Positions 1 through 64,000 of a stretch of 64,000 nt of DNA are shown piece after piece. Source of the stretch: an uncultured Acidobacteriota bacterium (lineage in GTDB: Bacteria > Acidobacteriota > Vicinamibacteria > Vicinamibacterales > Fen-181); contig CAVQXT010000003.1 in assembly GCA_963717945.1 (NCBI GenBank), forward strand, positions 1,342,622 through 1,406,621, in the 5' to 3' direction. How positions within the stretch are numbered: the first letter of the stretch is position 1; each line of letters opens with the position of its first letter. A program made the translations under genes and the position numbers. Under the pieces are notes generated by a model, which was not told the origin of the DNA, ran no database searches, and saw only the letters and a list, made by a program, of their open reading frames with translations.

Positions 1-240
1 GGCCGTGTATTCAGGGTAGGAGAAGCTCTCGTAGAGCCGTCCCTGGGTCGGGCTCTTGGCGAAGGCCCTGACGATGTCCGCGGGGGCCTTTACCGGGAGC
101 GGCTTCCACAGCAGCGTGTCGAAGATACCGAAGAGGGCGGCGTTTGCCCCGATCCCGAGGCCGAGGCAGATGACGGCGGCAAGCGTGAAGCCCGGGCTTC
201 CCCCCAGGGAGCGCAGGGCGTAGCGGAAGTGCTGGACCAT
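1..240 (-). CDS. ADOP/MacB-like FtsX-family ABC permease, N-terminal fragment (gene continues off the left edge)
   Basis: The reverse complement of 240..1 reads MVQHFRYALRSLGGSPGFTLAAVICLGLGIGANAALFGIFDTLLWKPLPVKAPADIVRAF. The RYALRSL..SPGFT...LGIGAN motif followed by a first TM helix is typical of acidobacterial duplicated orphan permeases. It is not in the ORF track because it is truncated. Confidence 0.6.
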   Translation of the reverse strand, partial: MVQHFRYALRSLGGSPGFTLAAVICLGLGIGANAALFGIFDTLLWKPLPVKAPADIVRAFAKSPTQGRLYESFSYPEYTA

Positions 241-370
241 CGCGGCCTCGTGCCCGTGCTACCGAGGAGGACGCAATTCCAGGTTGATTTGTTCCCGCGG
301 GGCCGCGCCTCGCGCGTCGCCCCGCGGGCCGGCCCTCGGCCTGACACGGCCGGGGACCGGACACCGGCGA

Positions 371-415
371 GAGCCGAAAAGCCTAGAGCCGAAAGCCTAG
401 AGCCGAGGGCCTAGG
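371..415. repeat. Heptamer-based tandem repeat (GAGCCGA/AAGCCTA alternating, 3 copies of a 14-bp unit)
   Basis: The sequence reads gagccgaAaagccta gagccgaaagccta gagccgagggccta gg. It overlaps the TAG stop (411-413) of the small minus-strand ORF. Confidence 0.8.
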
Positions 416-620
416 ACGTGCGGCGAGTGCGAGCCGAGGCCCAGGCCAGGGCGAGCATGATGAGGCCAAACCCGGCGAGCACGAGTCCCCACCACAGGTT
501 CACGTTGATGCCGAGCGACACCTGGTAGATCGCCGGGTCGCTCACGAGGCCGTAGACGGCCAGCAGCGCGCCGAGTGCCGCGAACAGCAACCCGATTGGA
601 ACGCGAAGATCCAGGGACAC
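411..620 (-). CDS. Small two-TM membrane protein, unknown function, downstream of the SSS symporter
   Basis: The 69-aa ORF has a GTG start, two hydrophobic helices (IGLLFAALGALLAVYGLV; LWWGLVLAGFGLIMLALAW) and a purine-rich GAGAGAGG upstream. It lies on the same strand as the symporter. Confidence 0.45.
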   Translation of the reverse strand: MSLDLRVPIGLLFAALGALLAVYGLVSDPAIYQVSLGINVNLWWGLVLAGFGLIMLALAWASARTRRTS

Positions 621-640
621 AGGACACCTCTCTCTGCCGG

Positions 641-661
641 CTTACGCCTCACGCCTCACGA
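641..661. repeat. Heptamer tandem repeat (CTYACGC x3), same unit family as 2554-2653 and 48252-48289
   Basis: The sequence reads cttacgc ctcacgc ctcacga. Confidence 0.6.
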
Positions 662-682
662 CCGCAGCACGGCGGCCCGCAT

Positions 683-781
683 GCCGCGCCGCAGGGATCT
701 GCGCGAGCCAGGCGTAAACCTGCCCCGATGGGCCGGCCAGCGAGGGGCCGCCTGGCGAGCGGCAGACCCGAGACGCGGCGT
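683..781. repeat. Intergenic repeat family C, copy A (split by an insertion of about 45 bp)
   Basis: gccgcgccgcagggatctgcgcgagccagg ... cggcagacccgagacgcggcgt is near-identical to 7657..7716. Confidence 0.65.
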
Positions 782-802
782 GCGGGGCAGGACATCCGGA
801 CA

Positions 803-2467
803 TCACCAGAAGTACAGGTTCAGTGCGAACGACGCCGCCAATACGATCACCCCGAGCACCAGCGGCCGTCGATACCACGCCAGTCCCACCGACGACGGCT
901 TCGGCGTGAGCGAGTAGACCAGGCCCACCAGGTCCTTCTCGTCGCGCGGCGTGGTCACGAAGCTGATGAGAATCGTCAGCACGAAACAGCCGGTCCACGC
1001 GACGATCGCGCCCCAGAAGTTCTGCGCCATGTCGCTCGGGTAGGTGTGAAGCCACCCGACCCGCCCCCCGGCCACGCCGGTCAAGCCGTAGTGCACGGCA
1101 GCCGCGCCGGTCCCGCCCATCAGCCCCCAGAACGCCCCGTTCGGCGTCGTCCGCTTCCAGAACATGCCCAGGAGGAAGGTGGCGAACAGCGGCGCGTTGA
1201 TGAACGAGAAGACGAGCTGCAGCAGATCCATGATGTTGTTGAACATCATGGCGATGTAGGCGGTGGCGATGCTGGCGATCGTGCCGAACACCGTCGCCAT
1301 CCGCCCCATCCACAAGTAGTGCGCGTCGTCGGCGCCAGGCTTGATGTAAGTCTGGTAGATGTCGTACGTCCAGACGGTGTTGAAGGCGGTGACGTTGCCG
1401 GCCATGCCGGACATGAAGCTCGCGAGGAGAGCCGCCAGCCCGAGGCCGAGCAGCCCCGAGGGATAGAGCCTCTGCAGGAGCACCGGCAGCGCCCGATTGT
1501 AATCGACCTTGCCGGCCGCGTCCGCCAGGCCCGCGTCGCCCACCAGCGCGAGGATGACCATCCCGGGCAGGATCACCAGGAACGGGAAAAGCATCTTCGG
1601 GAACGCCGCCACGAGCGGCGTCCGCTGGGCCGCGTTCATCGACTTGGCCGCCATCGCCCGCTGGACGACCAGGAAGTCGGTGCACCAGTAGCCGAAGGAG
1701 AGGACGAAGCCGAGGCCCATCACCATCCCGAACCACTCGACCCCCATCGGGTTGGCCGACGCGCTTCCGAGGTGCTGCCAGGAATGGGTGAGCACGCCCG
1801 GCTCGAATCCGCGCGCGACGCTCACCGCGGCCAGCTTCGCCTGGAGCCCCGGCCACCAGCCGACGGCCTTCAGGCCCAGGAGGGAGAGCGGCAGGAACCC
1901 GAACACGATCAGGAAGAACTGCAGAACCTCGTTGTAGATCGAGCTGGTCAGCCCGCCGAGGAACGTGTAGCCGAGGACGACGAGCGCCGCGATGAGGATG
2001 CTGGAGTTGATGTCCCAGCCGAGGAACTGGCGGAAGAGCAGCCCCATCGCGTACATGCTGATCCCGGATGAGAAGATCGTCATCACGGCGAACGACATGG
2101 CGTTGAAGCCGCGCGTCTTCTCGTCGAACCGCAGGCGGAGGTACTCGGGCACCGAGCGGGCGCGGCTGCCGTAGTAGAACGGCATCATGAAGACGCCGAC
2201 GAACACCATCGCCGGGATGGCGCCGACCCAGTAGAAGTGGCTGGTGAGGATGCCGTACTTGGCGCCGCTCGCCGCCATCCCGATCACTTCCTGCGCGCCG
2301 AGGTTGGCCGAGATGAACGCCAGGCCGGTGATCCAGGTCGCCAGGCTGCGGCCCGACGTCAGGAAGTCGAGGCTCGTGCGCATGTAGCGCTTGAGCGCCA
2401 CGCCGATGCCGAGGACGAACACGAAGTAGAGGCCGATGACCGCGTAGTCGATCGCGTGCAGGTGCAT
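803..2467 (-). CDS. Sodium:solute symporter (SSS family) transporter
   Basis: The ORF is polytopic. The sequence from the internal ATG at 2467 (MHLHAIDYAVIGLYFVFVLGIGVALKRYM...DFLTSGRSL..W..G...SANLGA) is typical of the SSS N-terminus. The upstream 30 codons of the track ORF look non-coding. Confidence 0.85.
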   Translation of the reverse strand: MHLHAIDYAVIGLYFVFVLGIGVALKRYMRTSLDFLTSGRSLATWITGLAFISANLGAQEVIGMAASGAKYGILTSHFYWVGAIPAMVFVGVFMMPFYYGSRARSVPEYLRLRFDEKTRGFNAMSFAVMTIFSSGISMYAMGLLFRQFLGWDINSSILIAALVVLGYTFLGGLTSSIYNEVLQFFLIVFGFLPLSLLGLKAVGWWPGLQAKLAAVSVARGFEPGVLTHSWQHLGSASANPMGVEWFGMVMGLGFVLSFGYWCTDFLVVQRAMAAKSMNAAQRTPLVAAFPKMLFPFLVILPGMVILALVGDAGLADAAGKVDYNRALPVLLQRLYPSGLLGLGLAALLASFMSGMAGNVTAFNTVWTYDIYQTYIKPGADDAHYLWMGRMATVFGTIASIATAYIAMMFNNIMDLLQLVFSFINAPLFATFLLGMFWKRTTPNGAFWGLMGGTGAAAVHYGLTGVAGGRVGWLHTYPSDMAQNFWGAIVAWTGCFVLTILISFVTTPRDEKDLVGLVYSLTPKPSSVGLAWYRRPLVLGVIVLAASFALNLYFW

Positions 2468-2553
2468 GCCGCGTCTCCGGAATCGGGCGTGTCCGCGAGG
2501 CGAACCGGTGCATTCTTGCATTAGGGAGGGAGCACGGCAATACTGAATCCGGC

Positions 2554-2653
2554 CCACGCCCTACGCCTTACGCCTTACGGCGGCGTCACGCGGGTCACGG
2601 CGCCTCGGGCCGTTGGCCGCAAGTCGTAAGGCGTGAGGCGTAAGGCGTAAGCC
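2554..2653. repeat. Inverted pair of heptamer arrays (ACGCCTT-type left arm, GCGTRAG-type right arm) in a divergent promoter region
   Basis: The left arm 2554-2580 (cacgccctacgccttacgccttacgg) is the reverse complement of the right arm 2625-2653 (cgtaaggcgtgaggcgtaaggcgtaagcc). The central spacer is about 45 bp. Confidence 0.85.
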
Positions 2654-2667
2654 GAAAGGAGACATTC

Positions 2668-3930
2668 ATGTCCGACCGGGAATCATTGCTAGACCGTTTC
2701 TGCCGTTACGCCCGCATCGACACGCAGTCGAGCGACACGTCCACTTCGTATCCTTCCACCGAGAAACAGAAGGACCTGCTGCGCGCGCTGGTCGACGACC
2801 TGAAGGCGGCCGGCCTCGCCGACGCCGAGATGGACGAGCACGGCTACGTGATGGCGACGCTGCCGTCGAACATCCCGCCGGGCCATCCTGCGTTCGGACA
2901 CGTGCCGACCATCGGCCTTCTGGGCCACGTCGACACGTATCACGAGGTCTCCGGCGCGAACGTCAAGCCGCAGGTGCACCGCAACTACGACGGCGGCGAC
3001 ATCGTCCTGCCGGGCGACCCGTCGATCGTCCTTCGGGCCGCCGAGGAGCCGGATCTGGTCGCCTGCAAAGGGATGACCATCATCACCGCCGACGGCACGA
3101 CGCTGCTCGGGGCGGACGACAAGGCCGGCGTGGCGGAAATTCTCGAGGCGGTCTGGCGGTTCCGGGAGGATCCCAAGCGGCTGCACGGCCCCATCCGGAT
3201 CGCGTTCACCCCGGACGAGGAGGTCGGGCGCGGCACCGAGCGGTTCGACGCCAAGAAGTTCGGCGCCGCCTTCGCCTACACGGTGGATGGGTCGGGCGTC
3301 GGCGAACTGGAAAGCGAGACGTTCTGCGCCGACAGCGCCACGCTCAAGGTCGGCGGCGCCGACGTGCACCCCGGATACGCCAAGGGCAAGATGACGAACG
3401 CCGTGCGCGTGCTCGCCGACGTCATCATGGCCCTGCCGCAGCACCGGACGCCGGAGACGACGGAAGCGCGGGAAGGCTACCTGCACCCGATCAACATCGG
3501 CGGCAACGTGTCGGAGGCCTCCGCGAACTTCATCGTCCGCGACTTCACCGAGGATGGGCTCCACGACCTCGAGGCGACGCTGAAAGCCGCCGCCGCGTGG
3601 GCTGGAAAGAAGTATCCGGGCGCGAAAGTGCAGGTCGAGACGAAGGAATCGTACCGGAACATGAAGTACATCCTCGACCAGCACCCGCAGGTGACCGACT
3701 ACGCCGAGGAGGCGATCCGCCGCGCGGGCCTGACGCCCAAGCGCACGTCGATCCGCGGCGGCACCGACGGCGCCCGCCTGACCTTCATGGGCACCCCGAC
3801 GCCCAACCTCTTCGACGGCAGCATGAACTTCCACGGCAAGAAGGAATGGGTGCCGCTCGAATGGATGGACGCTGCGGTCCAGACCCTCCTGCACCTCATG
3901 GACGTCTGGGTTGAACGAAATCGGAACTGA
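2668..3930 (+). CDS. pepT: Peptidase T (tripeptide aminopeptidase, M20B)
   Basis: The 420-aa ORF starts LLDRFCRYARIDTQS..S...PST.KQ, which is PepT-like, and carries M20 motifs (GHVDT, GADDKAG, FTPDEE). An AAAGGAG SD lies 7 nt upstream. Confidence 0.9.
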   Translation: MSDRESLLDRFCRYARIDTQSSDTSTSYPSTEKQKDLLRALVDDLKAAGLADAEMDEHGYVMATLPSNIPPGHPAFGHVPTIGLLGHVDTYHEVSGANVKPQVHRNYDGGDIVLPGDPSIVLRAAEEPDLVACKGMTIITADGTTLLGADDKAGVAEILEAVWRFREDPKRLHGPIRIAFTPDEEVGRGTERFDAKKFGAAFAYTVDGSGVGELESETFCADSATLKVGGADVHPGYAKGKMTNAVRVLADVIMALPQHRTPETTEAREGYLHPINIGGNVSEASANFIVRDFTEDGLHDLEATLKAAAAWAGKKYPGAKVQVETKESYRNMKYILDQHPQVTDYAEEAIRRAGLTPKRTSIRGGTDGARLTFMGTPTPNLFDGSMNFHGKKEWVPLEWMDAAVQTLLHLMDVWVERNRN

Positions 3931-4207
3931 CGCAGAGGGATCGGTTCTGACGATGAGGAATCGAATCTGACGATGAGGGATCGGAACTGACGCAGAGTGA
4001 TCGGTTCCGCTGCTCCGATTCCTCATTGAGGTACCGATTCCTCATTGAAGCGATCTCATGAGTACCGATTCCTCATTGAGGTACCGATTCCTCATTGAGG
4101 TACCGATTCCTCATTGAGGTACCGATTCCTCATTGAGGTACCGATTCCTCATTGAGGTGCCGATTCCTCATTGAGGTGCCGATTACTCATTGATGTACCG
4201 ATTACCT
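3918..4207. repeat. Dyad of 19-20-bp tandem repeats (about 5 units left arm, about 10 units right arm, opposite orientation), low GC
   Basis: The right arm has period 19: gattcctcattgaggtacc at 4017, 4067, 4086, 4105 and 4124. Variants sit at 4143, 4162 and 4181, with a 31-bp variant at 4036. The left arm (3918-4016) has units gatcggttctgacgatgag, gaatcgaatctgacgatgagg and gatcggaactgacgcagag, which share gaggaatcg with the reverse complement of the right-arm unit. Confidence 0.95.
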
Positions 4208-5281
4208 ATGTCGTTAGCACCCTACATGACCTGGGCCAAGCAGCACGCCCGGTCCCGCTACAACCTGGCAGGCAGTAACCTCCTGGCCTGCGAGCTCTCC
4301 GACCTGCCCGGGGCGCGCGAGGCGCTCGAGTTGCACGGCGACAACGACAACGGCTTTCCGCCGCTTATCGAGGCGATAGCCGCCACCTACGGTGTCGCGC
4401 CCGACATGGTGGTGACGGCCCAGGGCACCTCGGGCGCCAACTTCCTCGTGTTCGCCGCGCTCGTCAAGCCGGCGGACGAAGTGCTGGTGGAGCGGCCGGG
4501 ATACGACCCGCTGATGGGACCGCCGCTGCTGCTCGGTGCGCGCATCACCCGGTTCGACCGCCGGTTCGAGGACGGGTACCGGCTCGACCCCGCCGCCGTC
4601 CGCGCCGCGATGACCAATCGGACGCGGCTCATCGTCGTCACCAACGCGCACAACCCGACCGGTGTCGTGACCGCCGAGAGCGACCTCATCGAGGTCGGCC
4701 GGATCGCGGAACGGTACGGCGCGCGCGTGCTGGTCGATGAAGTGTACCTGGACACGGCGACGGACGGCCCGGTGCGACCCGCGGCCGCCCGCTCGCCGGT
4801 CTTCATCTCGACGAGCAGCCTGACCAAGAGCTACGGCCTCGCGGGCCTGCGCTGCGGCTGGGTGCTGGCCGCGCCCGACGTCGCCGAGGAGGTTCGGCGC
4901 GCCCGGGACATTGTGGACGGCACCGGCGCGTTCCCGGCCGAGCGGCTGTCGGTGCTCGCCTTCTCGCTGATCGACCGCCTCTCCGCGCGTGCCCGGCGGA
5001 TCCTGACGGCCAATGGAGCGGCCGTCAGGCAGTTCCTCGCCGGACGCCGGGACCTCGAGTGCGTGCCCCCTGGCGCAGGCTCGGTCGTCTTCCCGCGGCT
5101 GCGTGGGGTGGACGATGCCGGGCCGTTGGTCGGGATGCTGGCGCGTGAGTTCCAGACCGATGTCGTGCCCGGCCATTTCTTCCAGGCCCCGGCCCATTTC
5201 CGCCTCGGCTTCGGCGGCCGGTCGGAGGATCTCGCCGCGGGGCTCGCGCAGCTCGCCAGGGCGCTCGACGCGCGGGGCTGA
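4208..5281 (+). CDS. Class I/II PLP-dependent aminotransferase
   Basis: The motifs include NAHNPTG and SLTKSYGLAGLRCGW (the SxSK Lys for PLP). The start is uncertain (ATG 4208; alternatives ATG 4193 and TTG 4190) and there is no clear SD, because the repeat array abuts the start. Confidence 0.8.
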   Translation: MSLAPYMTWAKQHARSRYNLAGSNLLACELSDLPGAREALELHGDNDNGFPPLIEAIAATYGVAPDMVVTAQGTSGANFLVFAALVKPADEVLVERPGYDPLMGPPLLLGARITRFDRRFEDGYRLDPAAVRAAMTNRTRLIVVTNAHNPTGVVTAESDLIEVGRIAERYGARVLVDEVYLDTATDGPVRPAAARSPVFISTSSLTKSYGLAGLRCGWVLAAPDVAEEVRRARDIVDGTGAFPAERLSVLAFSLIDRLSARARRILTANGAAVRQFLAGRRDLECVPPGAGSVVFPRLRGVDDAGPLVGMLAREFQTDVVPGHFFQAPAHFRLGFGGRSEDLAAGLAQLARALDARG

Positions 5282-5358
5282 CCGGCAGGCTGGACATCAC
5301 TCCGGGAGTGATGTCCGCGACGACGAACTCCGCGGCTCCCCACTGCGTCTAAAGACCC

Positions 5359-7626
5359 ATGGCTCTCGTGCGTCTTCGGCTGGTTTCGCTCACTCTCGTC
5401 GCGGTCGGCGTGCTCGGCTGCCTGTCCGCCGCCGCCGATCAAACGCCGCCGTCGAAACCTCCCCTCACGGCACAGGCCTTCACCGTCAACAAGGCGACCT
5501 CGGCGATTGTGGTCGACGGCGTGCTGGACGAGCCGGCCTGGGCCGCGGCGACGATGATCCCCGTGGCGTTCGAGTACCAGCCGGGCGAGAACACGCCGCC
5601 GCCGGTCCGCACCGAGTGCCTCGTGACGTTCGACCGGGAGAACCTCTACGTCGCGTTCCGCGCCTTCGATCCGCACCCGTCGGAGATCAGGGCCCACCTG
5701 ATGGACCGCGACGCGATCGACACGTTCATCCAGGACGACCACGTCACTGTCCTGGTGGACACCTTCAACGACGAGCGCCGCGGGTACCAGTTCCGCGTGA
5801 ACCCGCTCGGCGTGCAGGCCGACGCCGTCAACAGCGAGGTGGACCAGGTCGAGGACTGGTCGTGGGACGCGATCTGGAACTCCGCGGGCCGCGTGACCGC
5901 GGACGGCTTCGTCGTGGAGATCGCCATCCCGTTCCGCGAGCTGCGGTTCCCGGGCGGGTCGAACGCGCTGACCTTCGGGTTGTCGGTCGAGCGGTCCTAC
6001 CCGCGCAGCGAGCGGCACCGCATCGCCTCCCATCCCACCGACCGGAACCGCAGCTGCATGTTCTGCCAGTTCAACAAGGTGACCGGCTTCCGCGACCTCG
6101 CCTCCGGGCGCAACGTCGAGATCGACCCGACGGTGACCGGGCACCGAACCGATCGGCGCGAGCCCGCGCCGGACGGGGCCATGGCGAACGGAAAGGCGAT
6201 GGGCGACGTCGGCGTGACCGCTCGATGGCGCATGGCCGCCGGCACCACGGTCACGGGCACCGTGAACCCCGACTTCTCGCAGATCGAGGCCGACGTCGCA
6301 CAGCTCGACGTCAACACGCGCTTCGCCTTGTTCTATCCCGAGAAGCGGCCGTTCTTCCTCGAGGGGCTCGATCTCTTCTCCACGCCCGAGCAGGCCGTGT
6401 TCACGCGGACCGTGGCCGACCCGTCCGGAGGCCTGAAGGCGGTCGGCAAGCAGGGGAGAAACTCGTTCGGGGTGTTCGTGACCCGCGACCGCATCAACAA
6501 CCTGATCATCCCGTCGAACCAGGAGTCGGAGTACGCCTCCGAGGACCAGGGCGTCACCGGCGTGGTCGCGCGCTACCGGCGCGACGTCGGAAGTCGATCG
6601 ACGTTCGGTGTGCTCTACACCGGGCGGGAGGGCGCGCCCTACTTCAACCGGGTCTTCGGCCCCGACGCCCAGATCCGGCTCGGGCGGTCGGAGATGTTCA
6701 GCGTCCAGCTCCTGCACACCGAGACGCAGTACTCGCCCGGCGTCGCCGCGCGTTTCGGCCAGAGCTCGACCGCCTTCGGCGGCAACGCGGTGCGGCTCAA
6801 CTACGACCACATGGCGCGGTCGTGGTACTGGGGCGCGGGCTACGTGGACCGCGATGGCGGGTTCCGCGCCGACAGCGGGTTCGTGCCCCGCGTGGATCTC
6901 CGCCAGGGCAACGGCTACCTGCAGTACCGATTCTGGGGCAAGGCCGACTCGTGGTTCAGCACGTTCGACGTCGGGGTGAGCGCCTCGCGCGCGGCCGATC
7001 ATGCCGGGACGCTGACCAACCAGTCGATCTCGGCCGCCGCCGCCTACCAGGGTCCTCTCCAGTCACAGTTGCAGGTCACGGTCGAGCGGGACAGGGAGCT
7101 GTTCGCCGGGACGATGTACGACGAGACGGTCGTCACGACCCAGGCCGTGCTGAAGCCGTCCGGGGCCTTCGCGCTCCAGTTCAGCTCGACGATGGGGGAC
7201 GGCGTCGATTACGCGAACCACCAGCCGGCCACCGTGATCCGTGTCGGGCCCTCTGTGGAGTGGAAGGCCGGCGCCCGGCTGAACCTGCTGCTCACCCACT
7301 CGCTCGAGCGGCTGACGGTCCCGTCAGGGTGGCTTTACACTGCCAACCTCTCGCAGTTCCACGCCGTCTACCATTTCAACCGGCGCACGTTCCTGCGGGC
7401 CATCCTGCAGTACACCGACATCGCGCGCGACCCGGCGCGCTATCTCGAGCCGCCCGACGCACACAGCACCAGGTTGTTCGCGCAGTATCTCTTCTCGTAC
7501 AAGCTGAATCCGCAGACGGTCCTGCTCGTCGGGTACTCCGACAACTACAACGGGGCCGCCGGCGCGCCGCTCGCCCAGCAGGACCGGACGGTCTTCGTGA
7601 AGATGGGCTACGCGTGGCTCCTCTGA
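5359..7626 (+). CDS. Secreted CBM9/DOMON-like domain plus beta-barrel outer-membrane protein (DUF5916-like)
   Basis: It has a signal peptide and the N-terminal motif VVDGVLDEPAW...ENLYVAFRAF typical of CBM9-like modules. A long alternating beta-strand C-terminal region ends in GYAWLL. Confidence 0.6.
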   Translation: MALVRLRLVSLTLVAVGVLGCLSAAADQTPPSKPPLTAQAFTVNKATSAIVVDGVLDEPAWAAATMIPVAFEYQPGENTPPPVRTECLVTFDRENLYVAFRAFDPHPSEIRAHLMDRDAIDTFIQDDHVTVLVDTFNDERRGYQFRVNPLGVQADAVNSEVDQVEDWSWDAIWNSAGRVTADGFVVEIAIPFRELRFPGGSNALTFGLSVERSYPRSERHRIASHPTDRNRSCMFCQFNKVTGFRDLASGRNVEIDPTVTGHRTDRREPAPDGAMANGKAMGDVGVTARWRMAAGTTVTGTVNPDFSQIEADVAQLDVNTRFALFYPEKRPFFLEGLDLFSTPEQAVFTRTVADPSGGLKAVGKQGRNSFGVFVTRDRINNLIIPSNQESEYASEDQGVTGVVARYRRDVGSRSTFGVLYTGREGAPYFNRVFGPDAQIRLGRSEMFSVQLLHTETQYSPGVAARFGQSSTAFGGNAVRLNYDHMARSWYWGAGYVDRDGGFRADSGFVPRVDLRQGNGYLQYRFWGKADSWFSTFDVGVSASRAADHAGTLTNQSISAAAAYQGPLQSQLQVTVERDRELFAGTMYDETVVTTQAVLKPSGAFALQFSSTMGDGVDYANHQPATVIRVGPSVEWKAGARLNLLLTHSLERLTVPSGWLYTANLSQFHAVYHFNRRTFLRAILQYTDIARDPARYLEPPDAHSTRLFAQYLFSYKLNPQTVLLVGYSDNYNGAAGAPLAQQDRTVFVKMGYAWLL

Positions 7627-7656
7627 CGGCTCGGGGCTACGGCACGGCCGCCCCAA

Positions 7657-7716
7657 GCCGCGCCGCAGGGATCTGCCCGAGCCGGGTCGAGGGACGGCAG
7701 ACCCGAGACGCGGCGT
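7657..7716. repeat. Intergenic repeat family C, copy B
   Basis: gccgcgccgcagggatctgcccgagccggg..cggcagacccgagacgcggcgt matches 683..781. It lies in a convergent intergenic region. Confidence 0.65.
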
Positions 7717-7723
7717 TCTGGGC

Positions 7724-8909
7724 CTACTTCGCCGAAAACGCGTAAACGGTCGTCGACCGATAAGCCTTGCCCGGCTCGAGGATCGTGGACGGGAAGTCCG
7801 GGTGATTCACCGAGTCGGGGTAGTGCTGCGTCTCGAGGCAGAACGCGGAGTGCTTCTGGTAGGGCACGCCGCGCCGGTTCTTGATCGTCCCATCCAGGAA
7901 GTTCCCGGTGTACAGCTGAATTGCCGGCTCCGTCGTCCGCACTTCCATCGTGCGGCCCGACCTCGGCTCGACCACCCGCGCCGCCACGCGCAGCGGCTGG
8001 CCGGCCAGCGCGGGGCGCAGGACGTAGTTGTGGTCGTAGCCGACGGGCGGCGCAATCGGGACCTTCTCGATGCGCGCGCCCAGCGGTGTCGGCTGGTTGA
8101 AGTCCATCGCGGTGCCCTTGACGGGCACGATCCTTCCGGTCGGGATGAGCAGTGTCGTCGGTCGGGGTGAAGCTGTCGGCGGCGATCATCATGATCTGGT
8201 CGAGGATGAGGCCGTTGCCCTCGCCCGCGAGATTGAAGTAGCTGTGGTTGGTGAGGTTGATCGGCGTCGGCTTGTCGGTCGTCGCCGTGTAGTCCAGGCG
8301 CAGTTCGTTCGTGTCGGTGAGCGTGTAGACCACCGTCACGTCGAGCGTCCCCGGGTACCCCTCGTCGCCGTCCGGGCTGCGATGGGTGAATGTCACCGCC
8401 TCTCCGTCCTTCACCCGGAGCACGTCCGCCTTCCACACGACCTTGTCGAAGCCGACGTTGCCACCGTGCAGGTGGTGCGGCCCGTTGTTGGTGGCGAGGT
8501 GATAAGTCCTGCCGTTCAGTGTGAACGTGCCTTTGGCGATCCGGTTGCCGACGCGGCCGATCGTCGCGCCGAAGTACGGCGTGCCGGCGAGATACGGCTC
8601 CAGCGTGTCGAACCCCAGCACGACGTTGGCCGGCCTTCCGGCCTTGTCGGGGACGATGAGCTCGGTGAGCGTGGCGCCGTAAGTCATGATCTTCGCCGTC
8701 ATGCCGTGGCGGTTGGTGAGGGTGTAGATCTCCACGGGTGTCCCGTCCTTTGTCTTGCCGAATGCGGCCTGCGAAACCGGCTTCGCGCCCGCCGGAGAAG
8801 CGGCCTGGCCGGTGGCGAGCGCCGGCGACACGACGACCGCCGCGGCGACCGCCAGCACGATGAGGACCGAGCGATGCTGTTTCACCCTTGTCTCCTTCCG
8901 CTCCTTCAT
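7724..8909 (-). pseudogene. galM: Aldose 1-epimerase (galactose mutarotase) with the reading frame broken near 8153
   Basis: The N-terminal 250 codons (signal peptide, then GATIGRVGNRIAKGTFTLNGRTYHLATNNGPHHLHGG) lie in one frame. The C-terminal part (LLIPTGRIVPVKGTAMDF...QHYPDS) lies in another frame. The junction is gac gac a ctg ctc atc, a 1-nt excess or 2-nt deficit. Confidence 0.7.
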
Positions 8910-11374
8910 TTCGTCCTTGGGCCGATCCGCACGGTGAGCGCGCAGTCCACCCACTCGGTCGCGCCGTCGGGCACGGTGACGTCGACGATCCGGACGCGAC
9001 CCTCGCGCCCCGCCTCGCGGCCCCCTTCGAGTGCCAGGACGGCGAACGGCACGTCGAGCCGGACGCGATAGGTCCGGCCGCGCAGGCCCTGCAGCCGCGC
9101 GGTGAAGACGCGGCCGTCGAGCCGCGTCTCGACGACGCGCAGGCGCTGCGGCGAGTCGCCGAGCGTGAGCGGGGCCTCTTCGGGTATCAGGACGATGGCC
9201 GGCAGCGCCACCTTCGGCTGGACCACCGAGACGGCCATCGGGCCACCCGCCCGGTCGATGAAACGGCTCGAGACCGTGCCGCCAGCATCGCGACGCACTT
9301 CCAGGTCGCCGCGCCCCTCGCGCCACCGGATGTTCTTCACTCGAAGGAAGTCCCATCCGGGCGGCAGGTGCGGCGTCAGCCTGAGTTCGCGATCCCCTTC
9401 TTCGAGACCGACCAGGCCGCGCATGACGCCAGAGACGAACCCGGTCGTGGCGAACAGCTGGTGCGGCACGGCGGCGTCGACCGACCGGAGCAGGTCGCCC
9501 GAGAGCAGTTCCGGCAGGTAGCCTCGTGCCTCCAGGAACGTCAGCTCCGACAGCGCCTCGAGGTACTGCCACGCCGCGTCGGGCCGGCCGCCCTTGTAGA
9601 GCGCCAGCGCGGCCCAGCCGGTCAGGAACGGCCACGACGCGCCGTTGTTGTAGGACAGCGGCTGATAGAGCGCGCTCTCCTTCGAGAGCATTCTCGCGCC
9701 CCAGTCGGTGCCGATCCCGGCGCGCGCCAACTCGTCGAGCGTACCGTCCACCGCCGGCCGGTCCCGATCGAACACCCCGCGCCAGATGCCGAAAGCCGGC
9801 CACACGGTCTGCTCGGCCTGGGCCGTCCCGTCCTTCATCACCGCGAAAGTGATCCGCCTCCCGCCATCGTCCGGGAATCGACGGTTGAGTGAGGCGCGGG
9901 CCTTGCCGGCCGCGGCCTGCGCCGTGGCCGCGAACGACGGGTCGGCGATCCTGGCGAGGTCGGCCGTGGCCGCGGCGGCTTCGGTCCACACGCTGCCGAG
10001 GAACACGTCGGTCAGGACGTCCCGGCTGCGGAGGGTGCCGGTCTCGACGGCCGCCAGCCCCGCCTTCGTGTTGTCCATCAGGCCGTCGCCGTCCTCGTCG
10101 GTCGAGACGCAGTAGTCGTACGCCTTGCGCATCGACGGCCAGTAGTCCCTCGCGAAGCTCTCATCGCCGCTGGCGCGGACGTAGTCGCGCACGGCGACGA
10201 TGTAGAGCGGCGTCGTGTCGGCGTGGTAGTAGCCGTAGGGGTAGTCCTCGAACCAGCGGATGTAGCCGGCGCCCTGCGACAGCTCGTGCATCATCTTGCC
10301 GTCGGCGCGCTGCCGCTTGCGCAGGAACTCGAGCGACTGCCGGACGGTGTCGAGATCGCCGTACGAGGAGATCGCCCACGCGTTGATGAACGCGTCGCCG
10401 CCGAAGAACCAGCCGAAGCCAGGGCGCTCGGTCGTGCCCGACGGGCCGAGGCCGGCCATCAGGCCGCAGCCGAGTTGCGGGTTGCAGACGAAGCCCTTGT
10501 CGAGCGCGACCTTGCCCCACTCGAACGCGAGATCGAACCGCTTGTCCGGCGACTCGATGCTGGTCATCTCCTCGCGGAGCCGCCGGTAGTGCGCGAACGA
10601 CTCGCGGTAGAGCGCCTCGGGCGAGGCGAGAAGCCGGGCGTACGTCTTCTTCGCCGCGTCCAACTTCTCGACGCTGGCGGTGATGGCGATCGGCACCAGT
10701 CCCCGCGCCGCCATCTCGGGCGTGATGCGGATGGCGAATTGCGACGGCGCGTCCGGCAGGTTGTGGGCGGGTTGTTCGGGCGGCGTCAGGCCGAGCGGCG
10801 ACCCGATGAGCGCGGCGTTCTTCCCGCTGCCCTCGCCGATGACGTACGCCTTGAGCCCGTCATCCCAATAGCTGTACTGGCCGCCGAGCGCCGCCGGCCA
10901 CATCGGTTTGAGGTCGGGACGGAACGTCACGTAAATCGTCAGCGTCTCGGTCGTCCTGACGTCGAGCAGCACCAGGCCGCCGGGTTGGTCGAGCGGCACG
11001 AGCCACGTCGCGTCCACGGTGAAGGCCGCGTGCGAATAGCGCACGGTGGCGGCCTCGGGCCTGATGTCGACGATCGAAGCCAGGCTGGCATCCGGGATCG
11101 GGTCGGCGTAGGCCGCAATCCCGAACGACAGGTGGAAGTCGTGGAGGATCTTGAGCGGGTAGGCCCAGGCTTCGAAGCTGCCGTCCTCGCGCCCGAGGAA
11201 CGCCGCGCGTCGGCCCGAGGCCTCCAGGTATCGCGCCGGTCGGGTGTCGCCGCGTATCGCGATCGGGTTCGGGTCGCGGACGAACCGGGGGACGAGGCCC
11301 GCGGCCGGATCGGCCGCGCGGCAGGGGAGGGCGACCGCTGCCGCGAACATGATCGACGCGACGAGGGTCTTCAT
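8906..11374 (-). CDS. Secreted (alpha/alpha)6 six-hairpin glycosidase, glycogen-debranching (GDE_C)-like
   Basis: The 822-aa ORF has signal peptide MKTLVASIMFAAAVALPCRA. The central region (GGDAFINAWA...YHADTTPLYIVAVRDY...DGDGLMDN) resembles amylo-alpha-1,6-glucosidase-type barrels. Its stop overlaps the galM ATG (ATGA). Confidence 0.6.
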   Translation of the reverse strand: MKTLVASIMFAAAVALPCRAADPAAGLVPRFVRDPNPIAIRGDTRPARYLEASGRRAAFLGREDGSFEAWAYPLKILHDFHLSFGIAAYADPIPDASLASIVDIRPEAATVRYSHAAFTVDATWLVPLDQPGGLVLLDVRTTETLTIYVTFRPDLKPMWPAALGGQYSYWDDGLKAYVIGEGSGKNAALIGSPLGLTPPEQPAHNLPDAPSQFAIRITPEMAARGLVPIAITASVEKLDAAKKTYARLLASPEALYRESFAHYRRLREEMTSIESPDKRFDLAFEWGKVALDKGFVCNPQLGCGLMAGLGPSGTTERPGFGWFFGGDAFINAWAISSYGDLDTVRQSLEFLRKRQRADGKMMHELSQGAGYIRWFEDYPYGYYHADTTPLYIVAVRDYVRASGDESFARDYWPSMRKAYDYCVSTDEDGDGLMDNTKAGLAAVETGTLRSRDVLTDVFLGSVWTEAAAATADLARIADPSFAATAQAAAGKARASLNRRFPDDGGRRITFAVMKDGTAQAEQTVWPAFGIWRGVFDRDRPAVDGTLDELARAGIGTDWGARMLSKESALYQPLSYNNGASWPFLTGWAALALYKGGRPDAAWQYLEALSELTFLEARGYLPELLSGDLLRSVDAAVPHQLFATTGFVSGVMRGLVGLEEGDRELRLTPHLPPGWDFLRVKNIRWREGRGDLEVRRDAGGTVSSRFIDRAGGPMAVSVVQPKVALPAIVLIPEEAPLTLGDSPQRLRVVETRLDGRVFTARLQGLRGRTYRVRLDVPFAVLALEGGREAGREGRVRIVDVTVPDGATEWVDCALTVRIGPRTK

Positions 11375-11416
11375 CGCCGGTAGTATAGCCGCGACCCGTC
11401 TGTAGGTCTTTAGACC

Positions 11417-11447
11417 GGCTTACGGCTTACGGCTTTCGGCTTACGGC
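11417..11447. repeat. Heptamer tandem repeat (GGCTTAC x4)
   Basis: The sequence reads ggcttac ggcttac ggctttc ggcttac ggc. Confidence 0.8.
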
Positions 11448-11486
11448 AGACGACCACGGCATCGATAGCGCTGCCCGGGATCAGCA

Positions 11487-11512
11487 GATAGCGCAGGGCT
11501 TCAGCCCTGCGC
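11487..11512. repeat. REP family A hairpin (GATA-GCGCAGGGC-TTCA-GCCCTGCGC)
   Basis: It has a perfect 9-bp stem and a 4-nt loop, and lies immediately downstream of the HD-protein stop. Confidence 0.8.
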
Positions 11513-11518
11513 GTCAGT

Positions 11519-12247
11519 TCAATACACCGCCGGCGGCGGGTATCGCCCCGGCCTGGTCGGCGCCGGCCGCAGCTCGCGCACGGCGGTCGAGAACTGCGCC
11601 GCGGCGTCGAGCAGCGCGGCCGCCAGCGGGTCCCCGGCCGGGAGGCGCCCGGCGGCAAGCTGCGCGACCGCCGAGTAGTGCCACGCGGTCAGCGCGCCGC
11701 CGCGGAAGCGGTCCAGCACGCCCAGGCCGTCCCGGCGGACGTCCTCGAGCGTGCAGGTGATGTTGTGCAGCGTGTCGGCGGCCTTGAGCGCCGCCTCGTC
11801 GCGCGAGGCCCCCGCCAGGTGGTCGAGGCGCTCCTTCTTCCGCTCCAGCCAGTCGCGGTGCTGCTTGCCGTCGTTCTTCGACTCGCTGACCGCCATCACC
11901 AGGTCGAACACCCTCGGCCCGAACTCGTCGAACAGGAATTGCAGGAACGCGGCCCTGAACTCCCACGCGTCGGAGGGCACCACCAGCCGGCCGCGCCCGG
12001 CCGCCTCGCTCAGCCGCTCCTGCAGGTCGAGGTTGCCGTACCGGGCGTCCTCGACCGTGTCGTGGAGCAGCGCGGCGGCGACCAGGTCCTCGTCGTACCC
12101 GTGGTCCTCGAGGATCCGCGCCACCGCGACCGGGTGCTTGATGTAGGGAATCTCGGTGCCCTTGCGCACGGCGCCGGCGTGCACGATGTCCGCGATCTGG
12201 AACGCGCGGTCGAGGCGCGGCGACGGACGGGCGAACGGATCGGTCAT
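11519..12247 (-). CDS. HD-domain phosphohydrolase (SpoT/RelA-type HD fold)
   Basis: The sequence from ATG 12247 reads MTDPFARP...YIKHPVAVARIL...AALLHDTVED. It shows the H..HD..ED metal-binding signature. Confidence 0.7.
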   Translation of the reverse strand: MTDPFARPSPRLDRAFQIADIVHAGAVRKGTEIPYIKHPVAVARILEDHGYDEDLVAAALLHDTVEDARYGNLDLQERLSEAAGRGRLVVPSDAWEFRAAFLQFLFDEFGPRVFDLVMAVSESKNDGKQHRDWLERKKERLDHLAGASRDEAALKAADTLHNITCTLEDVRRDGLGVLDRFRGGALTAWHYSAVAQLAAGRLPAGDPLAAALLDAAAQFSTAVRELRPAPTRPGRYPPPAVY

Positions 12248-12282
12248 GTCAGCTCCGTACGACGAGCGGCCGTCGCGCGCCG

Positions 12283-13536
12283 CTACCTGGCTGCGATCGA
12301 CCGCCGGAAGACGACCTGGATCGTGACGTCGGCGGACCCGCGCCTGACGACGAGCGTCGCCGAGTCGCCCCAGCGCTTGTCGGCCATCAGGCGGCTGAAC
12401 GTGTCCTTCCCGGAGAGCGGCACGCCGTCGAACGACTGCAGCTCGTCGCCGACCTTGATGCCGGCCTGCGCCGCCGGCGACCCCTCCTGCACGATGATGA
12501 CGCGGCGCGCGACGTCGCCGGTGCCGACCGCCGTCGAGGTGCCCATCGACGGGTACGCCGAGTCGACCTCGTCGAGCACGCCCCAGGTGAAGTTCGCGTA
12601 CGACGCCTGCGTGTCCTTCCGCAGCACGCGGCCCTGCGAGCCGACCGGCACCGGGATGAGGCTGGTGATCTGGCCGTCGAACCACTTCCGGGCCTGCCGC
12701 TCGATCCCGAGGCCGTAGGCGACGTGGCCGCTGCCCACCAGCACGACCATGATCGCCTTCGGGTCGTTCGCCTGCTTGAGCGCCTGCACGGCGTTGAAGC
12801 CCATTGTCGCATCCCAGGTCGCCTGGGCGCTGAGCATGTTCATCCACATCTCGTCGGGCATGTCGCCGCCGTGCACCGACCCGCCCTGCTGGTCCTCGAA
12901 CGTCGTCTTGAAGAAGGTCATGTGATCGGCGCTCGAGACGTCGATGTCCTTCGGGATGTGCGCCGCCTCCTCGGGCGTGAGGTTGGCGAGCCCCTTCTTG
13001 CGCACGGCCGACACGATCTCGCGCGGCGTGTTGACGGCGAACATCGGCGCGTGGCCCTGGCGGGCGAGCCAGAAGATGTCGCGGTAATAGAGCCAGTTGT
13101 AGCCCCAGTTCTCGTACCACCGCGAGGCGCGGAGGAACTCTTCCTCGGTGACCGCGGCGTCGCGCCACTGGTCGAGGAAGCGCTGCTCGGTGTAGGGGTA
13201 CATCTCGAGGCCGATCATGACGTGCCGGCCCGAGCCGATGAGCGCGCTCAGCACGCGGTATTGCACGCCGTGGAACTCGGTGCTCGTGTGCTCCTCGCCG
13301 ATGAGCAGCAGCCGCGTGCCGGCGAGACGCGCGGCCAGCTCGCCCGGGGTGATGACCTCGCCGGTCTTCGTGTCGGTGACCCCGTCGAGCACCACCGGGG
13401 CGACGCGGTCCTTCCGAGCCGGATCCCCAATCGCGAGGTGCAGCAGCTTGTCGGCCGCCCGGGCCTGCGGGGCCGCGATACACGCGGCGGCGAGGAGCAG
13501 GCCTGACAGGCGAAGGAGGAGAGCGGGTCTCGGCAT
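12283..13536 (-). CDS. ChaN-family (haem-binding/Tiki-like) lipoprotein with a C-terminal PDZ domain
   Basis: It has a signal peptide and the motif LLLIGEEHTSTEFHGVQYRVL typical of PF04187-like proteins. The C-terminal VIIVQEGSPAAQAGIKVGDELQSFDGVPL is a PDZ signature. An alternative GTG start lies at 13551. Confidence 0.65.
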   Translation of the reverse strand: MPRPALLLRLSGLLLAAACIAAPQARAADKLLHLAIGDPARKDRVAPVVLDGVTDTKTGEVITPGELAARLAGTRLLLIGEEHTSTEFHGVQYRVLSALIGSGRHVMIGLEMYPYTEQRFLDQWRDAAVTEEEFLRASRWYENWGYNWLYYRDIFWLARQGHAPMFAVNTPREIVSAVRKKGLANLTPEEAAHIPKDIDVSSADHMTFFKTTFEDQQGGSVHGGDMPDEMWMNMLSAQATWDATMGFNAVQALKQANDPKAIMVVLVGSGHVAYGLGIERQARKWFDGQITSLIPVPVGSQGRVLRKDTQASYANFTWGVLDEVDSAYPSMGTSTAVGTGDVARRVIIVQEGSPAAQAGIKVGDELQSFDGVPLSGKDTFSRLMADKRWGDSATLVVRRGSADVTIQVVFRRSIAAR

Positions 13537-13579
13537 GGCAAATGCTACCACGGGCGGGCGTCGGCCGAGGCCTCCGCCC

Positions 13580-13611
13580 GGCTCTAGGCTCCGGGCTTCA
13601 GGCTCCGGGCC
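13580..13611. repeat. Heptamer tandem repeat (GGCTCYR x4)
   Basis: The sequence reads ggctcta ggctccg ggcttca ggctccg ggcc. Confidence 0.75.
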
Positions 13612-13632
13612 GGATCACGCTTGCATCGGTAG

Positions 13633-13652
13633 GGCAAGGCTTCAGCCTTGCC
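13633..13652. repeat. REP family A variant hairpin (GGCAAGGC-TTCA-GCCTTGCC)
   Basis: It has a perfect 8-bp stem and the same TTCA loop as the other family A copies. Confidence 0.6.
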
Positions 13653-13876
13653 TGGAGAAGAGCGTCCGGCAGGGATGAGATTCAACACACCGCGTCCGGA
13701 TGCGCGCTTGAGTCGGTCCCGACCGGGGCGTATGATGCGCGGCGGCAGTCCGCGCGGCCGCCAAGTCTATCGACCTCGGCGTGACCGACGGCCGGCTCAT
13801 GTGGCCCGTCCCTGTCGAGATGAGGTGAGCCAACCCCACCAGGCGAACGCTCCCATCGAACCCGTGAGCGGTAGTC

Positions 13877-14548
13877 ATGCACGATCTGCCCGTCTTTCGG
13901 AAGCCGGACCGATACAAGGCGAGCTCCTACCGGAGCTACAACTTCAAGATGCCCTCGTGCTACGACACGATGATCTGGACGAGGGAGGCTGAGCGCTGGA
14001 ATCGACTCCTGCTCGACCAGCTCGGGACGGAGATCGGGTCACTCGAGATCGTGGACGTCGGCTGCGCCACCGGCCGGCTCCTCGAGGCGATGGGCCGCGC
14101 CGGTGCGACGCGACTGTCGGGGATCGATCTGGCGCCGCGAATCCTGGACGTGGCGGCGGAGAGGCTGGCGAGGGCTGGCATCGCCGCGAGACTCTGTGTG
14201 GCGGACGCGGAGGACCGTCTGCCCTGGGATGACGGATCGTTCGATCTCGTGACGATGACCGCCGTGTTCCACCACTTCTTCAGGCCAGGCGACGCGCTGG
14301 TCGAGATCCGTCGCGTGCTGCGTCCCGGTGGCCGCCTGTTGCTCCTCGATCCATGCTTCTTCCCGCTCGTGCGGCAGATCTTGAACGTGGTCCTCTGGCT
14401 GGTTCCCCACGACGGAGACTGCCATTTCCATTCGCGGTCGGGTGCCGCCCGTCTTCTGGCCGGATCCGGATTCGACGTCCGGGCCGTTCGCCAAGTGGGG
14501 CTCGGCGTGTATCTCGCGGATTGCCGCAAGCCTGCCGCGCCTGTCTGA
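13877..14548 (+). CDS. Class I SAM-dependent methyltransferase
   Basis: Motif I is VDVGCATGRLL, the post-I acidic residue is GIDLA, and the sequence LRPGGRLLLLD is present. Confidence 0.75.
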   Translation: MHDLPVFRKPDRYKASSYRSYNFKMPSCYDTMIWTREAERWNRLLLDQLGTEIGSLEIVDVGCATGRLLEAMGRAGATRLSGIDLAPRILDVAAERLARAGIAARLCVADAEDRLPWDDGSFDLVTMTAVFHHFFRPGDALVEIRRVLRPGGRLLLLDPCFFPLVRQILNVVLWLVPHDGDCHFHSRSGAARLLAGSGFDVRAVRQVGLGVYLADCRKPAAPV

Positions 14549-14683
14549 GCGCCCGGAGGGCGTTCGGCGTGACACCCGGGCTGGCCGGGTGCCGAGAGCC
14601 TTGAGCCATCCCGGGCGGCACGGGCGTCCGCACGGGCGTCAGCACTTGACGCCGCCCATCGACTGAGCGACGATGCCTCGCCC

Positions 14684-15910
14684 ATGCTCGAGACGCTGCT
14701 GATCCTCGTCGTCGTGCTCCTCGTCGCCGTGCTGGCGATACTCGTCGCGCTGTGGCTGCGGCCGGCGAGCGCCAGCCTCTCCACGATCGAAACCCGCCTG
14801 TCGTCGATCCAGTCCGGCCAGTCCAGGTTCGACGGCGTCCTGCAGGCGTTCGCCACCCAGCTCGGCACCGGGTCCGATGCGACCGAGCGACGCATGGAGG
14901 CGCTCCGGAAGGCCGTCGAGGACCGCCTGACCGCGCTGCAGGCCGACAACGCCGCGAAGCTCGACCGGATGCGGGCCACGGTGGACGAGCGGCTGCAGAC
15001 GACGCTCGAGACGCGCCTGGGCGAGTCGTTCCGGGCCGTCAGCGAGCGGCTGGAGCAGGTGCATCGCGGCCTGGGCGAGATGCGGGCGCTCGCCTCCGGC
15101 GTCGGCGACCTCAAGAAGGTGCTGACCAACGTCAAGACGCGCGGCACGTGGGGCGAGGTCCAGCTCGGCTCGCTGCTCGAGCAGGTGCTCGCGCCGGGCC
15201 AGTACGAGGCCAACGTGGCGACCAGGCCGGGCAGCGCCGAGCGCGTCGAGTTCGCGATCAGGATGCCCGGACGGGAGAGCGGCGACGCCGCCGTCGTCTG
15301 GCTGCCGGTCGACGCGAAGTTCCCGCAGGAGGATTACCAGCGTCTGATCGAGGCCGCCGATCGCGGCGACGCGGAGGCCGTCGAAGTCGCCGCCCGCCAG
15401 CTCGAGGCGCGCATCAAGCTGTCGGCCCGCGACATCCACGACAAGTACCTCGACCCGCCGCACACCACCGACTTCGGCGTGCTGTTCCTGCCGACCGAGG
15501 GGCTCTACGCCGAGGTGCTGCGCCGGCCGGGCCTCGCCGACGCCATCCAGCGCGATGCCCGGGTCGTCGTCGCCGGGCCGACCACGCTCTGGGCGATCCT
15601 GAACAGCCTGCAGATGGGGTTCCGGACGCTCGCGATCGAGAAGCGGTCGAGCGAGGTGTGGGCCCTGCTCGGCACGGTCAAGACGCAGTTCGCGAAGTTC
15701 GGAGACTTGCTCGATGGCGTGCAGAAGAAACTGCAGGAGGCCTCGAACAAGATGGACGACGTCGCGAGGAAGAGCCGCACGATCCAGCGCAGGCTGCGCG
15801 ACGTGCAGGAACTGCCGGCCGGCGAGGGCGCCCCGCTCCTCGTCGCGCCGTCGGCCGCGGACGACGCGGCCGAGCCCGACGATGGCGACGAGGAGCACGA
15901 CAGGTCCTGA
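14684..15910 (+). CDS. rmuC: DNA recombination protein RmuC
   Basis: It has an N-terminal TM helix, a coiled-coil region, and the sequences TRGTWGEVQLGSLLEQVL and DFGVLFLPTEGLY...GPTTLWAILNSLQMGF. Confidence 0.9.
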   Translation: MLETLLILVVVLLVAVLAILVALWLRPASASLSTIETRLSSIQSGQSRFDGVLQAFATQLGTGSDATERRMEALRKAVEDRLTALQADNAAKLDRMRATVDERLQTTLETRLGESFRAVSERLEQVHRGLGEMRALASGVGDLKKVLTNVKTRGTWGEVQLGSLLEQVLAPGQYEANVATRPGSAERVEFAIRMPGRESGDAAVVWLPVDAKFPQEDYQRLIEAADRGDAEAVEVAARQLEARIKLSARDIHDKYLDPPHTTDFGVLFLPTEGLYAEVLRRPGLADAIQRDARVVVAGPTTLWAILNSLQMGFRTLAIEKRSSEVWALLGTVKTQFAKFGDLLDGVQKKLQEASNKMDDVARKSRTIQRRLRDVQELPAGEGAPLLVAPSAADDAAEPDDGDEEHDRS

Positions 15911-15937
15911 CGTTCAATCCGGACGGCGCCCGGTACC

Positions 15938-16007
15938 GCGCACGGCTGAAGCCGTGCGCTATCTGCCCACCATCTGCGTCGGATAGCGCAGGGCTTCAGC
16001 CCTGCGC
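15938..16007. repeat. Pair of REP family A hairpins in inverted orientation (BIME-like)
   Basis: GCGCACGGC-TGAA-GCCGTGCGC-TATC is followed by an 18-nt spacer and then GATA-GCGCAGGGC-TTCA-GCCCTGCGC. Confidence 0.85.
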
Positions 16008-16026
16008 CTCAGGTCTTGAGCCTTCT

Positions 16027-16338
16027 TTAGGAGGCGCCCGCCGCCGCGGCCGCCGCCGCCCGCCGCCGCTCGACCTCCGCGATGGCCGTCACGTCGGTGC
16101 CGGCAATCGACACCAGGCCCCAGCCGAGCCCCTTCAATTCGTTCTGCCAGCGCACGATCCCGCTTGCCGCCTCGAGGCAGTAGAGCCGTCCCCGGCTCGC
16201 CGCCAGCAGGTCGCTCCCGGCCAGGGCGACGGTCACGAAATCGGCGCCCTTGAGGCTGGTCCGCCACACTTCCTGCCCCGTTGCGCGATCGATCGCCACC
16301 GCGTACCCGCGAATCCCGATGAAGATCATGTTCTGCAT
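16027..16338 (-). CDS. Small PQQ-like beta-propeller-repeat protein (103 aa)
   Basis: The sequence MQNMIFIGIRGYAVAIDRATGQEVWRTSL...GRLYCLEAASGIVRWQ carries two PQQ/BamB-like repeat signatures. A GGAGGAG SD precedes it. It starts 17 nt after the rsgA stop. Confidence 0.55.
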   Translation of the reverse strand: MQNMIFIGIRGYAVAIDRATGQEVWRTSLKGADFVTVALAGSDLLAASRGRLYCLEAASGIVRWQNELKGLGWGLVSIAGTDVTAIAEVERRRAAAAAAAGAS

Positions 16339-16355
16339 CGCGTGCTCCTCCTCGT

Positions 16356-17426
16356 TCAGTCCTGGTCGGGCTTGAAGTGCCTCATGGTCTTGTGAATCGT
16401 CTTCCACTTCCGCTTGATCTCGATCTGCGCGAACTGGTCCTGGCGGCTGTCGAGATACTCGGCTTCCTTCCTGAGCCTGAGAAAGCTGTCGAGCCGCTCG
16501 GGCGCCAGCCGGCCCTCGGCGGCGGCCTGGCGGACGGCGCACCGCGGTTCGGTGTCGTGCCTGCAGTTGGCGAACCGGCAGCCCGAAGCCAGCGCCTCGA
16601 TGTCGGCGAATGCCGCGTCGATCGACTCTGAGGCCTGCCAGAGCTGCAGTTCGCGCATGCCCGGCGTGTCGATCACCAGCCCGCCCTGCGGCAGCAGGAT
16701 CAACTCGCGCCGCGTCGTCGTATGCCGGCCGCGCGACTTGAAGCCGCTGACCTCGGCGGTGCGCTGGACCTCCCGGCCGATCAGCCGGTTGATGAGCGTG
16801 GATTTGCCGACGCCCGAGGACCCGAGCAGCGCGACGGTCCGTCCAAATCCCAGGTACGCCGCCAGCTCATCGACGCCGAGATCCGTCTTGACGCTGGTCG
16901 CGTGCACCGGCGCCCCGGACGAGACCGCCGCCACTTCGCCCACGCGCCCGGAGAGGTTGCTCTCGAGGTCGGCCTTGGTCAGCAGCACCACGGGCTGCGC
17001 CCCGCTCTGCCACGCCGTCAGCAGGTAGCGCTCGATGCGCCGCAGGTTGAAGTCGCCGTCGAGGCCCATGACGAGGAAGACCGTGTCGACGTTCGCCGCC
17101 ACGATCTGCTCCCGCGTCACGCTCCCCGGCACCTTGCGTGAGAACCGGCTGAGGCGGGGCAGGATCGCCTCGATCGTGGCGCGAACCTCTCCGGGGCGGA
17201 TGCGCAGCGCGACCCAGTCCCCGACGGCGGGGTACTCGATGCCGGCCGCGGCCTCGTGCCGCAGCCGGCCCGACATGCGGGCCAACACTTCGCCGCCCTC
17301 TGTCAGGATTCGGTAGATGTGCTGGTGCTCGAGCGACACCCGTCCCGGGACGAGGTCGGGGCCGGCCAGGGGTGCGAAGGCCTGCGCGAATCGGGTGTTC
17401 CAGCCCAGCGTCTCAAGGCTCCGCAT
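16356..17426 (-). CDS. rsgA: Ribosome small-subunit-dependent GTPase A
   Basis: The P-loop is GSSGVGKSTLINRL, the sequence DTPG is present, and the C-terminal zinc motif is CRFANCRHDTEPRCAV. Confidence 0.9.
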   Translation of the reverse strand: MRSLETLGWNTRFAQAFAPLAGPDLVPGRVSLEHQHIYRILTEGGEVLARMSGRLRHEAAAGIEYPAVGDWVALRIRPGEVRATIEAILPRLSRFSRKVPGSVTREQIVAANVDTVFLVMGLDGDFNLRRIERYLLTAWQSGAQPVVLLTKADLESNLSGRVGEVAAVSSGAPVHATSVKTDLGVDELAAYLGFGRTVALLGSSGVGKSTLINRLIGREVQRTAEVSGFKSRGRHTTTRRELILLPQGGLVIDTPGMRELQLWQASESIDAAFADIEALASGCRFANCRHDTEPRCAVRQAAAEGRLAPERLDSFLRLRKEAEYLDSRQDQFAQIEIKRKWKTIHKTMRHFKPDQD

Positions 17427-17446
17427 GCGCTACCATTGGCGCCATT

Positions 17447-18223
17447 ATGACCCGTTCCGCACGCCTCGCCCGCCAACTTCTGCGCGAGTTCGAGGCGATG
17501 GGCAACCAGGCCAACGTGGCGGGGATGGCGCGCTACGGCATCCGTTCCGCGCGGGTGCTGGGCATCACGGCGCCCGTCATCCGCGCCCGGGCGAAGGCGC
17601 TCGGCCGCGACCACGAGCTGGCGGCGGCGCTCTGGGACACCGGGGTGCTGGAGATCCGCATCCTCGCGGCGCTCGTCGACGACCCCGCGCTCGTGACCGA
17701 CGCACAGATGGAGGCCTGGGTCCGCGAGTTCGACTCGTGGGCGCTCTGCGACGGCGCGTGCTGCGTGCTCTTCGACCGCACGCAGTTCGCGGTCCGGAAG
17801 GCGAGGGCCTGGGTCCGCCGGCGGGACGAGTACGTGCGGCGCGCCGGGTTCGTGCTGATGGCCGGTCTCGCCACGCACGACAAGACGGCGCCCGACTCCC
17901 TCTTCCAGTCGTTCCTGCCGCTCATCGAGAAGGGTTCGGCCGACGGCCGGAACTTCGTCAGGAAGGCGGTGAACTGGGCACTGCGCGGGATCGGCAAGCG
18001 GAACCTGGCCCTCAACGCCGCCGCCGTCGAGGTGTGCCGGCGGCTCGTCCTTCGAGAGGCAGCGTGCGCGCGCTGGGTCGGCAGGGACGCGCTCGCCGAG
18101 CTCACCAGCGGGAAGACGCTCGAGCGGATTCGTAACGCGCGATCGCCTCGTCCTGCGCCAGCACGTAGCCGATCTCGTCCACGCCCGCCATCAGGCACTC
18201 CCGCGCGAACGCGTCGATCGTGA
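17447..18223 (+). CDS. DNA alkylation repair protein (AlkD-like HEAT-repeat family)
   Basis: The sequences NVAGMARYGIRSARVLGITAPVIRARAK...WDTGVLEIRILAA and RNFVRKAVNWALR are characteristic. The last roughly 40 codons are an Arg/Pro-rich tail that overlaps the 3' end of leuD. Confidence 0.65.
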   Translation: MTRSARLARQLLREFEAMGNQANVAGMARYGIRSARVLGITAPVIRARAKALGRDHELAAALWDTGVLEIRILAALVDDPALVTDAQMEAWVREFDSWALCDGACCVLFDRTQFAVRKARAWVRRRDEYVRRAGFVLMAGLATHDKTAPDSLFQSFLPLIEKGSADGRNFVRKAVNWALRGIGKRNLALNAAAVEVCRRLVLREAACARWVGRDALAELTSGKTLERIRNARSPRPAPARSRSRPRPPSGTPARTRRS

Positions 18224-18713
18224 ATGCCGCCTCGCCGCCGCCGGGCAGGCCGACGACCTGCCGCACCAGGTCGATCGACACGATCGCGCCCGGCTCTCGC
18301 TGCACCCGGTCGAGGAGATCGGTGTAGGCCGCCTCGGGCAGCACGACCGGCAGCAGGCCGTTCTTGAGCGCGTTCTGCCGGAAGATGTCGGCGAAAGACC
18401 CGGCGACGACGGCGCGGAACCCGAAATCGACGAGCGCCCACGGCGCGTGCTCGCGCGAGCTGCCGCAGCCGAAGTTCCACCCGGCGACTATCACTGCGGC
18501 GCCTGCGGCCTCCGGCCGGTTCAGGATGAAGTCCTGATGGAGCGACCTGTCCGGGCCCTGGCGCCAGTCGGCAAACAGATTCGCGCCGAGGCCGGAGCGC
18601 GTCGTCGTCTTGAGGAACCGCGCCGGGATGATCTGATCGGTGTCGACGTTGTCGCGGGCGAGGGCCACGGCGGGGCCCGAGAACCGCGTGACGGGTTCGC
18701 GCGCCGCGCTCAC
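18102..18713 (-). CDS. leuD: 3-isopropylmalate dehydratase small subunit
   Basis: The sequence reads [15 protein letters not shown]...[18 protein letters not shown]. The GTG start overlaps the leuC stop (GTGA) and follows AGGAGG. Confidence 0.9.
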
Positions 18714-20107
18714 GAGAGCCTCCTCGGGTCGCTGACCACTCCGGTCACGGCGGCCGCGGCGGCCGTGGCCGGGCTCGCGAGCATCGTGCGCCCGCCCTGA
18801 CCCTGGCGCCCCTCGAAGTTCCGGTTGCTCGTCGAGACCGCGCACTGTCCCGGCTGCAGCTGGTCGCCGTTCATCGCGATGCACATCGAGCAGCCGAACT
18901 CGCGCCACTCGGCGCCGGCGGAATGGAAGATCCGATCGAGGCCCTCGGCCTCCGCCTCGCGCTTCACGACCGCGGAGCCCGGGACCACCAGCGCCCTCAC
19001 GCCCGGCGCCACCCGGCGTCCCCGGAAAATGGCAGCGGCTTCGCGCAGGTCGGACACACGCCCGTTCGTGCAGCTGCCGATGAAGACGACGTCCACCGGG
19101 TGGCCGAGCAGCGGCTTGCCCGGTTCGATCTGCATGTAGTCGAGCGCCCGGGCGAGCGCTTGCCGCCCGGCGGGAGTGCCGGCCGACGCGGGTCCCGGCA
19201 CCTCGGCGTCGATGCGGATCGCCATGCCCGGGTTGGTCCCGAAGGTGATCATCGGCGCGATGTCGCCGCATTCGATCGCCACTTCCCGATCGAATCGCGC
19301 GCCGTCTTCGGTTCTGAGCGACCTCCATTGGCGGACGGCCGCGTCCCAGTGCCGGCCGGCGGGCGCGGCCGGCCGGCCCGCCAGGTAGTCGAACGTCGTC
19401 TCGTCTGGCGCGACCAGGCCGGCCCGGGCGCCGGCCTCGATCGACATGTTGCACAGCGTCATCCGCCGCTCCATCGAGAGCGCGCGGACGGCGGCGCCGG
19501 CGTACTCGATTACGTGGCCGGTGCCCCCGCCCACGCCGATCCTGGCGATGATCTCGAGCGCCAGGTCCTTGGCCGTGACGCTGTCGGGCAGGCGACCTTC
19601 GACGGTGATGCGCAGCGTCCTGGGCCGATGCTGCAGCAGGCACTGGCTCGCGAGCACCATCTCCACCTCGCTCGTCCCGATCCCGAAAGCCAGCGCCCCG
19701 AAGGCCCCGTGCGTGGCGGTGTGACTGTCGCCGCACACAATCGTCATGCCGGGCTGCGTCAGGCCCCGCTCGGGGCCGATGACGTGGACGATCCCCTGGT
19801 CGGGTTGCCCGCGCCCTGAGCACGGGACCCCGAACTCCCGGCAGTTGGTCTCGAGCTGCTCGATCTGGCGGGCCGCGATCCGGTCGGTGATCGGCACGCT
19901 CGCCGGGGTCGTCGGCACGCTGTGATCGACGGTCGCGAAGGTGAGGTCGGGCCGGCGCACGCGGATGCCGCGGGCGCGCAGACCGTGGAACGCTTGCGGT
20001 GAGGTCACCTCGTGGACGAGGTGGAGGTCGATGTAGAGAAGCGACGGCGCGCCCGGCGCGCTCGCAACCACGTGCGCATCCCAGATCTTGTCGATGATCG
20101 TACGCAT
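18710..20107 (-). CDS. leuC: 3-isopropylmalate dehydratase large subunit
   Basis: The sequence from ATG 20107 reads [14 protein letters not shown]...[17 protein letters not shown]. Aconitase-family motifs are present (CGDSHT, GSCTNGR, MCIAMN). Confidence 0.92.
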
Positions 20108-20114
20108 GTGAACC

Positions 20115-21212
20115 TCACCCCTCGGCGATCGCGTCTCGCACCGCGCGGCCGACCTCGGCCGTGGACGCCGGGCCGCCGACCGGCCTGAGATCGGCGGTTC
20201 GCGGACCCAGGGCCACGGCCCGGTCAATTGCCGCCTCGACGATCCGCGCCTCCTTGTGCAGCCCGAAGGTGTACGCGAGCATCGCCGCGACCGATCCGAT
20301 GGCGCCGAGCGGATTGGCCACGCCGCGCCCCGCGATATCGGGGGCCGACCCGTGGACCGGCTCGTACAACCCCGGCCGGACGCCGCTCGGTCTGCGCTCG
20401 CCGATGGACGCCGACGCCAGCATGCCGATCGACCCGCTCAGCACGGCCGCCTCGTCGCTCAGGATGTCGCCGAACAGGTTCTCGGTCAGGACGACGTCGA
20501 ACCGCCGCGGGTCGAGCACGAGCTGCATGGCACAGTTGTCGACATACAGGTGATCGAGCGTGACGTCGGGGTACCCGGCCGCAACCTCGACCACGACGCG
20601 GCGCCACAGCTGCGAGTTCTCGAGCACGTTCGCCTTGTCGACGCTCGTGACGCGGGCGCGTCGCGTCCTGGCCAGGTCGAACGCCACTCGGGCGACGCGC
20701 TCGATCTCCGGCCGCGTGTAGGTCAGCGTGTTGACCGCGCGCTCGTCGGCGCCGCTGCCCGCGACGCCGCGCGGCTCGCCGTAGTACAGCCCGGACGTGA
20801 GTTCGCGGACGATCACCAGGTCCGTCCCCTCGACGATGGCGTTCTTGAGCGGAGAGGCGTCGAGCAAGGCCGGCCAGGCGCGCGAGGGGCGGAGGTTGGC
20901 GAACGTGCCGAGCGCCTGGCGAAGCGCCAGCAGTCCACGCTCGGGCCGTCGCCCGGGCGGCAGGTGGTCGAATCCGGGCGCCCCGACCGCGCCCAGCAGC
21001 ACGGCGTCGGCCTCGAGCGCGCGGCGCAGCGTGTCGTCGGGCAGCGGCGACCCGGTCGCCTCGATGGCGGCGCCGCCGATGAGCCCGTGGACCTCGCGCA
21101 CCGAGTGGCCGAACGCGTCCGCCACACGCCGGAGCACCGCGACGGCCTCGGCCGTCACTTCCGGCCCGATGCCGTCGCCGGGGAGGATCAGAATGTTCAG
21201 ATCCATAGACAC
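20115..21212 (-). CDS. leuB: 3-isopropylmalate dehydrogenase
   Basis: The sequences [25 protein letters not shown] and GSAPDIAG are present. Confidence 0.92.
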
Positions 21213-21273
21213 ACAGACACCTTGCGATCTGGCGATCTTGCGATCGAGCGACCTGATGGCAGGCTGCCGGCTG

Positions 21274-21374
21274 CAGGCGTCGGGCTTCGGGCCTTATCAC
21301 GGGCGTCCCGGCAAGACAGACGCGCGTGACGCGGCCTGAAGTCCGAAGCCCGTAGCCCGAAGCCGAAGTCCGGC
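21274..21374. repeat. Intergenic repeat family D (inverted GGGCTTCGGGCC / GGCCTGAAG arms with heptamer-like extension) between leuA and leuB
   Basis: gcaggcgtcgggcttcgggcc ... gcgtgacgcggcctgaagtccgaagcccgtagcccgaagccgaagtccgg shares caggcgtcgggcttcgggcc and cgcgtgac..ggcctgaag with 27723-27789. Confidence 0.7.
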
Positions 21375-21382
21375 GGCGGAGA

Positions 21383-22543
<1,161 letters not shown>

Positions 22544-22573
22544 CGGATCGCCTCCTGGAGTGTGGGGGCGACT

Positions 22574-22592
22574 ATGCCTTGCGCTTAGGCAT
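22574..22592. promoter_or_regulatory. Candidate LysR operator: inverted repeat ATGCCT-N7-AGGCAT in the leuA/LysR divergent region
   Basis: It has perfect 6-bp arms and sits in a low-GC patch between the divergent leuA and LysR starts. Confidence 0.4.
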
Positions 22593-22608
22593 TTCGCAAA
22601 TTTATAAT
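22579..22608 (+). promoter_or_regulatory. Candidate sigma70-type promoter for the LysR gene (TTGCGC-N18-TATAAT)
   Basis: A perfect TATAAT lies at 22603-22608 with a TTG-containing hexamer 18 nt upstream, about 90 nt before ATG 22699. Confidence 0.3.
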
Positions 22609-22698
22609 GCATGGCACGACGATTAGTATGAGTAATGTCATAAGCGGCGCTGATGCCCGCCGCGGACGGCCGCGCGGACGCATCGACGGGGGTGGCGC

Positions 22699-23574
22699 AT
22701 GGAGTGGTACCTGCTGCAGGTGTTTCGGGCCGTCGCGACCGAGCGGAGCTTCTCGCGGGCGGCGGAGAAGCTCTTCCGCACGCAGCCGGCCGTGTCGCTG
22801 TCGGTGCAGCGGCTCGAGGCGGAGGTCGGCGAGCGGCTGATCGACCGCGCCGGCAAGGAGCTGCTGCTCACCGACGCCGGGCGCCTCGTCGTCGACTACG
22901 CCCGCCGGTTCGAGAACCTGAAGGGGGAGATGGACAACGCCCTGGCGGAGCTGCGCGACAACTCGGCCGGCCGGCTGGCGGTGGGCGCCAACGAGTCGAC
23001 CTCGCTCTACCTCCTGCCGCACATCGCGGCGTACCGGCGGCTCTACCCGCGGGTGGGTGTGCAGGTCCGGCGATGCCTGTCGAGCAGGATCCCGTCGCAG
23101 CTCGTGGAGGGCGACCTCGAGCTGGGCGTCATCTCCTACGACCCCCAGGACCCCCGTGTGGCCTCGACGGTGATCTACACCGATCACCTGGCGTTCGTCG
23201 TCTCGCCGCGCCACCGCTTCGCGTCGCGCAAGACGGTGTCGATCCGCGACCTGGGGCTGGAGACCTTCATCGCCCACAACGTCGTGTCGCCGTACCGGAA
23301 CCTCGTGCTGCGCGCCTTCGAGAAATACCGCGTGCCGCTCCACATGGACGTGGAGATGCCGACGGTCGAGACGATCCGCGCGATGGTGCAGGCCAACGAG
23401 GGGGTGGCCTTCCTGCCGCGCATGTGCGTCGAGCAGGACATCGCGCGGCGGACGCTCAGGGAAGTCACCGTGAAGGAACTGAAGCTGGCGCGGCAGATCC
23501 GGCTGGTCTACCCGGCGCGGCGCGGGCTGAGCCACGCCGCGCGGGCCTTCCTCGATCTCGTCAGGCGCGCGTGA
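22699..23574 (+). CDS. LysR-family transcriptional regulator
   Basis: The N-terminal wHTH reads [46 protein letters not shown], followed by a C-terminal substrate-binding fold. The gene is divergent from leuA. Confidence 0.9.
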
Positions 23575-25027
23575 CGCCCTTCCGGCCGAGCGCCTCCCAG
23601 GCTGCTTCGCGCATCCCCTCCAGGTCGGCGCGGTCGCTGTCGCCCGGCACCTGCCCGGGCTCCAGGCGCATGACGTCGGGCGCCGTCGCGATCCGTCGCA
23701 GCGCATCGACGGGGAGCTTCGCTGCGGCGTGCCGGAGCAGCGCGTCGAGGCCGTCGGCGGCCTGGCGCGCCTGGTCGAGGTCCTCGCGCGTGGAGACGAT
23801 GCGGAGGTCGAGGCCGCCGTGGCGGGTCGGCTCGCCGACGGTCAGGCGGGCGAGGATCGCCGCGGCCACCTGCCCCGGGCCGATGACGGACAGCGCCTGT
23901 TCGGCGCAGCCGCGCACGGTGGTCGCGCGATCGCCGAGCGCCTCCACGACCGTGTCGGCGGCGGCCGGGCCGATGGCGGCGAGGGCCTCGGCGGCAGCCT
24001 GGCGGACCGCCGCGTCGCGATCCTTGAACGCGGCCCCGATGGCCGGGGCCGTCCGGGCTTCGCCCAGCCGCCCGAGCGCCTCGAGCGCGCCCCGCCGCAT
24101 CGACGGGTCCAGGTCGGCCAGCATGGCGACGAGCGGCTCCACCGCGGCGGCGCCGTGAGCGGTCGCCTCGTCGAACCGGCCGTGCAGCACGGCGTGGACG
24201 ACGTGGTCGGAGGCCTGGACCGGGGTCCAGTCGAACGACCTCAACGCCGCCCCGATGGCCGCCTGCAGGTCGCGGTCTCCCCGTCCAAGACCCGCGACCA
24301 GCGCCGACGCCGCCTCCGGCGTGCCGATGCTCGCGAGCGCCCGGACGCCGGCCTCTCGGACGGTCTTGTCCGAATCGGCCAGGGCCGCCGTCACCGCGTC
24401 CGCCGCCGCCGGTTCGCGCAGCGTGCCCAGCGCGTCGGCGGCGCACCTGCGGGTCGTCGGATCCCTGTGCGCGAGCGCCCGGGACAGCGCCGGGACCGCC
24501 TCCCGGCCGGCCGCCCGCACCAGGGCCGTTACGGCTGCCTGTCTCACGCTCGAGCGATCGTCGGCGACCATCCCACCGAGCGCCTCGACCGCGGCCGGGC
24601 CGCCGACGGCGCCGAGCGCGGCAATGGCCGTCTCCCGCAGCTTCACGTGCCGCCCGTGCAGGGCCTCGAGGAGGACCGGCACGGCGGCCGTGCCGATCCG
24701 GCCGAGCGCCTCCCCGGCCGCCGCCCGCACGGCCGATGCGCCGTCGGAGCCAGGCAGGCGGTCGGCGCCGGTGATGGCGGCGACGAGCACGGGCGCCGCC
24801 GAGGCATCCTCGATTCGGCCGAGCGCCTCGACCGCCGCCTGCCGCACGCTCCAATCCGGGTCGTCGATGAGCGGTGTGAGCTGCGGAATCGCGGAGACCT
24901 TGCCGCGCGAGCCCAGCGACGCGGCCGCGCGTGCTCTCGTGCCGGCGTCGCGCGACTTGATTTGAAACGACGTAAAGAGGCCCACCAGCGTCCTTTCGAT
25001 GCCGAGAGCCGGATCATACCTCGGCAC
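23561..25027 (-). CDS. HEAT-repeat (PBS-lyase-like) protein
   Basis: The 488-aa ORF is built of repeated D..VR.AA..ALG...... units (for example DPDWSVRQAAVEALGRI, DRSSVRQAAVTAL, DAAVRQAAAEALA). Confidence 0.75.
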   Translation of the reverse strand: MPRYDPALGIERTLVGLFTSFQIKSRDAGTRARAAASLGSRGKVSAIPQLTPLIDDPDWSVRQAAVEALGRIEDASAAPVLVAAITGADRLPGSDGASAVRAAAGEALGRIGTAAVPVLLEALHGRHVKLRETAIAALGAVGGPAAVEALGGMVADDRSSVRQAAVTALVRAAGREAVPALSRALAHRDPTTRRCAADALGTLREPAAADAVTAALADSDKTVREAGVRALASIGTPEAASALVAGLGRGDRDLQAAIGAALRSFDWTPVQASDHVVHAVLHGRFDEATAHGAAAVEPLVAMLADLDPSMRRGALEALGRLGEARTAPAIGAAFKDRDAAVRQAAAEALAAIGPAAADTVVEALGDRATTVRGCAEQALSVIGPGQVAAAILARLTVGEPTRHGGLDLRIVSTREDLDQARQAADGLDALLRHAAAKLPVDALRRIATAPDVMRLEPGQVPGDSDRADLEGMREAAWEALGRKGVTRA

Positions 25028-25032
25028 ACGGT

Positions 25033-25125
25033 GGCTCTGGGCTCTCGGCTCTTGGCCGCGTCCGGCTCATGGCCCGGGCCCAGGGCCCGACAGAGCCGAG
25101 AGCCGAGAGCCGAGGGCCCAGGGCC
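25033..25125. repeat. Inverted pair of heptamer arrays (GGCTCTN left arm, GAGCCGA right arm) in a divergent promoter region
   Basis: ggctctgggctctcggctcttggcc (25033-57) opposes agagccgagagccgagagccgagggcccagggcc (25092-125). Confidence 0.85.
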
Positions 25126-25185
25126 GTTTCCTGATCTACAATCCTCCGTCACCGGTGCCGTTTGGCGCCGGACAAGGAGCAGCTC

Positions 25186-26910
25186 ATGCGTTCCACGTTT
25201 GGCCGTCCATCGGCCCTCGTCCTGATGACGGCGCTCGGCCTGTTCGGTGCGGCAGGCTGCGGACCTCACATCGAGCCGGCCGACCTGGTCCTGACCAACG
25301 GCCACGTGGCCACCGTCGACGCGGCCAGGCCGACCGCCGAGGGCATCGCCGTGCGCGGCGGCCGGGTCGTCGCCGTCGGCTCGGTGGACGACATCAAGGC
25401 GTACATCGGCCACAAGACCGAGGTGATCGACCTCAACGGCCGGTTCGCGATGCCGGCGTTCGACGACGCCCACGCGCACTTCCAGGGGGTGGGCGAGTCG
25501 AAGCTGGAGCTCCCGCTCGCCAGGGCGCGGAACTGGGAGGCGATCGTCGCCATGGTGGCCGACGCGGCGAAGCGCGCGAAGCCGGGCGAGTGGATCCTCG
25601 GCCACGGCTGGCACCAGGAGAAGTGGGACCACCGGCCCGCCGACGCGGTCGAGGGGTTCCCGACCCAGCGCGACCTCACTCGCGTGGCGCCGGACAACCC
25701 CGTGCTGCTCACCCACGCCAGCGGCCACGCCATTGTCGTCAACGCGAAGGCGATGGAGCTTGCCGGCGTCACCCGCCGGACGCCCACCCCGCCCGGCGGC
25801 GAAATCATGAAGGACAAGGCCGGGAACCCGATCGGCGTATTCGCGGAGCGAGCCTCGGGACTGATCGGGAAGGCACTCGAGGAGTCGCTTGCGCGGCGCA
25901 CGCCCGAGCAGGCCGAGGCCGACGCGACGCGCGTCGTCGAGACCGCCGACCGGGAGTTCATCACCAAGGGCATCGTCTCGGTGACCGACGCCGGCGTGGG
26001 GTTCGACACCGTGGAGCTCTACAAGAAGCTCGCGAGCCAGGGCAGGCTGAACGTTCGGCTTTACGTGATGCTGAACGAGCCGAGCGCCCGGCTGACCGGC
26101 AACCTCGCCAAATACCGGATGGTGGACGCCTTCGACAGCCACCTCACTGTCCGCTCGATCAAGCGGCTGATGGACGGCGCGCTCGGATCGCGCACCGCGT
26201 GGATGCTCGAGCCGTACGCCGACGAGCCGAAGGTGACCGGCATCAACACGGTCACGCCCGAGGAAATGAAGGCCACGGCGGAGCTGGCGATCGAGAACGA
26301 CTTCCAGTTCAACACGCACGCGATCGGCGACCGCGCCAACCGCGAAGTCCTCAATCTGTACGAAGAGACGTTCAAGGCCCACCCGGACAAGAAGGATCTG
26401 CGGTGGCGCATCGAGCACGCGCAGCACATCAACGCCGCCGACATCCCGCGCTTCGGCGCCCTCGGCGTGATCCCCTCGATGCAGGGCATCCACTGCACGT
26501 CCGACGCGCCGTACGTGCTCGCCCGGCTCGGTGCCGCGCGCGCCGAGGAAGGGGCCTACGTCTGGCAGAAGCTGATGAAGACTGGCGCCATCATCCCGAA
26601 CGGCACCGACGCCCCGGTCGAGGAGGTCGACCCGCTGCCCGGCTACTACGCGCTGGTGACGCGGAAGCAGAAGAACGGCGAGGTGTTCTTCGGCGACCAG
26701 CGGATGACGCGGGACGAGGCGCTGCGAGCCTACACGCTCAACGGCGCGTACGCGGCCTTCCAGGAGCAGACCAGGGGCTCGCTCGCCCCCGGCAAGCTCG
26801 CCGACATCGTCGTGCTGTCGGCCGACATCACGAAGGTGCCCGAGGATCAGATCCAGAAGGCCGAGGTGCTCTACACGATCGTCGGCGGGAAGATCGCCTA
26901 CAAGAAATAG
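25186..26910 (+). CDS. Amidohydrolase-3 family metal-dependent hydrolase (YtcJ-like), lipoprotein
   Basis: The lipobox is LFGAAGC. The sequences GRFAMPAFDDAHAHF and HAIGDRAN are present and there is a C-terminal Asp motif. An AAGGAG SD precedes ATG 25186. Confidence 0.8.
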   Translation: MRSTFGRPSALVLMTALGLFGAAGCGPHIEPADLVLTNGHVATVDAARPTAEGIAVRGGRVVAVGSVDDIKAYIGHKTEVIDLNGRFAMPAFDDAHAHFQGVGESKLELPLARARNWEAIVAMVADAAKRAKPGEWILGHGWHQEKWDHRPADAVEGFPTQRDLTRVAPDNPVLLTHASGHAIVVNAKAMELAGVTRRTPTPPGGEIMKDKAGNPIGVFAERASGLIGKALEESLARRTPEQAEADATRVVETADREFITKGIVSVTDAGVGFDTVELYKKLASQGRLNVRLYVMLNEPSARLTGNLAKYRMVDAFDSHLTVRSIKRLMDGALGSRTAWMLEPYADEPKVTGINTVTPEEMKATAELAIENDFQFNTHAIGDRANREVLNLYEETFKAHPDKKDLRWRIEHAQHINAADIPRFGALGVIPSMQGIHCTSDAPYVLARLGAARAEEGAYVWQKLMKTGAIIPNGTDAPVEEVDPLPGYYALVTRKQKNGEVFFGDQRMTRDEALRAYTLNGAYAAFQEQTRGSLAPGKLADIVVLSADITKVPEDQIQKAEVLYTIVGGKIAYKK

Positions 26911-26916
26911 GCGGCG

Positions 26917-27717
26917 TCAGAGGGGGGTGAGGGCCCTGAGCGGGCCGACCCCCGGCTCGCCCGCGTAGACCACGCGCTCGAGGAACAGGCCGGAGGCCGG
27001 CGCGGTAACACGCGCCGGCACCGGCGACGGCTCCAGCAGGAATCCCTCGGCGGCTTCGACGCCGAGATGTCCCCGCCCGACTTCGACCAGCACGCCCACC
27101 ACGCGGCGGACCATCTTCCAGACGAAGTGCGACCCGGCGACCCGGATCAGGATCAGGGCGCCGTCTTCCTTCACCTCGACGAGATCGACCTGGACGTGCG
27201 TGGAGACTTCGTCCGGGTCGCTGTCGGTGAAGGACCGGAAGTCGTGCATGCCGACAAACGCGCCGGCCGCCTCCCGCATCGCGCGCACGTCGAGGGCGTC
27301 CTTCACCCACCAGACAAACGGCTTGGCGAACGCGGTCCGGCGGCGCGAGACCTGGTAGAGGTAGCTGCGCGAGACGGGGTCGCGCCGCGCGTGGAACCGG
27401 TGGGGCACCGGCTCGATCCCGAGAACGTTGATGTCGGCGGGCAGGAGGTCGTTGATCTGCCGCCGCAGCATTTCTGGGGGAACGGCCTTGGGGAGATCGA
27501 GATGCGCCACCTGCCCGACGGCGTGCACCCCGGCATCGGTGCGCCCGGACCCCTGGATTTCGGGCGCGGCCACGCCGGTCGCCTCGCGCACCGCCCGGAG
27601 CAGCTCGCCCTGGACCGTTCGCGCGTTCTTCTGCACCTGCCAGCCGCTGTAGCGCGTCCCCGCGTACTCGATCGCCAGGCGGTACCTTGGCACGTCGGTC
27701 ACTCCTGAAAACGCCAT
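26917..27717 (-). CDS. truA: tRNA pseudouridine(38-40) synthase
   Basis: The sequence reads YRLAIEYAGTRYSGWQVQ...GSGRTDAGVHAVGQVAHLD. Confidence 0.9.
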   Translation of the reverse strand: MAFSGVTDVPRYRLAIEYAGTRYSGWQVQKNARTVQGELLRAVREATGVAAPEIQGSGRTDAGVHAVGQVAHLDLPKAVPPEMLRRQINDLLPADINVLGIEPVPHRFHARRDPVSRSYLYQVSRRRTAFAKPFVWWVKDALDVRAMREAAGAFVGMHDFRSFTDSDPDEVSTHVQVDLVEVKEDGALILIRVAGSHFVWKMVRRVVGVLVEVGRGHLGVEAAEGFLLEPSPVPARVTAPASGLFLERVVYAGEPGVGPLRALTPL

Positions 27718-27722
27718 CGGGC

Positions 27723-27789
27723 TACAGGCGTCGGGCTTCGGGCCATGTCGCACGTGTCACGCGTGACATGGCCTGAAGCCTGTGGCCCG
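27723..27789. repeat. Intergenic repeat family D, second copy (palindromic)
   Basis: The sequence reads tacaggcgtcgggcttcgggccatgtcgcacgtgtcacgcgtgacatggcctgaagcctgtggccc. Confidence 0.7.
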
Positions 27790-27848
27790 TCGCCTCACGC
27801 CCACGGTCCCCTACCGGGACCGCTTGCAGGAGAGTACCATAACCGCGC

Positions 27849-28637
27849 ATGACCCGACCTGCCCGCCGCCGGCCCGGAGAGGTCGCTCTCGACCGTGCCC
27901 TGTCGAAGCTGGCCATCGCCTCGCGCGCCGAGGCGACGCGCCTCATCGCGGCCGGCCGCGTCCGGGTGGACGGGCGGATCGCGACCGATCCGACCATGCC
28001 GGTCGTGCCCGAGCGCGTGGCGATCGTGGTTGACGGTCGCGAAGCGCCCCGGGCCGCGTGGCGCCTGATCCTGCTCAACAAGCCGCGCGGCGTCGTGACG
28101 ACGCGGCACGACCCGCAGGGACGGCCGACCGTGTTCGATCTCGTGCCGGTTCCCGAGGGCCATCTCATCGCCGTGGGCCGGCTCGACCTGGCGACCTCCG
28201 GGCTGGTTCTGCTGACCACCGACACCCGATTGGCCGACTGGCTCACCGACCCCGCCAACCGCGTGCCGCGCACCTACACCATCACCGCGCGCGGCGAAGT
28301 CGGCGACGACGAGATGCAGCGGTTGATGACCGGTGTGGAATCGGAAGGGGAGCGCCTGGCCGCCCACGAGGTCTCCGTGCGGAAGCGCTCGCGCCGCGAG
28401 ACCCACCTCGTCGTCCGGTTGCACGAGGGCCGCAACCGCGAACTCCGCAGGCTGTTCGACGCGATTGGCCACGAGGTGACGCGGCTCAGGCGCGTGGCGT
28501 TCGGCGGCCTCGACATCGGGACGCTCCCGCCCGGCCGCTGGCGCGAGGTGAGCGAAGACGAGGCGGTGGCGGCATTCCCGTCGTGCCCGCGGATCGGTCC
28601 GGCCCCTCGTCCCCCGTCCCCCGTCCCTCGTCCCTGA
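27849..28637 (+). CDS. Pseudouridine synthase, RsuA/RluB family, with an S4 domain
   Basis: An S4 domain (LDRALSKLAIASRAEATRLIAAGRVRVDG) and the catalytic motif GRLDLATSGLVLLTTD are present. The C-terminal PRPPSPVPRP tail is encoded by the heptamer array. Confidence 0.85.
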   Translation: MTRPARRRPGEVALDRALSKLAIASRAEATRLIAAGRVRVDGRIATDPTMPVVPERVAIVVDGREAPRAAWRLILLNKPRGVVTTRHDPQGRPTVFDLVPVPEGHLIAVGRLDLATSGLVLLTTDTRLADWLTDPANRVPRTYTITARGEVGDDEMQRLMTGVESEGERLAAHEVSVRKRSRRETHLVVRLHEGRNRELRRLFDAIGHEVTRLRRVAFGGLDIGTLPPGRWREVSEDEAVAAFPSCPRIGPAPRPPSPVPRP

Positions 28638-28680
28638 TCCCTGATCCCCGATCCCCGATCCCTAAATCCCCTCTCCCCCG
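28604..28680. repeat. Heptamer tandem array (CCCYCGT/CCCYGAT, about 11 units) spanning two convergent gene ends
   Basis: The sequence reads cctcgtc ccccgtc ccccgtc cctcgtc cctgatc cctgatc cccgatc cccgatc cctaaat cccctct. It contains the TGA of the rluB-like gene (28635-37) and the TAG of cysE (28662-64). Confidence 0.85.
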
Positions 28681-29624
28681 GAATAATGGGTCTGCCTGGC
28701 TCCCGTCTGGCTCACGTGGCTGCCCGCCGGCACGCTGTGCGTCAGCCAGACGTTTCCGCCGATGACCGACCCCGCCCCGATCCTGATTCGCCCGAGCACG
28801 GTCGCCCCGCTGTAGATGATCACCTCGTCCTCGACGATCGGGTGGCGCGGGACTCCCTTGACGGGGTGGCCGTTCTCGTCGAGCGGGAAGCTGCGGGCGC
28901 CGAGCGTGACGCCCTGGTAGAGGCGGACCCGGCGGCCGATCTCGGACGTCTCGCCGATCACCACGCCCGTGCCGTGGTCGATGAAGAAGCTCTCGCCGAT
29001 GCGCGCGCCCGGGTGGATGTCGATGCCGGTCAGGCTGTGGGCGTGCTCGGTGATGATCCGCGGGAGCAGCGGCACCTCGAGCACGTAGAGTTCGTGCGCC
29101 AGGCGCTGGCACGTCAGCGCGAGGATCCCGGGGTAGCAGAGGATGGTCTCCGCCGGGCTCGTCGCAGCCGGGTCGCCCTCGTAGGCCGCGCGCACGTCGG
29201 TGGCCAGCAGGCGCTTGACCTCGGGCAGCCTCGACAGGAACTGCGCGCTGGCGGTGCGCGCCTTCTCCTCGCAGGCCGTGCAGCGCGTCGGGTCGCGCTC
29301 CTCGCAGGCGAAGCACTGCGCCCGCCGCACCTGGTCCTCGAGCGTCGCCATGGCGCGGTCGAGCGTCGCCCCGGCGTGAAACGCCATCGTCTCGGCGTTG
29401 ACGATCGCGCGGCCGCCGAAGTAGCCCGGGAACAGGACCGATCGCAGCTCGTCGACGGCCCAGGCGAGCGCGTCGCGCGAGGGCAGGGCCGAGTAGGCGA
29501 CGTTCCGCTCCTGCCGCGTCAGTCCCTCGTCGTGCTCGCACAACTGGCGGACGACCGACGACAGCGAGGCGGCCGAGGCCTTGTCGGCCCTCACGGGAGC
29601 CTGGTGGGCGGTGCGCGGGCTCAT
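28662..29624 (-). CDS. cysE: Serine O-acetyltransferase (long form)
   Basis: The hexapeptide-repeat core reads [40 protein letters not shown]. The ATG overlaps the cysK stop (ATGA). Confidence 0.88.
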
Positions 29625-30553
29625 GCCTGGTCCTCGTAGAGCCACGTGCTCAGGTAGCGTTCGCCCGTATCGGGAAGCACGACCACGATCAGCCGGTCGC
29701 GCGCCTCCTCGCGGGAGGCGACCTTCACCGCCGCCTCCATCGCGGCGCCGCAGGAGATCCCCGAGATGATCCCCTCCTCTTTGCCGAGCCGCCGCGCCAT
29801 GGCGCCGGCGGCCTCGTTGGACACCGTGATGACTTCGTCCACCAGGTCCATGCGGAGCACGTCGGGAACGAACCCCGCGCCGAGCCCCTGGATCTTGTGC
29901 GGCCCGGGCGCGCCGCCCGAGAGCACCGGCGACGCCGCCGGCTCGACGGCGATGGCGCGGAACGACGGCCTCCTCGGCTTGATGACCTCGCTGACGCCGG
30001 TGATCGTGCCGCCGGTGCCCACGCCGGCGACGAAGTAGTCGACCTTGCCGTCGGTGTCCCGCCAGATCTCCTCGGCGGTCGTCCGCCGGTGGACGTCCGG
30101 GTTCGCCGGGTTGGCGAACTGCTGGAGGATCAGGTACCGCGAATCGGACGCGGCCAGTTCCTGCGCGCGCCTGATGGCGCCGGGCATGCCTTCGCCGCCC
30201 GGCGTGAGGATCAGGTCGGCGCCGAACGCCTTGAGCAGCTTGCGTCGCTCGACGCTCGCCGAGTCCGGCATCATCAGCAGGAGCCGGTAGCCGCGGACCG
30301 CCGCGACGAAGGCCAGGCCGATGCCGGTGTTCCCGCTGGTCGGCTCGAGCAGGATCGTGTCGGGCTTGATCCGGGCGGCGCGCTCGGCCGCCTCGATCAT
30401 CGAGAGGCCGATGCGGTCCTTGACGCTGGAGCAGGGGTTGAAGCTTTCGAGCTTGGCGACGATGCGGCCGGGCAGGCCGGCGCCGATCCGGTTGATCGAG
30501 ACGAGCGGCGTGCGGCCGATGAGCGCGGTGATATCGGGGGCGATATTGGACAT
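29621..30553 (-). CDS. cysK: Cysteine synthase A (O-acetylserine sulfhydrylase)
   Basis: The sequence reads [12 protein letters not shown]...[16 protein letters not shown], which contains the PLP Lys, and GTGGTITG is present. Confidence 0.92.
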
Positions 30554-30577
30554 GTGGGGGCAGTCCTTTCTACCGAC

Positions 30578-30671
30578 AAATTCGGATCGGGACGAATTTC
30601 AGAATCTGCCAACATCACCTGGCAGATCGTACCACTCGTGGCAGATATTGAAATTCGTCCCGATCCAATTG
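30578..30671. mobile_element. Low-GC palindromic MITE-like element, copy 1
   Basis: The 28-bp arms are GGATCGGGACGAATTTCAGAATCTGCCA (30584-30611) and TGGCAGATATTGAAATTCGTCCCGATCC (30639-30666), with 26/28 complementary. An extra internal TGGCAG lies at 30620. The core is shared with 38501-38573. Confidence 0.6.
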
Positions 30672-30805
30672 TTCCCTGAAATCGAGCATAGCAGCCGGGC
30701 TGGCGCCGGCAAAGCTCAGCCTGGGCCGGCGAGGCACGGGTTCGGCCGGAGTAAGATCAATAGCTGGGGTTCGCCCAATTGGTGGACGACGGTCAGGGGG
30801 CTCGC

Positions 30806-31771
30806 ATGTCGATTATGAGAAGCGTGCTGCTCGCCGGGGCGGAGAGTGTCTGGTTGCGCGACCGGGCGATGCGCACGCCCTTCGTGCGCCGCTCGGTTTC
30901 GCGGTTCATGCCCGGCGAATCCCTGGACGACGCGCTCGGCGCGTGCCGCCGGCAGCAGGCCGAGCGCCACATCGGGACGCTGCTCACGCGACTGGGGGAG
31001 AATCTCTCCAGCCTGGCCGAGGCCGAAGCCGTGACCGCTCACTATTGCGACGTGATCGATCGCGTGGCGACGAGCGGCCTGGACGCGCACGCGTCGGTCA
31101 AGCTCACCCAGCTCGGGCTCGACCTCGGCGCCGACGCCTGCGAGCAGAACCTCCGCGAGCTTGTCACCCGCGCCGAGGCCCGTTCTCGCATGGTGTGGAT
31201 CGACATGGAGAGCAGCAAGTACGTCGATCCGACGATCGACCTGTTCCGCCGCGTGCGCGCGCGGTCTGCGGCGGTTGGATTGTGCCTGCAGGCGTATCTG
31301 CGCCGCACGCCCGCGGACCTCGAGGCGCTGCTGCCGCTCTCGCCGGCCATCCGCCTCGTGAAAGGCGCGTACCGCGAGGAGACGACCGTGGCCTTCCCGC
31401 GCAAGGCGGACGTGGACGAGCAGTTCTTCCGCCTCGCCTCGCGGCTGCTCGATCCGGGCCTTCCGGCGGGCACGTTTCTCGGCATCGGCACCCACGACGC
31501 GCGTCTGGTCAGCCGGTTGCGGGCGGTCATCGCCGCGCGGGGCGTCACGCCGACGGCGTACGAGTTCGCGATGCTCTACGGCATTCAGCGGCCGCTGCAG
31601 GCGCGCCTGGCGGAGGAGGGGGCCCCGCTGCGGGTGCTGGTCAGCTACGGCGAGTACTGGTTCCCGTGGTACATGCGCCGGCTCGCCGAGCGCCCGGCCA
31701 ACGTGCTGTTTGTCGCGAAGAGCCTCCTCGAGCGGCGAGAGGCGATCGCAAGATCACCTGACAATTCCTAG
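30806..31771 (+). CDS. Proline dehydrogenase (monofunctional PutA-like)
   Basis: The sequences SVKLTQLGL, IDMESSKY, LQAYL.R, RLVKGAY and YG..WFPWYMRRLAERPAN are present. Confidence 0.82.
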   Translation: MSIMRSVLLAGAESVWLRDRAMRTPFVRRSVSRFMPGESLDDALGACRRQQAERHIGTLLTRLGENLSSLAEAEAVTAHYCDVIDRVATSGLDAHASVKLTQLGLDLGADACEQNLRELVTRAEARSRMVWIDMESSKYVDPTIDLFRRVRARSAAVGLCLQAYLRRTPADLEALLPLSPAIRLVKGAYREETTVAFPRKADVDEQFFRLASRLLDPGLPAGTFLGIGTHDARLVSRLRAVIAARGVTPTAYEFAMLYGIQRPLQARLAEEGAPLRVLVSYGEYWFPWYMRRLAERPANVLFVAKSLLERREAIARSPDNS

Positions 31772-34700
31772 CGCTCGTGCGGCCACGACGATCCCGCCGG
31801 CGATCGGCGCGGCGACGGCCCCGCCGTCCTCCCCGTGCTCGACGAGCACGGCGAACGCCACGCGGGCAGGGGTGGCGGTCGTCGGGCGGCCGGCCGTCGG
31901 CGGCGCAGGCTCGTACGGCGCGAAGCCGACGAACCACGCGTGGGCCGCCGCATCCTGGACCTCGGCCGCTCCCGCGATCCCCGCGATTGCCGGCGCGACG
32001 TCCTTGACGCGCCGGCCGGTTCCCTCGACCGCCGCCCGGCGCATCGTGGCCGACAGCCACCGGGTCTCCTCGGGCGTCAAGACGGCGCGTGGCGCGGCGG
32101 TCCGACGATTGTTCTCGTCGAGGACCCATCGTCCCTGCGGCATGGCGCCGCCGGCCGCCAGCGCGGCGGCGACGCGCGCCATCTTGAACGGCGTGGCCAG
32201 CACCTGGCCCTGGCCGTACGCCTCGAACGGCAGCGTGGCGCGGACGGTCTCGTCCGACTCGGGCTGGCTCAAGGAGATCTCGAACAGCGCGGACGTCTCC
32301 TCGAGCGCGGGCGCGCCGAGGCGGAGTCCGAGTTGCGCGAAATAGGCGTTGCACCCCGCGATCAAGCCGCGCTCCATGTCGAGGCGGCCGTGGGGCGCGT
32401 GGTCCGAGGGGATGTCGCGGACGGGCTCCGGCCAGCCGGGCAGCCACTTGCCGGCGCCGCGGTCGGGCAACCGCTCGCAGGTGAACGCCTGCCTCCGAAG
32501 CGCCGGCTCGTTCCTCAAGACGGCCGCCGCGGTCACCAGGTCGAAACTCGACCCCGGCGGGTACAGCCCGTAGCGCACGCGGTCGAGGAGGCCGACGTCC
32601 GTGTCGTCCACCGTCGTGTCGCCGCCGGGCCGCGCGGCCGGTTGCGGAAGGACGACCGGCCACGGGTAACTCACCGACGCCAGCAGGTCGCCCTCGGGCG
32701 ACAGCACGACGGCCGCTCCCTCGCGCTGACCGGCCCGCTCCACGCCGGCCTTCAACAAGGCGGCCACCCGCTGCTGGAGCCGGATGTCGAGCGCCAGCCG
32801 CACGTCGCGCGGCCGATCGAGGATCCGCCTCACCGCCGGGTCGTTCGGATCGCCCCGGTGGCGCAGGAGCGGCACCAGCTCGCCCAGGTCGCGACGGATG
32901 ACCTTCGAGGTCACGCCGGTCTCCGGGTCGGTGATCTCGACGACGCGTGGATGGTCGTCGTAGCCGCGCAGGCGGGCGTCGAGATCGCGCTCGACAAACG
33001 ACGTGTTCGCGGCCGCCCAGTTGACCTGGCTGCGCCAGTCGCCCAGCAGGTGAAAGGTGAGGCCGCCGAACGGGTAGCACCGCGCGCCGCTCTGCGGGCA
33101 GGCGCCGGCGGGCGACACGCCCAGCTCGGCGAGCTCCCCGGCGTGCGCCTGCAGATCGGCCGGCCGGCTCGTCGCCAGCGGGATCCCGCGACGGTCGGTG
33201 ACCGTGCCGCGCACGATTTGCTGCGCCACGGCGAGCAGCCTCGGGTTGTACTCGAAGCGCCGCACGCCGTCGGCCTGCATCGCCAGCGCCGTGGCGGCGA
33301 CAAAGTGGTCGGCCCCGGCCGTCTGCACCCAGACGATCCGGCCGGCGACGATGACCAGGCCGGCGGTCAGCGCGACGCGCAGCCAGCCCGTCTGACGGGC
33401 GAACTCGACGCGCGTCGCTCCCGAGCCGGCCGGGCGGCCGATGGCCAGCAACACGCCGAAGGCGAAAAAGTTGGCGAGCATCGACGACCGGCCGTAGCTC
33501 AGGAACGGCGTCGTCACGCCGGTGAGCGGCATCAGGTCGAGCAGGCCGGCCGCGATGAGCAGCAACTGCGCGAAGATGCCGATCGTCAGCCCGAGCGCGA
33601 GGAAGAACGTCGCGTCGCCCGGCGTGCGGCGCGCGATCCGGAAGGCGCGGTAGGCCAGAGCGACGTAGAGGGCGAAGACGGTGAGCAGGCCGATGAGCCC
33701 GGTCTCCTCACCGAGAGCCGACAGGATGAGGTCGGTGTGCCCGGCCGGGATCAGGCGCGGGTCCCCCAGGCCGATGCCCGTCCCCCGGACGGCGCCGGTG
33801 CCGAGCGCCCAGAGCGCGTTCGCAATCTGGTCGCCGCCGCGCACGGCGTTGTCCCACGGCGACCACCACATCTGCACCCGCTGCGCCACCGTGTGCGGGT
33901 AGCCGGCCAGGTAGCCGCCCGCGAACCCGAACACCAGGAGGAGCAGGCCCAGCGCCGCCGCCCTCGCCCGGCCCCGGGCCACGATGTAGAGCCCGAGGAA
34001 CACGCCGCCCAGAACCAGCGCCGGCCCCAGGTCCTTCTGCAGGAAGAAGAACAGGAGCACCAGGCCCATGCCGACGGCGACGGGCAGCAGCACGAGACGG
34101 TCCCGGTCCCGGAGGGCCCTCCAGCGGTGTGCGAAGTGCCCGGCGAGGAAGATCATGACGAGCACGCGGATGGCTTCGACCGGCTGCGCGCCCATCAGGT
34201 TCACCTTGGCGTCGCTCGTCCCCGGCCCGCTGCCGAACGCGATGAGCAGCAGCGACAGGCCGACGGCGCCGGCCAGCGCCAGGTAACCCAGCCGTCGGCC
34301 GAGCCAGCGCTCGAAGTCGAAGGAGGCCGCGGCGGCGAGCACGAGACACCCGGCCGCGACGCCCTGCGCGAAGCGCACGAACAGCATCGGGTCCCGCACG
34401 GGGTCCCTGAGGCTCACCATCATCACGAACCCGATGCCGCACAGGGCGTGGACGATCGGCAGCAGCTGCGTGTCGCCGGTCGAGCGGCGCAGGCGCAGCC
34501 AGGCGTGCGCCAGGTAGAAGGGGAGCAGCAAGAGGAGCGAGGACCAGAGCAGGCTCTGGCGGAACTCGGACGGCGTGCGGACGACGACCGCGCGTCGCAG
34601 CGCCGCCAGCTGCGCCGCGGTCAGCAGCGGAATCGGGATGTCGGTCCGGTCCGGGCTCGCGGCCAGCTGATCGCGCCGCTCGGCGAACCGTTCCCTGAAC

Positions 34701-35062
34701 GACGGCAGGTGGCGCCTGGCCGGCAGATCGCGCTCGGTGACCGTGATCGTGCCGAGCGACCCGACGCCGGACGGCGTGCGGGGCCGCGCCCCCGGCCGGT
34801 CGGGCGCGGCGATCCAGGCGGCGACCCGGTCGGCCACGAACCGGCGCTCGTCCGGGTCGGCGACGATCGGCACGAGCAGGGGCAGCAGCGGCCCCGCCCG
34901 ATCGAGCCGGCTGACGTTGACCGCCCGGCCCGACGAGAGCGCCAGGTCCGTCTCGCGCAGTGCTTCCACGCGCGCGTTCCAGATGAGCCAGAGGCCGGAG
35001 AGCGTGACGAGCGACGCGGCGACGAGCCCGGTGAGCTCGGCACGGCGCGTGCGTTCCGTCAT
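31754..35062 (-). CDS. Fusion protein: N-terminal TM/linker, SEDS (RodA/FtsW) glycosyltransferase, and a class-B PBP with degenerate transpeptidase motifs
   Basis: The SEDS motifs IPAGHTDLILSALGEETGLIG and PLTGVTTPFLSYGRSS are intact. The PBP pedestal reads RGTVTDRRGIPLA. The transpeptidase fold context is kept, but SxxK reads SSFD, SxN reads GCN and KTGT reads IAGA. Confidence 0.85.
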   Translation of the reverse strand: MTERTRRAELTGLVAASLVTLSGLWLIWNARVEALRETDLALSSGRAVNVSRLDRAGPLLPLLVPIVADPDERRFVADRVAAWIAAPDRPGARPRTPSGVGSLGTITVTERDLPARRHLPSFRERFAERRDQLAASPDRTDIPIPLLTAAQLAALRRAVVVRTPSEFRQSLLWSSLLLLLPFYLAHAWLRLRRSTGDTQLLPIVHALCGIGFVMMVSLRDPVRDPMLFVRFAQGVAAGCLVLAAAASFDFERWLGRRLGYLALAGAVGLSLLLIAFGSGPGTSDAKVNLMGAQPVEAIRVLVMIFLAGHFAHRWRALRDRDRLVLLPVAVGMGLVLLFFFLQKDLGPALVLGGVFLGLYIVARGRARAAALGLLLLVFGFAGGYLAGYPHTVAQRVQMWWSPWDNAVRGGDQIANALWALGTGAVRGTGIGLGDPRLIPAGHTDLILSALGEETGLIGLLTVFALYVALAYRAFRIARRTPGDATFFLALGLTIGIFAQLLLIAAGLLDLMPLTGVTTPFLSYGRSSMLANFFAFGVLLAIGRPAGSGATRVEFARQTGWLRVALTAGLVIVAGRIVWVQTAGADHFVAATALAMQADGVRRFEYNPRLLAVAQQIVRGTVTDRRGIPLATSRPADLQAHAGELAELGVSPAGACPQSGARCYPFGGLTFHLLGDWRSQVNWAAANTSFVERDLDARLRGYDDHPRVVEITDPETGVTSKVIRRDLGELVPLLRHRGDPNDPAVRRILDRPRDVRLALDIRLQQRVAALLKAGVERAGQREGAAVVLSPEGDLLASVSYPWPVVLPQPAARPGGDTTVDDTDVGLLDRVRYGLYPPGSSFDLVTAAAVLRNEPALRRQAFTCERLPDRGAGKWLPGWPEPVRDIPSDHAPHGRLDMERGLIAGCNAYFAQLGLRLGAPALEETSALFEISLSQPESDETVRATLPFEAYGQGQVLATPFKMARVAAALAAGGAMPQGRWVLDENNRRTAAPRAVLTPEETRWLSATMRRAAVEGTGRRVKDVAPAIAGIAGAAEVQDAAAHAWFVGFAPYEPAPPTAGRPTTATPARVAFAVLVEHGEDGGAVAAPIAGGIVVAARALGIVR

Positions 35063-35089
35063 GGGCGGAGTTCTCCCGTCGCGTTCCCG

Positions 35090-35815
35090 CTAGACGCCGG
35101 CCACGCGGATCGCGAGCCAGCTCCCGAGCGCGAAGATGACCATCCACCTGAACAGACCGGCGAGCGTCAGCCGCATCATCGCGTCGGCGAACTCCCGGAC
35201 GAAGGCGAGCGGCAGCATCACGAACGCGGCGACATGCCCGCCCCGCAGCCACGCCGGCGCGGCGCGCCACTCGCAGTCGCCTGCGAGCATGGCGACGGCG
35301 CCGGTGCGGCTCATCACCGCCAGCGCCAGCGACCAGGCCGCGTAGACACCGAGCGCGCCCACCACAACGCGGAGCCACCAGGTGCGGGCGCCCCCGGGGC
35401 CTGAAAACCGGAGCACGGCGAGCGCGACCAGCAGCAGCAGGGTCCCGGCCAGCACGATGTCGGTCGGCTGACCGAGCATCACCGGCCCGTGCGCAATGTC
35501 GCTCCGCGAACCGGTCGCCGCGACCAGGAGGCCGAGCAGGAGGATGTAGGGCGCCGCGGGATCGGTCAGCCAGCCGCGCCCGCCGATCCGCCCGCCCCGC
35601 GACAGCACCCACAGCGTCAGGACGGCGAACCCCGCGACGGCGGCGACGACGATCGTTCGCATGGGCGAGCCGACCCGCCAGGTCTCGTACGCCGCGTCGA
35701 TGAGGAGCGCGTCGCCGGCCAGGCGGACGAGGAGGACGCCCAGGCGCGCGGCGAGCCTGCCGACGCGACGGCCGGGGCGGGTCTCGATGCCGATATCGGG
35801 CTGGGCCTCGCTCAT
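35090..35815 (-). CDS. Polytopic membrane protein, unknown function, probably co-transcribed with the SEDS-PBP fusion
   Basis: The 241-aa ORF has about 6 hydrophobic segments. It ends 27 nt upstream of the fusion ATG on the same strand. Confidence 0.55.
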   Translation of the reverse strand: MSEAQPDIGIETRPGRRVGRLAARLGVLLVRLAGDALLIDAAYETWRVGSPMRTIVVAAVAGFAVLTLWVLSRGGRIGGRGWLTDPAAPYILLLGLLVAATGSRSDIAHGPVMLGQPTDIVLAGTLLLLVALAVLRFSGPGGARTWWLRVVVGALGVYAAWSLALAVMSRTGAVAMLAGDCEWRAAPAWLRGGHVAAFVMLPLAFVREFADAMMRLTLAGLFRWMVIFALGSWLAIRVAGV

Positions 35816-35873
35816 GATCGTCGTCCGATCTTACCCGGAACGGCCCCGCTCGGGCCCGAACCTTCACAGTGGC

Positions 35874-36032
35874 GGCGCGGGCTTCCTGGCCCGCGGGATG
35901 GCCGGCGAGGACGCCGGCCCCACACCGTGTCTTGGTGGCGCGGGCCTCCTGGCCCGCGGGATGGCCGGCGAGGACGCCGGCCCCACACCGTGTCTTGGTG
36001 GCGCGGGCCTCCTGGCCCGCGGGATGGCCGGC
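35874..36032. repeat. 63-bp tandem repeat x2.5 (REP family E; two GC hairpins per unit)
   Basis: Units start at 35874, 35937 and 36000. Each unit contains GCGGGCC-TCCT-GGCCCGC and GGCCGGCG-AGGA-CGCCGGCC followed by CCACAC. Confidence 0.9.
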
Positions 36033-36068
36033 TCCCGCTTGATCTGGCGTGACCCGTGCAGTAGCGTG

Positions 36069-38477
36069 ATGGTCGTGTTCACCCAGCCGCTGGTGCCCGA
36101 GTCGATCGTCCATCCGGCCGAAGGACCCAGCCCGCGGTTGCTCGCCGGCGTGGCGCGCAACCTGGCGGCGGTGCCGGAGCTGTTCGCCGACCGGGCGCTC
36201 GCGGCGACCCTGGGCGCCCGCGAGACCGAGGGGCAGCCGCTCGCCATCCGCCGCGCGAGGATGCTCGCCCGGATCCTCGCCGACCACCCGATCGTCATCC
36301 AGGACGGCGAGGTGATCGTCGGGACGAAAACGCGGAAGCCCCGCGGCTCACCGGTCTATCCCGAGATCAACTGCGCCTGGGTGGAGCGCGACCTCGATCG
36401 GCTGGCCACCCGGTCGAACACGCCGTTCACCGTCGCCGAGAAGACCCGGCGCGCGCTCGGCGAGGAGGTCTTCCCGTACTGGCGCGGGCGCCAGGTGGCG
36501 GACCGGATCTTCGAGCAGGTTCCGCCGGCGATGTGGCGCGCCGACGACCGCGGCGTCCTCTACCACTACTTCCGCTCCCGCACGATCGGCCACATCAACG
36601 CCGGCTACGCGAAGGTGCTCGCGCTGGGCTTCGACGGGATTGCGGACGCCGCGCGGCAGGGGCTCGAGGCCCGGCAGGGTGATGGGCCCGAGGCCGCCTC
36701 CAGCCGCGAGATGCTGGCGTCGGTCATCCTCGCCTGCGAGGCCGCGGTGGCGTTTGCCCGGCGCCACGCCGCCGCCCTGCGCGAGCTGGCCGGGGCCGAG
36801 CCCGACGCCGCCCGCCGCGCCGAGCTCGCCCGCATGGCCGACGTGTGCGAGCGCGTGCCGGCCGCGCCGGCCCGCGGCTTCCACGAAGCGCTGCAGTCGA
36901 TGTGGTTCACGCACCTCGTGCTGAACCTCGAGACCGACGGGCACGCGTTCGGCCCCGGCCGCTTCGACCAGTATCTCTACCCGCACTATCGCCGCTCGAT
37001 CGAGACCGGCGAGCTGAACGAAGCGCAGGCGCAGGAACTGCTCGACCTGATGTGGGTCAAGTTCGACGAGATCACGCTGGCCAAGGACTCCGGCGAGGCC
37101 GGGACCAGCAGCTCGTACCCGGAGTTCCAGAACCTGAACATCGGGGGGCTGACGCGCGACGGCCGCGACGCGACCAACGAGCTGTCCTACATGTGCCTCG
37201 CCGCGCTCGAGCGCACGAGGCTGCCGCAGCCAGGGTTGTCGGCCCAGATCAGCTCCCGGACCTCGTCGCGTTTCCTGCTGCGCTGCTGCGAGCTGCTGCG
37301 GCTCGGTCTTGGCATGCCGGCCATGTTCAACGCCGACACCCTCGTGCTCGGGATGGTGAACCGGGGCAAGACGCTCGAGGACGCGCGCGCCAGCAGCCTC
37401 AACGGCTGCGTTGCCTGCTTCTGCGACGGCAAGGACCGGATGGCGTCGAGCGGCTACTTCAACCTGGCCAAGTGCCTCGAGCTGGCGCTCGGCGACGGCC
37501 GCGACCGCCTCACGGGGGAACGGCTGGGGCCGGCCACCGGCGACCCGCGCGCGTTCGCCACGTTCGACGACGTGCTGCAGGCGTTCCGGGCGCAGGTGGC
37601 GCACTTCGTCGACGAGAAGATCCGCTACGACGGCATCGTCCGGCAGGTGTACGCGGCCTATTGCCCGGTGCCGTTCACCTCGGCGGTGATCGACGACTGC
37701 GTCGAGAAGGGGCTCGACTGGCACGCGGGCGGCGCGCGCTACAACATCTCCACGATCTCGGGCGTCGCCGTCGGCACGGTGGCCGACGCGCTGTCGGCGA
37801 TACGGACGCACGTCTTCGAGCGGCGGACGGTCACGATGGCGCAGTTGGTGGACGCGCTGGACCGCGACTGGGAGGGGCACGAGGTGCTGCGCGAGCTGCT
37901 CGTGAACAAGACGCCCCACTACGGGAACGACGATGACGGGCCCGACGCCCTGGCGGCGCTGACCGAGGGGATCTTCTGCGACCAGGTGGAGGCGCACCGC
38001 GACGTGCAGGGCGCGCGCTACTGGGTGGACCTGCTGCCGACGACGGCGCACGTGGCGCTCGGCCAGGTGACCGGGGCCACGCCGGACGGCCGCCGCGCCG
38101 GCACGCCGCTGTCCGAAGGCGTGTCCGCCGTGCAGGGGCACGACCGCCGGGGGCCGACCGCCGCGGCGGCCTCGGTCGCCAAGCTGGACCACGCCCGCAC
38201 CAACGGCACGCTGCTCAACATGCGGATCAACCCGGACTGCCTGCGCACCATCCACGACTTGCGCAAGCTGGCGGCCCTCATCCGCGGCTACTTCGACCAG
38301 GGCGGCCATCACGTCCAGTTCAACATCGTCGATCGCGCGGTGCTCGAGGACGCGATGGCGCACCCCGAGCAGCACCGCGACCTGGTGGTGCGCGTGGCCG
38401 GGTACTCGGATTACTTCGTGCTGCTCAGCCCGGACATCCAGAGGGAGATCTTGTCGCGGACCGAACATGGACTCTGA
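36069..38477 (+). CDS. Glycyl radical enzyme (PFL2/glycerol-dehydratase-like family), substrate unknown
   Basis: The C-terminal glycine loop is VRVAGYSDYFVLLSPDIQREILSRTEH, with Gly at codon 38400-38402. The N-terminal region matches the PFL2 pattern (IVIQDGEVIVG, YWRG). The thiyl loop is NGCVACFC (Cys 37407-37409). Confidence 0.85.
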   Translation: MVVFTQPLVPESIVHPAEGPSPRLLAGVARNLAAVPELFADRALAATLGARETEGQPLAIRRARMLARILADHPIVIQDGEVIVGTKTRKPRGSPVYPEINCAWVERDLDRLATRSNTPFTVAEKTRRALGEEVFPYWRGRQVADRIFEQVPPAMWRADDRGVLYHYFRSRTIGHINAGYAKVLALGFDGIADAARQGLEARQGDGPEAASSREMLASVILACEAAVAFARRHAAALRELAGAEPDAARRAELARMADVCERVPAAPARGFHEALQSMWFTHLVLNLETDGHAFGPGRFDQYLYPHYRRSIETGELNEAQAQELLDLMWVKFDEITLAKDSGEAGTSSSYPEFQNLNIGGLTRDGRDATNELSYMCLAALERTRLPQPGLSAQISSRTSSRFLLRCCELLRLGLGMPAMFNADTLVLGMVNRGKTLEDARASSLNGCVACFCDGKDRMASSGYFNLAKCLELALGDGRDRLTGERLGPATGDPRAFATFDDVLQAFRAQVAHFVDEKIRYDGIVRQVYAAYCPVPFTSAVIDDCVEKGLDWHAGGARYNISTISGVAVGTVADALSAIRTHVFERRTVTMAQLVDALDRDWEGHEVLRELLVNKTPHYGNDDDGPDALAALTEGIFCDQVEAHRDVQGARYWVDLLPTTAHVALGQVTGATPDGRRAGTPLSEGVSAVQGHDRRGPTAAAASVAKLDHARTNGTLLNMRINPDCLRTIHDLRKLAALIRGYFDQGGHHVQFNIVDRAVLEDAMAHPEQHRDLVVRVAGYSDYFVLLSPDIQREILSRTEHGL

Positions 38478-38500
38478 CAATTCGGTCCGCTCCCCGTGGC

Positions 38501-38573
38501 GTAATTCGATCGGGACGAATTTCAGTTTCTGCCAACCTGGCACGGAAGTTGTAATTCGTCCCGATCCAATTAC
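38501..38573. mobile_element. Low-GC palindromic MITE-like element, copy 2
   Basis: GTAATTCGATCGGGACGAATTTCAGTTTCTGCCAACCTGGCA....AATTCGTCCCGATCCAATTAC shares the core and the CTGCCAAC..CTGGCA centre with copy 1. Its right end contains the TAA stop of the OCD-family gene. Confidence 0.6.
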
Positions 38574-39673
38574 AGAAATCGCGACCCCAGCCCGGCCGTG
38601 CTGGCGCGCCCGAACGCCAGCAGCGCGATCGCCGTGTCTTGCACCCCGACGCCGGTGAGCGCGCAGACGGTGATCTCGTCGTCGCGGTCGCGGCCCGGGA
38701 GCCGGCCCGACGTCAGGTCGCCCAGCTCGGCGACCGCGGCGCCCTCGGCCAGCACGCCCGCCGCCCGCGCGTGGTAGAACTCGCCGCGCGCGAAACACTG
38801 CGTCTTCAGGTCGCAGGCGAGGCGCGTGGCGCGGCCGAGCACCTCGCCGTCGAGCTCCTGCTTCTCGGGGGTGTCGGCGCCCATCGCGGTGATGTGCAGG
38901 CCGGCGTGCAGCCAGCCGGCCCTGACGACCGGCTCGTGCGACGGCGTGCACGTGATGACGACGTCGCTCTGGCGGACCAGCGCCTCCGGGTCGGCAGCCT
39001 CGACGCGAACGGGAGCACCGGCACCGCCCGTGCCGGGCGCCGCGCGATCTTCACCGAGCACGCCCGGCATCTCGCGCACGTAGGCCTCGACGGCCGCCGG
39101 AGACCGGTCGTACACGAGCACGCGCTCGAACGACCGGACCAGCTGCAGCGCGCGCACCTGGTAGCGGCCCTGGGCCCCGGCGCCGATCACGCCGACCGTC
39201 CGCACCTGCCGCGGCGCCAGGTGCTTCGCGGCGGCCGCTCCGGCCAGAGCCGTGCGAACGTCGGTGAGGTAGCCGTTGTCGAGGAGGATCGCCTGCGGGT
39301 ACCCCGTGCGCGCGCTGAGCACGACCATCAGGCCGCTGCCGCTCGCGAGCCCCCACGTGCCGTTGTCGAAGAACCCCGAGGCGATCTTGATGGCGAGGCT
39401 CGGCAGGCCGTGGATGTAGGCGGCCTTCACGTCCACCTCTCCGTGGCGGTCCGGCACGAACAGCCCGAGGATCGGCGGCACGTCCGCCTCGCCGCGAGCG
39501 AGTTGCGTGAACGCGTTCTCGACCGCCGCCAGGGCCTCGAGATCCAGTTCGACGACCTCCCGGAGCTCGCGTTCGGTGAGGACCAGGATCGGATCGCGGC
39601 GCGGGGCGGCGCCCTCTTCCGCTCCGGCCGACGACGAGGGCGGACCCGTGGGGCTGTGGTGCTCGGTGCGCAT
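38570..39673 (-). CDS. Ornithine cyclodeaminase / mu-crystallin family NAD(P)-dependent enzyme
   Basis: The Rossmann motif is VGVIGAGAQGRYQ, followed by DVVITCT.S..PV and ITAMGADTPEKQELD. The start is taken at ATG 39673; an alternative lies at 39727. Confidence 0.8.
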   Translation of the reverse strand: MRTEHHSPTGPPSSSAGAEEGAAPRRDPILVLTERELREVVELDLEALAAVENAFTQLARGEADVPPILGLFVPDRHGEVDVKAAYIHGLPSLAIKIASGFFDNGTWGLASGSGLMVVLSARTGYPQAILLDNGYLTDVRTALAGAAAAKHLAPRQVRTVGVIGAGAQGRYQVRALQLVRSFERVLVYDRSPAAVEAYVREMPGVLGEDRAAPGTGGAGAPVRVEAADPEALVRQSDVVITCTPSHEPVVRAGWLHAGLHITAMGADTPEKQELDGEVLGRATRLACDLKTQCFARGEFYHARAAGVLAEGAAVAELGDLTSGRLPGRDRDDEITVCALTGVGVQDTAIALLAFGRASTAGLGSRFL

Positions 39674-39725
39674 GGCGCATAGAATATACGCGCCTGGCAT
39701 ATTTCGTCCCCGGAGAAACACCGAC

Positions 39726-40841
39726 ATGAAAATCCCCGTCTTCGAGATGGAACGGATGCAGTCGACCTGGGAGAACCTCGTCGACTACGACATGAGCGAG
39801 AGCGGCGTCCGCCCGATCTCCCTGCGCGGCCTCGTCGAGATGGGGTTCGACCTCGACGCGGCCCTCGACCTGCCGCTCGGCTACAGCCAGTCGAACGGCA
39901 CGCTCCCGCTCAGGGAGCGCCTCGCCGCCCTCTATCCCGGCTCGACGGTTGACCACATCGAAGTGACCAACGGCACCTCGGAGGCGAACTACCTGGTCGC
40001 CCTCTCGCTGCTCGAGCCGGGTGACGAGATGGCCATGGAGCTGCCCAACTACATGCAGCTCCGGGGAGTGCCCGAGAGCCTCCAGGCGAAGGTCCGGACG
40101 TTCACCCTCCGCCCGGACCGCCAGTGGGAGCCGGACTGGGAGGAATTCGAGCGGGCCGTCACGCCGCGCACGCGGCTGCTGTATCTCTCGAACCCGAACA
40201 ACCCGTCGGGGGCCGTGCTCTCCGACGCCGCGATGCGGCGCATCGTCGCCCGGTGCGAGGAGACGGGCACGGTCGTCCTGGCCGACGAGGTCTATCTCGG
40301 CGCCGAGGTGGAGGGGGAGCGGACGAGGAGCTTCTGGGGCCTGAGCGACCGCGTGGTCGTCACGAGCGGTCTCTCGAAGGCCTACGGCATTCCCGGCGTG
40401 CGCGTCGGGTGGATCGTCGGCCCGCCGCGCCTGGTCGAAACCTGCTGGAGCCAGCACGACTACCTGACGATCGGCCCCAACAAGCTGTCGGACCTGGTGG
40501 CCAGGGTGGCCGTCGCGCCCGACAACCGCGAGGCGCTCTACGCGCGCACCCGCGCCATCCTCCGCGAGAACCTGCCGATCGTCGAACGGTGGGCGGCAGG
40601 TTTCGGCCGCCTGCTCGAGTTCAACCGGCCGCGAGCCGGGGCCATGACGCTCGTGCGATACCGGTCCGAAGTGCCGAGCCTCGACCTGTGCGAGCGGATC
40701 CGCGTCGAGCAGAGCACGCTGGTGGTGCCCGGCCGCCACGTCGGCCTCGAAGGCTACCTTCGCATTTGGTACGGCGGCAGGCAGGAGTACATCACCGAGG
40801 GCCTCCGGCGCATCGGCGCCGTGCTCTCGACGCTGGGCTGA
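39726..40841 (+). CDS. Class I/II PLP-dependent aminotransferase
   Basis: The sequences SQSNGTLPLRERLA, LSNPNNPSG and SGLSKAYGIPGVRVGW (PLP Lys) are present. The gene is divergent from the OCD-family gene. Confidence 0.85.
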   Translation: MKIPVFEMERMQSTWENLVDYDMSESGVRPISLRGLVEMGFDLDAALDLPLGYSQSNGTLPLRERLAALYPGSTVDHIEVTNGTSEANYLVALSLLEPGDEMAMELPNYMQLRGVPESLQAKVRTFTLRPDRQWEPDWEEFERAVTPRTRLLYLSNPNNPSGAVLSDAAMRRIVARCEETGTVVLADEVYLGAEVEGERTRSFWGLSDRVVVTSGLSKAYGIPGVRVGWIVGPPRLVETCWSQHDYLTIGPNKLSDLVARVAVAPDNREALYARTRAILRENLPIVERWAAGFGRLLEFNRPRAGAMTLVRYRSEVPSLDLCERIRVEQSTLVVPGRHVGLEGYLRIWYGGRQEYITEGLRRIGAVLSTLG

Positions 40842-40852
40842 CGCCTGAAGCC

Positions 40853-41497
40853 ATGCTGGGAGAGCACCTGTGGTCCGCCGTGAGCGCGGTTTCGCCGGTG
40901 GCGGTGGAACAGCGTCTGCTCGACTGGATCTCGCACTACGGGGTGCAGGCCATCTTCGGCCTCCAGGTGCTCGGCATCGTCGGGCTCCCGGTGCCCGACG
41001 AGCTGATGCTGACCATCGCCGGGACGCTCGTCCGGGCGGGCAAGCTGCCATTTGCGGGGACGCTGGCCGCCGCGATGGGCGGGGCGATGACCGGGATCAC
41101 GGTCAGCTACCTGGCGGGGCGCTACATCGGGCTGGCCGCGCTCAGGAAGGTCGTCCACATCCCCGACGAGCCGCTGCGCCGCGTCGAGCGCTGGTTCCAC
41201 CGGTCGGGCGGCTGGCTGCTGACGTTCGGCTACTTCATCCCCGGCGTCCGCCACGTGACGGCGATCGCCGCGGGGTCGTCCGGCCTCGGCTACGGGACGT
41301 TCGCCGCGTTCGCGTATCCGGGGGCGATCTTCTGGTCGTCGTTTTTCGTGACGACCGGGTACGTGCTCGGCGACCGGTGGCGATCCGCCTTCCAGGGGAT
41401 CGACGGGAACGTCCGCCTCGCCGCCGCCGTGGCGGCGGCGGCCTACGTCGCGTACCTGGCGGTCGTGGCGGCGCGCTGGTACCGGCGACGCCGCTGA
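40853..41497 (+). CDS. DedA-family membrane protein
   Basis: The sequences GLPVPDELMLTIAG and FGYFIPGVRHVTAIAAG are typical DedA/SNARE-associated motifs. Confidence 0.8.
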   Translation: MLGEHLWSAVSAVSPVAVEQRLLDWISHYGVQAIFGLQVLGIVGLPVPDELMLTIAGTLVRAGKLPFAGTLAAAMGGAMTGITVSYLAGRYIGLAALRKVVHIPDEPLRRVERWFHRSGGWLLTFGYFIPGVRHVTAIAAGSSGLGYGTFAAFAYPGAIFWSSFFVTTGYVLGDRWRSAFQGIDGNVRLAAAVAAAAYVAYLAVVAARWYRRRR

Positions 41498-41505
41498 CCC
41501 GGCCC

Positions 41506-42993
41506 CTACCTGAAGCTGACGGCCCTCAACACGCTCTCGTAAGTTGGGCGCAGCTCCTCGAAATCACTCTCGGGCGCGACGAACACGAGGTAGATGAACC
41601 CGTTGTCCACCGAGGTGTCCGGGAACATCACCATCCAGTCGCGCTCGCGCAGCCGCCGGCCGTTTGTCACGATGGGAGACTCGGCCATGAGGTCCACGGT
41701 GACGCCCGCGAGCCCGTTGACGGTGATCGCCCGTGAGGGGCCCGCGGCGCGCATGCCGGGATTGGACTTCTGCATGGCCTCCACGACGTGGCGCAGGGCC
41801 TCGTCGATCGTGCGGGCGCCGGGGTCCCGACCCTTGGTGACGATGACGCCGTAGGCGAGGTTGCCGTCGACGACGCCGGCGGCCGGCGCGATCGTCGTGC
41901 CGCTGTCGCTCTCGCGGCCGAGCGCCTGCCAGTTCTCCGGGTAGAACAGGCTCACGCCGTTTCGTGTCAGCGGCCTGAACAGGCCGCTCGGCTTGACCCG
42001 GGAATAATAGGCGCTGGGCGCGGCGCCGATCTCCGGCACGCCGATGCCCGGCGATGCCGGGGCGGACGCGAGGTCCGCCGGCGTCGCGCCGGACGACGTG
42101 TTCTGGCGCGCCCACAACCCGGATTTCGCGCCGGCGTCGATTTCCTGGGCCGTATAGACCGTGACCGACTTCGCGTCCTCTTGCGCGCGCGCGAAGGCGG
42201 CGCTCGACGCCGCGTAGCGCTTCGGAGGCCAGCTCGCCACCTGCTGGCCGAGGGCGGCCTCGCGGTTCCCCGGGTTCGGATGGTCGCTGAGGATCTGCGG
42301 CGGATTGCCTCCCTGGGCCGCGAGCTGCTTGAAGAAGTCGGCCAGCGCGCGGGGGTCGTAGCCGGCGTTGTACATGATGATGGCGCCCACCGAATCGGCC
42401 TGGGCCTCGTCGGTGCGCGAGTACTTCATGCTCCACATGCCGCCGCCGATCTTGGTCAGCTGGCCCGTCAGCTCGCCGCCGAACCCGCCGATGATCTGGC
42501 CGGCGATCTGGCCGAGCCCGGCCAGCAGGCTGGGGGCGGTGTTCTTCTTCATCTGCTTGACGGAGTGCTGCATGTAGACGTGCGCCATCTCGTGAGCCAT
42601 GACACCGGCCAGCTGGGCTTCGTTCTGCGCGGCGGTGATGGTTCCGACATTCACGAACATGGGGCCGCCGGGCAGGGCGAACGCGTTGATCTCCTTCTGC
42701 GCGACGATGTGGAATTCCCAGGGCCAGGAGTTCTCGGCCGGGATCACGGCCGCCAGCTTCTCGCCCAGTCTCCTGACGTAACGAGTGTCGGGGCTCGAGT
42801 CTGGCAGCACCGGCATCTGCTTGTAGACCTCGGCCATGGCGTCCCGGCCGAGCTTCAGCTGGTCGGCTTTGCTGACTCCGGCATTGCCCGGGTCGGGAAG
42901 GACCGGGGCGGACGCCGCCGACAGCGCGATCCACGCGGTGACGATCACCGCCAGGCTCGACGCGCCGCAAGAGGCGAGTCGCGGGCGATTCAT
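41506..42993 (-). CDS. Secreted M48-family zinc metalloprotease with a C-terminal extension
   Basis: The sequence from ATG 42993 (GGGAGGAG SD) has a signal peptide, INAFALPGGPMFV, HEMAHV and EAQAD. Confidence 0.85.
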   Translation of the reverse strand: MNRPRLASCGASSLAVIVTAWIALSAASAPVLPDPGNAGVSKADQLKLGRDAMAEVYKQMPVLPDSSPDTRYVRRLGEKLAAVIPAENSWPWEFHIVAQKEINAFALPGGPMFVNVGTITAAQNEAQLAGVMAHEMAHVYMQHSVKQMKKNTAPSLLAGLGQIAGQIIGGFGGELTGQLTKIGGGMWSMKYSRTDEAQADSVGAIIMYNAGYDPRALADFFKQLAAQGGNPPQILSDHPNPGNREAALGQQVASWPPKRYAASSAAFARAQEDAKSVTVYTAQEIDAGAKSGLWARQNTSSGATPADLASAPASPGIGVPEIGAAPSAYYSRVKPSGLFRPLTRNGVSLFYPENWQALGRESDSGTTIAPAAGVVDGNLAYGVIVTKGRDPGARTIDEALRHVVEAMQKSNPGMRAAGPSRAITVNGLAGVTVDLMAESPIVTNGRRLRERDWMVMFPDTSVDNGFIYLVFVAPESDFEELRPTYESVLRAVSFR

Positions 42994-43104
42994 GAGTGCT
43001 CCTCCCGGTGAGGCCAGGTCACTGTGGCAGGACGAATGCTGTAGCGTAACATTACGCTTGGTCCCTCGTCTGCCGTCCGGACGAACTCGCTCACCCGAGG
43101 CCCG

Positions 43105-44430
43105 ATGCGCCGCGCCCTCCGTCTTGCCGCGCCCCTCCTCCTGATGGCGGCCGTCGTCGTCACGCTGGTGCTCAGCCCCGGCGTGCAGCCGCCCGAGCGG
43201 GTGCGGCGTCGCGAGACGGCGCGCCATGTCACGATCGGCGCCGGCCATGGCGGGGCACCGACACTCCGGCTGCTGCCGATCACGGCGGCGGGCGGCCCCG
43301 CGAACCTCGAAGGCGTGGCCGCGCTGGTCGGCGACGTGCTTCGGGCCGACCTCGCCTACGAAGATGTCTTCGATCTCGTTCCGGTCGAAGCCGGCGGTGC
43401 CGGCGCCGCGCCACCCGCGGATGGCGTCCTCTCGGGCCAGGTCCGTCTCGAGGAGGGCGCGCTGCGGCTCGAGGTGCGACTCCGCGAAACCTCTGGAGGC
43501 CGGCTCGCGTTCGCCCGAGAATACGCCGGCCGCGAGGGGGTCGCGCGGCTGATGGCGCACGTGGCGGCCGACGAGATCCTCGCCGACCAGGCGGGCGTCC
43601 GGGGCGTGGCGAGCTCCCGCCTCGCGTTCGTGTCGGACCGGGTGGGCGCGTTCAACGAACCGACGGGCGCGCGGCGCCATGTCAAAGAGATCTTCGTGTC
43701 CGGCTACGATGGCGCCGGCGAGGAGCGGGTCACCGTGGACGGCGACCTCGACCTGACGCCGGCCTGGTCGCCCGACGGCCGCGTCCTGGCCTACACGTGC
43801 TACCGCCCCGGTTATCAGGACATCTTCATGACCGATCTCGCGACGCGCCGGCAATGGTCGGCGACCGGCGGGCGCGGCAGGAACTGGCTGCCGGCGTGGT
43901 CGCCCGACGGAACCGAGATCGCGTTCGCCTCGAGCCGCGACGGGGCCGAGGCCATCTACGTGATGAACGCGGATCGGACCGGGCTGCGGCGCCTGACGAC
44001 CGGCCGGGCCATCGACACCTCGCCGGCCTGGTCGCCCGACGGCCGGCGGATCGCATTCACGTCGGACCGGACCGGCTCGCCGCAAATCTGGGTGATGGGC
44101 GCCGACGGCTCGAACCCCGAGCCCCTGACGAAGGAGAAGTACTGCGACCGGCCGAGCTGGTCGCCCGGGCCGGACGACGAGATTGCCTATGTGTCCCTGA
44201 CGGGCACCGGCTTCGACATCAAGGTGATCGAGACGGCCACGCGGCGCACCCGGCAACTGACATTCGGGCCGGTCAACGAGAGCCCGGCGTTCTCGCCCAA
44301 CGGGCGGCACATCGCGTTCACGTCCACGCGAAGCGGCTCGCAGCAGATCTGGACGATGACGCGGATGGGGACCGACCCGCGCCAGGTGACGCGGACGGGG
44401 AACAACTCCATGCCGGCCTGGTCGCGATAG
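43105..44430 (+). CDS. TolB-like periplasmic beta-propeller protein (PD40 repeats)
   Basis: The TolB N-domain pattern (LRADLAYEDVFDLV) is followed by repeated PAWSPDG..IAF.S.R.G..QI blades. Confidence 0.8.
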   Translation: MRRALRLAAPLLLMAAVVVTLVLSPGVQPPERVRRRETARHVTIGAGHGGAPTLRLLPITAAGGPANLEGVAALVGDVLRADLAYEDVFDLVPVEAGGAGAAPPADGVLSGQVRLEEGALRLEVRLRETSGGRLAFAREYAGREGVARLMAHVAADEILADQAGVRGVASSRLAFVSDRVGAFNEPTGARRHVKEIFVSGYDGAGEERVTVDGDLDLTPAWSPDGRVLAYTCYRPGYQDIFMTDLATRRQWSATGGRGRNWLPAWSPDGTEIAFASSRDGAEAIYVMNADRTGLRRLTTGRAIDTSPAWSPDGRRIAFTSDRTGSPQIWVMGADGSNPEPLTKEKYCDRPSWSPGPDDEIAYVSLTGTGFDIKVIETATRRTRQLTFGPVNESPAFSPNGRHIAFTSTRSGSQQIWTMTRMGTDPRQVTRTGNNSMPAWSR

Positions 44431-44576
44431 GCGCCGCGGAGCCCTATTTTCTTGACAACTTCGCGCGGCCGAATCACTCTCTGTCCGAATTCTCACCCCG
44501 GCCTGCCTGGTGTCCCCCCGCTCCGGGCTCGGCGTGTCGTCTGCGTCCCCGTGCGCAAACGGCGGAAAGGCTTGCG

Positions 44577-46190
44577 ATGTTTCGTCCCCTGGCGCTCGCT
44601 CTCACGTTCCTCGTCCTGGCCCTCCCTTCCAGCGATTCGATCGTGATCGCCCGTTCGCAGGCGGCCCCGGCGGCCACTTCAGGCGCCGGCCTGGTGCCGG
44701 TGGACGTGCAGGTGCTCGACCGCAACGGCAGACCCCTGACCGGCCTCACGCAGGCCGATTTCACCATTCTCGAAGACGGGGCCCCGCAGCAGGTTCGCTA
44801 CTTCTCGCCGGTCGCCATGACGGCCGGCACCGCCGCGCCCGACGCGAAGCCGGTTCTCAGGAAGGGGCTCTCGGCCATCCCCCAGGATCACCGCATCTTC
44901 GTGTTCGCCCTCGGCCTGGGGCGGCTCGAGGACCCGTCGGGGACAATCAGCGGCCTCCTGAAGTTCGTCAAGACGCGGCTGCTGCCGCAGGACCAGGTGG
45001 CCATCTTCGCCTACGACCGGGCGCTCGACTTCACGACCGATCACCAGAAGGTGGCGGACGCCCTGGAGCGGTTCAAGAAGGGGCACCCGGCCGTAAGCTT
45101 CGAGCTCGCCGCGCAGCTCGGGCCGACGGGGATGGCGCCGCTCTATGGCACCCGCGCGCTCACCAAGAAGCTGCAGACCCGAATCGACGAGCTCGTGCTC
45201 GGCCCCGGGGCGCCGCCGGCGACGCTTCTGACCTACGAGGTGCTCCAGCCGGAGCAGATCGGCCGCATCTCGTTCGACAGTTTCATGGCTTCGTGCGCCA
45301 CCAGCCTCGACGACCAGAACAGCCTGAACGCGCTCATGGGCTACCTCCGGTACTTCGAGGGGAAGAAGCACGTCATCTTCGTCACCGAAAAGGGGCTGCT
45401 CTGGCCGAGCGGCGAGAACGACCGCGCGGTGGCCGCGCTGGCCAACGACGCGCGCGTGTCGATCCACTCCATCCAGACCGGGGGCCTGCTGGATCCGGAG
45501 ATCGCCCACGAGTTGGACGCGACCGTGCAGCAAGCGGCGTCGTTCAAGAGCCTGCGGACGATGGCGGAGCTGAGCGGCGGCCTGCCGGCGATTACCGAGA
45601 AGGGCCAATCGGCGCTCGATCGGCTCGACGAGGCGACGCGGTCGGGCTACCTGCTCGGGTTCCAGTCCTCGAGCGCCACGTGGGACGGCAGCTACCGCAA
45701 TCTCGTCGTGAAAGTGAACCGGCCGGACGTGACCGTCCTCTACCGGCACGGCTATTACCGGATGCCGGGCGACGGCGGGTTCGACCGGCGCTCGCTCATC
45801 ACCAACGATCGCCTGTCGGCCGGGGGGAATTTCCGCCGCGAGGTGGACGACATCAAGGTGAAGGCGGCGGTCTCTCAACAGGGCGGCACGAGCCTGGTGG
45901 CCGAGGGGACGTTCGACCTCACCCGGGTGAAGATGGTTCCGGTGGACGGGGCGCGGGTGGGCCTGTTGAACGTGGTCGTCTACTGCCTGGACCGCGGCAC
46001 CAACTCCATGGGGCAGCACAGCCAGGCGCTGTCGGTCAAGATTCCCGAGGCCGACTTCGAGCGGGTCCTCAAGGAAGGCTACCCGTTCCGGCTCCAGTTC
46101 CCGATCATCCGCGGCACGCAGACCGTGCGAATCATCGTGTATGACTTCGGGTCAGATCTGATCGGCCGGTCCGACCAGCACGTCCGCTGA
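44577..46190 (+). CDS. VWFA-related acidobacterial-domain protein (TIGR03436-like)
   Basis: A signal peptide is followed by VPVDVQVLDRNGRPLTGLTQADFTILEDGAPQQVRYF. A VWA-like core follows, and the protein ends with YRHGYY and VRIIVYD. Confidence 0.8.
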   Translation: MFRPLALALTFLVLALPSSDSIVIARSQAAPAATSGAGLVPVDVQVLDRNGRPLTGLTQADFTILEDGAPQQVRYFSPVAMTAGTAAPDAKPVLRKGLSAIPQDHRIFVFALGLGRLEDPSGTISGLLKFVKTRLLPQDQVAIFAYDRALDFTTDHQKVADALERFKKGHPAVSFELAAQLGPTGMAPLYGTRALTKKLQTRIDELVLGPGAPPATLLTYEVLQPEQIGRISFDSFMASCATSLDDQNSLNALMGYLRYFEGKKHVIFVTEKGLLWPSGENDRAVAALANDARVSIHSIQTGGLLDPEIAHELDATVQQAASFKSLRTMAELSGGLPAITEKGQSALDRLDEATRSGYLLGFQSSSATWDGSYRNLVVKVNRPDVTVLYRHGYYRMPGDGGFDRRSLITNDRLSAGGNFRREVDDIKVKAAVSQQGGTSLVAEGTFDLTRVKMVPVDGARVGLLNVVVYCLDRGTNSMGQHSQALSVKIPEADFERVLKEGYPFRLQFPIIRGTQTVRIIVYDFGSDLIGRSDQHVR

Positions 46191-46206
46191 AGGGAGGACC
46201 ACGCCG

Positions 46207-47532
46207 GTGATCACGCCCGACATCATCGCGCCGTTCCTGCTGACCATCGGCGTCAGCTTCCTCATCGGCATCGGCCTGCGGGAGTACTACGAGAGCGAGG
46301 CCAAGTTCGAGACGTTCGGCACGGTCCGGACCTTCGTCTTCATCGGCATGCTCGGCTTCGTGCTCTTCCGGCTCCCGGCGGTCGGGAACGAGTCGTTCCT
46401 GGCCGGGTTCGGCGCGCTCTCGCTGTTCCTCCTCATCTACTACGGCAACAAGGTCCTGCAGAAGAAGAGCCCCGGGATGATCGGCGTCCTGATGGCCCTG
46501 CTGACCTACGCCGCCGGGCCAATCGCGCTCGTCTACCCGCAGTGGTACCTCGTCCTGATCGCGATCAGCGTCCTGCTGGTGCTGCACTCGAAGGGGCGCA
46601 TCCGGCGGTTCACCGATCGGCTCCAGACCGGCGAGGTGGTGACGGCCTGCAAGTTCCTCGCGATCATCGGCGTGGTGCTGCCGCTCATCCCGGAGGCCCT
46701 GCCGGCAGGCCAGGGGCCGGTGTGGCAGTTCTTCGCCGTGCTGCCGGTCACGCCGAGGCAGATCTGGCTGGCCGTCGTGATCACGACGGGGATCTCCTAC
46801 CTGGGGTACGTGCTCCAGACCTATCTCTTCCCGCACAAGGGCCTCGTGCTCGCGGGCCTGGTCGGCGGCCTCTACTCGAGCACCGTGACCGTGCTCGTGG
46901 TGGCGAAGAAGTCGAAGGCGTCGCCGGCCATCGCGCGCCAGGCGGCGATGGCCATCCTGCTGGCCGTGTCGATGATGTACGTCCGGCTGCTCGCCCTCGT
47001 GGTGATTTTCCGGCCGATGTCGGTGAAGTCCGTCGGTCCGGCGCTCGCCGTGTTTGCCGGGCTGGCGGCCGCCTACGTCCTCTGGCTCCGGCGGGGCGGT
47101 GGCGCGGAGGACGTGGCGGCCGTGGCGCCGCCGGCGGCGGGCGGCCAGAACGGCGGCGTCGCCGAAGAGCCGGCGCTTCGCAGGAACCCGCTGGAGCTCA
47201 GCGCCGCGGTCGTGTTCGCCGTGCTCTTCACGGCCGTGTCGCTGGCGACGAAGTACGTGGTCGTATACTTCAAAGATGTCGGCTTGCACCTGCTGTCGTT
47301 CGTCGTCGGCTTCTCGGACATCACGCCGTTTGTGGTGTCGCTGCTCCAGGGCAGCTTCGGCATCGCCGAACGGCAGATCGTGCAGGCGACGATCATCGCC
47401 GCCGCGAGCAACAACCTGCTCAAGCTGGGCTACACCTACGCGTTCGGGTCCCGTCGGACGGCGAACCTGGTGGCGCCGGGCATGAGCGTCCTGGTCATCG
47501 TGTCCGTCGTGTACGTGCTCATCGGGGTCTGA
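46207..47532 (+). CDS. MgtC/DUF4010-like polytopic membrane protein
   Basis: The 441-aa ORF has about 10 TM segments. The N-terminal sequence GLREYYE....FGTVRTFVFIGMLG resembles MgtC-DUF4010 fusions. The start is GTG. Confidence 0.55.
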   Translation: MITPDIIAPFLLTIGVSFLIGIGLREYYESEAKFETFGTVRTFVFIGMLGFVLFRLPAVGNESFLAGFGALSLFLLIYYGNKVLQKKSPGMIGVLMALLTYAAGPIALVYPQWYLVLIAISVLLVLHSKGRIRRFTDRLQTGEVVTACKFLAIIGVVLPLIPEALPAGQGPVWQFFAVLPVTPRQIWLAVVITTGISYLGYVLQTYLFPHKGLVLAGLVGGLYSSTVTVLVVAKKSKASPAIARQAAMAILLAVSMMYVRLLALVVIFRPMSVKSVGPALAVFAGLAAAYVLWLRRGGGAEDVAAVAPPAAGGQNGGVAEEPALRRNPLELSAAVVFAVLFTAVSLATKYVVVYFKDVGLHLLSFVVGFSDITPFVVSLLQGSFGIAERQIVQATIIAAASNNLLKLGYTYAFGSRRTANLVAPGMSVLVIVSVVYVLIGV

Positions 47533-47570
47533 GGGCGGCGGCGTGGCGGCGGCAATCGGAGGGGCGGAAG

Positions 47571-48164
47571 ATGCGTGACGAGATGGTGCTGTGCTTCCCG
47601 CGGACGCTGCTGGACGAGATCGGGCCGTTCGACGGCGTGTCGACCAACGTGTCCGCCTTCGTGCCGCGAATCCTCGAGGCGGAGAACACGCGGTTCATCC
47701 CGCGGTCGGCGGCCGAGGACGACCCGTCGCACAAGCAGGTCATCCCGTACGTCCTCATCCGGAAGGGCGACAGCTACCTCCACTACGTGCGGGGCAAGGG
47801 TTCGGGCGAGAAGCGGCTCGTGTCGCTCGGCTCGATCGGCATCGGCGGCCACATCAACCACGACGACCAGAGCCTGTTTCTCGCGGGCCTGGAGTTTTAC
47901 GAGGAGGCCCTCCAGCGCGAGCTGCACGAGGAGCTGCGGATGGACGGGCGCTTCGAGACGCGGGCGATCGCGCTCATCAACGACGACTCGACGCCGGTCG
48001 GCCGCGTTCATTTCGGGATCGTGCACGTGTGCGAGCTCGGCGAGCAGAACGTGGCGAAGGGGGAGGCCTGCATCACCGACCTCCAGTTCCTGACCGTGCC
48101 CGAGCTGCGCGCGCGCCGCGACCGGATGGAGACCTGGTCGCAGCTCTGCCTCGATCTGCTGTGA
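47571..48164 (+). CDS. Nudix-like hydrolase-fold protein with a degenerate Nudix box
   Basis: The region GIGGHINHDD......AL.RELHEELRMDG approximates GX5EX7REUXEEXGU. Confidence 0.45.
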   Translation: MRDEMVLCFPRTLLDEIGPFDGVSTNVSAFVPRILEAENTRFIPRSAAEDDPSHKQVIPYVLIRKGDSYLHYVRGKGSGEKRLVSLGSIGIGGHINHDDQSLFLAGLEFYEEALQRELHEELRMDGRFETRAIALINDDSTPVGRVHFGIVHVCELGEQNVAKGEACITDLQFLTVPELRARRDRMETWSQLCLDLL

Positions 48165-48172
48165 GGCGGTGG

Positions 48173-48247
48173 GCGCAGACCTGAAGGCCTGCGCTATCTG
48201 ACGACCGGGCGGAGAACCACAGATAGCGCAGGGCTTCAGCCCTGCGC
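48173..48247. repeat. BIME-like composite: two inverted REP family A hairpins around a conserved 23-nt spacer
   Basis: The sequence is GCGCAGACC-TGAA-GGCCTGCGC-TATC tgacgaccgggcggagaaccaca GATA-GCGCAGGGC-TTCA-GCCCTGCGC. The same element lies in reverse orientation at 52237-52311. Confidence 0.9.
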
Positions 48248-48251
48248 GGCA

Positions 48252-48289
48252 GCGTAAGGCGTGAGGCGCAAGGCGTAAGGCGTAAGGAG
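48252..48289. repeat. Heptamer tandem repeat (GCGTRAG x5) running into the ybjQ ribosome-binding site
   Basis: The sequence reads gcgtaag gcgtgag gcgcaag gcgtaag gcgtaag gag. The final taaggag serves as the SD 7 nt before ATG 48296. Confidence 0.85.
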
Positions 48290-48295
48290 ACTGAG

Positions 48296-48640
48296 ATGAG
48301 CACGATGGTGGACCCGCATTTCGTGACCACCGGCACCGAGCTGACCGGCTACCGCGTGGTGCGCAACCTCGGGATCGTCCGCGGCATCGTCGTGAGATCG
48401 AGGAGCGTGGTGGGGACCTTCGGCGCGTCGCTGCAGACGCTGCTCGGCGGCAACATCACGATCTTCTCGTCCCTGTGCGAGAGGACGAGGCAGGAGGCGT
48501 TCGACCTCCTGCTGGAGCACGCCGGCGAGCGCGGCGCGAACGCCATCCTGGCGATGCGCTACGACGCCAACGACGTGATGAGCGGCGTCACCGAGGTGCT
48601 CGCCTACGGCACGGCCGTCTACGTGGAGCCGATGTCCTGA
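48296..48640 (+). CDS. ybjQ: YbjQ-family (UPF0145) protein
   Basis: The 114-aa ORF reads TTGTELTGYRVVRNLGIVRGIVVRSRSV.....G.L......GG and ANAILAMRYD. Confidence 0.85.
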   Translation: MSTMVDPHFVTTGTELTGYRVVRNLGIVRGIVVRSRSVVGTFGASLQTLLGGNITIFSSLCERTRQEAFDLLLEHAGERGANAILAMRYDANDVMSGVTEVLAYGTAVYVEPMS

Positions 48641-48666
48641 CGCCGGCCAGGAGGCCGGCGCCACAC
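48640..48666. repeat. REP family E half-unit (GCCGGCC-AGGA-GGCCGGC + GCCACAC)
   Basis: This is the same hairpin plus CCACA tail as in the 63-bp repeat and at 49441-49465. Confidence 0.7.
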
Positions 48667-48774
48667 ATCGTGCCGCTCCCGTCCGCCTTCGCCCTATCGG
48701 GGTTCCCGGCGGTCGGCCAGCTCGCGTGAAACGCGTCAGACGGTGTGAAGCCCGGAGCCCGGAGCCTGAAGCCC

Positions 48775-49416
48775 ATGGTGTGCAGAGATCTGACCCATCC
48801 CATCAGCCCGCGGATGCCGGTGTACCCCGGCACCGAGCCGCCGACTATCCAGACGGCGAACACGGTCGAGCGCGACGGCTTCGCGGAGATGACGATCCAC
48901 ATGGGGTCGCACACCGGCACACACGTCGACGCGCCCGCGCACATGGTCGCCGGCGCGCCGACACTGGACCGGATGGGCGTTGACCGCTTCGTGGGCCGGG
49001 CGTGCGTCGTCGACGTGTCCGGGGCCGCCGGCGGCGAGATTGGCGCCGCGGACCTCGAGCGCCACGCCGGGCTGGTCGAGGGCTGCGATTTCGTGCTCCT
49101 CCATACCGGCTGGTCGCGCTACTGGGGCGAGGACCGGTACTACTCGGGGTTTCCCGTCCTCTCCGGCGCCGCGACGCGGTGGCTGATCGGTCGGGGCCTG
49201 AAGGGAATCGGGCTCGACGCGATCTCGATCGATCCGGTCGGGGCGACCCGATTCGCCAATCACCTGGAGTGCTTCGAGGCTGGCCTGATCTCGGTCGAGA
49301 ACCTGACGGGCCTCGGCGCGCTCGTGGGTCGCCGCTTCACCCTCTCGTGCCTCCCGCTGGCGCTTCAGGACGCCGACGGGTCCCCGGTTCGCGCCGTCGC
49401 CCTGCTCGACGAGTAG
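48775..49416 (+). CDS. Cyclase-family protein (kynurenine formamidase-like)
   Basis: The sequence reads DLTHPISPRMPVYPG......MGSHTGTHVDAPAH. Confidence 0.8.
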   Translation: MVCRDLTHPISPRMPVYPGTEPPTIQTANTVERDGFAEMTIHMGSHTGTHVDAPAHMVAGAPTLDRMGVDRFVGRACVVDVSGAAGGEIGAADLERHAGLVEGCDFVLLHTGWSRYWGEDRYYSGFPVLSGAATRWLIGRGLKGIGLDAISIDPVGATRFANHLECFEAGLISVENLTGLGALVGRRFTLSCLPLALQDADGSPVRAVALLDE

Positions 49417-49417
49417 G

Positions 49418-49512
49418 GCAGGGCTTCGGGCCTGCCGAACCGCCGGCCAAGAGGCCGGCGCCACATTGCCGGGTCCTGTGGCGCGAGCCTCCTGGCTCGC
49501 GGGAGGGCCGGC
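49418..49512. repeat. Composite REP: family A-like hairpin plus a full family E unit (circular permutation of the 63-bp repeat)
   Basis: The sequence reads GGCAGGGC-TTCG-GGCCTGCC, then GCCGGCC-AAGA-GGCCGGC GCCACA ... GAGCC-TCCT-GGCTC GCGGGAGGGCCGGC. Confidence 0.75.
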
Positions 49513-52104
49513 TTACCACGCGATGTCCAGCTCGAGCCGGATGGCCCGCGGCGCGAGGATCCGCGTCACGTGATTGGCCGACGGCGTGTTCTGCACGCGG
49601 TTGCGCGCCAGCACCGTGTTCGCGTTCAGCAGGTTGGACACGTCCACCGCGGGGACGATCTCCACCCGCCCGGCGGCGAAGCGGCGCTCCAGCCGGACGT
49701 CCACCCGCGCCACCGCCGGGTACCGCTCGGACCCGAACGTCTTGAGATCGACAACGGTTGACCCGAGCGCCCCGCGGTTCGGCGTCGTGACGCCGCGCTC
49801 GTAAGGGGCTCCGTCCCTCGCGGTGGCCAGCCCTGACACGACGACGCCCCACGGCAGGCGGGCGGTGCCGGCGGCCTCGAGCCTCCAGCGCGAGCCGACC
49901 GCGGGATCCTCGGCGCCGCTCGTGACGGCGATGTTCGTCGGATCGGTGTAGTCGAACGTCGGCCGGGGGAAGTGCCACGCGGAGGTCTCCCACCGGGCCG
50001 ACGCGTCCAGCATCCAGCCGCGCGCCATCCGCTTGTGGAGCACCACGTCCACCGCGTGTCGCCAGCCGTACTCCCCGTCGTTGCGCAGGACCGTGCCGGG
50101 CGGAAGCGCCGCGAGCCGCTCGTAGTAGGTGACGGCGGGACACTGCGCCCCCGCCGCGCAGCTGGTCGGCGTCCAGACGACGGGCGCGAACGTGTCGGAC
50201 GGGACCAACGATCCGCCGGCATCGAGGGGAAACGTGCGCTGGACGCGGTGCGTCTGTCTCCCGACGTATCCGACGCGCAGCGTGAGCTGGCGCGCCAGCT
50301 TCCGTTCGACCCGCAGCGACCATTCGTCCACGACCGTGTTCCTCAGTCCGGGATCGACCGTCGCCGGCGTCCGGACCGATGCGGGATTGGCGGCGTCGTA
50401 GTTCGAGCTGGGCGTCGCGGCCAGCCCCCGCGAGAAGTCGAGCTCGTCCCGCTCGACCAGCCCGTCGCCATCCGCATCGTCCCACCAGTAGACGAGCCGC
50501 GTCTGGCCCGTGGGCTGGAGCGGCGCCGAGGAGCGGTTGCCGCGGCCGACGTGGCGCGTGAACGCGGCGCCGACCACGGTCCGCCCGTCCCCGCCGACGT
50601 CCCAGCCGGCGTTCAGCCGCGGCGACACGTCGCGGTAGACGACGCCCGAGTCGGCGCCGGCGAAGCGAACCGCCGGCAACAAATCCGGGAGGATCGAGCT
50701 GGCCGGGATCGACGCGGCGCGCGCGAGGTCGTCCTGGAAATCGAATCGAAGACCCACGGCAAGCGTGATCGGGCCGCGCTCGTAGGTGTCCTGCACGAAC
50801 GCGGAGAACCGTCGCTGGCCGAGGTCGGTCACCCCGTCGCGCACGATGCGCGCCTGGTAAGGGACGGCCAATCCGCTGCGGCTGTCGAACACGGCCACCG
50901 CGCCGCCACCCGTCCGTTCGCGCCGGCGGTCGTCGGAGCCGCCGGCCCCGACGCCCGCCTCGATGTCGTGGCCGCCGCCAAGCCACCGGTCCCGTAGCGT
51001 GGCGCCGGTAATGACGACATCCCAGGCGAGGTGGCGATACTCACTCGCGGTCGCCGACCGGGACGTGACGAGCGTGTAGCGATCGTAGGCGCCCTGCACG
51101 TCGGCCAGGCCCGGACGCTGGAAACCGAGGTTGACGCTGGTGCGGCGAAGCGTGAACGTCGCGTCGGCCACCGTTCGGCCCGACACCGCCCACTGGTGCT
51201 GCGCGCGCAAGGGCTGCGCCCACGACAGGCCGGACTGGCGGGTCGTGGCTTCGGGGCGCGCGTAGGCCGAGGCGCCGCGATTCGGCTTGCGCCTGTCGGA
51301 CGCTCCCCACGCGAGAGTCGAGCGATGGGCCGGCGTCCACCGCCACTGCAGATCGACGCCGAACGCCGTCGTGGCCGTCACGTCCGGCTGCAGACAGTCG
51401 GCCCGTTCGGCCGCGCCGGTGAGCGGCGAGCCGTCGGGACCGAGACAGGCCGGCACGTAGAAGCCGATCACCCCGACGTCGTCGATGGCGCGACTGGCCG
51501 AGGCCCGGAGCCAGGCCCGGCCCTGGCGGATGGGGCCTCCCACATCCAACTGCGCATCCGCCATCCGGTGGAGCGGACTTCCGAACCCGCCACCCTCCGC
51601 CTTCAGGGCCGGGGACAGGTTGTCCCACTGCAGGCGCTGGTCCGTGAAACGCAGGTGGCCGGTGCCGGTGAACCGGTTGACGGCGCTTCGGACCGCCACC
51701 GCCTCGCCGTCGCGGACCGGCTCGGCGCCGAGGCTGGCGTCGACGTAGGTGCACACGCCGTCGGTCACCGGGACGTCGCGGCGCTCTTCGAAGGCGAGCG
51801 CGGCGAGCGCAAACGTCAGGGTGTAGGCGCCCGGCGGAAGATCGTCGAAGCGATACACCCCCTGGCCCGTCGTCGCCGCGGACCGCGACAACACCAGCGG
51901 CGGTCCGCTCAGCGTGACCGTGACGTCCGGCAGAGCGGCGTCGCCCGGACCGACGACCCGGCCGGCGATCGCTCCCCGTGACTGCTGCCGTGAGACCGGC
52001 GGCGCCGCGTCGGCATCCTCGCGCGCGGCGTCGGGCAAAGGGCCGCCGAACGCGGGGGCCGCCAGGAGTGACGCCGCCAGGGCGATCCGTGCGCGCCAGT
52101 CCAT
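49513..52104 (-). CDS. CarboxypepD_reg-domain TonB-dependent-receptor-like outer-membrane barrel
   Basis: The sequence from ATG 52104 has a signal peptide and GRVVGPGDAALPDVTVTLSG.....TTGQGVYRFDDLPPGAYTL. A long beta-barrel follows, ending in LELDIAW. Confidence 0.75.
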   Translation of the reverse strand: MDWRARIALAASLLAAPAFGGPLPDAAREDADAAPPVSRQQSRGAIAGRVVGPGDAALPDVTVTLSGPPLVLSRSAATTGQGVYRFDDLPPGAYTLTFALAALAFEERRDVPVTDGVCTYVDASLGAEPVRDGEAVAVRSAVNRFTGTGHLRFTDQRLQWDNLSPALKAEGGGFGSPLHRMADAQLDVGGPIRQGRAWLRASASRAIDDVGVIGFYVPACLGPDGSPLTGAAERADCLQPDVTATTAFGVDLQWRWTPAHRSTLAWGASDRRKPNRGASAYARPEATTRQSGLSWAQPLRAQHQWAVSGRTVADATFTLRRTSVNLGFQRPGLADVQGAYDRYTLVTSRSATASEYRHLAWDVVITGATLRDRWLGGGHDIEAGVGAGGSDDRRRERTGGGAVAVFDSRSGLAVPYQARIVRDGVTDLGQRRFSAFVQDTYERGPITLAVGLRFDFQDDLARAASIPASSILPDLLPAVRFAGADSGVVYRDVSPRLNAGWDVGGDGRTVVGAAFTRHVGRGNRSSAPLQPTGQTRLVYWWDDADGDGLVERDELDFSRGLAATPSSNYDAANPASVRTPATVDPGLRNTVVDEWSLRVERKLARQLTLRVGYVGRQTHRVQRTFPLDAGGSLVPSDTFAPVVWTPTSCAAGAQCPAVTYYERLAALPPGTVLRNDGEYGWRHAVDVVLHKRMARGWMLDASARWETSAWHFPRPTFDYTDPTNIAVTSGAEDPAVGSRWRLEAAGTARLPWGVVVSGLATARDGAPYERGVTTPNRGALGSTVVDLKTFGSERYPAVARVDVRLERRFAAGRVEIVPAVDVSNLLNANTVLARNRVQNTPSANHVTRILAPRAIRLELDIAW

Positions 52105-52236
52105 GAGATCGGGCTGCCGTCGTGGCACAGCCGAGCTCAGTATCGGCAGCCGATCGCACCGGTTCAAGCGGATTCCCGCCCGGTTTGCACACAACCTGCC
52201 ACGCCCATCACGCTCCGGCTCGCGCCTCACGCTGCT

Positions 52237-52311
52237 GCGCAGGGCTGAAGCCCTGCGCTATCGGTGGTTCTCCGCCCGATCTTCAGATAGCGCAGGCCTT
52301 CAGGCCTGCGC
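52237..52311. repeat. BIME-like composite, reverse-orientation copy of 48173-48247
   Basis: The sequence is GCGCAGGGC-TGAA-GCCCTGCGC-TATC ggtggttctccgcccgatcttca GATA-GCGCAGGCC-TTCA-GGCCTGCGC. The reverse complement of the spacer matches the 48199-48221 spacer at 20/23 positions. Confidence 0.9.
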
Positions 52312-52430
52312 CCACCGCTCCGATCGGCGTGATAGGCGTGACTCCGCCACAAGCCGCGAGCCGCGAGCCTTGACCTCAGACGTTGTATGCTTTCGGGATT
52401 CACCCGGCGCTCCGGGTGGCGGAGGAGACG

Positions 52431-53867
52431 ATGTCGTCGACGCGTCGAGTGCAGCTGTGCCGGTGGGTCACCTTCGGTCTCGTCGTCGTGGGTTCGATGG
52501 CGGCGGCCATGTCGCGGCCGGCCGCGCGGCAGGCCGCGCCGGGGAACGGGCTCGCCAGGGAGCGCGCGCTGGCCGCCACGATCTCCGAGACCCGGATGGT
52601 CGAGACCGTGAGGCGGCTGGTCGGGTTCGGGCCGCGCATGTACGGCACGCCTTCCAACCACGAGTCGGCGGCCTGGCTGGCCCGGGCATTCCGCGAGGCC
52701 GGCCTCGACGTGACGATTCGGAAGGACGCCGCGCGCGACTGGTATCAACCGGTGAAATGGACGGTCCGCGTGACGCCGGTCGATGCCGGCGGCCCGGCCG
52801 TGACACTTTCGACGGCGTGGCCCGCGATCGGCGCCCCCGCGGCGGTTGGGGAGGGCGATCTCGCCGTCACCGCAGCGAGCGGCGCGGTGTGCCTCACCTC
52901 GAAGAACCCCACGCCCGAGGCGACGGCCGGGTGCGTGGCGGTGCTCTTCGACGGCCGGGCCACGCCCTCCGGATGGCCCGGCATCAGCCGCGCGCGCGGG
53001 GCCTGGACGATCCCGGTGTTCGGCCTGTCGCCTCGAGAGGCGACGCCGCTCCGCGAGAAGCTGACCGCCGGCGCCAGGCTCCGCGTGTCGTTCGCGCTCG
53101 AGGCCCTCCGCGGCCACGACCCGGCCGACACCGTCATCGCCACGCTTCCCGGCAAGGACAGGTCCCGATACATCCTCTTCTGCGCCCACGCCGACTCCGA
53201 CTCGGGCGGCCCTGGCGCCGACGACAACGCGTCGGGCGTGGCCACGGTCCTCGAAATCGCGCGCGCCGCGGCCGACGCCGTGAAGAAGGGGCTGATGCCG
53301 CGCCCGGCGTGGGATCTGCGCTTCGCGGCCTGGGGCGGTGAGATGGCGTCGACGCGCGAATACCTGGCGTCGGTCGCCACGGACCCCTCGCACCTCGAGG
53401 CCGTCATCAACTTCGACCAGGCGGGATTCAGCGCGTCCAAGGACGCGCTCTATGTCGAGCCGGACGACATGCCCGTCAACTCGGCGCTCGTCGGCATCGT
53501 CCGCGCCGTGATGAAGGACCATCTCGGTTCGAGAGGCTTTCCGGCCCGCGCCGCCTCGGTCAAGTCACAGGGCGGCACCGACTCGTACGTCTTCCAGAAT
53601 ACGCGTGTGAAGGACGCCACGCTCTATCCCGCGGTCACCCTCTACACGTCCGCGTGGGACGAGGACCAGGCGGTGCCGATCACGCCGGGGTATCCGCCGC
53701 TCAACTGGTTCCCCGGGGAGAAGCCCGGGATGATCACCGTCAGCGGCGACCCCTTCTATCATTCCGCCGGCGACACGCCCGGCCATACGACCGACACCAA
53801 GCCATTCGACATGGGCTGGTGCGCGCGCGTGGCCCTGCTCAGCGCTCGCCGGTTGATGGGGCAGTGA
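52431..53867 (+). CDS. M28-family aminopeptidase/peptidase, secreted
   Basis: A GGAGGAG SD precedes ATG 52431. The sequences FCAHADSDSGGPGADDNASGVATVLEIAR, AAWGGEM and DQAG are present. Confidence 0.82.
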   Translation: MSSTRRVQLCRWVTFGLVVVGSMAAAMSRPAARQAAPGNGLARERALAATISETRMVETVRRLVGFGPRMYGTPSNHESAAWLARAFREAGLDVTIRKDAARDWYQPVKWTVRVTPVDAGGPAVTLSTAWPAIGAPAAVGEGDLAVTAASGAVCLTSKNPTPEATAGCVAVLFDGRATPSGWPGISRARGAWTIPVFGLSPREATPLREKLTAGARLRVSFALEALRGHDPADTVIATLPGKDRSRYILFCAHADSDSGGPGADDNASGVATVLEIARAAADAVKKGLMPRPAWDLRFAAWGGEMASTREYLASVATDPSHLEAVINFDQAGFSASKDALYVEPDDMPVNSALVGIVRAVMKDHLGSRGFPARAASVKSQGGTDSYVFQNTRVKDATLYPAVTLYTSAWDEDQAVPITPGYPPLNWFPGEKPGMITVSGDPFYHSAGDTPGHTTDTKPFDMGWCARVALLSARRLMGQ

Positions 53868-53985
53868 CGGCCCGTGCGCGGGCCTCCGGCCGGCGCCGGG
53901 CGTTGACTGGTCGGCGGCACTTCCCGGCCAGGCGTGAAGAGAACAGGTGAACGATTGAACTGGTAGGTTTCGAGCGGAGGGAGGT

Positions 53986-54009
53986 GGCGGGAGGCGTGAG
54001 CCTCCCGCC
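53986..54009. terminator. GC-rich hairpin, possible bidirectional terminator (no U-tract)
   Basis: GGCGGGAGGC-GTGA-GCCTCCCGCC has a perfect 10-bp stem and lies between convergent genes. Confidence 0.4.
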
Positions 54010-54014
54010 CTCGG

Positions 54015-54188
54015 CTAACGCGACTTGGTCACTTTTGCGGTCCGCCGGCAATCGGGGCACAGCATCGGCACGATGTCACGAACGACCGGGTGCGTGTCCT
54101 CGAGCGACTTCCAGCCCGACAGGATGAGCCGGTCGATCTCCTCGTGAACGACGAAGATCCCGCACTGAGCGCAACGACCTTTGACCAT
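54015..54188 (-). CDS. Small zinc-ribbon protein (57 aa)
   Basis: The sequence is MVKGRCAQCGIFVV...MLCPDCRR, with a CxxC...CxxC pair. Confidence 0.45.
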   Translation of the reverse strand: MVKGRCAQCGIFVVHEEIDRLILSGWKSLEDTHPVVRDIVPMLCPDCRRTAKVTKSR

Positions 54189-54363
54189 AGGCGCCTGCTT
54201 TCTCAATAATGGGCCCGGACACGGGCACCTTCTGTGTACTAGGACGCCACGAGGGGCGCGACGGTTTCACGATCCGGCTGGCAACGTTCCGAATGGGCGC
54301 GAATTTCGGAATTGTAACTCAAAACGGTCCGGTTTAAAAGCCTGCCGTTGCTGGAGGCCTCGA

Positions 54364-54798
54364 ATGGATGAGTATCCCGGAGCCCCGGTGGCCGTCACTC
54401 ACCGGTTCCAGGAGCCGCCCGAGCGCGTCTTCGACGCGTGGCTCGACCCGACCGTGGCGAGGCGCTGGCTGTTCGCCACGCCCGCGGGCCTCATCGTCGA
54501 GTGCGGGATCGAGCCCCGCGTTGGCGGCCGTTTCACGATCGTCGACCGGCGGGACGGGGAGGACGTGGCGCACACCGGCGAGTACGTCGAGATTGCCCGG
54601 CCGAACCGGCTCGTCTTTACCTTCGCCGTCCCCAAGTACTCGAGCGCGGTCTCGCGGGTCAGCGTCGGAATCTCTCCCGCCGCCGGCGGATGCCTGCTGA
54701 CTCTCGCCAACGACGGCGTGCCGCCCGAGTACGTGGACGCGTCGCGGAAGGGGTGGGCCGACCTGATGGTCCGCCTGGAGACGGCGCTCGCGGTCTGA
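54364..54798 (+). CDS. SRPBCC / AHSA1-like (START-fold) protein
   Basis: The sequence reads F.EPPERVFDAWLDP....RWLF......V.C.IEPRVGGRF.I........H.GEYVEI.RP.RLVFTF. Confidence 0.72.
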   Translation: MDEYPGAPVAVTHRFQEPPERVFDAWLDPTVARRWLFATPAGLIVECGIEPRVGGRFTIVDRRDGEDVAHTGEYVEIARPNRLVFTFAVPKYSSAVSRVSVGISPAAGGCLLTLANDGVPPEYVDASRKGWADLMVRLETALAV

Positions 54799-54879
54799 CC
54801 GGCACGGGGGGGCGGCCGCCGCTGCGTCCCGACGAAACCGCCGGCAGCGCGCCCCCGACGTGATCCTTCGTTGCTGGTC

Positions 54880-55176
54880 TCAACCGACGACCGAGAAGAT
54901 GTCCCGTCGGCCGGAATCGACCAACGCGGCGAACTTCTGGTAGGTCTCCTGCCAGCCCGGCAGCTTCATCACCGTACTGGCGTTCTTGTCAGCGTCCGCC
55001 AGGCTCTCGAATTCGAACTCGAGGACCAGCGTGTAGAACGGGCCTGTGACGTCGGTCATCAATCGTCCGGGCCTGCCGCCGGCGGCGGCCGCCCGGGCGA
55101 CGTTCTCCTTCATGAACACGACGGCTTCCTTCATCCGGCCGAACTTCACCTGGAACGTGTTTCTCACGACAACCAT
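54880..55176 (-). CDS. Dimeric alpha/beta-barrel (NIPSNAP-like) protein
   Basis: The 98-aa ORF from ATG 55176 reads VVVRNTFQVKFGRMKEAV....E......YTLVLEFEFESLAD, and its size fits the fold. Confidence 0.45.
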   Translation of the reverse strand: MVVVRNTFQVKFGRMKEAVVFMKENVARAAAAGGRPGRLMTDVTGPFYTLVLEFEFESLADADKNASTVMKLPGWQETYQKFAALVDSGRRDIFSVVG

Positions 55177-55457
55177 GGGGCCCTCCTCGAGCGAATTGCG
55201 GACGCCGGCGCGCACGAGACCGGCCTGCCATGCGCCGGTGTCCGGAGGAACGGTGTTGGTGCGGGAAACCCTGATCGGATGGTAGCACGGCCGTGCTGAT
55301 TGACGACCAGGTCGCCACGCGCGATCTCCGGAGCTTTCCCCGCATCCGCGGTCTTCGCGTCCTGCGCTGGTGACCGCCTCGACGGTTCCCGCTTGCGTCT
55401 CGCCGCGAATTCTGAAGAATGGGACCGACTCCAGCCGGTCCTCCAGAAAGGCCTGAC

Positions 55458-58322
55458 ATGAAACGACTCGCCAAGCTCCTCGTCCCCGCCCTCGTCGCGC
55501 TCAGCATCGGGCTCGCGGCCCAGACCAAGCCGCCCGCGACGTTTGCCGACTACGGAAAGTGGGAAACGCTCTCGCTGTGGGGCGGCCGCACGTTCTCCCC
55601 CGACGGGCGCTTTGCCGTCTACGCCATCAACCGTTCGAACAGGAACAACGACCTGGTTATCGCGACGCTCGCCGACGGGACCACCAAGGTCGTGCCGTTC
55701 GGCGTGCAGCCGGCTTTCTCGGCAGACTCGAAATGGGTGGCCTACGCCATCGGCCAGTCGGAGGCCGACCAGGAGAAGCTCCGGAGCGAGCAGAAGCCGG
55801 TCCAGAACAAGATGGGTCTCGTGAATCTCGCCACCGGCGAGACGACGACGGTCGACGCGATCGAGTCGTTCACGTTCAGTCCTGACGGCGCGTACCTCGC
55901 GATCCGGCCGTACGGGCCGGAGGGGGCAGGCGGCGGCGGGGGCTCGGCGTCGGGCGGCGGCGCGCGCGGCGGGGCTCGCGGCGGCGACGCGTCGGCTGGG
56001 GCCGAGGACAGGCCGGGAACGGCGCTCGTCGTCCGGGACCTGGCGAGCGGCCGTGAAACGGCCTTCGGCAACGTCTCCCAGTTCGCCTGGCAGGACACCG
56101 AGCGGGGGCACCTGCTGGCGGTGACGATCAGCGCCGCCGGCAAGACCGGCAACGGCCTGCAGTTGTTCGACCCGGCGACGGGCGTGCTGCGGGTGCTCGA
56201 CTCGTCGCCGTCGATCTACTCGGGCCTCTCGTGGCGCCACGATGCCGCGGACCTCGCCGTCTTCCGCGCGAAGACCGACGAGAAGAAGGACGGCCCCATC
56301 TACACGGTCCTGGCGTGGACCGGCCTCGGCGCTTCGGAACGCCAGCGGGTCTACGACCCCCTGGCAGACAAGACGTTCCCGGCCGGCATGAGAACCGTCT
56401 CCTTCCGCCGCCTGTCGTGGTCCGACGATGGGCGGATGCTGCTTCTGGGCGTCGCGAAGTGGGATGAGAAGCTGGAGCCGGCCTCTCGCGGCGGCCGCGG
56501 CGGGGCTGGCGCCGCGGCTGGCGCCGCGGGCGACCAGCCGTCCACCGTCGAGATCTGGAACGCCAAAGACATCATCGTGATGCCGAAGCAGAAGATCGAC
56601 GCGGCGTCGGACCGGCGCCGGAGCCTGCTCGCGGCGTGGAACCTGGACAGCGGCACGCTCGTCACGCTCGCCAAGGATCTCGCGAGCGAGCAGGTGACGC
56701 CGATCCGGAGGACGTCGGCCGGCTACGTCGCCGAGTGGTCGAAGTACGCGATGAACCGCACGATCGGCCGGCCGGCGGCGGACCTCTCGCTCGTCGATCT
56801 CGTGACGGGCGAACGCACGCCGCTCCGCGCGAACATCAACGACCGCTTCGTCCAGGCGGGACCCGCCGGCAAGTACCTGCTGTTCATCGAGGGCGACCAG
56901 TACTGGACGATCAACCTGGCGACGCGCGCGATCACGAACATCACCAGGGCCGTGCCGACCTCGTTCATCGACAAGGACTCCGACCAGACCAGCCCGCAGA
57001 AGCCGCCGTTCGGCGTCGCCGGGTGGACGAAGGACGACCGGGCGGTGCTGCTCAACGACAAGTACGACGTCTGGCTCGTGCCGAGCGACGGGTCCAGGGC
57101 CGAGCGGCTCACGAGCGGCGCCGCCGAGCAGGTTCGGCACCGCCTCGTCCGCCTGGATCCCGACGAAGAATCGGTCGATCTCGGCAAGCCCGTCTACCTG
57201 AGCCTGTTCGGCGAGTGGACGAAGAAGTCGGGCTACGCGCGCCGCGACCCGACCGGCACGGTGACGCGCCTGGTCTGGCTCGACCGGAGCGTGACGATGC
57301 TGTCGAAGGCGAAGGGCGCGGACGTGTACGGCTACCTGGCGCAGGACTACGACACCCCGGTGGACCTCTATGTCGGCGCGGCCGACCTGAAGAACCCGAA
57401 GCAGGTGACCCGGACCGACGCGTTCCAGTCCGACTACGCGTGGGGCCGCAGCGAGCTGCTCGACTACCGGACGCCGACCGGGCGCCGCCTGCAGGCCTCG
57501 CTGCACTACCCGGCCGGCTACGAGGCCGGCCGGAAGTACCCGATGATCGTCTACAACTACGAGCTGCTGTCCCAGAACGTCCACCGCTACGTGGCGCCGT
57601 CGGACCGCGAGTACTACAACATCAGCGTCTTCACCAGCCACGGCTACTTCGTCCTCCAGCCCGACATCGTCTTCACGCCGAGGAAGCCGGGGCCGTCGGT
57701 CATCGAGTGCGTGACGGCCGGCGTCAGCAAGGTGATCCAGATGGGCGTCGTCGATCCGAAGCGCATCGGCGTCGTCGGCCACTCGATGGGCGGCTACAAC
57801 ACGAGCATCCTGGCGACGCGCACGAGCGGGATCTTCGCCGCGGCGGTCGCCGGCGCCCCGATGACCGACCTGGTCAGCTACTACGGCGACCACCACTGGA
57901 GCTCGGGGATCGCCGAAACCGATCACATCGAGACGGGGCAGGAGCGGATGGTGGTGCCGGTCTACGAGGACCTCGCGGACTACATCGAGAGCTCGGCCGT
58001 ATTCAACGCGCACAACATGACCGTGCCGCTGCTGCTCGAGGTGGGGGACTCGGACGGCACGGTCGCGTGGCACCAGGGCATCGAGCTCTACAACGTCGCC
58101 CGGCGCGCGCGGAAGAACGTCGTGATGCTCGCCTACATGGGAGAGGATCACGGCCTGCGGCAGAAGGCGAACCAGTCGGACTACCAGCGCCGCATCCTCG
58201 CCTGGTTCGGCCACTATCTGAAGGGCGAGCCGGCCGAGCGCTGGATCACCGACGGCCAGTCGTTCCTCGATCGGGAGGCCGAGATCAAGCGCGAGGCGGC
58301 GAAGAAGGGCGCGGCGAAGTGA
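55458..58322 (+). CDS. S9-family serine peptidase (prolyl oligopeptidase/DPP-like) with an N-terminal beta-propeller
   Basis: A signal peptide is followed by FSPDG/WSDDG propeller repeats. The catalytic Ser is in GVVGHSMGGYN, the Asp in GDSDGTV and the His in GEDHGL. Confidence 0.88.
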   Translation: MKRLAKLLVPALVALSIGLAAQTKPPATFADYGKWETLSLWGGRTFSPDGRFAVYAINRSNRNNDLVIATLADGTTKVVPFGVQPAFSADSKWVAYAIGQSEADQEKLRSEQKPVQNKMGLVNLATGETTTVDAIESFTFSPDGAYLAIRPYGPEGAGGGGGSASGGGARGGARGGDASAGAEDRPGTALVVRDLASGRETAFGNVSQFAWQDTERGHLLAVTISAAGKTGNGLQLFDPATGVLRVLDSSPSIYSGLSWRHDAADLAVFRAKTDEKKDGPIYTVLAWTGLGASERQRVYDPLADKTFPAGMRTVSFRRLSWSDDGRMLLLGVAKWDEKLEPASRGGRGGAGAAAGAAGDQPSTVEIWNAKDIIVMPKQKIDAASDRRRSLLAAWNLDSGTLVTLAKDLASEQVTPIRRTSAGYVAEWSKYAMNRTIGRPAADLSLVDLVTGERTPLRANINDRFVQAGPAGKYLLFIEGDQYWTINLATRAITNITRAVPTSFIDKDSDQTSPQKPPFGVAGWTKDDRAVLLNDKYDVWLVPSDGSRAERLTSGAAEQVRHRLVRLDPDEESVDLGKPVYLSLFGEWTKKSGYARRDPTGTVTRLVWLDRSVTMLSKAKGADVYGYLAQDYDTPVDLYVGAADLKNPKQVTRTDAFQSDYAWGRSELLDYRTPTGRRLQASLHYPAGYEAGRKYPMIVYNYELLSQNVHRYVAPSDREYYNISVFTSHGYFVLQPDIVFTPRKPGPSVIECVTAGVSKVIQMGVVDPKRIGVVGHSMGGYNTSILATRTSGIFAAAVAGAPMTDLVSYYGDHHWSSGIAETDHIETGQERMVVPVYEDLADYIESSAVFNAHNMTVPLLLEVGDSDGTVAWHQGIELYNVARRARKNVVMLAYMGEDHGLRQKANQSDYQRRILAWFGHYLKGEPAERWITDGQSFLDREAEIKREAAKKGAAK

Positions 58323-58453
58323 CGCGGGACTGACGTGCGTGTGGCACGCCGTGCTTCAGCCGGGACTTGAGGATCCGGCCTGCGGCGTGTCACACTCCCC
58401 CCTGGCGTGCGGGCCGGCCGGCGGCCCGGCGCCTTATCCCGAGGACCGCATCC

Positions 58454-59518
58454 ATGAACACACAACTCACCGAACTGTTGGGCGACCGGGCGGCGTTCCT
58501 CCTCGACCACCGGTGCACGACCGTGTCGAAGGACCTGCTGCACCTGCCTGGCCCGGACTTCGTGGACCGGGTCGTGGCGCTCTCCGACCGGAACAACCGG
58601 GTGCTCGGCAACCTCCAGCGCCTGTTCTCGCACGGGCGGCTGGCCGGCACCGGCTACATGTCGATCCTGCCGGTGGACCAGGGGATCGAGCACTCCGGCG
58701 GCGCGAGCTTCGCGAAGAACCCGGTCTACTTCGACGGCGGGAACATCGTGAAGCTGGCGATCGAAGGCGGGTGCAACGCCGTCGCCTCCACGTTCGGGGT
58801 GCTCGGCAGCGTGTCGCGCCGCTACGCGCACAAGATCCCGTTCATCGTGAAGATCAACCACAACGAGCTGCTGACCTACCCGAACAAGTTCGACCAGATC
58901 ATGTTCGGCGAGGTGCAGCAGGCGGCCGAGATGGGCGCGGCGGCGGTGGGCGCGACGATCTACTTCGGGTCCGAGGAGAGCGGCCGGCAGATCGTCGAGG
59001 TCGCCCAGGCCTTCGCGATGGCGCACGAGATGGGGCTGGCGACGGTGCTCTGGTGCTACCTGCGCAACTCGGCGTTCAAGAAGGACAAGGACTACAGCGT
59101 GAGCGCGGACCTCACGGGCCAGGCCAACCACCTGGGCGTGACGATCCAGGCCGACATCATCAAGCAGAAGGCGCCCGAGAACAACGGCGGCTACAAGGCG
59201 CTCAACACGGGCGGGGTGAGCTACGGCAAGTACGACGAGCGGATCTACACGCAGCTGACCACCGACCACCCGATCGACCTGGCGCGTTACCAGGTCGTCA
59301 ACTGCTACATGGGCCGCGCGGGGCTCATCAACTCCGGCGGCGCGTCGGGCAAGAACGACTTCGGCGACGCGGCCTTCACCGCCGTCGTCAACAAGCGCGC
59401 CGGCGGCATGGGCCTCATCTCGGGCCGCAAGGCGTTCCAGCGCCCGATGGCGGACGGTGTGAAGCTGCTGAACATCATCCAGGACGTGTACCTGGATCCG
59501 TCGATCTCGGTGGCGTAG
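58454..59518 (+). CDS. fbaB: Class I fructose-bisphosphate aldolase (FbaB/DhnA type)
   Basis: The sequences [23 protein letters not shown] (Schiff-base Lys region), GATIYFGS and [13 protein letters not shown] are present. Confidence 0.85.
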
Positions 59519-59520
59519 GC

Positions 59521-59540
59521 GGCGGGTCTGAAGGCCCGCC
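59521..59540. terminator. REP family A-like hairpin just after the fbaB stop (possible terminator)
   Basis: GGCGGGTC-TGAA-GGCCCGCC has one mismatch and is followed by CTAC. Confidence 0.35.
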
Positions 59541-59578
59541 CTACACGTGGTCCTGTTGTAGGCCGGCCCGAAGCCCAT

Positions 59579-62008
59579 ATGAAGCATCCTCAGATGGGGG
59601 AGGGCCTCCACCGGCTTCTCTCCCGGCTGCGCGGCCTGCCGATCGAATACGACCTCGGCGCCTACCGGCGCGCGCTCGGCCGGGTCGAGGCGATTGGCGT
59701 CGCCGGGATGCCGGACTCCACCATCGCGGAAGAAGCCCGGCGGCTGCGCCGGCGGGCGCAGGATGGCGAGCCGCTCGACGACCTGCTGCCCGCCGCCTTC
59801 GCGCTCGCGCGCGAGGCGTGCGAGCGGCGTCTCGGCCTCCGGCCGTTCGACGTGCAGGTGATGGCGGCGGCCGCCCTTCACGAGGGCCGGCTGGCGCAGA
59901 TGGCCACCGGCGAAGGCAAGACGCTGGTGGCCGTGCTCCCCGCCGCGCTCAACGCGCTGACCGGGCGGGGGGTGCACGTGTTGACGGCGAACGACTACCT
60001 GGCGCGCCGCGACGCCGCGTGGATGGGCCCCGTCTACGGGCAGCTCGGCCTGTCGGCCGCGGCGATTTCGCAGGGGATGGGCCGCGACGAGCGGCGCGCC
60101 GCCTACGCCGCCGACGTCACCTACGTGACGGCCAAGGAGGCCGGGTTCGACTTCCTCCGGGACCAGACGATGACCGACCCGGCCGACGTGGTGCAGCGGC
60201 CGTTCCAGTACGTCATCGTGGACGAAGCCGACTTCATCCTGATCGACGAAGCCAGGGTGCCCCTGGTCATTGCCGGCGCGGCGCCGTCACCACCCTTGCC
60301 CCACGAGGTCCTGGCAGCGGCCGTCCGGCAGCTCCGGGCCGGAGCCGACTTCCTCGTCGACGAGAACGCGCGAAACGTCGCCCTGACCGACGCCGGCTTC
60401 CGGCGCGCGCAGCAACTGCTGGGCTCGAAGCCGCTCCACCTGCCCGACCAGCAGACGCTGCTCGCGGGCATCCACGTGGCCCTCCACGCCCTGGTGCTCC
60501 TGCACCGGGACCGCGACTACATCGTCCGCCGGGGCCGGATCGAACTGGTGGACGAGTTCACCGGCCGCGTGGCCGACAACCGGCGATGGCCTCACGGCAT
60601 CCAGCCGGCGATCGAGGCGAAGGAAGGGCTGGAGGTGCAGCCGGAAGGAAAGGTCCTCGGGTCGATTCCCGTCCAGCACTTCGTGCGGCTCTGGCCGAAG
60701 ATCTCGGGCATGACGGCGACGGCCGAGCCGTCGGCCGTCGAACTGCAGGAGTTCTACGGGCTGACGACCGTGGTGTTCCCGACCCACCGGCCCTGCATCC
60801 GCGTGGACGAGCCCGACGTGGTCTTCACGCACCGCGCGGCGAAGACGGCCGCGCTCATCGAGGAGATCGCCCGGGTGCAGCGCGCGGGACGCCCCGTCCT
60901 GGTCGGGACGTCGAGCGTGGCCGAGTCCGAGGGACTGGCGGCGGCGCTCCGGGAGCGCCGCGTGAAGTGCCGGGTGCTCAACGCGCGGCACGACGCGCGC
61001 GAGGCCCTGATCGTGTCGCGTGCTGGCATCCCGGGCGCCGTGACGATCTCGACGAACATGGCCGGCCGGGGCACCGACATCGTGCTGGGCGGGGGCGACC
61101 CGGCGGCGCGCGAACGAGTGTCGGCGCTCGGCGGGCTGTACGTGATTGGCACGAACCGCCACGAAAGCCGGCGCGTCGACGACCAGCTGCGCGGCCGCGC
61201 GGGCCGGCAGGGCGACCCCGGGAGCTCGCGGTTCTTCGTGAGCCTCGAAGACGATCTCGTCACCCGCTACGGCGTGCTGGACCTGGTGCCCGCCGGTCAT
61301 CGGCCGTCGAGGCAGGAAGGCCCGGTCCAGGATCCGGCCGTCAGGCAGGCGCTCAACCGCGCCCAGCGGGTCATCGAAGGCGCGAACTTCGACATCCGGC
61401 GGACGCTGTGGCGGTACTCGTCGATGGTCGAGCAGCAGCGGCAGATGTTGTGCGAGCAGCGCGACGCCCTGTTGAAAGACGACGAGCCGACGTCGATCTG
61501 CGCCGAGGACGCGCCCGAGCACCACGCGGCGCTCGTTCGCGGGGTCGGCGCCGAGCACCTTCGCCAGACCGAGAGGCGCCTGGCGCTAATCCTGCTCGAC
61601 CGGCGGTGGAGCGACCACCTCGCGCTCATCGACGACATCCGCGAGGGGATCCACCTTCAGCGTTACGGGGGTCGCCTGCCGCTCACCGAGTTCCAGCGCC
61701 AGATCATCGACGCTTACGCGGCAATGATGGAGGGGCTGCGCGACGAGCTGGCGGCCACCTTTCTCCTCCTGCGGGCCGAGGACGGCCGCATCGACCTCGA
61801 CCGGGCCGGCATTCGCGGCCCGACCTCCACCTGGACTTACCTGGTCAACGACAACCCGCTGCCGTCGTTCACCCTCCAGCTGATCGCCAGCGGTAACGCC
61901 GCAGTCGCGTTCGCAACGGCCGCGCTGGCGGTGGCGTACCTCCCGTTGACCGCCGTCGCGCTGGCGACGATGTTCGTCCGGCGTCACCTGGCGCGGTTGC
62001 GCCGCTGA
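59579..62008 (+). CDS. SecA-family ATPase paralogue (SecA2-like: reduced PPXD/HWD, no zinc-finger tail) with a hydrophobic C-terminal anchor
   Basis: The Walker A motif is MATGEGKTLVAVLPA and the DEAD-like motif is VDEADFILIDEARVPLVIAG. The sequences TNMAGRGTDI and RGRAGRQGDPGSSRFFVSLEDDL are present. The last 45 aa are LQLIASGNAAVAFATAALAVAYLPLTAVALATMFVRRHLARLRR. Confidence 0.85.
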   Translation: MKHPQMGEGLHRLLSRLRGLPIEYDLGAYRRALGRVEAIGVAGMPDSTIAEEARRLRRRAQDGEPLDDLLPAAFALAREACERRLGLRPFDVQVMAAAALHEGRLAQMATGEGKTLVAVLPAALNALTGRGVHVLTANDYLARRDAAWMGPVYGQLGLSAAAISQGMGRDERRAAYAADVTYVTAKEAGFDFLRDQTMTDPADVVQRPFQYVIVDEADFILIDEARVPLVIAGAAPSPPLPHEVLAAAVRQLRAGADFLVDENARNVALTDAGFRRAQQLLGSKPLHLPDQQTLLAGIHVALHALVLLHRDRDYIVRRGRIELVDEFTGRVADNRRWPHGIQPAIEAKEGLEVQPEGKVLGSIPVQHFVRLWPKISGMTATAEPSAVELQEFYGLTTVVFPTHRPCIRVDEPDVVFTHRAAKTAALIEEIARVQRAGRPVLVGTSSVAESEGLAAALRERRVKCRVLNARHDAREALIVSRAGIPGAVTISTNMAGRGTDIVLGGGDPAARERVSALGGLYVIGTNRHESRRVDDQLRGRAGRQGDPGSSRFFVSLEDDLVTRYGVLDLVPAGHRPSRQEGPVQDPAVRQALNRAQRVIEGANFDIRRTLWRYSSMVEQQRQMLCEQRDALLKDDEPTSICAEDAPEHHAALVRGVGAEHLRQTERRLALILLDRRWSDHLALIDDIREGIHLQRYGGRLPLTEFQRQIIDAYAAMMEGLRDELAATFLLLRAEDGRIDLDRAGIRGPTSTWTYLVNDNPLPSFTLQLIASGNAAVAFATAALAVAYLPLTAVALATMFVRRHLARLRR

Positions 62009-62035
62009 CAGATCTCCCGGACGTCAGCAGTCGGA

Positions 62036-62053
62036 GCAGGGCTCCAGCCCTGC
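62036..62053. terminator. GC hairpin after the SecA-like gene (GCAGGGC-TCCA-GCCCTGC)
   Basis: It has a perfect 7-bp stem and lies 28 nt after the stop. It is REP A-like. Confidence 0.35.
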
Positions 62054-62158
62054 TGTCCCAGCCATGAAATTGTCACGGTTTTGCCACGGCTCGGTCACGA
62101 CGCTAGTAGTCCTATTTGCAGGGTGAGCGAGAAATGCTCCGAACTGACGAGGTGAGAT

Positions 62159-62572
62159 ATGCGTAGATTCCAGCTTGCAGCGGTCGTGGCGTTCGGTGCG
62201 GTTCTATTTGCCGGTGCCCAACTGGCTCGCGCGCAGAGCCTGGATGCGGTACAGACCACCGTGGCGTTCCCCTTCATGGTGGGGAGGGTGTTGCTGCCCG
62301 CCGGCACTTACGAGGTCGTCCCGAACGACATGGAGCCCGGCGTCCTCGAGCTCAGAAGTGTTCGCGGGGGGATGTCGGCCTTCGCGACGGTGATGGCCGC
62401 CGACACGACCTCGCGCAGGGGCGACCTGCAGTTCCAGTTCGTGAACGTCGGTGGCCGCTACTACCTGACCAAGATCGATGACGGCACCGGCGACGTGACC
62501 GACGTGTCGGTGCCGGAGCCCGTGCTGCGCGCCATCCACGAGGTGGAAGCCGCATCGAAGATCCAGAAGTAG
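62159..62572 (+). CDS. Small secreted protein, unknown function
   Basis: The 137-aa ORF has signal peptide MRRFQLAAVVAFGAVLFAGAQLARA. A low-GC upstream region with GAGGTGAG precedes the ATG. Confidence 0.55.
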   Translation: MRRFQLAAVVAFGAVLFAGAQLARAQSLDAVQTTVAFPFMVGRVLLPAGTYEVVPNDMEPGVLELRSVRGGMSAFATVMAADTTSRRGDLQFQFVNVGGRYYLTKIDDGTGDVTDVSVPEPVLRAIHEVEAASKIQK

Positions 62573-62639
62573 CCCGCGGTCCCCGGCCGGGCGGGCTGGC
62601 GCGCGCGCGCCGGCCGCCCGCCGCGGCCCGGGCGGCCCG

Positions 62640-64000
62640 TCAGCGGGCCGTGCCCGACGCCGACCTGATGAACGACGACACGTCCTGCTTGAGCGCCTTG
62701 TGGGCCGAGGGCCGGATGTACATCATGTGGCCCCCCTCGTAGTACCCGAACGACACGCGGTCGGTGATCTGGCGCTCGTAGGCCAGGTGGGAGAAGTTGA
62801 ACTCCGCGCCGCCGACGTAGGTGGCCATGTCGTAGTAGCCGCACACCACGAACACCTTCAGGAACGGGTTCTTCGCCATCGACTGCCGCAGCGCGTCGGT
62901 CTTGTCCATGTAGCCGTTCTGCACGTAGGTCCACGGCCGGACGTTCCCTGACGAGGGGTAGTGCAGGTCGGACTCCCACTTGAGATCGGTCTTCACGTAG
63001 TCCTCGAACATCGCCGTGTAGGCGCCCTGGAGCGCCGTGTTCGACGGGTCGAACTCCTGCCGCTCGCCGGCGGCATCCGCGTCAACGGCCGTGTAGCGGC
63101 CGTCGAGGCGCCCGACCACCAGACGCCGGTCCCGCAGCAGCTCCTTGCGGAAGCGGCCCGAGTCGACGCGCAGGTTGGCGTTCGAAATGAACGTCGGCGA
63201 GAGGCCCGAGTAGCGCGCGACCTTGTCCGCCATCGCCCGCCGCTCGGCGTCGGTCAGCGCGTTGCCGCGCGTCAGCGCCGCCATGTACTCCCCGAACGCA
63301 AACGCCCGCGCCTCGGCCACCACCTGCTTGAGCGGCTTCTGCTGCAGGTCCGCCGGCAGCTTCTTGTGATACCAGGCCGTGGCGGCGAACGTCTCGATCT
63401 GCACCGCATAAGCGATGTCGTTGTCGGGCGCCGGGGAGAGCGTCTGGTAGGTGAGGAGCGAGGACACCAGGACGATGCCGTTGAGCTCGATCCCGTGGCG
63501 CGACTGCAACTCCTGCGAGAGGCCGGCCGACCGGATCGTCCCGTAGCTCTCGCCGATGAGGAACTTCGGCGACGGCCACCGGTTGCACGCGCTCAGGTAC
63601 CCCGAGATGAACTCGCCGAACGCCCGGAGATCCCCCTCCTGGTCGTGGAACTGCTGGTTGTTCACCCCGGCGACCACGCGGCTGTATCCGGTGTCGATGG
63701 CGTCGACGAAGACGAGATCGGTCACGTCGAGCAGCGTGTCCTCGTTGTCCACCAGCTGGTAGGGCGGCGCCGGCTGGAACCCGTCTTCCCCCATCTGGAC
63801 GTGGCGCGGCGCGAACGACCCCATGTGCAGCCAGACCGAGGCCGACCCGGGCCCGCCGTTGTAGAGGAACGCGATCGGGCGCGTCCTTCGATCCTCGCCA
63901 TCCTTGGTGTAGGCGACGTAGAACATCTGCGCCGCCACCTTCCCGTCGTCGAGGCGGATGGGGAGCGTGCCGGCCGTGGCCGTGTACTTGATGTCCCGGC
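62640..64000 (-). CDS. S10-family serine carboxypeptidase (N-terminus lies beyond the right edge)
   Basis: The sequences FLYNGGPGSASVWLHMG and the catalytic FLIGESYG are present. The frame stays open to the window edge (…DIKYTATAGTLPIRLDDGKVAAQMFYVAY). Confidence 0.82.
   Translation of the reverse strand, partial: RDIKYTATAGTLPIRLDDGKVAAQMFYVAYTKDGEDRRTRPIAFLYNGGPGSASVWLHMGSFAPRHVQMGEDGFQPAPPYQLVDNEDTLLDVTDLVFVDAIDTGYSRVVAGVNNQQFHDQEGDLRAFGEFISGYLSACNRWPSPKFLIGESYGTIRSAGLSQELQSRHGIELNGIVLVSSLLTYQTLSPAPDNDIAYAVQIETFAATAWYHKKLPADLQQKPLKQVVAEARAFAFGEYMAALTRGNALTDAERRAMADKVARYSGLSPTFISNANLRVDSGRFRKELLRDRRLVVGRLDGRYTAVDADAAGERQEFDPSNTALQGAYTAMFEDYVKTDLKWESDLHYPSSGNVRPWTYVQNGYMDKTDALRQSMAKNPFLKVFVVCGYYDMATYVGGAEFNFSHLAYERQITDRVSFGYYEGGHMMYIRPSAHKALKQDVSSFIRSASGTAR

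Follow-up and report, generated by a model that had tools for sequence, protein, structure and literature searches.

In the window, by which we mean the whole 64-kb stretch of DNA analysed here, a tripeptide aminopeptidase gene (pepT) is followed on the same strand by the gene of a PLP-dependent aminotransferase (AT), and the gap between them is entirely occupied by two opposed arrays of 19–20-bp repeat units. The arrays were called with Tandem Repeats Finder (TRF), and the features of the locus are as follows.

2556–2659, no strand assigned: heptamer dyad, 3.4 copies of ACGCCTT and then 5.6 copies of AAGGCGT, just 5′ of the pepT Shine-Dalgarno (SD) sequence (TRF, sequence).
2668–3930, + strand: pepT, tripeptide aminopeptidase of 420 aa (NCBIfam NF003976, 517 bits, cut-off 255; TIGR01882, 426 bits; Pfam M20 domains).
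3919–3998, + strand: left arm of four units, each 20 bp long, that start at 3919, 3939, 3959 and 3979, consensus RATCGGWWCTGACGMWGAGG (TRF, unit parse).
3999–4014, + strand: fifth, partial left unit (GATCGG) and a 10-nt dyad centre, ttccgctgct (sequence, unit parse, fold).
4015–4197, + strand: right arm, nine units of the CCGATTCCTCATTGAGGTA type (TRF, match counts, unit parse).
4198–4207, + strand: truncated last right unit, CCGATTACCT, with CCGATT at 4198–4203, abutting the start codon (sequence).
4208–5281, + strand: PLP-dependent class I/II aminotransferase of 357 aa (Pfam PF00155, 1.3e-36).

Both genes belong to ordinary amino-acid catabolism, and their hosts are free-living bacteria of soil or peat. 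Together with a sodium/solute symporter and a CBM9/DUF5916 protein in the wider flanks they lie in a conserved chromosomal context. The N-terminal start MSLAPYM is kept in all AT orthologues, no database record matched the exact AT protein of the window, and no tRNA or tmRNA genes were found in the 64 kb.

The left array is called at 3920–4004 (period 20, 4.2 copies, 80% matches) and the right array at 4015–4203 (period 19, 10.3 copies, 89% matches, score 294). The left arm starts within the final pepT codons, AAT CGG AAC TGA (stop at 3928–3930), its first unit being made up of the last four codons of pepT and the stop. Every left unit repeats pepT codons −3 to stop, then CG, ATG or CAG, and AGG, and contains no internal palindrome. 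The initial annotation, made from the sequence of this locus by itself, had counted about five left-arm units; 3919–4014 holds four full units, and the fifth is a 16-nt partial one. On the other side, about ten 19-bp units in the opposite orientation fill 4015–4207, the last core ending 4 nt 5′ of the ATG at 4208. The 19-mer CCGATTCCTCATTGAGGTA has nine matches at ≤3 mismatches, every one within 4015–4197, where shuffles lead one to expect 0.00. Five of these are exact (4015, 4065, 4084, 4103 and 4122) and correspond to the five identical units already described, in a register offset by 2 nt. Among the other right-arm units, those at 4141 and 4160 are GGTG variants, and the one at 4179, CCGATTACTCATTGATGTA, is of the ancestral type. 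Eight of the nine units measure 19 bp, and the second is an odd one of 31 bp (4034–4064), so the strict 19-bp phase claimed for the whole right arm holds from 4065 onward only. The right unit is itself a quasi-palindrome at 14 of 19 positions (CCTCA-T-TGAGG, 1-nt loop). Furthermore, ATGAGGAATCG (3953–3963) in the left arm is perfectly complementary to CGATTCCTCAT of eight right-arm units, and this complementarity, the TRF calls and the match counts bear out the earlier description of a gap filled by a dyad of tandem arrays. The same is true of its low GC content, which is 0.48–0.54 over 3900–4249 and 0.60–0.78 in the flanks.

The origin of the units can be read from the junctions of related genomes. 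The 20-bp left unit reads as the final four codons of pepT plus stop, CG and ATG, and compact pepT-AT junctions in relatives, AGTCGGAGCTGAcgATG in L006 and ...TAAcgATG in L095–97, match it base for base. A compact junction with TGAcgATG, as in the left unit, occurs in two relatives. These matches strongly suggest that the left unit is a tandem copy of an ancestral pepT stop/AT start junction. The right unit agrees with the reverse complement of the left unit at 12 of 19 nucleotides (CCGAYT-CCTCAT), and to judge from this it is, with little doubt, an inverted and since diverged copy of the left one.

Orthologous loci across one clade, with an AT identity of at least 78%, share the architecture. 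In comparisons drawn between assemblies, not raw reads, an arm has between 0 and 18 copies, and units measure 17–20 bp. Apart from the core CCGAYT, which is complementary to ARTCGG of the left arm, the right arm has a sequence of its own in each lineage. L001, on a contig 99.3% identical to the window, has a different right arm; over 9.9 kb the differences between the two form just two clusters, of which the array is one. The count is 5+5 units in L009 and 11+12 in its close relative L013 (20/17 bp). The left arm of L005 consists of 18–19 units of a new 20-bp type and one window-type unit at the pepT end; its right arm has about 16 units of 20 bp, with new unit sequences and the AATCGG/CCGATT core unchanged. 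L016 has 3+4 units, L008 is degenerate, and the same junction architecture is also found in L091, L094, L010, L011, L012, L014 and L007. The arms can be unequal, with six left versus two right units in L091 and five versus ten in the window. These comparisons confirm the copy-number variability that the initial annotation had proposed. The recent expansion or homogenisation it had seen in the right arm is likewise supported, by five identical internal units beside degenerate edge units, of which CCGATTACTCATTGATGTA is an older type common to L091 and L094. Expansion, contraction and homogenisation of the arms are fast and most likely proceed via replication slippage or unequal exchange.

An assembly artefact had been named as an alternative. 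The same architecture is present at the pepT-AT junction in independent assemblies from several projects, and an exact right-arm 49-mer was found in two further public runs at about 4–5x the depth of flanking contigs. The array as such is therefore not an assembly artefact, and its exact copy number and the 31-bp unit are known from assembly alone.

Array-free or compact junctions (L006, L095–97, L088 and L092) are nested within the dyad clade. Their loss of the array means that the single clade in which it is an old feature can do without it. L010 has a right arm with only a remnant of pepT and L012 a right arm with no pepT, so coupling to pepT termination is not why the arm persists in these two genomes. 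Neither this dispensability across the clade, nor the origin of the unit in the junction, nor the right unit as an inverted copy was part of the initial annotation.

The right arm ends 0–4 nt from the ATG across loci, with 12–15 nt in L091 and L008. No SD lies within 20 nt upstream of the AT start in the window, and AT lacks one in all dyad loci; GGAG precedes AT in the array-free L087, the compact L006 and the partial-array L089, and the array-free L088 and L092 are likewise without an SD. The lack of an SD had been correctly recorded before, and it is not unusual by itself, because about half of the called genes in the related loci also lack one. The ATG of the left unit is replaced by CAG in half of the window units and is gone in L005. 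Mini-ORFs running through TGA-CG-ATG, with five sense codons (ATG and four codons, then TGA), are found in the majority of left units in L009 and L013 and in two of the four in the window; L005 and all right arms lack them. A mini-ORF relay along the left arm was rejected, as it is not conserved.

Searches for further copies point to a single locus. The exact 19-mer gave only three single chance matches, in unrelated MAGs, among 185,579 representative genomes, and a degenerate 23-mer had no match in JGI metagenome contigs. Regular expressions for the core array matched only at pepT/AT junctions in about 450 kb of related sequence, and no second locus was found in the 64-kb window or in 96 related loci (about 387 kb), which speaks against the generic genome-wide minisatellite that had been considered as an alternative. 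The array consists of head-to-tail units in the range of about 10–100 bp at one locus, and its copy number or composition differs between close genomes (window and L001; L009 and L013), as is typical of a minisatellite or VNTR. There is thus every reason to regard it as a locus-specific inverted minisatellite. A CRISPR array was rejected, as the units abut head to tail with no spacers, and replication-origin iterons, direct repeats of 17–22 bp beside a rep gene or origin, were rejected in view of the metabolic and transport genes on either side. Our literature search returned nothing specific on acidobacterial heptamer repeats or inverted tandem repeats.

Within 2400–5600 no sigma-70-like promoter site was found, nor a terminator-like site (short GC-rich stem-loop and T run) on either strand. 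Reading the right units by eye for −35/−10 or leaderless-type −10 elements gave nothing convincing in the window. The promoter role suggested in the initial annotation is not supported by these results, and an intrinsic terminator was rejected as well, as was a phase-variable promoter SSR, the array being intercistronic. CsrA-type GGA motifs, seen by eye in many units and not in all lineages, are expected in GC-rich sequence and were dropped. Rfam gave no match for the whole window at the gathering threshold, and at an E-value threshold for 3600–4500 it gave only sub-threshold miRNA-precursor hairpins, which we read as noise. For the L013 lineage, contigs of a soil metatranscriptome cover the 3′ end of pepT, the left arm and the 5′ end of AT; these are few, of low depth and from a relative, may include DNA and leave the right arm uncovered. 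No RNA run carries the window sequence itself. The gap with neither promoter- nor terminator-like site and the contigs of the L013 lineage suggest that pepT and AT share one transcript, in which case the array would be an intercistronic mRNA segment.

The fold predicted for this segment has a minimum free energy (MFE) of −138.6 kcal/mol (z = −7.0), in agreement with the hairpin potential noted earlier. Its closing helix pairs AATCGG (3919–3924) with CCGATT (4198–4203), that is positions 4–9 with 288–283 of a 295-nt stretch, and the 16 nt of the partial left unit and dyad centre are the predicted apical loop. The last pepT codons and the last right core close the gap in the MFE structures of seven out of nine dyad loci. 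In seven lineages the closing helix is 100% paired (42/42 cells), one pair forming a GC/GU/AU series. Covariation in this helix is not significant, 219 of 500 shuffles reaching the observed level, and its left half is constrained as pepT coding sequence too. The + strand folds better in 7 of 10 loci, an inconsistent advantage of the sense strand, and complementarity in L009 and L013 is limited to about 6 nt per unit, with −0.30 kcal/mol per nt. For the right arms of the window, L005 and L016 the best duplex is the cognate left/right pair (−69.5, −52.5 and −59.9 kcal/mol). Non-cognate duplexes lie between about −24 and −38 kcal/mol for L005 and L016; for the window right arm the cognate left unit ties with that of the L009/L091 type, the pairing segment being common to both. 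Lineage-specific complementary segments are CGCAGAG/CTCTGCG in L016 and ACGGG/CCCGT in L005.

The partial complementarity may be kept by selection, or by template switching between the quasi-palindromic arms. Quasi-palindrome template-switch mutagenesis has been described for short quasi-palindromes in E. coli, whereas the pepT-AT feature consists of paired tandem arrays, and we know of no report in which template switching maintains such arrays. Combined with minisatellite slippage, it would give both arms the same new variants without selection, as could be the case in L005 and L016.

Our preferred reading, which we hold to be about as probable as all others combined, is that a fast-evolving inverted minisatellite forms an intercistronic mRNA hairpin, and that this may keep the translation of AT coupled to that of pepT. 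In the shared transcript the array would fold into a long imperfect hairpin of about 12-bp periodic helices with internal loops of 7–8 nt between them. Codons −3/−2 of pepT (AAUCGG) would pair with CCGAUU 4 nt before the AUG, a closing helix that would place the pepT stop and the AT start next to each other in space despite an insert of 277 nt. A ribosome completing pepT would melt the base of the stem, and the SD-less AT start would then be exposed, or the ribosome be handed over to it. Such coupling might be of either the RNA-unfolding or the reinitiation type, for both of which models exist, with a MIRU precedent (PMC12548453). In MS2 coat-lysis and in rpmI-rplT of E. coli the downstream start is sequestered by pairing that the upstream ribosome melts (PMC12548453). 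The end of the upstream ORF pairs with the downstream initiation region in the pepT-AT pair as well, by prediction, linking pepT codons to bases 4 nt before the AUG. The known cases are short unique helices with a spacing of at most about 50 nt, whereas the stem predicted here is repetitive and spans 277–731 nt. The length of the array might also tune the ratio of downstream to upstream expression and the stability of the mRNA.

It is unlikely that the paired arrays are a selected, length-tunable hairpin that bridges up to 731 nt and delivers the pepT-terminating ribosome to the SD-less AT start, in analogy to shunting or as hairpin-bridged reinitiation, with co-expanding dyads (heptamers and 17–20-mers) serving as lineage-wide, probably acidobacterial, adjustable RNA stems. 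The array is an oddity among bacterial minisatellites and does not amount to a new type of system.

The array could instead be a neutral by-product: a junction prone to slippage would grow and shrink together with its inverted copy, unseen by selection, and the hairpin and closing helix would be mere consequences of the inverted duplication. We regard this as possible, if somewhat doubtful. The patchy presence (no fewer than four lineages nested within the clade are array-free), the widely varying copy numbers and unequal arms, the rapid turnover of unit sequence and the non-significant covariation of the closing helix are all consistent with it. Furthermore, other gaps of the same lineage are filled by heptamer dyads, the unit of which also changes between relatives, pointing to a genome-wide mutational habit, and over-representation of heptamers has been ascribed to polymerase slippage (PMC4692102). 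However, the architecture has survived the divergence of AT to 78% identity, and lineage-specific complementarity of the arms has been retained. The placement of the right arm against an SD-less ATG (more distant in L091 and L008) also argues against neutrality, and a structured insert of 277–731 nt in an operon is unlikely to leave expression unaffected.

A platform on the DNA, with iterated sites for a protein (iteron-like or nucleoid-associated) that recognises ARTCGG/CCGAYT and controls transcription through the junction, is improbable. Nothing but the hexamer core is conserved in both arms and in every lineage, the spacing of 17–20 bp is regular, and a quasi-palindromic right unit is what a dimeric binding site would look like. 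However, the period is not constant (17, 19 and 20 bp), and even the two arms of a single locus have different periods, so that the repeats do not stay in helical phase. The left core doubles as pepT coding sequence. No gene for a regulator lies next to the array, about 450 kb of related sequence contain no further locus with the core array, and a promoter-like site on which a regulator could act is lacking.

We consider it very improbable that the array belongs to a dispersed repeat family, mobile or semi-mobile (REP/BIME-, MITE- or MIRU-like), that landed at the junction by chance. Left-arm-like 20-mers do occur at 350–700x word depth in a wastewater run and another run, with unlike flanks, the unique flanks standing at about 7x, and MIRUs are intercistronic tandem units with ORFs that overlap the flanking stop and start (PMC12548453; PMC3184786). 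Against this stand the missing second locus, the absence of the 19-mer beyond chance matches from representative genomes and metagenome contigs, and a local junction that accounts for the unit base for base. The unlike flanks in the runs resemble further diverged left or right units and may therefore be other strains' versions of the pepT-AT locus, and by published criteria (PMC3733652) the left unit has neither a hairpin nor a GTAG/CGTC-tagged palindrome. A contingency (phase-variable) promoter or spacer, by which copy number would switch AT on and off, deserves hardly any credence: copy number does differ between close relatives, but −35/−10-like hexamers are lacking in and around the array, units of 17–20 bp lie neither between promoter elements nor within an ORF, and the genes are ordinary catabolic ones.

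We compared the inverted minisatellite and its proposed coupling hairpin with known repeat systems. The mycobacterial MIRU-VNTRs resemble the array in being tandem units in an intercistronic gap of an operon, transcribed along with it, and in their strain-variable copy number. The stop/start signals of MIRUs mimic the ends of the flanking genes (PMC12548453; PMC3184786), which means that coupling can survive their insertion, and the left unit at pepT-AT carries TGA-CG-ATG. MIRUs are 40–100 bp long, occupy about 40–50 loci per genome and have no second, inverted arm, whereas at pepT-AT units of 17–20 bp were found at a single locus, derive from the local junction instead of having been inserted, are accompanied by an inverted arm and carry an unconserved ATG. 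On size and dispersal (tens of loci) the array was rejected as a MIRU.

REP/BIME elements of enterobacteria and pseudomonads are likewise intercistronic, hairpin-forming repeats. They can stabilise the upstream mRNA and shift the expression ratio of neighbouring cistrons (PMC3733652; PMC3184786). By published criteria a REP is an imperfect palindrome with a stem of 5–13 bp and a GTAG or CGTC tag (PMC3733652). Such hairpins measure 20–40 bp, are scattered through genomes in tens to thousands of copies and are frequently associated with RAYT transposases. At pepT-AT, in contrast, the single units form no hairpins, which arise only between the arrays, and a REP/BIME assignment was rejected for lack of a tagged palindrome and of dispersal.

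The locus shows unusually clearly how a bacterial minisatellite arises, with a 20-bp stop/start junction copied in tandem and inverted, and how an architecture can be long-lived even as it goes on changing in sequence and length. Should the hairpin act in the proposed way, it would exemplify natural long-distance translational coupling, the strength of which could be adjusted by repeat slippage. The locus can be used as a strain-typing marker, and it calls for caution in assemblers and gene callers applied to these genomes.

Intergenic heptamer SSRs are known as the STRR of cyanobacteria, GGGAATC of Xanthomonas and GGGGAYT of Nostoc. Like the pepT-AT array, they are intergenic and in some cases separate genes of the same operon, they include inverted array pairs with the potential for stem-loops, and in close relatives they vary extensively in length and sequence at the same gene pair (PMC4692102). 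The pepT-AT unit differs in being 19–20 bp instead of 7, locus-specific and traceable to a gene junction, and the array is not prone to form G-quadruplexes. The genome to which the window belongs is full of heptamer dyads, and the window has further ones at 21259–21372, 25033–25126 and 27717–27780, which is in line with the kinship proposed in the initial annotation. The coupling idea might also explain the intergenic gaps filled by heptamer dyads in this uncultured soil or peat lineage. The dyad at 2556–2659 has the architecture of the pepT-AT arrays at a unit size of 7 and puts them in the setting of a habit shared across the lineage. In L005 the corresponding gap carries a different heptamer dyad, CGGCTGA/TCAGCCG.

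Tandem Repeats Finder and direct reading of positions 3700-4500 revealed two adjoining tandem arrays in the gap between a gene encoding a genuine PepT (NCBIfam NF003976, 517 bits) and AT, which encodes a class I/II PLP aminotransferase.

Features of the pepT-AT junction in the window (array values from Tandem Repeats Finder)
2668..3930, + strand: pepT
3920-4004: left array, period 20, 4.2 copies
4015-4203: right array, period 19, 10.3 copies, score 294
4208..5281, + strand: AT

The first left unit is formed by the last pepT codons (AAT CGG AAC TGA), and the last right unit ends 4 nt upstream of the AT start codon. The 19-mer CCGATTCCTCATTGAGGTA has nine matches with up to three mismatches, five of them exact and all within 4015-4197; the number predicted by shuffles is zero. 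The arms are opposed: eight right-arm units contain CGATTCCTCAT, to which ATGAGGAATCG in the left arm is perfectly complementary. GC content is 0.48-0.54 across the arrays versus about 0.67-0.76 in the genes. Repeat detection, opposite-strand complementarity and shuffles thus confirm the gap-filling dyad of the initial annotation, with its five identical right-arm units and low GC content. The strict 19-bp phase also described there holds from 4065 onward only, because the second right unit (CCGATTCCTCATTGAAGCGATCTCATGAGTA, 4034-4064) measures 31 bp. This unit aligns to two regular units minus 7 bases, is covered by none of the public runs, and may reflect real decay or a consensus error. AT does lack a Shine-Dalgarno (SD) sequence, as noted, but this is not special, since about half of the called genes in this lineage lack one.

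What fills the gap is a genuine pair of inverted minisatellite arrays, specific to this locus. The 64-kb window contains no second occurrence of the 19-mer or of the left-unit core, and in about 450 kb of window and related loci, arrays of the core motif (ARTCGG in left arms, CCGAYT in right arms) are confined to the pepT-AT junction. Three single chance matches apart, the 19-mer was absent from 185,579 representative genomes, and a degenerate 23-mer had no match in JGI metagenome contigs. A generic, scattered minisatellite, considered earlier, finds no support in the 19-mer search or in this confinement. In two runs, one of them from wastewater, left-arm-like 20-mers reached a word depth of 350-700x, compared with about 7x for unique flanks; the sequences flanking the 20-mers do not match pepT. 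In public sequencing runs X4 and X3 (window 3910-4000) and X27 (related locus L013, 2548-2763) such 20-mers were 50-90x deeper than unique flanks and lay on dozens of short contigs with flanks unlike pepT. Because the flanks resemble further diverged left or right units, the deep 20-mers may represent many strains' versions of the pepT-AT locus. Some genomes may also carry left-type arrays at additional loci.

We compared 90 loci with AT orthologues; more distant AT homologues carry Acidobacteria MAG labels. Where AT identity was about 78% or more and pepT was located upstream, the junction was always one of three kinds.

Junction types among related loci (L numbers)
Dyad, window: left 5 units; right 10 units
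Dyad, L001: left 5; right 11
Dyad, L005: left about 19 x 20 bp; right about 16 x 20 bp
Dyad, L009: left 5 x 20 bp; right 5 x 17 bp
Dyad, L013: left 11; right 12
Dyad, L016: left 3; right 4 x 20 bp
Dyad, L091: left 6; right 2
Dyad, L094: left 2.5; right 5
Dyad, L008: both arms degenerate
Dyad, L011, L014, L007: right arm only in view, contigs starting within it
Compact junction, L006: AGTCGGAGC TGA cg ATG; no right arm
Compact junction, L095-97: ...TAA cg ATG; no right arm
Short gap without repeats, L088, L092: no left arm, no right arm

A compact junction was also found in a peat run. More distant relatives (60-73% identity) have gaps of 22-71 bp, several of them occupied by heptamer arrays. 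In a neighbour-joining tree of AT, the dyad lineages form one clade with the compact and array-free junctions nested within it; the structure is therefore old, and has been lost or regained several times. L010 (1380-1610) retains a pepT remnant of only some 25 codons and L012 (1600-1785) has no pepT, with the right-arm array still abutting the AT start in both. One more distant lineage (L023 2287-2992, L024 542-1247) has a 696-bp gap holding an inserted small ORF and no repeats.

The left-unit consensus across the clade is ARTCGG-WWC-TGA-CG-ATG-ARG, and the 20-bp unit comprises 15 nt (the last four pepT codons and the stop), CG and ATG, which is exactly the compact junction seen in L006 and L095. 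Because GAGG, similar to the SD that comes after CTGACG in outgroups L019 and L022, is also part of the unit, the duplicated segment may originally have ended on the right with either the ATG or the SD. Near-exact copies of CCTCATCGTCAGTTCCGACT, the left unit's reverse complement, occur in the L010 and L011 right arms, and the window right unit (CCGATT-CCTCAT-TGAGGTA) has its first 12 nt in common with this sequence. The right arm is thus probably an inverted left-unit copy that diverged separately in each lineage, and we strongly infer that the array arose from the stop/start junction plus an inverted copy of it. The ATG-proximal unit CCGATTACTCATTGATGTA is of an older type common to L091 and L094, whereas the five identical inner units (CCTCATTGAGGTA) reflect recent internal expansion, in line with the expansion or homogenisation proposed previously.

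The array differs among close relatives, while its architecture is common to a clade. Over window 1-9881, L001 shows 99.3% identity, with differences clustering at two places only. One is the right arm, where three L001 units carry a GAGG-to-GAAG change and two regular units replace the 31-bp unit. The suggested copy-number variability is supported by this arm (11 versus 10 units) and by the close relatives L009 and L013 (5+5 versus 11+12). An exact right-arm 49-mer occurs in two further public runs at about 4-5x the depth of flanking contigs, compatible with a perfect stretch no shorter than the 97-bp one in the window. The arrays very probably turn over through slippage or unequal exchange. 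In the 18-unit left array of L005 (3286-3651) the variants cggacg, tagacg and cggccg recur in runs, which suggests multi-unit duplications and thereby a higher-order repeat structure. The second difference cluster (window 5173-5586, L001 8510-8980), with many substitutions and 1-4-nt indels, covers the AT 3' end together with the following gap and the beginning of a CBM9/DUF5916 gene, and resembles a patch that is recombined or hypervariable. Single-base indels further distinguish L001 at window 5873, 6729 and 8153, the first two breaking the CBM9/DUF5916 ORF (5359-7626).

The core covaries between arms: the window and L005 combine AATCGG with CCGATT, the other loci AGTCGG with CCGACT. Lineage-specific complementary segments also occur outside the core, namely ATGAGG/CCTCAT (window), CGCAGAG/CTCTGCG (L016) and ACGGG/CCCGT (L005). 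In a duplex-energy matrix the cognate left arm was best for the L005 and L016 right arms and tied best for the window. This co-complementarity could stem either from selection for pairing or from template switching between quasi-palindrome arms. The suggested long hairpin is supported by a sense-strand fold of -138.6 kcal/mol (z = -7.0; antisense about equal) and by a minimum free energy structure that, in seven of nine dyad loci, closes the whole gap through a helix between pepT codons -3/-2 and the final right core, which is 0-4 nt upstream of the ATG (12-15 nt in L091 and L008). The six-pair closing helix (3919-3924 with 4198-4203 in the window) is paired in 42/42 cells across seven lineages, one position being GC (4), GU (2) or AU (1); its covariation was not significant (shuffle control, 219/500), and its left half doubles as coding sequence.

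The whole window matched no Rfam family at the gathering threshold and has no tRNA gene, and a scan of 2400-5600 gave neither a promoter-like nor a terminator-like site. A terminator is rejected accordingly, as is the contingency promoter for AT put forward initially. None of the RNA runs contained the window's sequence. In one soil metatranscriptome, low-depth contigs of the L013 lineage cover the pepT 3' end, the left arm and the AT 5' end, and two others cover pepT of that lineage. Since the gap is devoid of promoter-like and terminator-like sites, co-transcription of pepT and AT is the simplest reading. We propose, with moderate-to-low confidence, that the array would form a long periodic hairpin in a bicistronic mRNA, holding the pepT stop and the SD-less AT start side by side at the stem base. 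Through either RNA unfolding or reinitiation, two models that PMC12548453 reviews, AT translation could then stay coupled to pepT, with array length as a tuning parameter. Against a coupling role, the array is dispensable according to the AT tree, the right arm is retained where pepT is truncated or gone, the arms can be very unequal (e.g. L091), and the L009 and L013 arms pair weakly. Purely neutral inflation of the array is a serious rival, with a substantial minority chance of being correct.

Among known systems, the array behaves like a VNTR and does not qualify as a REP/BIME element, CRISPR array or iteron set. Like MIRUs it is intercistronic and copies stop/start signals, but it differs from them in unit size and dispersal and has an inverted arm, which they lack. 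In kind it is closest to the heptamer dyads in other gaps of the same genome, a kinship the initial annotation had recognised. Inverted pairs and variation between close relatives are likewise features of intergenic heptamer arrays in Xanthomonas and Nostoc (PMC4692102).

Intergenic heptamer arrays in the window
368-414
2556-2659, inverted pair ACGCCTT x3.4 / AAGGCGT x5.6, just 5' of the pepT SD
21224-21372
25033-25126
27717-27780
28599-28678
48252-48287
48749-48774

Several of these are inverted pairs. Between the sodium/solute symporter (SSF) gene and pepT, the orthologous gap of L005 contains a different heptamer dyad (CGGCTGA/TCAGCCG) and that of L088 a direct array; L087 has no array there. 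Here too, as at the 19-20-bp locus, the architecture is retained and the unit swapped. A GC-rich 63-bp unit with internal inverted repeats (ggcgcgggcctcctggcccgcgggatggccggcgaggacgccggcc...) is repeated 2.6 times at 98% identity in window 35870-36032.

Follow-up and report, generated by a model that had tools for sequence, protein, structure and literature searches.

The window, a 64,000-nucleotide stretch of DNA from a soil Acidobacteriota bacterium, carries on its minus strand (31754..35062) a single open reading frame of 1102 amino acids plus stop that encodes a SEDS-bPBP fusion. The one-gene reading of the first-pass annotation is borne out by the ORF call, Pfam, and a short-read check of the frame. 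The features of the locus are as follows, with the source of each assignment in parentheses.

31757..32662, minus strand: transpeptidase-fold domain, aa 801–1102, predicted to be catalytically degenerate (PF00905, AF2)
31967..31978, minus strand: KTGT box reading IAGA, residues 1029–1032 (K1029I, T1030A, T1032A; HMMER alignment)
32348..32356, minus strand: SxN box reading GCN, residues 903–905 (S903G; HMMER alignment)
32540..32551, minus strand: SxxK box reading SSFD, residues 838–841 (S838 kept, K841D; HMMER alignment)
32663..33322, minus strand: bPBP pedestal/head region, aa 581–800 (Foldseek alignment to Mycobacterium tuberculosis PbpA)
33323..33427, minus strand: cytoplasmic linker and bPBP membrane anchor, aa 546–580 (helix 552–580, AF2)
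33428..34468, minus strand: SEDS glycosyltransferase core, aa 199–545, ten TM helices (Pfam, PDB FtsW/RodA alignments)
33731..33739, minus strand: HTD motif, aa 442–444 (alignment to 8tj3_B)
34100..34117, minus strand: site of a shortened cytoplasmic loop, after aa 318 (alignment)
34490..35062, minus strand: N-terminal extension, aa 1–191 (AF2 secondary structure)
35063..35089, minus strand: 27-nt junction between the fusion and the 241-aa ORF (sequence, synteny)
35090..35815, minus strand: 241-aa helical membrane ORF (ORF call, AF2)

Two of the three Pfam profiles proposed for the fusion score above their gathering thresholds, PF01098 (SEDS) at residues 199–542 (E 3.8e-51) and PF00905 (transpeptidase) at residues 827–1089 (E 9.3e-13). 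The third, PF03717 (PBP dimerisation/pedestal), gave no Pfam match at E ≤ 0.01. NCBIfam pbp2_mrdA matches residues 752–1093, and the best structural match found by Foldseek is M. tuberculosis PbpA (TM 0.74 over about 530 aligned columns). The transpeptidase-fold domain is modeled by AF2 with pLDDT mostly 85–95. The N terminus had been read as one TM helix and a linker; it is instead modeled as a short cytoplasmic tail, a TM helix (7–44), a periplasmic domain of about 120 aa, and a second TM helix (164–191).

HMMER alignments to solved bPBPs were used to position the transpeptidase boxes. The query PGSSFD lies opposite PGSTFK, LIAGCNAYFAQLG falls on the SxN box, and GIAGAAE lies opposite GKTGTAE. 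These alignments seat SSFD, GCN, and IAGA on SxxK, SxN, and KTGT, as originally claimed, and reveal no canonical SxxK, SxN, or KTG box elsewhere in the domain. The coordinates first given for the KTGT box (31978-31970) are too short, and its four codons span 31978-31967. The SEDS hallmarks are intact, also as claimed. Alignment to 8tj3_B places D444 of the HTD motif at the position of the essential Escherichia coli RodA D262, E296 opposite RodA E114, and D344 opposite the QPDLG Asp. D444 is invariant in 115 sequences, and the SEDS core keeps 109 of 116 canonical-invariant positions.

Full-length homologues of the fusion number more than 100 in Acidobacteriota. Almost all of them have canonical motifs, and every family member at ≤71% identity reads S[STA]FK, SCN, and KTGT. 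The SxxK lysine is absent from the query and from P0001–P0013 and P0018. Together with a locus from the genome collection (L011), the query and these 14 library homologues make up the lysine-lost clade, and the set was monophyletic in 100 of 100 neighbor-joining bootstraps with the motif columns left out. Every clade member lacks the lysine; erosion of the KTG and SxN boxes has gone in steps. The codon at position 841 is ACG, GAC, GGC, GGG, or AGC in the clade compared to AAG in canonical members, so the site has undergone several substitutions and is drifting. The nucleophile-position S838 is retained in 14 of 15 clade members. The fusion recurs among relatives, but its substitutions are restricted to one subclade. 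These comparisons show that the query descends from a fusion family in Acidobacteriota (Vicinamibacterales-like) that is catalytically canonical by its motifs, and that the predicted dead transpeptidase is a derived, clade-specific condition.

The retention of positions invariant in canonical members was used to locate the losses. The transpeptidase domain keeps 72 of 85. The 13 with less than 80% retention in the clade all sit in the three boxes, in the YGQG and GGYGG loops, or in one loop at 868–887, and no pedestal invariant falls below that level. Within the transpeptidase domain, the losses do not extend beyond what aligns as the active-site cleft; the pedestal is intact, as are the predicted SEDS catalytic residues. 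Pairwise NG86 omega values, which are crude at this GC content and come from non-independent pairs at dS 0.3–0.8, are 0.26 (transpeptidase), 0.22 (pedestal), 0.22 (SEDS), and 0.44 (N terminus, the least constrained region) in the degenerate clade, compared to 0.17, 0.16, 0.12, and 0.33 in canonical relatives. The dN(TP)/dN(SEDS) ratio is 1.67 in the clade and 1.83 in canonical relatives, so there is no transpeptidase-specific relaxation. These estimates indicate that all domains are still under purifying selection. The original argument for retention rather than decay holds on the clade-wide shared loss, the transpeptidase omega of about 0.26, and the lack of domain-specific relaxation. It does not hold on the open 3.3-kb frame, because the region is 72–74% GC and is also spanned by a spurious ORF of 1189 aa on the opposite strand.

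The canonical family locus is an FHA–PP2C phosphatase–Ser/Thr kinase–fusion–FHA cluster. Genes of the module (FHA, PP2C, kinase, and a 265-aa product) are present at the 12 canonical loci with enough flank, and none of the four was found at the 12 lysine-lost loci sampled. Lysine loss and module loss are most simply one ancestral event and therefore count as a single evolutionary observation, not 12 independent ones. Canonical relatives hold 4.7 kb of FHA, PP2C, and Ser/Thr kinase genes at the position of the 27-nt junction, which identifies 35063..35089 as a deletion scar. Within the junction, a Shine-Dalgarno-like GGGAGA (35077-35072) stands 9 nt upstream of the fusion ATG, and there is no terminator-like site. 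The 241-aa ORF across this gap has no match in Pfam or NCBIfam and no PDB match to its fold (AF2 pLDDT 87); its 52 homologues are lineage-restricted and its omega is 0.38. It is probably co-transcribed with the fusion, as first proposed, but adjoins it only because the intervening signaling genes were deleted. By synteny, it is a secondary neighbor and not a conserved partner across the fusion family.

Erosion also extends to the cytoplasmic face. A Ser/Thr-rich N-terminal tail (M-x-I-T-x-S-T-A-A-E-R) found family-wide is missing from the crown group, and the loop after aa 318 is shorter by about 17 residues than in canonical and early-branching relatives. The canonical-invariant Y309, P321, and Y324 near this loop are lost, and P557 in the linker/anchor is kept in 0 of 15 clade members. 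Outside the transpeptidase domain, all five invariant losses are cytoplasmic (Fisher p = 0.0012). The eroded features had presumably received the kinase/FHA signal.

The reading we lean towards is that the protein is a single-chain RodA-PbpA-type synthase, a glycan polymerase that has lost kinase control and keeps a non-catalytic bPBP module. On this reading, which draws on sequence and modeled structure, the bPBP half would retain its pedestal and transpeptidase fold and no longer be capable of acyl transfer. The four signaling genes would have been deleted and the SxxK lysine lost in the subclade ancestor. Drift would have followed in the active-site cleft, affecting the KTG box, the serine of SxN, the loops YGQG and GGYGG, and a further cleft loop. 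On the cytoplasmic side, the N-terminal Ser/Thr-rich tail, a loop, and five invariant positions would have eroded too, with purifying selection holding the remainder. The fusion would still polymerize lipid II into glycan strands, and the dead bPBP may persist because the fused SEDS depends on its pedestal and fold to stay in an active conformation or to be positioned. A supporting role is suggested by engineered transpeptidase-dead bPBPs, which behave likewise (PMC12713402). Any cross-linking of the product would fall to a separate enzyme acting in trans, either an LD-transpeptidase or another PBP.

A less probable alternative is slow non-functionalization. The fusion would be an accessory, kinase-regulated third synthase that became dispensable after the regulatory genes were deleted and is degrading piecewise, the active site first and then the N-terminal tail and cytoplasmic loop; the conservation that remains would be due to the short time available or to some weak remaining benefit. 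The joint disappearance of four neighboring genes and the catalytic lysine fits this idea, as does the progressive, multi-hit erosion of the boxes. Raised omega and the further deletions in the crown group are also the pattern expected of a decaying, redundant synthase. Omega exceeds that of canonical relatives in every domain (about 50–80% higher for the whole protein), and in the same genome pairs the fusion gives 0.29 against 0.14–0.26 for neighboring genes, which places it at the upper end of their range. However, omega of 0.22–0.26 in the three main domains is far below 1, the losses are limited to two surfaces, and the SEDS catalytic residues and pedestal are conserved. Every short-read or NCBI clade member has an intact ORF of 1101–1135 aa, and frameshifted copies occur only in long-read assemblies. 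The long-read sister-strain contig L001 (99.5% identical, the source of P0035) has three 1-bp insertions in the fusion gene, one adjoining the SxN box, but it has indels in Tricorn-like and PFL-like genes as well. Independent short-read contigs span all three insertion sites without gaps and support the frame of the window.

It is improbable, though less so than the readings that follow, that the fold was neofunctionalized for non-covalent binding of a ligand such as peptidoglycan stem peptides, and that as a sensor or anchor it targets or gates the polymerase fused to it. Reuse of the PBP fold in sensors is exemplified by BlaR1/MecR1, and the conserved scaffold and the S838 kept in most members would suit such a role. 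The lost residues, however, are precisely those lining the cleft. Their replacements are varied (K841 to G, D, A, T, or S; K1029 to I, M, V, S, Q, L, or E) with none newly conserved, which argues against a selected cleft-based binding function. A transpeptidase still active through alternative residues, or switched to other hydrolytic chemistry, is very unlikely: S838 persists, but the query is hit in all three boxes, the clade has no conserved replacement general base, and in established PBP and beta-lactamase enzymology acylation does not occur without the SxxK lysine. Least credible is an assembly artefact in which consensus errors disguise two genes or a pseudogene; the L001 frameshifts are countered by the short-read contigs, one of which (X2:61773) equals the window over 32246-32411 including the GCN box, by the identical SxxK and KTG codons in L001, by SSFD and GCN again in P0006 from a separate study, and by end-to-end alignment of the window frame with more than 115 homologues.

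SEDS-bPBP fusions are not new. Natural "bifunctional class B" fusions such as the 947-aa protein of Rhodococcus jostii RHA1 were described in a 2025 survey (PMC12516126). Like those, the query is one chain of glycosyltransferase (FtsW/RodA/SpoVE), pedestal, and transpeptidase encoded outside the dcw cluster, and the Pedobacter ginsengisoli fusion likewise has Ser/Thr kinase and phosphatase genes as neighbors (PMC12516126). The query family carries at its N terminus an extra module, a periplasmic domain with two TM helices, and in the query clade the kinase and phosphatase neighbors are deleted. The surveyed fusions are treated as bifunctional with no catalytically degenerate member reported (PMC12516126), whereas the novelty here is a monophyletic subclade with the SxxK lysine lost throughout and the other boxes eroding. 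In Actinobacteria, the RodA-PbpA pair lies in an fhaA-fhaB-pstP-rodA-pbpA-pknA-pknB cluster with PbpA as its kinase-linked bPBP (PMC6554272). Structurally, the bPBP half of the query is matched best by M. tuberculosis PbpA (3UN7), and the canonical relatives sit among FHA (weak FhaA_N matches), PP2C, and Ser/Thr kinase genes. Gene order differs, the relatives' kinase has no PASTA match, and the window has none of the signaling genes. Actinobacterial RodA and PbpA are separate proteins and PbpA is active, whereas the query is fused and degenerate.

In the RodA-PBP2 and FtsW-FtsI complexes (6PL5, 8BH1, 8TJ3), the bPBP allosterically activates the SEDS polymerase. Both query halves match these complexes in sequence, and fusion hard-wires the 1:1 pairing. 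The activating element is the pedestal, the best-kept part of the query bPBP half. The bPBPs of those complexes also cross-link, which the query bPBP would be unable to do. EnvC and NlpD are degenerate LytM factors, enzyme folds without catalytic residues that regulate another peptidoglycan enzyme; their fold is unrelated, their partner is an amidase, and they are not fused to it. Engineered transpeptidase-dead bPBPs, the Bacillus subtilis PBP2b catalytic mutant and Clostridioides difficile SpoVD S311A, still support synthesis and keep a SEDS-dependent structural or allosteric role; the protein is needed, the acyl-transfer chemistry is not, and cross-linking comes from another enzyme (PMC12713402). 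Those were made in the laboratory by point mutation of the nucleophile serine, whereas the query state is natural and fixed clade-wide; the clade has lost the general-base lysine and other boxes, and most members still have the serine.

The first-pass annotation called a single SEDS-bPBP gene at this locus, and a 1102-residue minus-strand open reading frame (31754–35062) carries both domains in one uninterrupted frame. HMMER searches against Pfam detected the SEDS domain (PF01098) at residues 199–542 (E 3.8e-51, 174.6 bits versus a cut-off of 26.4) and the transpeptidase (TP) domain (PF00905) at residues 827–1089 (E 9.3e-13, 48.5 bits versus a cut-off of 22.1), both above their gathering thresholds. 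The NCBIfam model pbp2_mrdA matches residues 752–1093. PF03717, a third profile proposed in the annotation, has no match in the query at E ≤ 0.01; the modelled anchor and pedestal region, a transmembrane (TM) helix at 552–580 and a mixed alpha/beta region at 581–800, aligns structurally with PbpA and PBP2. The best Foldseek match of the bPBP half is Mycobacterium tuberculosis PbpA (E 2e-17, TM 0.74). The N terminus had been described as one TM helix plus a linker, and the model instead shows a periplasmic domain of roughly 120 aa flanked by two TM helices. The SEDS hallmarks are intact, as claimed: D444 (HTD) aligns with the essential D262 of Escherichia coli RodA, E296 with RodA E114 (QPSE), and D344 with the QPDLG aspartate, and all three are invariant across 115 sequences.

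The TP boxes were positioned by HMMER alignments to solved class B PBPs.

Catalytic boxes of the query, minus-strand gene
Residues 838–841: SxxK box, PGSTFK in solved PBPs, PGSSFD in the query
Residues 903–905: SxN box, SxN in solved PBPs, GCN in the query
Residues 1029–1032: KTGT box, GKTGTAE in solved PBPs, GIAGAAE in the query

These alignments bear out the annotated readings SSFD (Lys to Asp), GCN and IAGA, and they place no canonical SxxK, SxN or KTG box elsewhere in the query TP domain. The coordinates of the last box needed correction from 31978–31970, as its four codons end at 31967. Key residues are gone from all three boxes, and an SxxK box without its lysine cannot support acylation, as is established for PBPs.

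A sister-strain contig 99.5% identical to the window (L001, an ENA assembly contig with long-read-style names) has the fusion gene split by three 1-bp insertions.

Insertions in L001, as window positions within the minus-strand fusion gene
34902: 1-bp insertion
32950: 1-bp insertion
32359: 1-bp insertion

Independent short-read-derived contigs from soil metagenomes span all three sites without gaps and agree with the window at each, and one of them (X2:61773) is identical to the window over 32246–32411, across the GCN box. The Tricorn-like and PFL-like genes of L001 have single-base indels as well (window 44139 and 36413), and the SxxK and KTG codons of L001 are those of the window. P0006, a homologue from another study, shares SSFD and GCN with the query. 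Because of the short-read contigs, the codon agreement with L001 and the P0006 motifs, the frame is read as continuous, with no stop or frameshift separating two genes; the two-gene reading taken from L001 and the gene call P0035 was rejected, also because other genes of L001 carry indels. The fusion is likewise broken by single-base frameshifting in L012, a long-read MFD MAG that was left out of the analysis. Gene calls from these two assemblies are misleadingly truncated, as with P0035 at 868 aa. L001 also contains a DDE transposase (IS) insertion at 20029–21366 that is absent from the window (about 25113–25118).

A survey of related genomes found the fusion to be widespread and the box losses confined to one clade. 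The protein search returned more than 115 full-length fusion homologues of about 1100 aa with 46–86% identity, the named ones being Acidobacteriota, Vicinamibacterales or Bryobacteraceae. The taxonomy of the window rests on relatives named Acidobacteriota or Vicinamibacterales, as its best match in the genome collection had 84% identity and an exact-protein look-up gave no match. Every family member at ≤71% identity has S[STA]FK, SCN and KTGT. In a library clustered at 50%, the 64 full-length representatives whose three boxes align all have canonical motifs, and no other independent dead-TP lineage was found there, the non-canonical matches all being fragments of ≤846 aa. The fusion itself is already known, given these homologues and a 2025 description of natural SEDS-bPBP fusions (117 InterPro proteins) that presents them as putative 'bifunctional class B' synthases (PMC12516126). 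No natural catalytically dead bPBP or 'pseudoenzyme' PBP was found in the literature searched, an absence that is not proof. The novelty lies in one natural branch of this known family, in which the transpeptidase is dead and the kinase module is missing. A distant match in a Lachnospiraceae MAG (L013, CANQGL010000003.1, 10001–14659; 32% identity over query residues 394–1091) covers part of the SEDS half as well as the PBP half and so hints at a SEDS-bPBP fusion that arose independently in a Firmicutes genome.

The SxxK lysine is missing from the query and from 14 library homologues (P0001–P0013 and P0018). With the motif columns removed, this set was monophyletic in 100 of 100 neighbour-joining bootstraps, and its sister is the canonical P0014–P0017 group. 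Locus L011, about 80% identical to the query and outside the tree, so that the monophyly covers the query and the library homologues, reads SSFS and has the synteny of the lysine-lost loci. Decay of this copy alone was rejected, because the state is shared across the clade. The canonical lysine codon AAG is replaced by ACG, GAC, GGC, GGG or AGC in different clade members; the KTG lysine position holds K, Q, E, L, V, S, M or I, and the SxN serine position S, A or G. This spread is the pattern expected of a site that became neutral after function was lost, with stepwise erosion towards a crown group formed by the query and P0001–P0008.

Selection was compared between the degenerate clade and the canonical relatives, the fusion homologues with intact boxes.

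Median pairwise omega, degenerate clade versus canonical relatives (Nei-Gojobori, NG86, which is crude at this GC3, with dS probably underestimated and pairs not independent)
TP domain: 0.26 versus 0.17
Pedestal: 0.22 versus 0.16
SEDS domain: 0.22 versus 0.12
N-terminal extension: 0.44 versus 0.33

Omega is moderately raised over the whole fusion protein in the degenerate clade. The dN(TP)/dN(SEDS) ratio is 1.67 in the degenerate clade and 1.83 in the canonical relatives, so the TP domain is not specifically relaxed, and no relaxation of selection confined to it was found. By the same method and genome pairs, omega is 0.29 for the fusion and 0.38 for the 241-aa ORF, and neighbouring genes range from 0.14 (aminotransferase, PFL-like) to 0.26 (VTT membrane protein). 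Among the TP positions invariant in canonical members, 72 of 85 are kept in ≥80% of the degenerate clade. The 13 lost positions are K841, S903, K1029, T1030, T1032, E1034, Y949 (YGQG), Y1079 (GGYGG loop) and five in one loop at 868–887; no canonical-invariant pedestal position is lost by this measure (kept in <80%). These data show that purifying selection acts on all domains and that the TP domain is maintained despite its degenerate cleft. The first-pass interpretation therefore stands for the natural fusion, the degenerate boxes and a fold retained rather than randomly decaying, the last on the TP omega, the focused losses and the intact frames across the clade. Two points need correction: elsewhere in the family the fusion is canonical, and the 3.3-kb open frame is weak evidence of retention. 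The DNA here is 72–74% GC, and a spurious 1189-aa ORF lies antisense to the fusion gene at 31835–35404 (plus strand), so ORF length alone means little. Several further long alternative-frame ORFs around the fusion are typical of such DNA.

Before the fusion, the canonical relatives have genes for an FHA protein, for a PP2C phosphatase that carries a beta-helix domain, and for a Ser/Thr kinase; after it comes the gene for a 260-aa protein with weak FHA and FhaA_N matches. Genes of this module occur in all 12 canonical loci sampled with enough flank, and all four genes are absent from 12 lysine-lost loci, including that of the deep-branching P0018 (L030). No FHA, PP2C or Ser/Thr-kinase module copy was found elsewhere in the 64-kb window. 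In L028, the closest canonical relative, the 241-aa membrane ORF lies upstream of the FHA gene; in the degenerate clade a 4.7-kb block is gone and this ORF adjoins the fusion at 31–137 nt. The L028 phosphatase (6268–7971) has a C-terminal right-handed beta-helix domain (PF13229), an unusual pairing, and both flanking FHA proteins of that locus have weak FhaA_N matches.

The crown group is also about 17 residues short in the cytoplasmic loop that follows residue 318, and it lacks a Ser/Thr-rich cytoplasmic N-terminal tail (M-x-I-T-x-S-T-A-A-E-R) that is conserved family-wide from 46% identity up.

Position of the N-terminal tail
L028, 10001–10070: tail present in the canonical sister
Window, after codon 4 (about 35051), minus-strand gene: expected place of the tail, missing

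The tail is a candidate target of the adjacent kinase, as phospho-acceptor or FHA-binding site. The non-TP canonical-invariant positions lost in the clade (Y309, P321, Y324, Y484 and P557) all five fall on the cytoplasmic side of the modelled topology (Fisher p = 0.0012), as do 8 of 10 at a looser threshold (p = 0.0007). On this model, the eroded features may once have formed an interface for the kinase, phosphatase or FHA proteins. The correlation with module loss probably rests on a single evolutionary event. The co-loss of module and cytoplasmic features points to a link of Ser/Thr phosphorylation to this synthase family that can be tested outside Actinobacteria.

The 241-aa ORF (35090–35815, minus strand) ends 27 nt upstream of the fusion gene, as annotated. 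Co-transcription is plausible because of this spacing, a GGGAGA site 9 nt before the fusion ATG and the lack of a terminator between the two. The ORF has no Pfam or NCBIfam match, and its family of hypothetical membrane proteins is small and restricted to the lineage; its confident AF2 model is a helical bundle with no match among PDB folds (best E = 0.4). In canonical relatives it lies 4.7 kb or about 9 kb away, or was not found within the 6–10 kb flank. It adjoins the fusion only in the deletion clade; it was rejected as a dedicated partner, and the adjacency is secondary. A scan of 31.4–36.4 kb found no promoter-like site and one terminator-like site at 36345–36331, upstream of the operon region and at chance level. 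The fusion locus lies outside any dcw or mre cluster, and the window has no further SEDS or PBP genes.

Neighbouring genes in the window
28662–31771 and 36100–39727: metabolic genes, none related to the cell wall (serine acetyltransferase, cysteine synthase, proline dehydrogenase, PFL-like glycyl-radical enzyme, ornithine cyclodeaminase)

The proline dehydrogenase gene is convergent, and its mechanical ORF overlaps the fusion 3' end by 18 nt. At 35870–36032, the intergenic DNA that separates the divergent 241-aa ORF and PFL-like gene carries 2.6 copies of a 63-bp tandem repeat (98% identity). Its unit holds a GC-rich palindrome, GGCCGGCG...CGCCGGCC, and the repeat inflates the mechanical ORF 35661–38477 to 938 aa.

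These data define a single-chain SEDS-bPBP whose SEDS catalytic set is intact and whose TP cleft is catalytically degenerate, with clade-wide co-loss of signalling genes. Class B PBPs both cross-link peptidoglycan and activate a SEDS polymerase partner, and to our knowledge the two roles have been separated so far only by laboratory point mutants. We infer that the fusion protein would still polymerise glycan, and that the dead bPBP module may persist because the SEDS domain depends on its pedestal and fold for activation or positioning. The main rival reading is that a redundant synthase has been decaying slowly since it lost its regulators. An omega raised over the whole protein and the further deletions fit such decay; an omega that is still low, frames intact across the clade and sharply focused losses speak against it. 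Repurposing as a binding domain is less likely, since the drift falls on the cleft residues themselves and nothing is newly conserved there. Returning to a retained activator, the sequences allow a more specific proposal, which we hold tentatively: that the bPBP was reduced to a built-in activator or scaffold alone, and that the enzyme escaped Ser/Thr-kinase and FHA control at the same evolutionary step. If so, the protein would be constitutively competent to polymerise glycan, which would then be cross-linked in trans or stay un-cross-linked. The protein would also be a natural separation-of-function experiment on the two class B PBP roles, and a hint of functional coupling between TP activity and phospho-regulation in this synthase family.

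A bPBP that is chemically dead, yet selected and covalently tied to an intact SEDS domain, would show in nature that activation or scaffolding is enough to maintain the bPBP. The single polypeptide needs no co-expression and is convenient for structural and biochemical study of SEDS activation, and close canonical sisters at about 70% identity are built-in controls. The family also offers a handle on phospho-regulation of SEDS-bPBP synthases, in organisms that are uncultured.

The role proposed for the dead bPBP matches that of engineered TP-dead PBP2b and SpoVD, which act in this way while another enzyme cross-links (PMC12713402). The adjacent FHA, PP2C and Ser/Thr kinase genes of the canonical relatives resemble the actinobacterial cluster fhaA-fhaB-pstP-rodA-pbpA-pknA-pknB, in which PbpA is encoded (PMC6554272), whereas the query locus and its 64-kb window lack those signalling genes. 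The L028 kinase matches Pkinase only, with no PASTA domain, unlike the PknB-type PASTA kinase of actinobacteria. The resemblance between the acidobacterial and actinobacterial clusters is one of organisation, not orthology.

Follow-up and report, generated by a model that had tools for sequence, protein, structure and literature searches.

The 64-kb stretch of soil-bacterium DNA analysed here in its entirety (the window) encodes a radical enzyme that is intact and predicted to be sensitive to oxygen. Its family is large, unstudied and related to hydroxyproline dehydratase (HypD). Probably, this protein is a functional glycyl radical enzyme (GRE) and a sister of HypD, which would act on a proline-like carboxylate without the base of the Cys loop and with an activase encoded at another locus.

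A glycyl radical enzyme with alanine at the glutamate position of the Cys loop

The GRE coding sequence (36069 to 38477, forward strand) is free of stop codons over 802 amino acids on translation. It features PFL-like (PF02901, 1.9e-200) and Gly_radical (PF01228, 9.9e-34) domains, and it scores 685.9 with TIGR01774 (PFL2-3), above the cut-off of 678.2. No record was found by exact-protein look-up. The glycine radical loop, V-R-V-A-G778-Y-S-D-Y-F (38388 to 38417, forward strand), agrees with the RVxG[FYW] signature of the GRE superfamily and is of the HypD-lineage “GYSD” form, which otherwise occurs in HypD-type sequences only. The Cys loop, NGCVACFCDGKD, was delimited by alignments and by conservation among 120 homologues (N445-G-C447-V-A449-C-F-C452-D453-G-K-D456; 37401 to 37436, forward strand). 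Cys447 is the thiyl radical site by alignment to Cys433 of glycerol dehydratase (GD), Cys434 of HypD and Cys438 of propanediol dehydratase (PD). Given the reading frame, 36069+3(n-1), the codons for Cys447 and Gly778 lie at 37407-37409 and 38400-38402, respectively. [quoted passage not shown] The CC pair of PFL is absent, with Gly446-Cys447 in its place.

A sequence-only reading of the window had already proposed these features. The glycine loop and the catalytic Cys proved genuine, as judged by Pfam domains and alignment to solved GREs, and the catalytic pair is not displaced elsewhere; Ala449 aligns on the CXE glutamate itself in the GD, HypD and PD alignments. The absence of the PFL pair was borne out as well, and Ala at the Glu position is common to no characterised GRE clade; characterised clades are devoid of GCVA, so that tight clustering with one that carries it does not arise. 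The two further Cys residues of the loop, to which that reading had drawn attention, are present but are no special feature: position 450 varies across the clade (A, G, C, V or T), and Cys452, nearly invariant in the clade, is present in C. difficile HypD too.

A conserved clade distinct from HypD

The window GRE is neither a one-off nor a pseudogene and belongs to what we call the CXA clade. Among the 120 best database homologues (67-92% identity), GCVA is found in 119 and GCVS in the remaining one, and RVAGYSDYF is found in all 120. Named members come from Vicinamibacteria/Acidobacteriota, Desulfobacterales and Aminicenantes, and a scan of metagenomes with a clade-specific DNA motif yielded 48 further loci with the motif. 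A GTDB scan with peptide patterns recovered mostly true HypD genes and 4 clade members, being swamped by the former because the patterns are common to both. Outside the clade, identity is at most 47%, the nearest representative (47%) having CXE as do the others, apart from two CXT sequences (L059 and L075). With the same two exceptions, GTDB relatives at 41-47% identity read SGCVE..FGKE, and those tested pass the cut-off of the HypD equivalog (1166-1427 versus 1100), whereas the clade scores 742-828 and the window GRE itself 741.7 (NF043068).

The dN/dS ratio of the window GRE is 0.17, 0.22, 0.21 and 0.29 in comparison with L002, L001, L004 and L006, respectively. The radical machinery, i.e. 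the Gly778 and Cys447 loops, is intact and under purifying selection. The possibility of a pseudogene, which the sequence-only reading had left open, does not fit an intact ORF and glycine loop with dN/dS of 0.17-0.29. No paper describing a CXA-type GRE was found in literature searches, and according to a 2026 review GD, PD, HypD, CutC, IslA, HpsG, HplG, YbiW and PflD all keep CXE.

Gene module and surroundings

Most clade members are organised as a gntR-GRE-activase module, with the activase directly downstream of the GRE in L007, L010, L012, L088-L090 and many metagenome loci. Activase-less loci make up a single derived subclade, to which the window belongs and in which both flanking genes, gntR and the activase, have been lost. 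The ancestral arrangement would have been gntR(FCD)-GRE-activase, both flanking genes having left the locus in the Vicinamibacteria-type subclade. The description of the window GRE as an “orphan” is true of this subclade and not of the family at large, since in most members a dedicated activase gene immediately follows the GRE.

Beyond the gntR-GRE-AE core, gene surroundings are variable and mostly uninformative. In the window, Pfam confirmed the neighbours that had been named. A proline dehydrogenase (30806 to 31771, forward strand; Pro_dh 6.3e-32; ProDh_Thermus 241.6, below cut-off) lies 4.3 kb upstream of the GRE. An OCD/mu-crystallin family “cyclodeaminase” (38570 to 39727, reverse strand; Pfam 4.6e-57; NF006141 409.2, cut-off 408) is convergent with the GRE and therefore not co-transcribed with it, and adjoins the GRE only in the subclade of at least 77% identity. 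Divergent from this gene is a class I/II aminotransferase-fold PLP enzyme (39726 to 40841, forward strand; start placed according to the 371-aa orthologue of L002), whose best matches, PRK07324, VioD and GntC, are all sub-threshold. As a clue to the substrate the latter pair, although present as described, is weak because of its convergent and divergent orientation with respect to the GRE and its conservation among close relatives only. On the other side, a predicted membrane protein of 241 aa (35090 to 35815, reverse strand) without a family match is divergent from the GRE and kept in L002 and L136.

Repeats flank the GRE on both sides, as had been noted. A 63-bp unit repeated 2.6 times in tandem (35870 to 36032) occupies the divergent intergenic region upstream, and a 73-nt palindromic element with 20-bp arms (38501 to 38573), forming a stable hairpin (fold z-score -5.6) and having a related copy near 30620-30690, lies where the GRE and OCD genes converge. 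Neither was found in any of the related loci, and Rfam and tRNA searches of the window gave no matches.

Active site and likely substrate

Active-site residues were mapped by HMMER and MAFFT, which agree, and assigned the roles described for HypD (PMC7077986). The residues that hold the substrate are retained. The HypD carboxylate triad Ser334/Tyr450/Thr645 corresponds to Ser347/Tyr463/Thr658, all invariant in the clade, the proline-stacking Phe340 to invariant Phe353, and Arg156 to Arg171; His175 aligns with HypD His160 and GD His164, and Asp339 is replaced by Glu352, which is still acidic. Missing from the clade are the essential residues Asp278, Lys326 and Glu436, with His292, Asp and Ala449 in their respective places, such that the HypD acid/base set Asp278/Glu436/His160/Asp339 is incomplete in the window GRE. 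Trp277 and Phe440 are replaced by Gly and Asp. His292 (codon 36942 to 36944, forward strand) is clade-invariant and aligns with both HypD Asp278 and GD His281.

HypD is nevertheless the best-scoring named family and the most similar in the region of the Cys loop, and it has the RVAGYSD loop in common with the clade. It differs by its identity (37-47%), by the equivalog score of the clade, far below cut-off, and by a P5C reductase neighbour, absent here. The B12-independent glycerol and 1,2-propanediol dehydratases (PDB 1R8W, 5I2A, 9RCO) are the top PDB matches in sequence and fold, and share with the clade a Gly-His pair (including His292), Asp340 and His175. Unlike the clade, these dehydratases feature CXE, Phe at the position of Ser347 and a GYSA loop, and they lack the carboxylate triad. 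An AlphaFold2 model from a clade-only alignment of 27 sequences (pLDDT 71.6) has the overall fold of GD, HypD and PD (TM about 0.8; 0.83 for HypD). The segments of this model with pLDDT under 50 are precisely those of the active site (Cys loop, glycine loop and strands of the barrel), and the pocket was therefore read from sequence alignment only.

The cyclic amino or imino acid substrate, which the neighbourhood had hinted at weakly, is supported independently by the retention of the HypD triad, Phe340 and the RVAGYSD loop. It is also supported by a 66%-identical member from Aminicenantes (L012) in a hydroxyproline-type locus, with the order TauE-GRE-AE-Pro_racemase family, a cis-3-hydroxy-L-proline dehydratase equivalog (515 bits versus a cut-off of 500) and an S9/S33 peptidase nearby; this context is that of a single divergent member, with GCVS and not GCVA.

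A non-proline carboxylate, such as a hydroxy, oxo or arylacetic acid, undergoing decarboxylation or C-C cleavage without a Cys-loop base as in PhdB, PFL and BSS, is an unlikely but serious alternative. PhdB (with CXQ) and PflB and BssA (with Ser in place of the Glu) show that GRE chemistry can do without the Cys-loop Glu, and the known Glu-less GREs are of decarboxylase, formate-lyase or succinate-synthase type. None of the proline-pathway genes is conserved throughout the clade. The GntR/FCD partner regulator has its best matches, all sub-threshold, with the carboxylate-responsive NanR, PdhR, GlcC and LldR, and a hotdog (4HBT, PaaI-like) thioesterase gene follows the activase in six loci. Against this stand the HypD triad, the Phe340 equivalent and the GYSD loop, the triad being lacking in PhdB, PFL and BSS, as well as the much lower similarity to arylacetate decarboxylases (IAD 416 versus 1100, HPAD 330 versus 1150) and to PFL (TIGR01255, 161 bits versus 994), which places the window GRE with neither of these nor with TdcE. 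PFL needs the CC pair that is absent here. BSS, to which similarity is 281 bits, needs small subunits, and no conserved small ORF family adjoins the GRE in any clade locus, which argues against an X-succinate synthase. PhdB, from the acidobacterium “Tolsyn”, is a tempting relative because of its acidobacterial origin and missing Glu. This relationship was rejected on account of the motif (CXQ, with Trp at +13) and of the 37% identity of a PhdB-like representative (P0330), in which the equivalents of Gln484 and Trp495 stand against Ala449 and Ser460 of the clade.

Probable activation by an unlinked activase

Searches with phmmer of every six-frame ORF with 80 aa or more (E≤10), using a relative's cognate activase and a B12-radical-SAM protein as queries, detected no activase in the 64-kb window, as the sequence-only reading had maintained; five CxxxCxxC matches at the DNA level fall, by frame arithmetic, in another frame or between genes. 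Nor is there an activase within 10 kb on either side of the GRE in L001, L002, L004 and L006, and none of the 120 closest homologues listed for two cognate activases lies on a contig with the length of one of the large Vicinamibacteria contigs, one of 7.04 Mb included (lengths being those given for clusters). A B12-binding radical-SAM gene adjoining the GRE in L001 was considered as an alternative activase and rejected, because it is found in that locus only.

As the flanking genes are gone from the locus, activation in the window lineage would rely on an activase encoded elsewhere. Precedent comes from E. coli, in which TdcE and GrcA have no activase of their own. TdcE, whose glycine loop is identical, is activated by PflA, encoded elsewhere. 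In E. coli, however, the partner activase is known, whereas none was found for the window lineage in the regions searched. One might then suppose that the window lineage has lost its activase, makes no glycyl radical and retains a catalytically dead relic or a repurposed protein, in keeping with the results of these searches and with the fact that no RNA-seq run containing the gene was found. We regard this as improbable, since the activase-less subclade itself has dN/dS of 0.17-0.29 and shows no variation in the glycine loop, at Cys447 or at any mapped pocket residue, since GREs with unlinked activases are known, and since the search was blind to distant activases and to whole genomes.

An ordinary HypD-like activity, converting trans-4-hydroxy-L-proline to P5C, is very hard to credit despite HypD being the best-scoring named family, in view of the equivalog scores (742 versus 1100 for HypD, 161 versus 994 for PFL), the missing CC pair, the location of the activase (upstream in HypD loci, downstream or absent in the clade) and the loss of Asp278 and Glu436, HypD being inactive as a D278N or E436Q variant (PMC7077986).

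Proposed reaction and significance

[quoted passage not shown] The latter would be a small carboxylate, with a proline-like imino acid (e.g. a regio- or stereoisomer of hydroxyproline) as the most likely candidate. As no Cys-loop carboxylate is available, the next step may involve proton transfer by His292, His175 or the clade-invariant Asp453, or else a reaction without deprotonation of the substrate. It is tempting to speculate further, and we do so only tentatively, that the CXA clade represents a new GRE reaction type on proline-derived or other cyclic imino acids, with a His/Asp apparatus or no base at all instead of the CXE Glu. This type may be widespread among the Acidobacteriota, Desulfobacterales and Aminicenantes of soils and sediments, and may be kept active in Vicinamibacteria by an unlinked or non-cognate activase. 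Vicinamibacteria have been described from aerobic isolates.

All GRE eliminases and isomerases characterised by structure or biochemistry use the Cys-loop Glu, and its loss by mutation kills HypD and CutC. A large and strongly conserved clade with Ala at this position and the anchoring residues of HypD is thus a ready-made test of the necessity of this Glu, and L007, L089 and L012, with their adjoining activases, offer practical expression pairs. Automatic labels on clade genes, such as “formate C-acetyltransferase” and “hydroxyproline dehydratase”, are unreliable. The clade probably carries a reaction in the anaerobic turnover of amino and imino acids in soils and sediments.

A conserved GRE clade with alanine at the Cys-loop glutamate position

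The ORF at 36069-38477 (+) of the window (G+C about 70%) translates without interruption into an 802-aa glycyl radical enzyme (GRE) with PFL-like (1.9e-200) and glycine-radical (9.9e-34) Pfam domains. It passes the NCBIfam PFL2/glycerol-dehydratase subfamily model (685.9 against a cut-off of 678.2) and none of the NCBIfam equivalogs, the best of which is hydroxyproline dehydratase (HypD; 741.7 bits, cut-off 1100). HMMER alignments place its residues C447-V448-A449 opposite C-V-E of glycerol dehydratase (GD, 1R8W), HypD (6VXC) and propanediol dehydratase (PD, 5I2A), and VRVAGYSDYF aligns with the glycine loops of the same three structures. The sequence-only reading of Ala in place of the Glu of the catalytic Cys-X-Glu (CXE) motif is thereby borne out, and its positions for the Cys and Gly codons were correct.

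The GCVA loop is a conserved feature of a clade (hereafter CXA), not an accident. The best 120 of 1686 database homologues, 67-92% identical to the window protein, all carry GCVA except one with GCVS, followed by one variable residue and then [FYN]-[CA]-D-G-x-D, and all contain [VI]RVAGY. A motif scan of JGI metagenomes added 48 further loci. Source names indicate Vicinamibacteria/Acidobacteriota, Desulfobacterales and Aminicenantes, and k-mers of the gene are present in soil, peat, sediment and wastewater metagenomes. Pairwise dN/dS of 0.17, 0.22, 0.21 and 0.29 (relatives L002, L001, L004 and L006, respectively) indicates purifying selection on the window gene.

The clade is bounded by a clear gap, the closest outside representative in a library of 1.84 billion proteins being 47% identical with the CXE loop NGCVEVNAQGCD. 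Next come relatives from GTDB genomes at 41-47% identity, whose loop is SGCVE[TVA]GAFGKE except in a CXT pair (L059, L075); the ones tested reach scores of 1166-1327 with the HypD equivalog and are therefore HypD by the NCBI criterion, and clade members score 742-828. The sister group of the clade consists of uncharacterised Desulfobacterales sequences (P0241, P0248 and L011:1052-3370; 45-47% identical) which retain Glu in the loop NGCVEVNAQGCD and the HypD carboxylate triad, have Tyr at the position of HypD Asp278, and at 788 bits fall under the HypD cut-off. A second, independent loss of Glu is found within the HypD lineage: in L059:4867-7092, L075:2839-5067 and P0285 (HypD-type GREs from Aminicenantes and Thorarchaeota) the loop is GPSGCVTISAFGKE, with Thr replacing Glu and with Asp278, Lys326 and the triad kept; L059 passes the HypD equivalog (1248 against 1100).

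According to a June 2026 review covering all characterised GRE classes, every eliminase and isomerase keeps CXE, and whole GRE clades remain unvalidated. GRE chemistry without the Cys-loop Glu does exist, in PhdB, PFL and BSS; PhdB has CXQ, and its Q484E variant is inactive. The CXA clade lacks the PhdB motif and shares only 37% identity with a PhdB-like representative, and no description of a CXA-type enzyme was found in the literature searched. Glu is likewise replaced in many uncharacterised GRE representatives, and the CXA feature is thus unusual among studied enzymes, not unique in sequence space.

Retained and replaced HypD residues

Residue roles known for HypD from structure and mutagenesis (PMC7077986) were mapped onto the clade by alignment, HMMER and MAFFT agreeing at the key positions; the AF2 model is poor in the core. 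The carboxylate triad Ser334/Tyr450/Thr645 is kept as Ser347/Tyr463/Thr658, the proline-stacking Phe340 as Phe353, Arg156 as Arg171, and His160 as His175, a column also occupied by GD His164. At the Asp339 column an acidic residue, Glu/Asp352, is kept, and this is the only retained position that varies across the clade. Most of these residues are missing in GD, PD and the other tabulated representatives, in which Phe or Tyr replaces Ser347; His175 is the exception, being present in many other GREs too. Among glycine loops, the GYSD form is confined to the HypD lineage.

Both HypD carboxylates are missing, with Glu436 replaced by Ala449 and the essential Asp278 by His292; Lys326 corresponds to Asp340 and Trp277 to Gly291. 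GD and PD show the same Gly-His and Asp states, and the clade therefore looks ancestral, not derived, at these positions. New clade-invariant residues (Asp453, Arg457 and Ser460) lie on the strand leaving the Cys loop. This mapping suggests that the clade would hold an amino-acid-like carboxylate in the manner of HypD and handle the 4-OH and NH groups differently.

Genomic context and activase

True HypD loci have the activase, the radical-SAM enzyme which installs the glycyl radical, directly upstream of the GRE. The common order in the CXA clade is gntR(FCD)-GRE-activase, with a hotdog/4HBT thioesterase following the activase in six loci, and one group is ordered GRE-activase-gntR. Five loci from a single subclade (L090, L094, L112, L116, L123) have a divergent prolyl-tRNA synthetase gene upstream of gntR-GRE-activase, a gene order probably conserved by descent.

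In a neighbour-joining tree of clade sequences built on identity distances, all loci with neither gntR nor activase form one derived subclade, 74-92% identical to the window protein (the window, L001, L002, L004, L006, L009 and L096 included). The absence of an activase from the window, as first read, held when all six-frame ORFs were searched: neither the cognate activase of a relative nor a B12-binding radical-SAM protein gave a match. In a relative with a 7.04-Mb contig, a 492-aa B12-binding radical-SAM protein (L001:8215-9693 (-)) is encoded divergently next to the GRE, an arrangement confined to the L001 locus; there, insertions that include a DDE transposase gene part the GRE from the OCD/aminotransferase pair described below. 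In two further clade loci (L107, L113) gntR lies upstream, and the 4-8 kb downstream contain no activase; the linked activase may thus have been lost a second time, outside the Vicinamibacteria-type subclade.

With two cognate activases as queries, many of the matches listed lie on contigs equal in length to those of clade GREs, the latter extending to 76% identity. Among the best 120 matches per query, with lengths given per cluster and in a search which would miss distant activases, none agreed in length with the large Vicinamibacteria contigs, including that of 7.04 Mb; this is suggestive only. GREs with an unlinked activase are known, such as TdcE, which is activated by PflA, and specificity appears to be governed by glycine-loop identity. 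Since the clade loop RVAGYSD is identical to that of HypD and true HypD-activase pairs occur in several Acidobacteriota, cross-activation by a HypD-type activase is conceivable.

Pfam and NCBIfam also agree with the neighbours first named, and identify a proline dehydrogenase (Pro_dh), an FtsW-PBP fusion, a 241-aa membrane protein, an OCD/mu-crystallin-family cyclodeaminase (OCD) and an aminotransferase. The OCD(-)/aminotransferase(+) pair lies beside the GRE in the subclade group at least 77% identical; OCD is convergent with the GRE and divergent from the aminotransferase, and the arrangement is a conserved order among close relatives, not an operon. No other neighbour recurs in the activase-less subclade, except a sigma-54-dependent activator (Sigma54_activat + HTH_8) in some members. 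This gene is upstream of the GRE in L096 (immediately, on the same strand), L115, L136, L009 and L001, downstream in L121, and absent within 6 kb of the window's GRE. The 1102-aa FtsW/RodA-penicillin-binding transpeptidase fusion (31754-35062, -) is found in L001 and L004 alongside FHA, PP2C phosphatase and Ser/Thr kinase genes, a conserved cell-division cluster that shows where on the chromosome the GRE lay ancestrally in the window's lineage.

Two repeats flank the GRE gene. A 63-bp tandem repeat (35870-36032; 2.6 copies, 98% match) separates it from the divergent 241-aa gene, and its core is found nowhere else in the window and in none of the 138 loci retrieved. A relatively AT-rich palindrome (38501-38573; 20-bp arms, -44 kcal/mol, z = -5.6) forms the hairpin element between the GRE and OCD, where it may serve as a bidirectional terminator. 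Pro_dh has a related copy upstream (about 30620-30690). The element is absent from related loci and resembles a small, genome-specific repeat of the MITE or REP type. Farther away, homocitrate-synthase-like (HMGL-like + HCS_D2), aconitase-family and isocitrate/isopropylmalate dehydrogenase genes in a row (18713-22867, -), beside a LysR regulator, resemble a chain-elongation module of the alpha-aminoadipate (lysine) or leucine type.

Candidate substrate and proposed mechanism

The locus that reveals most is L012 (Aminicenantes; GCVS, 66% identity), in which TauE, GRE, activase and a Pro_racemase-family gene follow one another. The best matches of the last are proline racemase, 4-hydroxyproline epimerase and trans-3-hydroxyproline dehydratase, all under cut-off, and downstream on the opposite strand an S9/S33 peptidase gene is accompanied by one whose product passes the cis-3-hydroxy-L-proline dehydratase equivalog (515 bits against 500). 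In the window, OCD just passes its NCBIfam model (409.2 bits against 408), and proline dehydrogenase is also nearby. The aminotransferase-fold protein (39726-40841, +) best matches the generic PRK07324, then capreomycidine synthase VioD and guanitoxin cyclodehydratase GntC, PLP enzymes making cyclic amino acids, all well under cut-off. Because of the L012 locus, the window's OCD and proline dehydrogenase genes and the retained HypD pocket residues, a proline-like imino acid, e.g. a hydroxyproline isomer other than trans-4-L, is the leading candidate substrate, albeit a thin one drawn from one divergent locus and gene order conserved among close relatives. Some other carboxylate would suit the GntR/FCD partner and the thioesterase equally well.

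[quoted passage not shown] The Cys-loop Glu deprotonates the substrate hydroxyl next to the radical in GD, CutC and IslA; in HypD it positions the leaving hydroxyl, and Asp278 shuttles protons (PMC7077986). As the equivalent of GD His164/HypD His160 is kept and both carboxylates are absent, protonation of the leaving group by His175 is plausible. The 'push' might come from His292 or Asp453, or from the substrate itself, or be unneeded.

The CXA clade is a real, conserved, experimentally tractable and uncharacterised clade of GREs, and the activase-less state of its Vicinamibacteria-type subclade constitutes a secondary puzzle.
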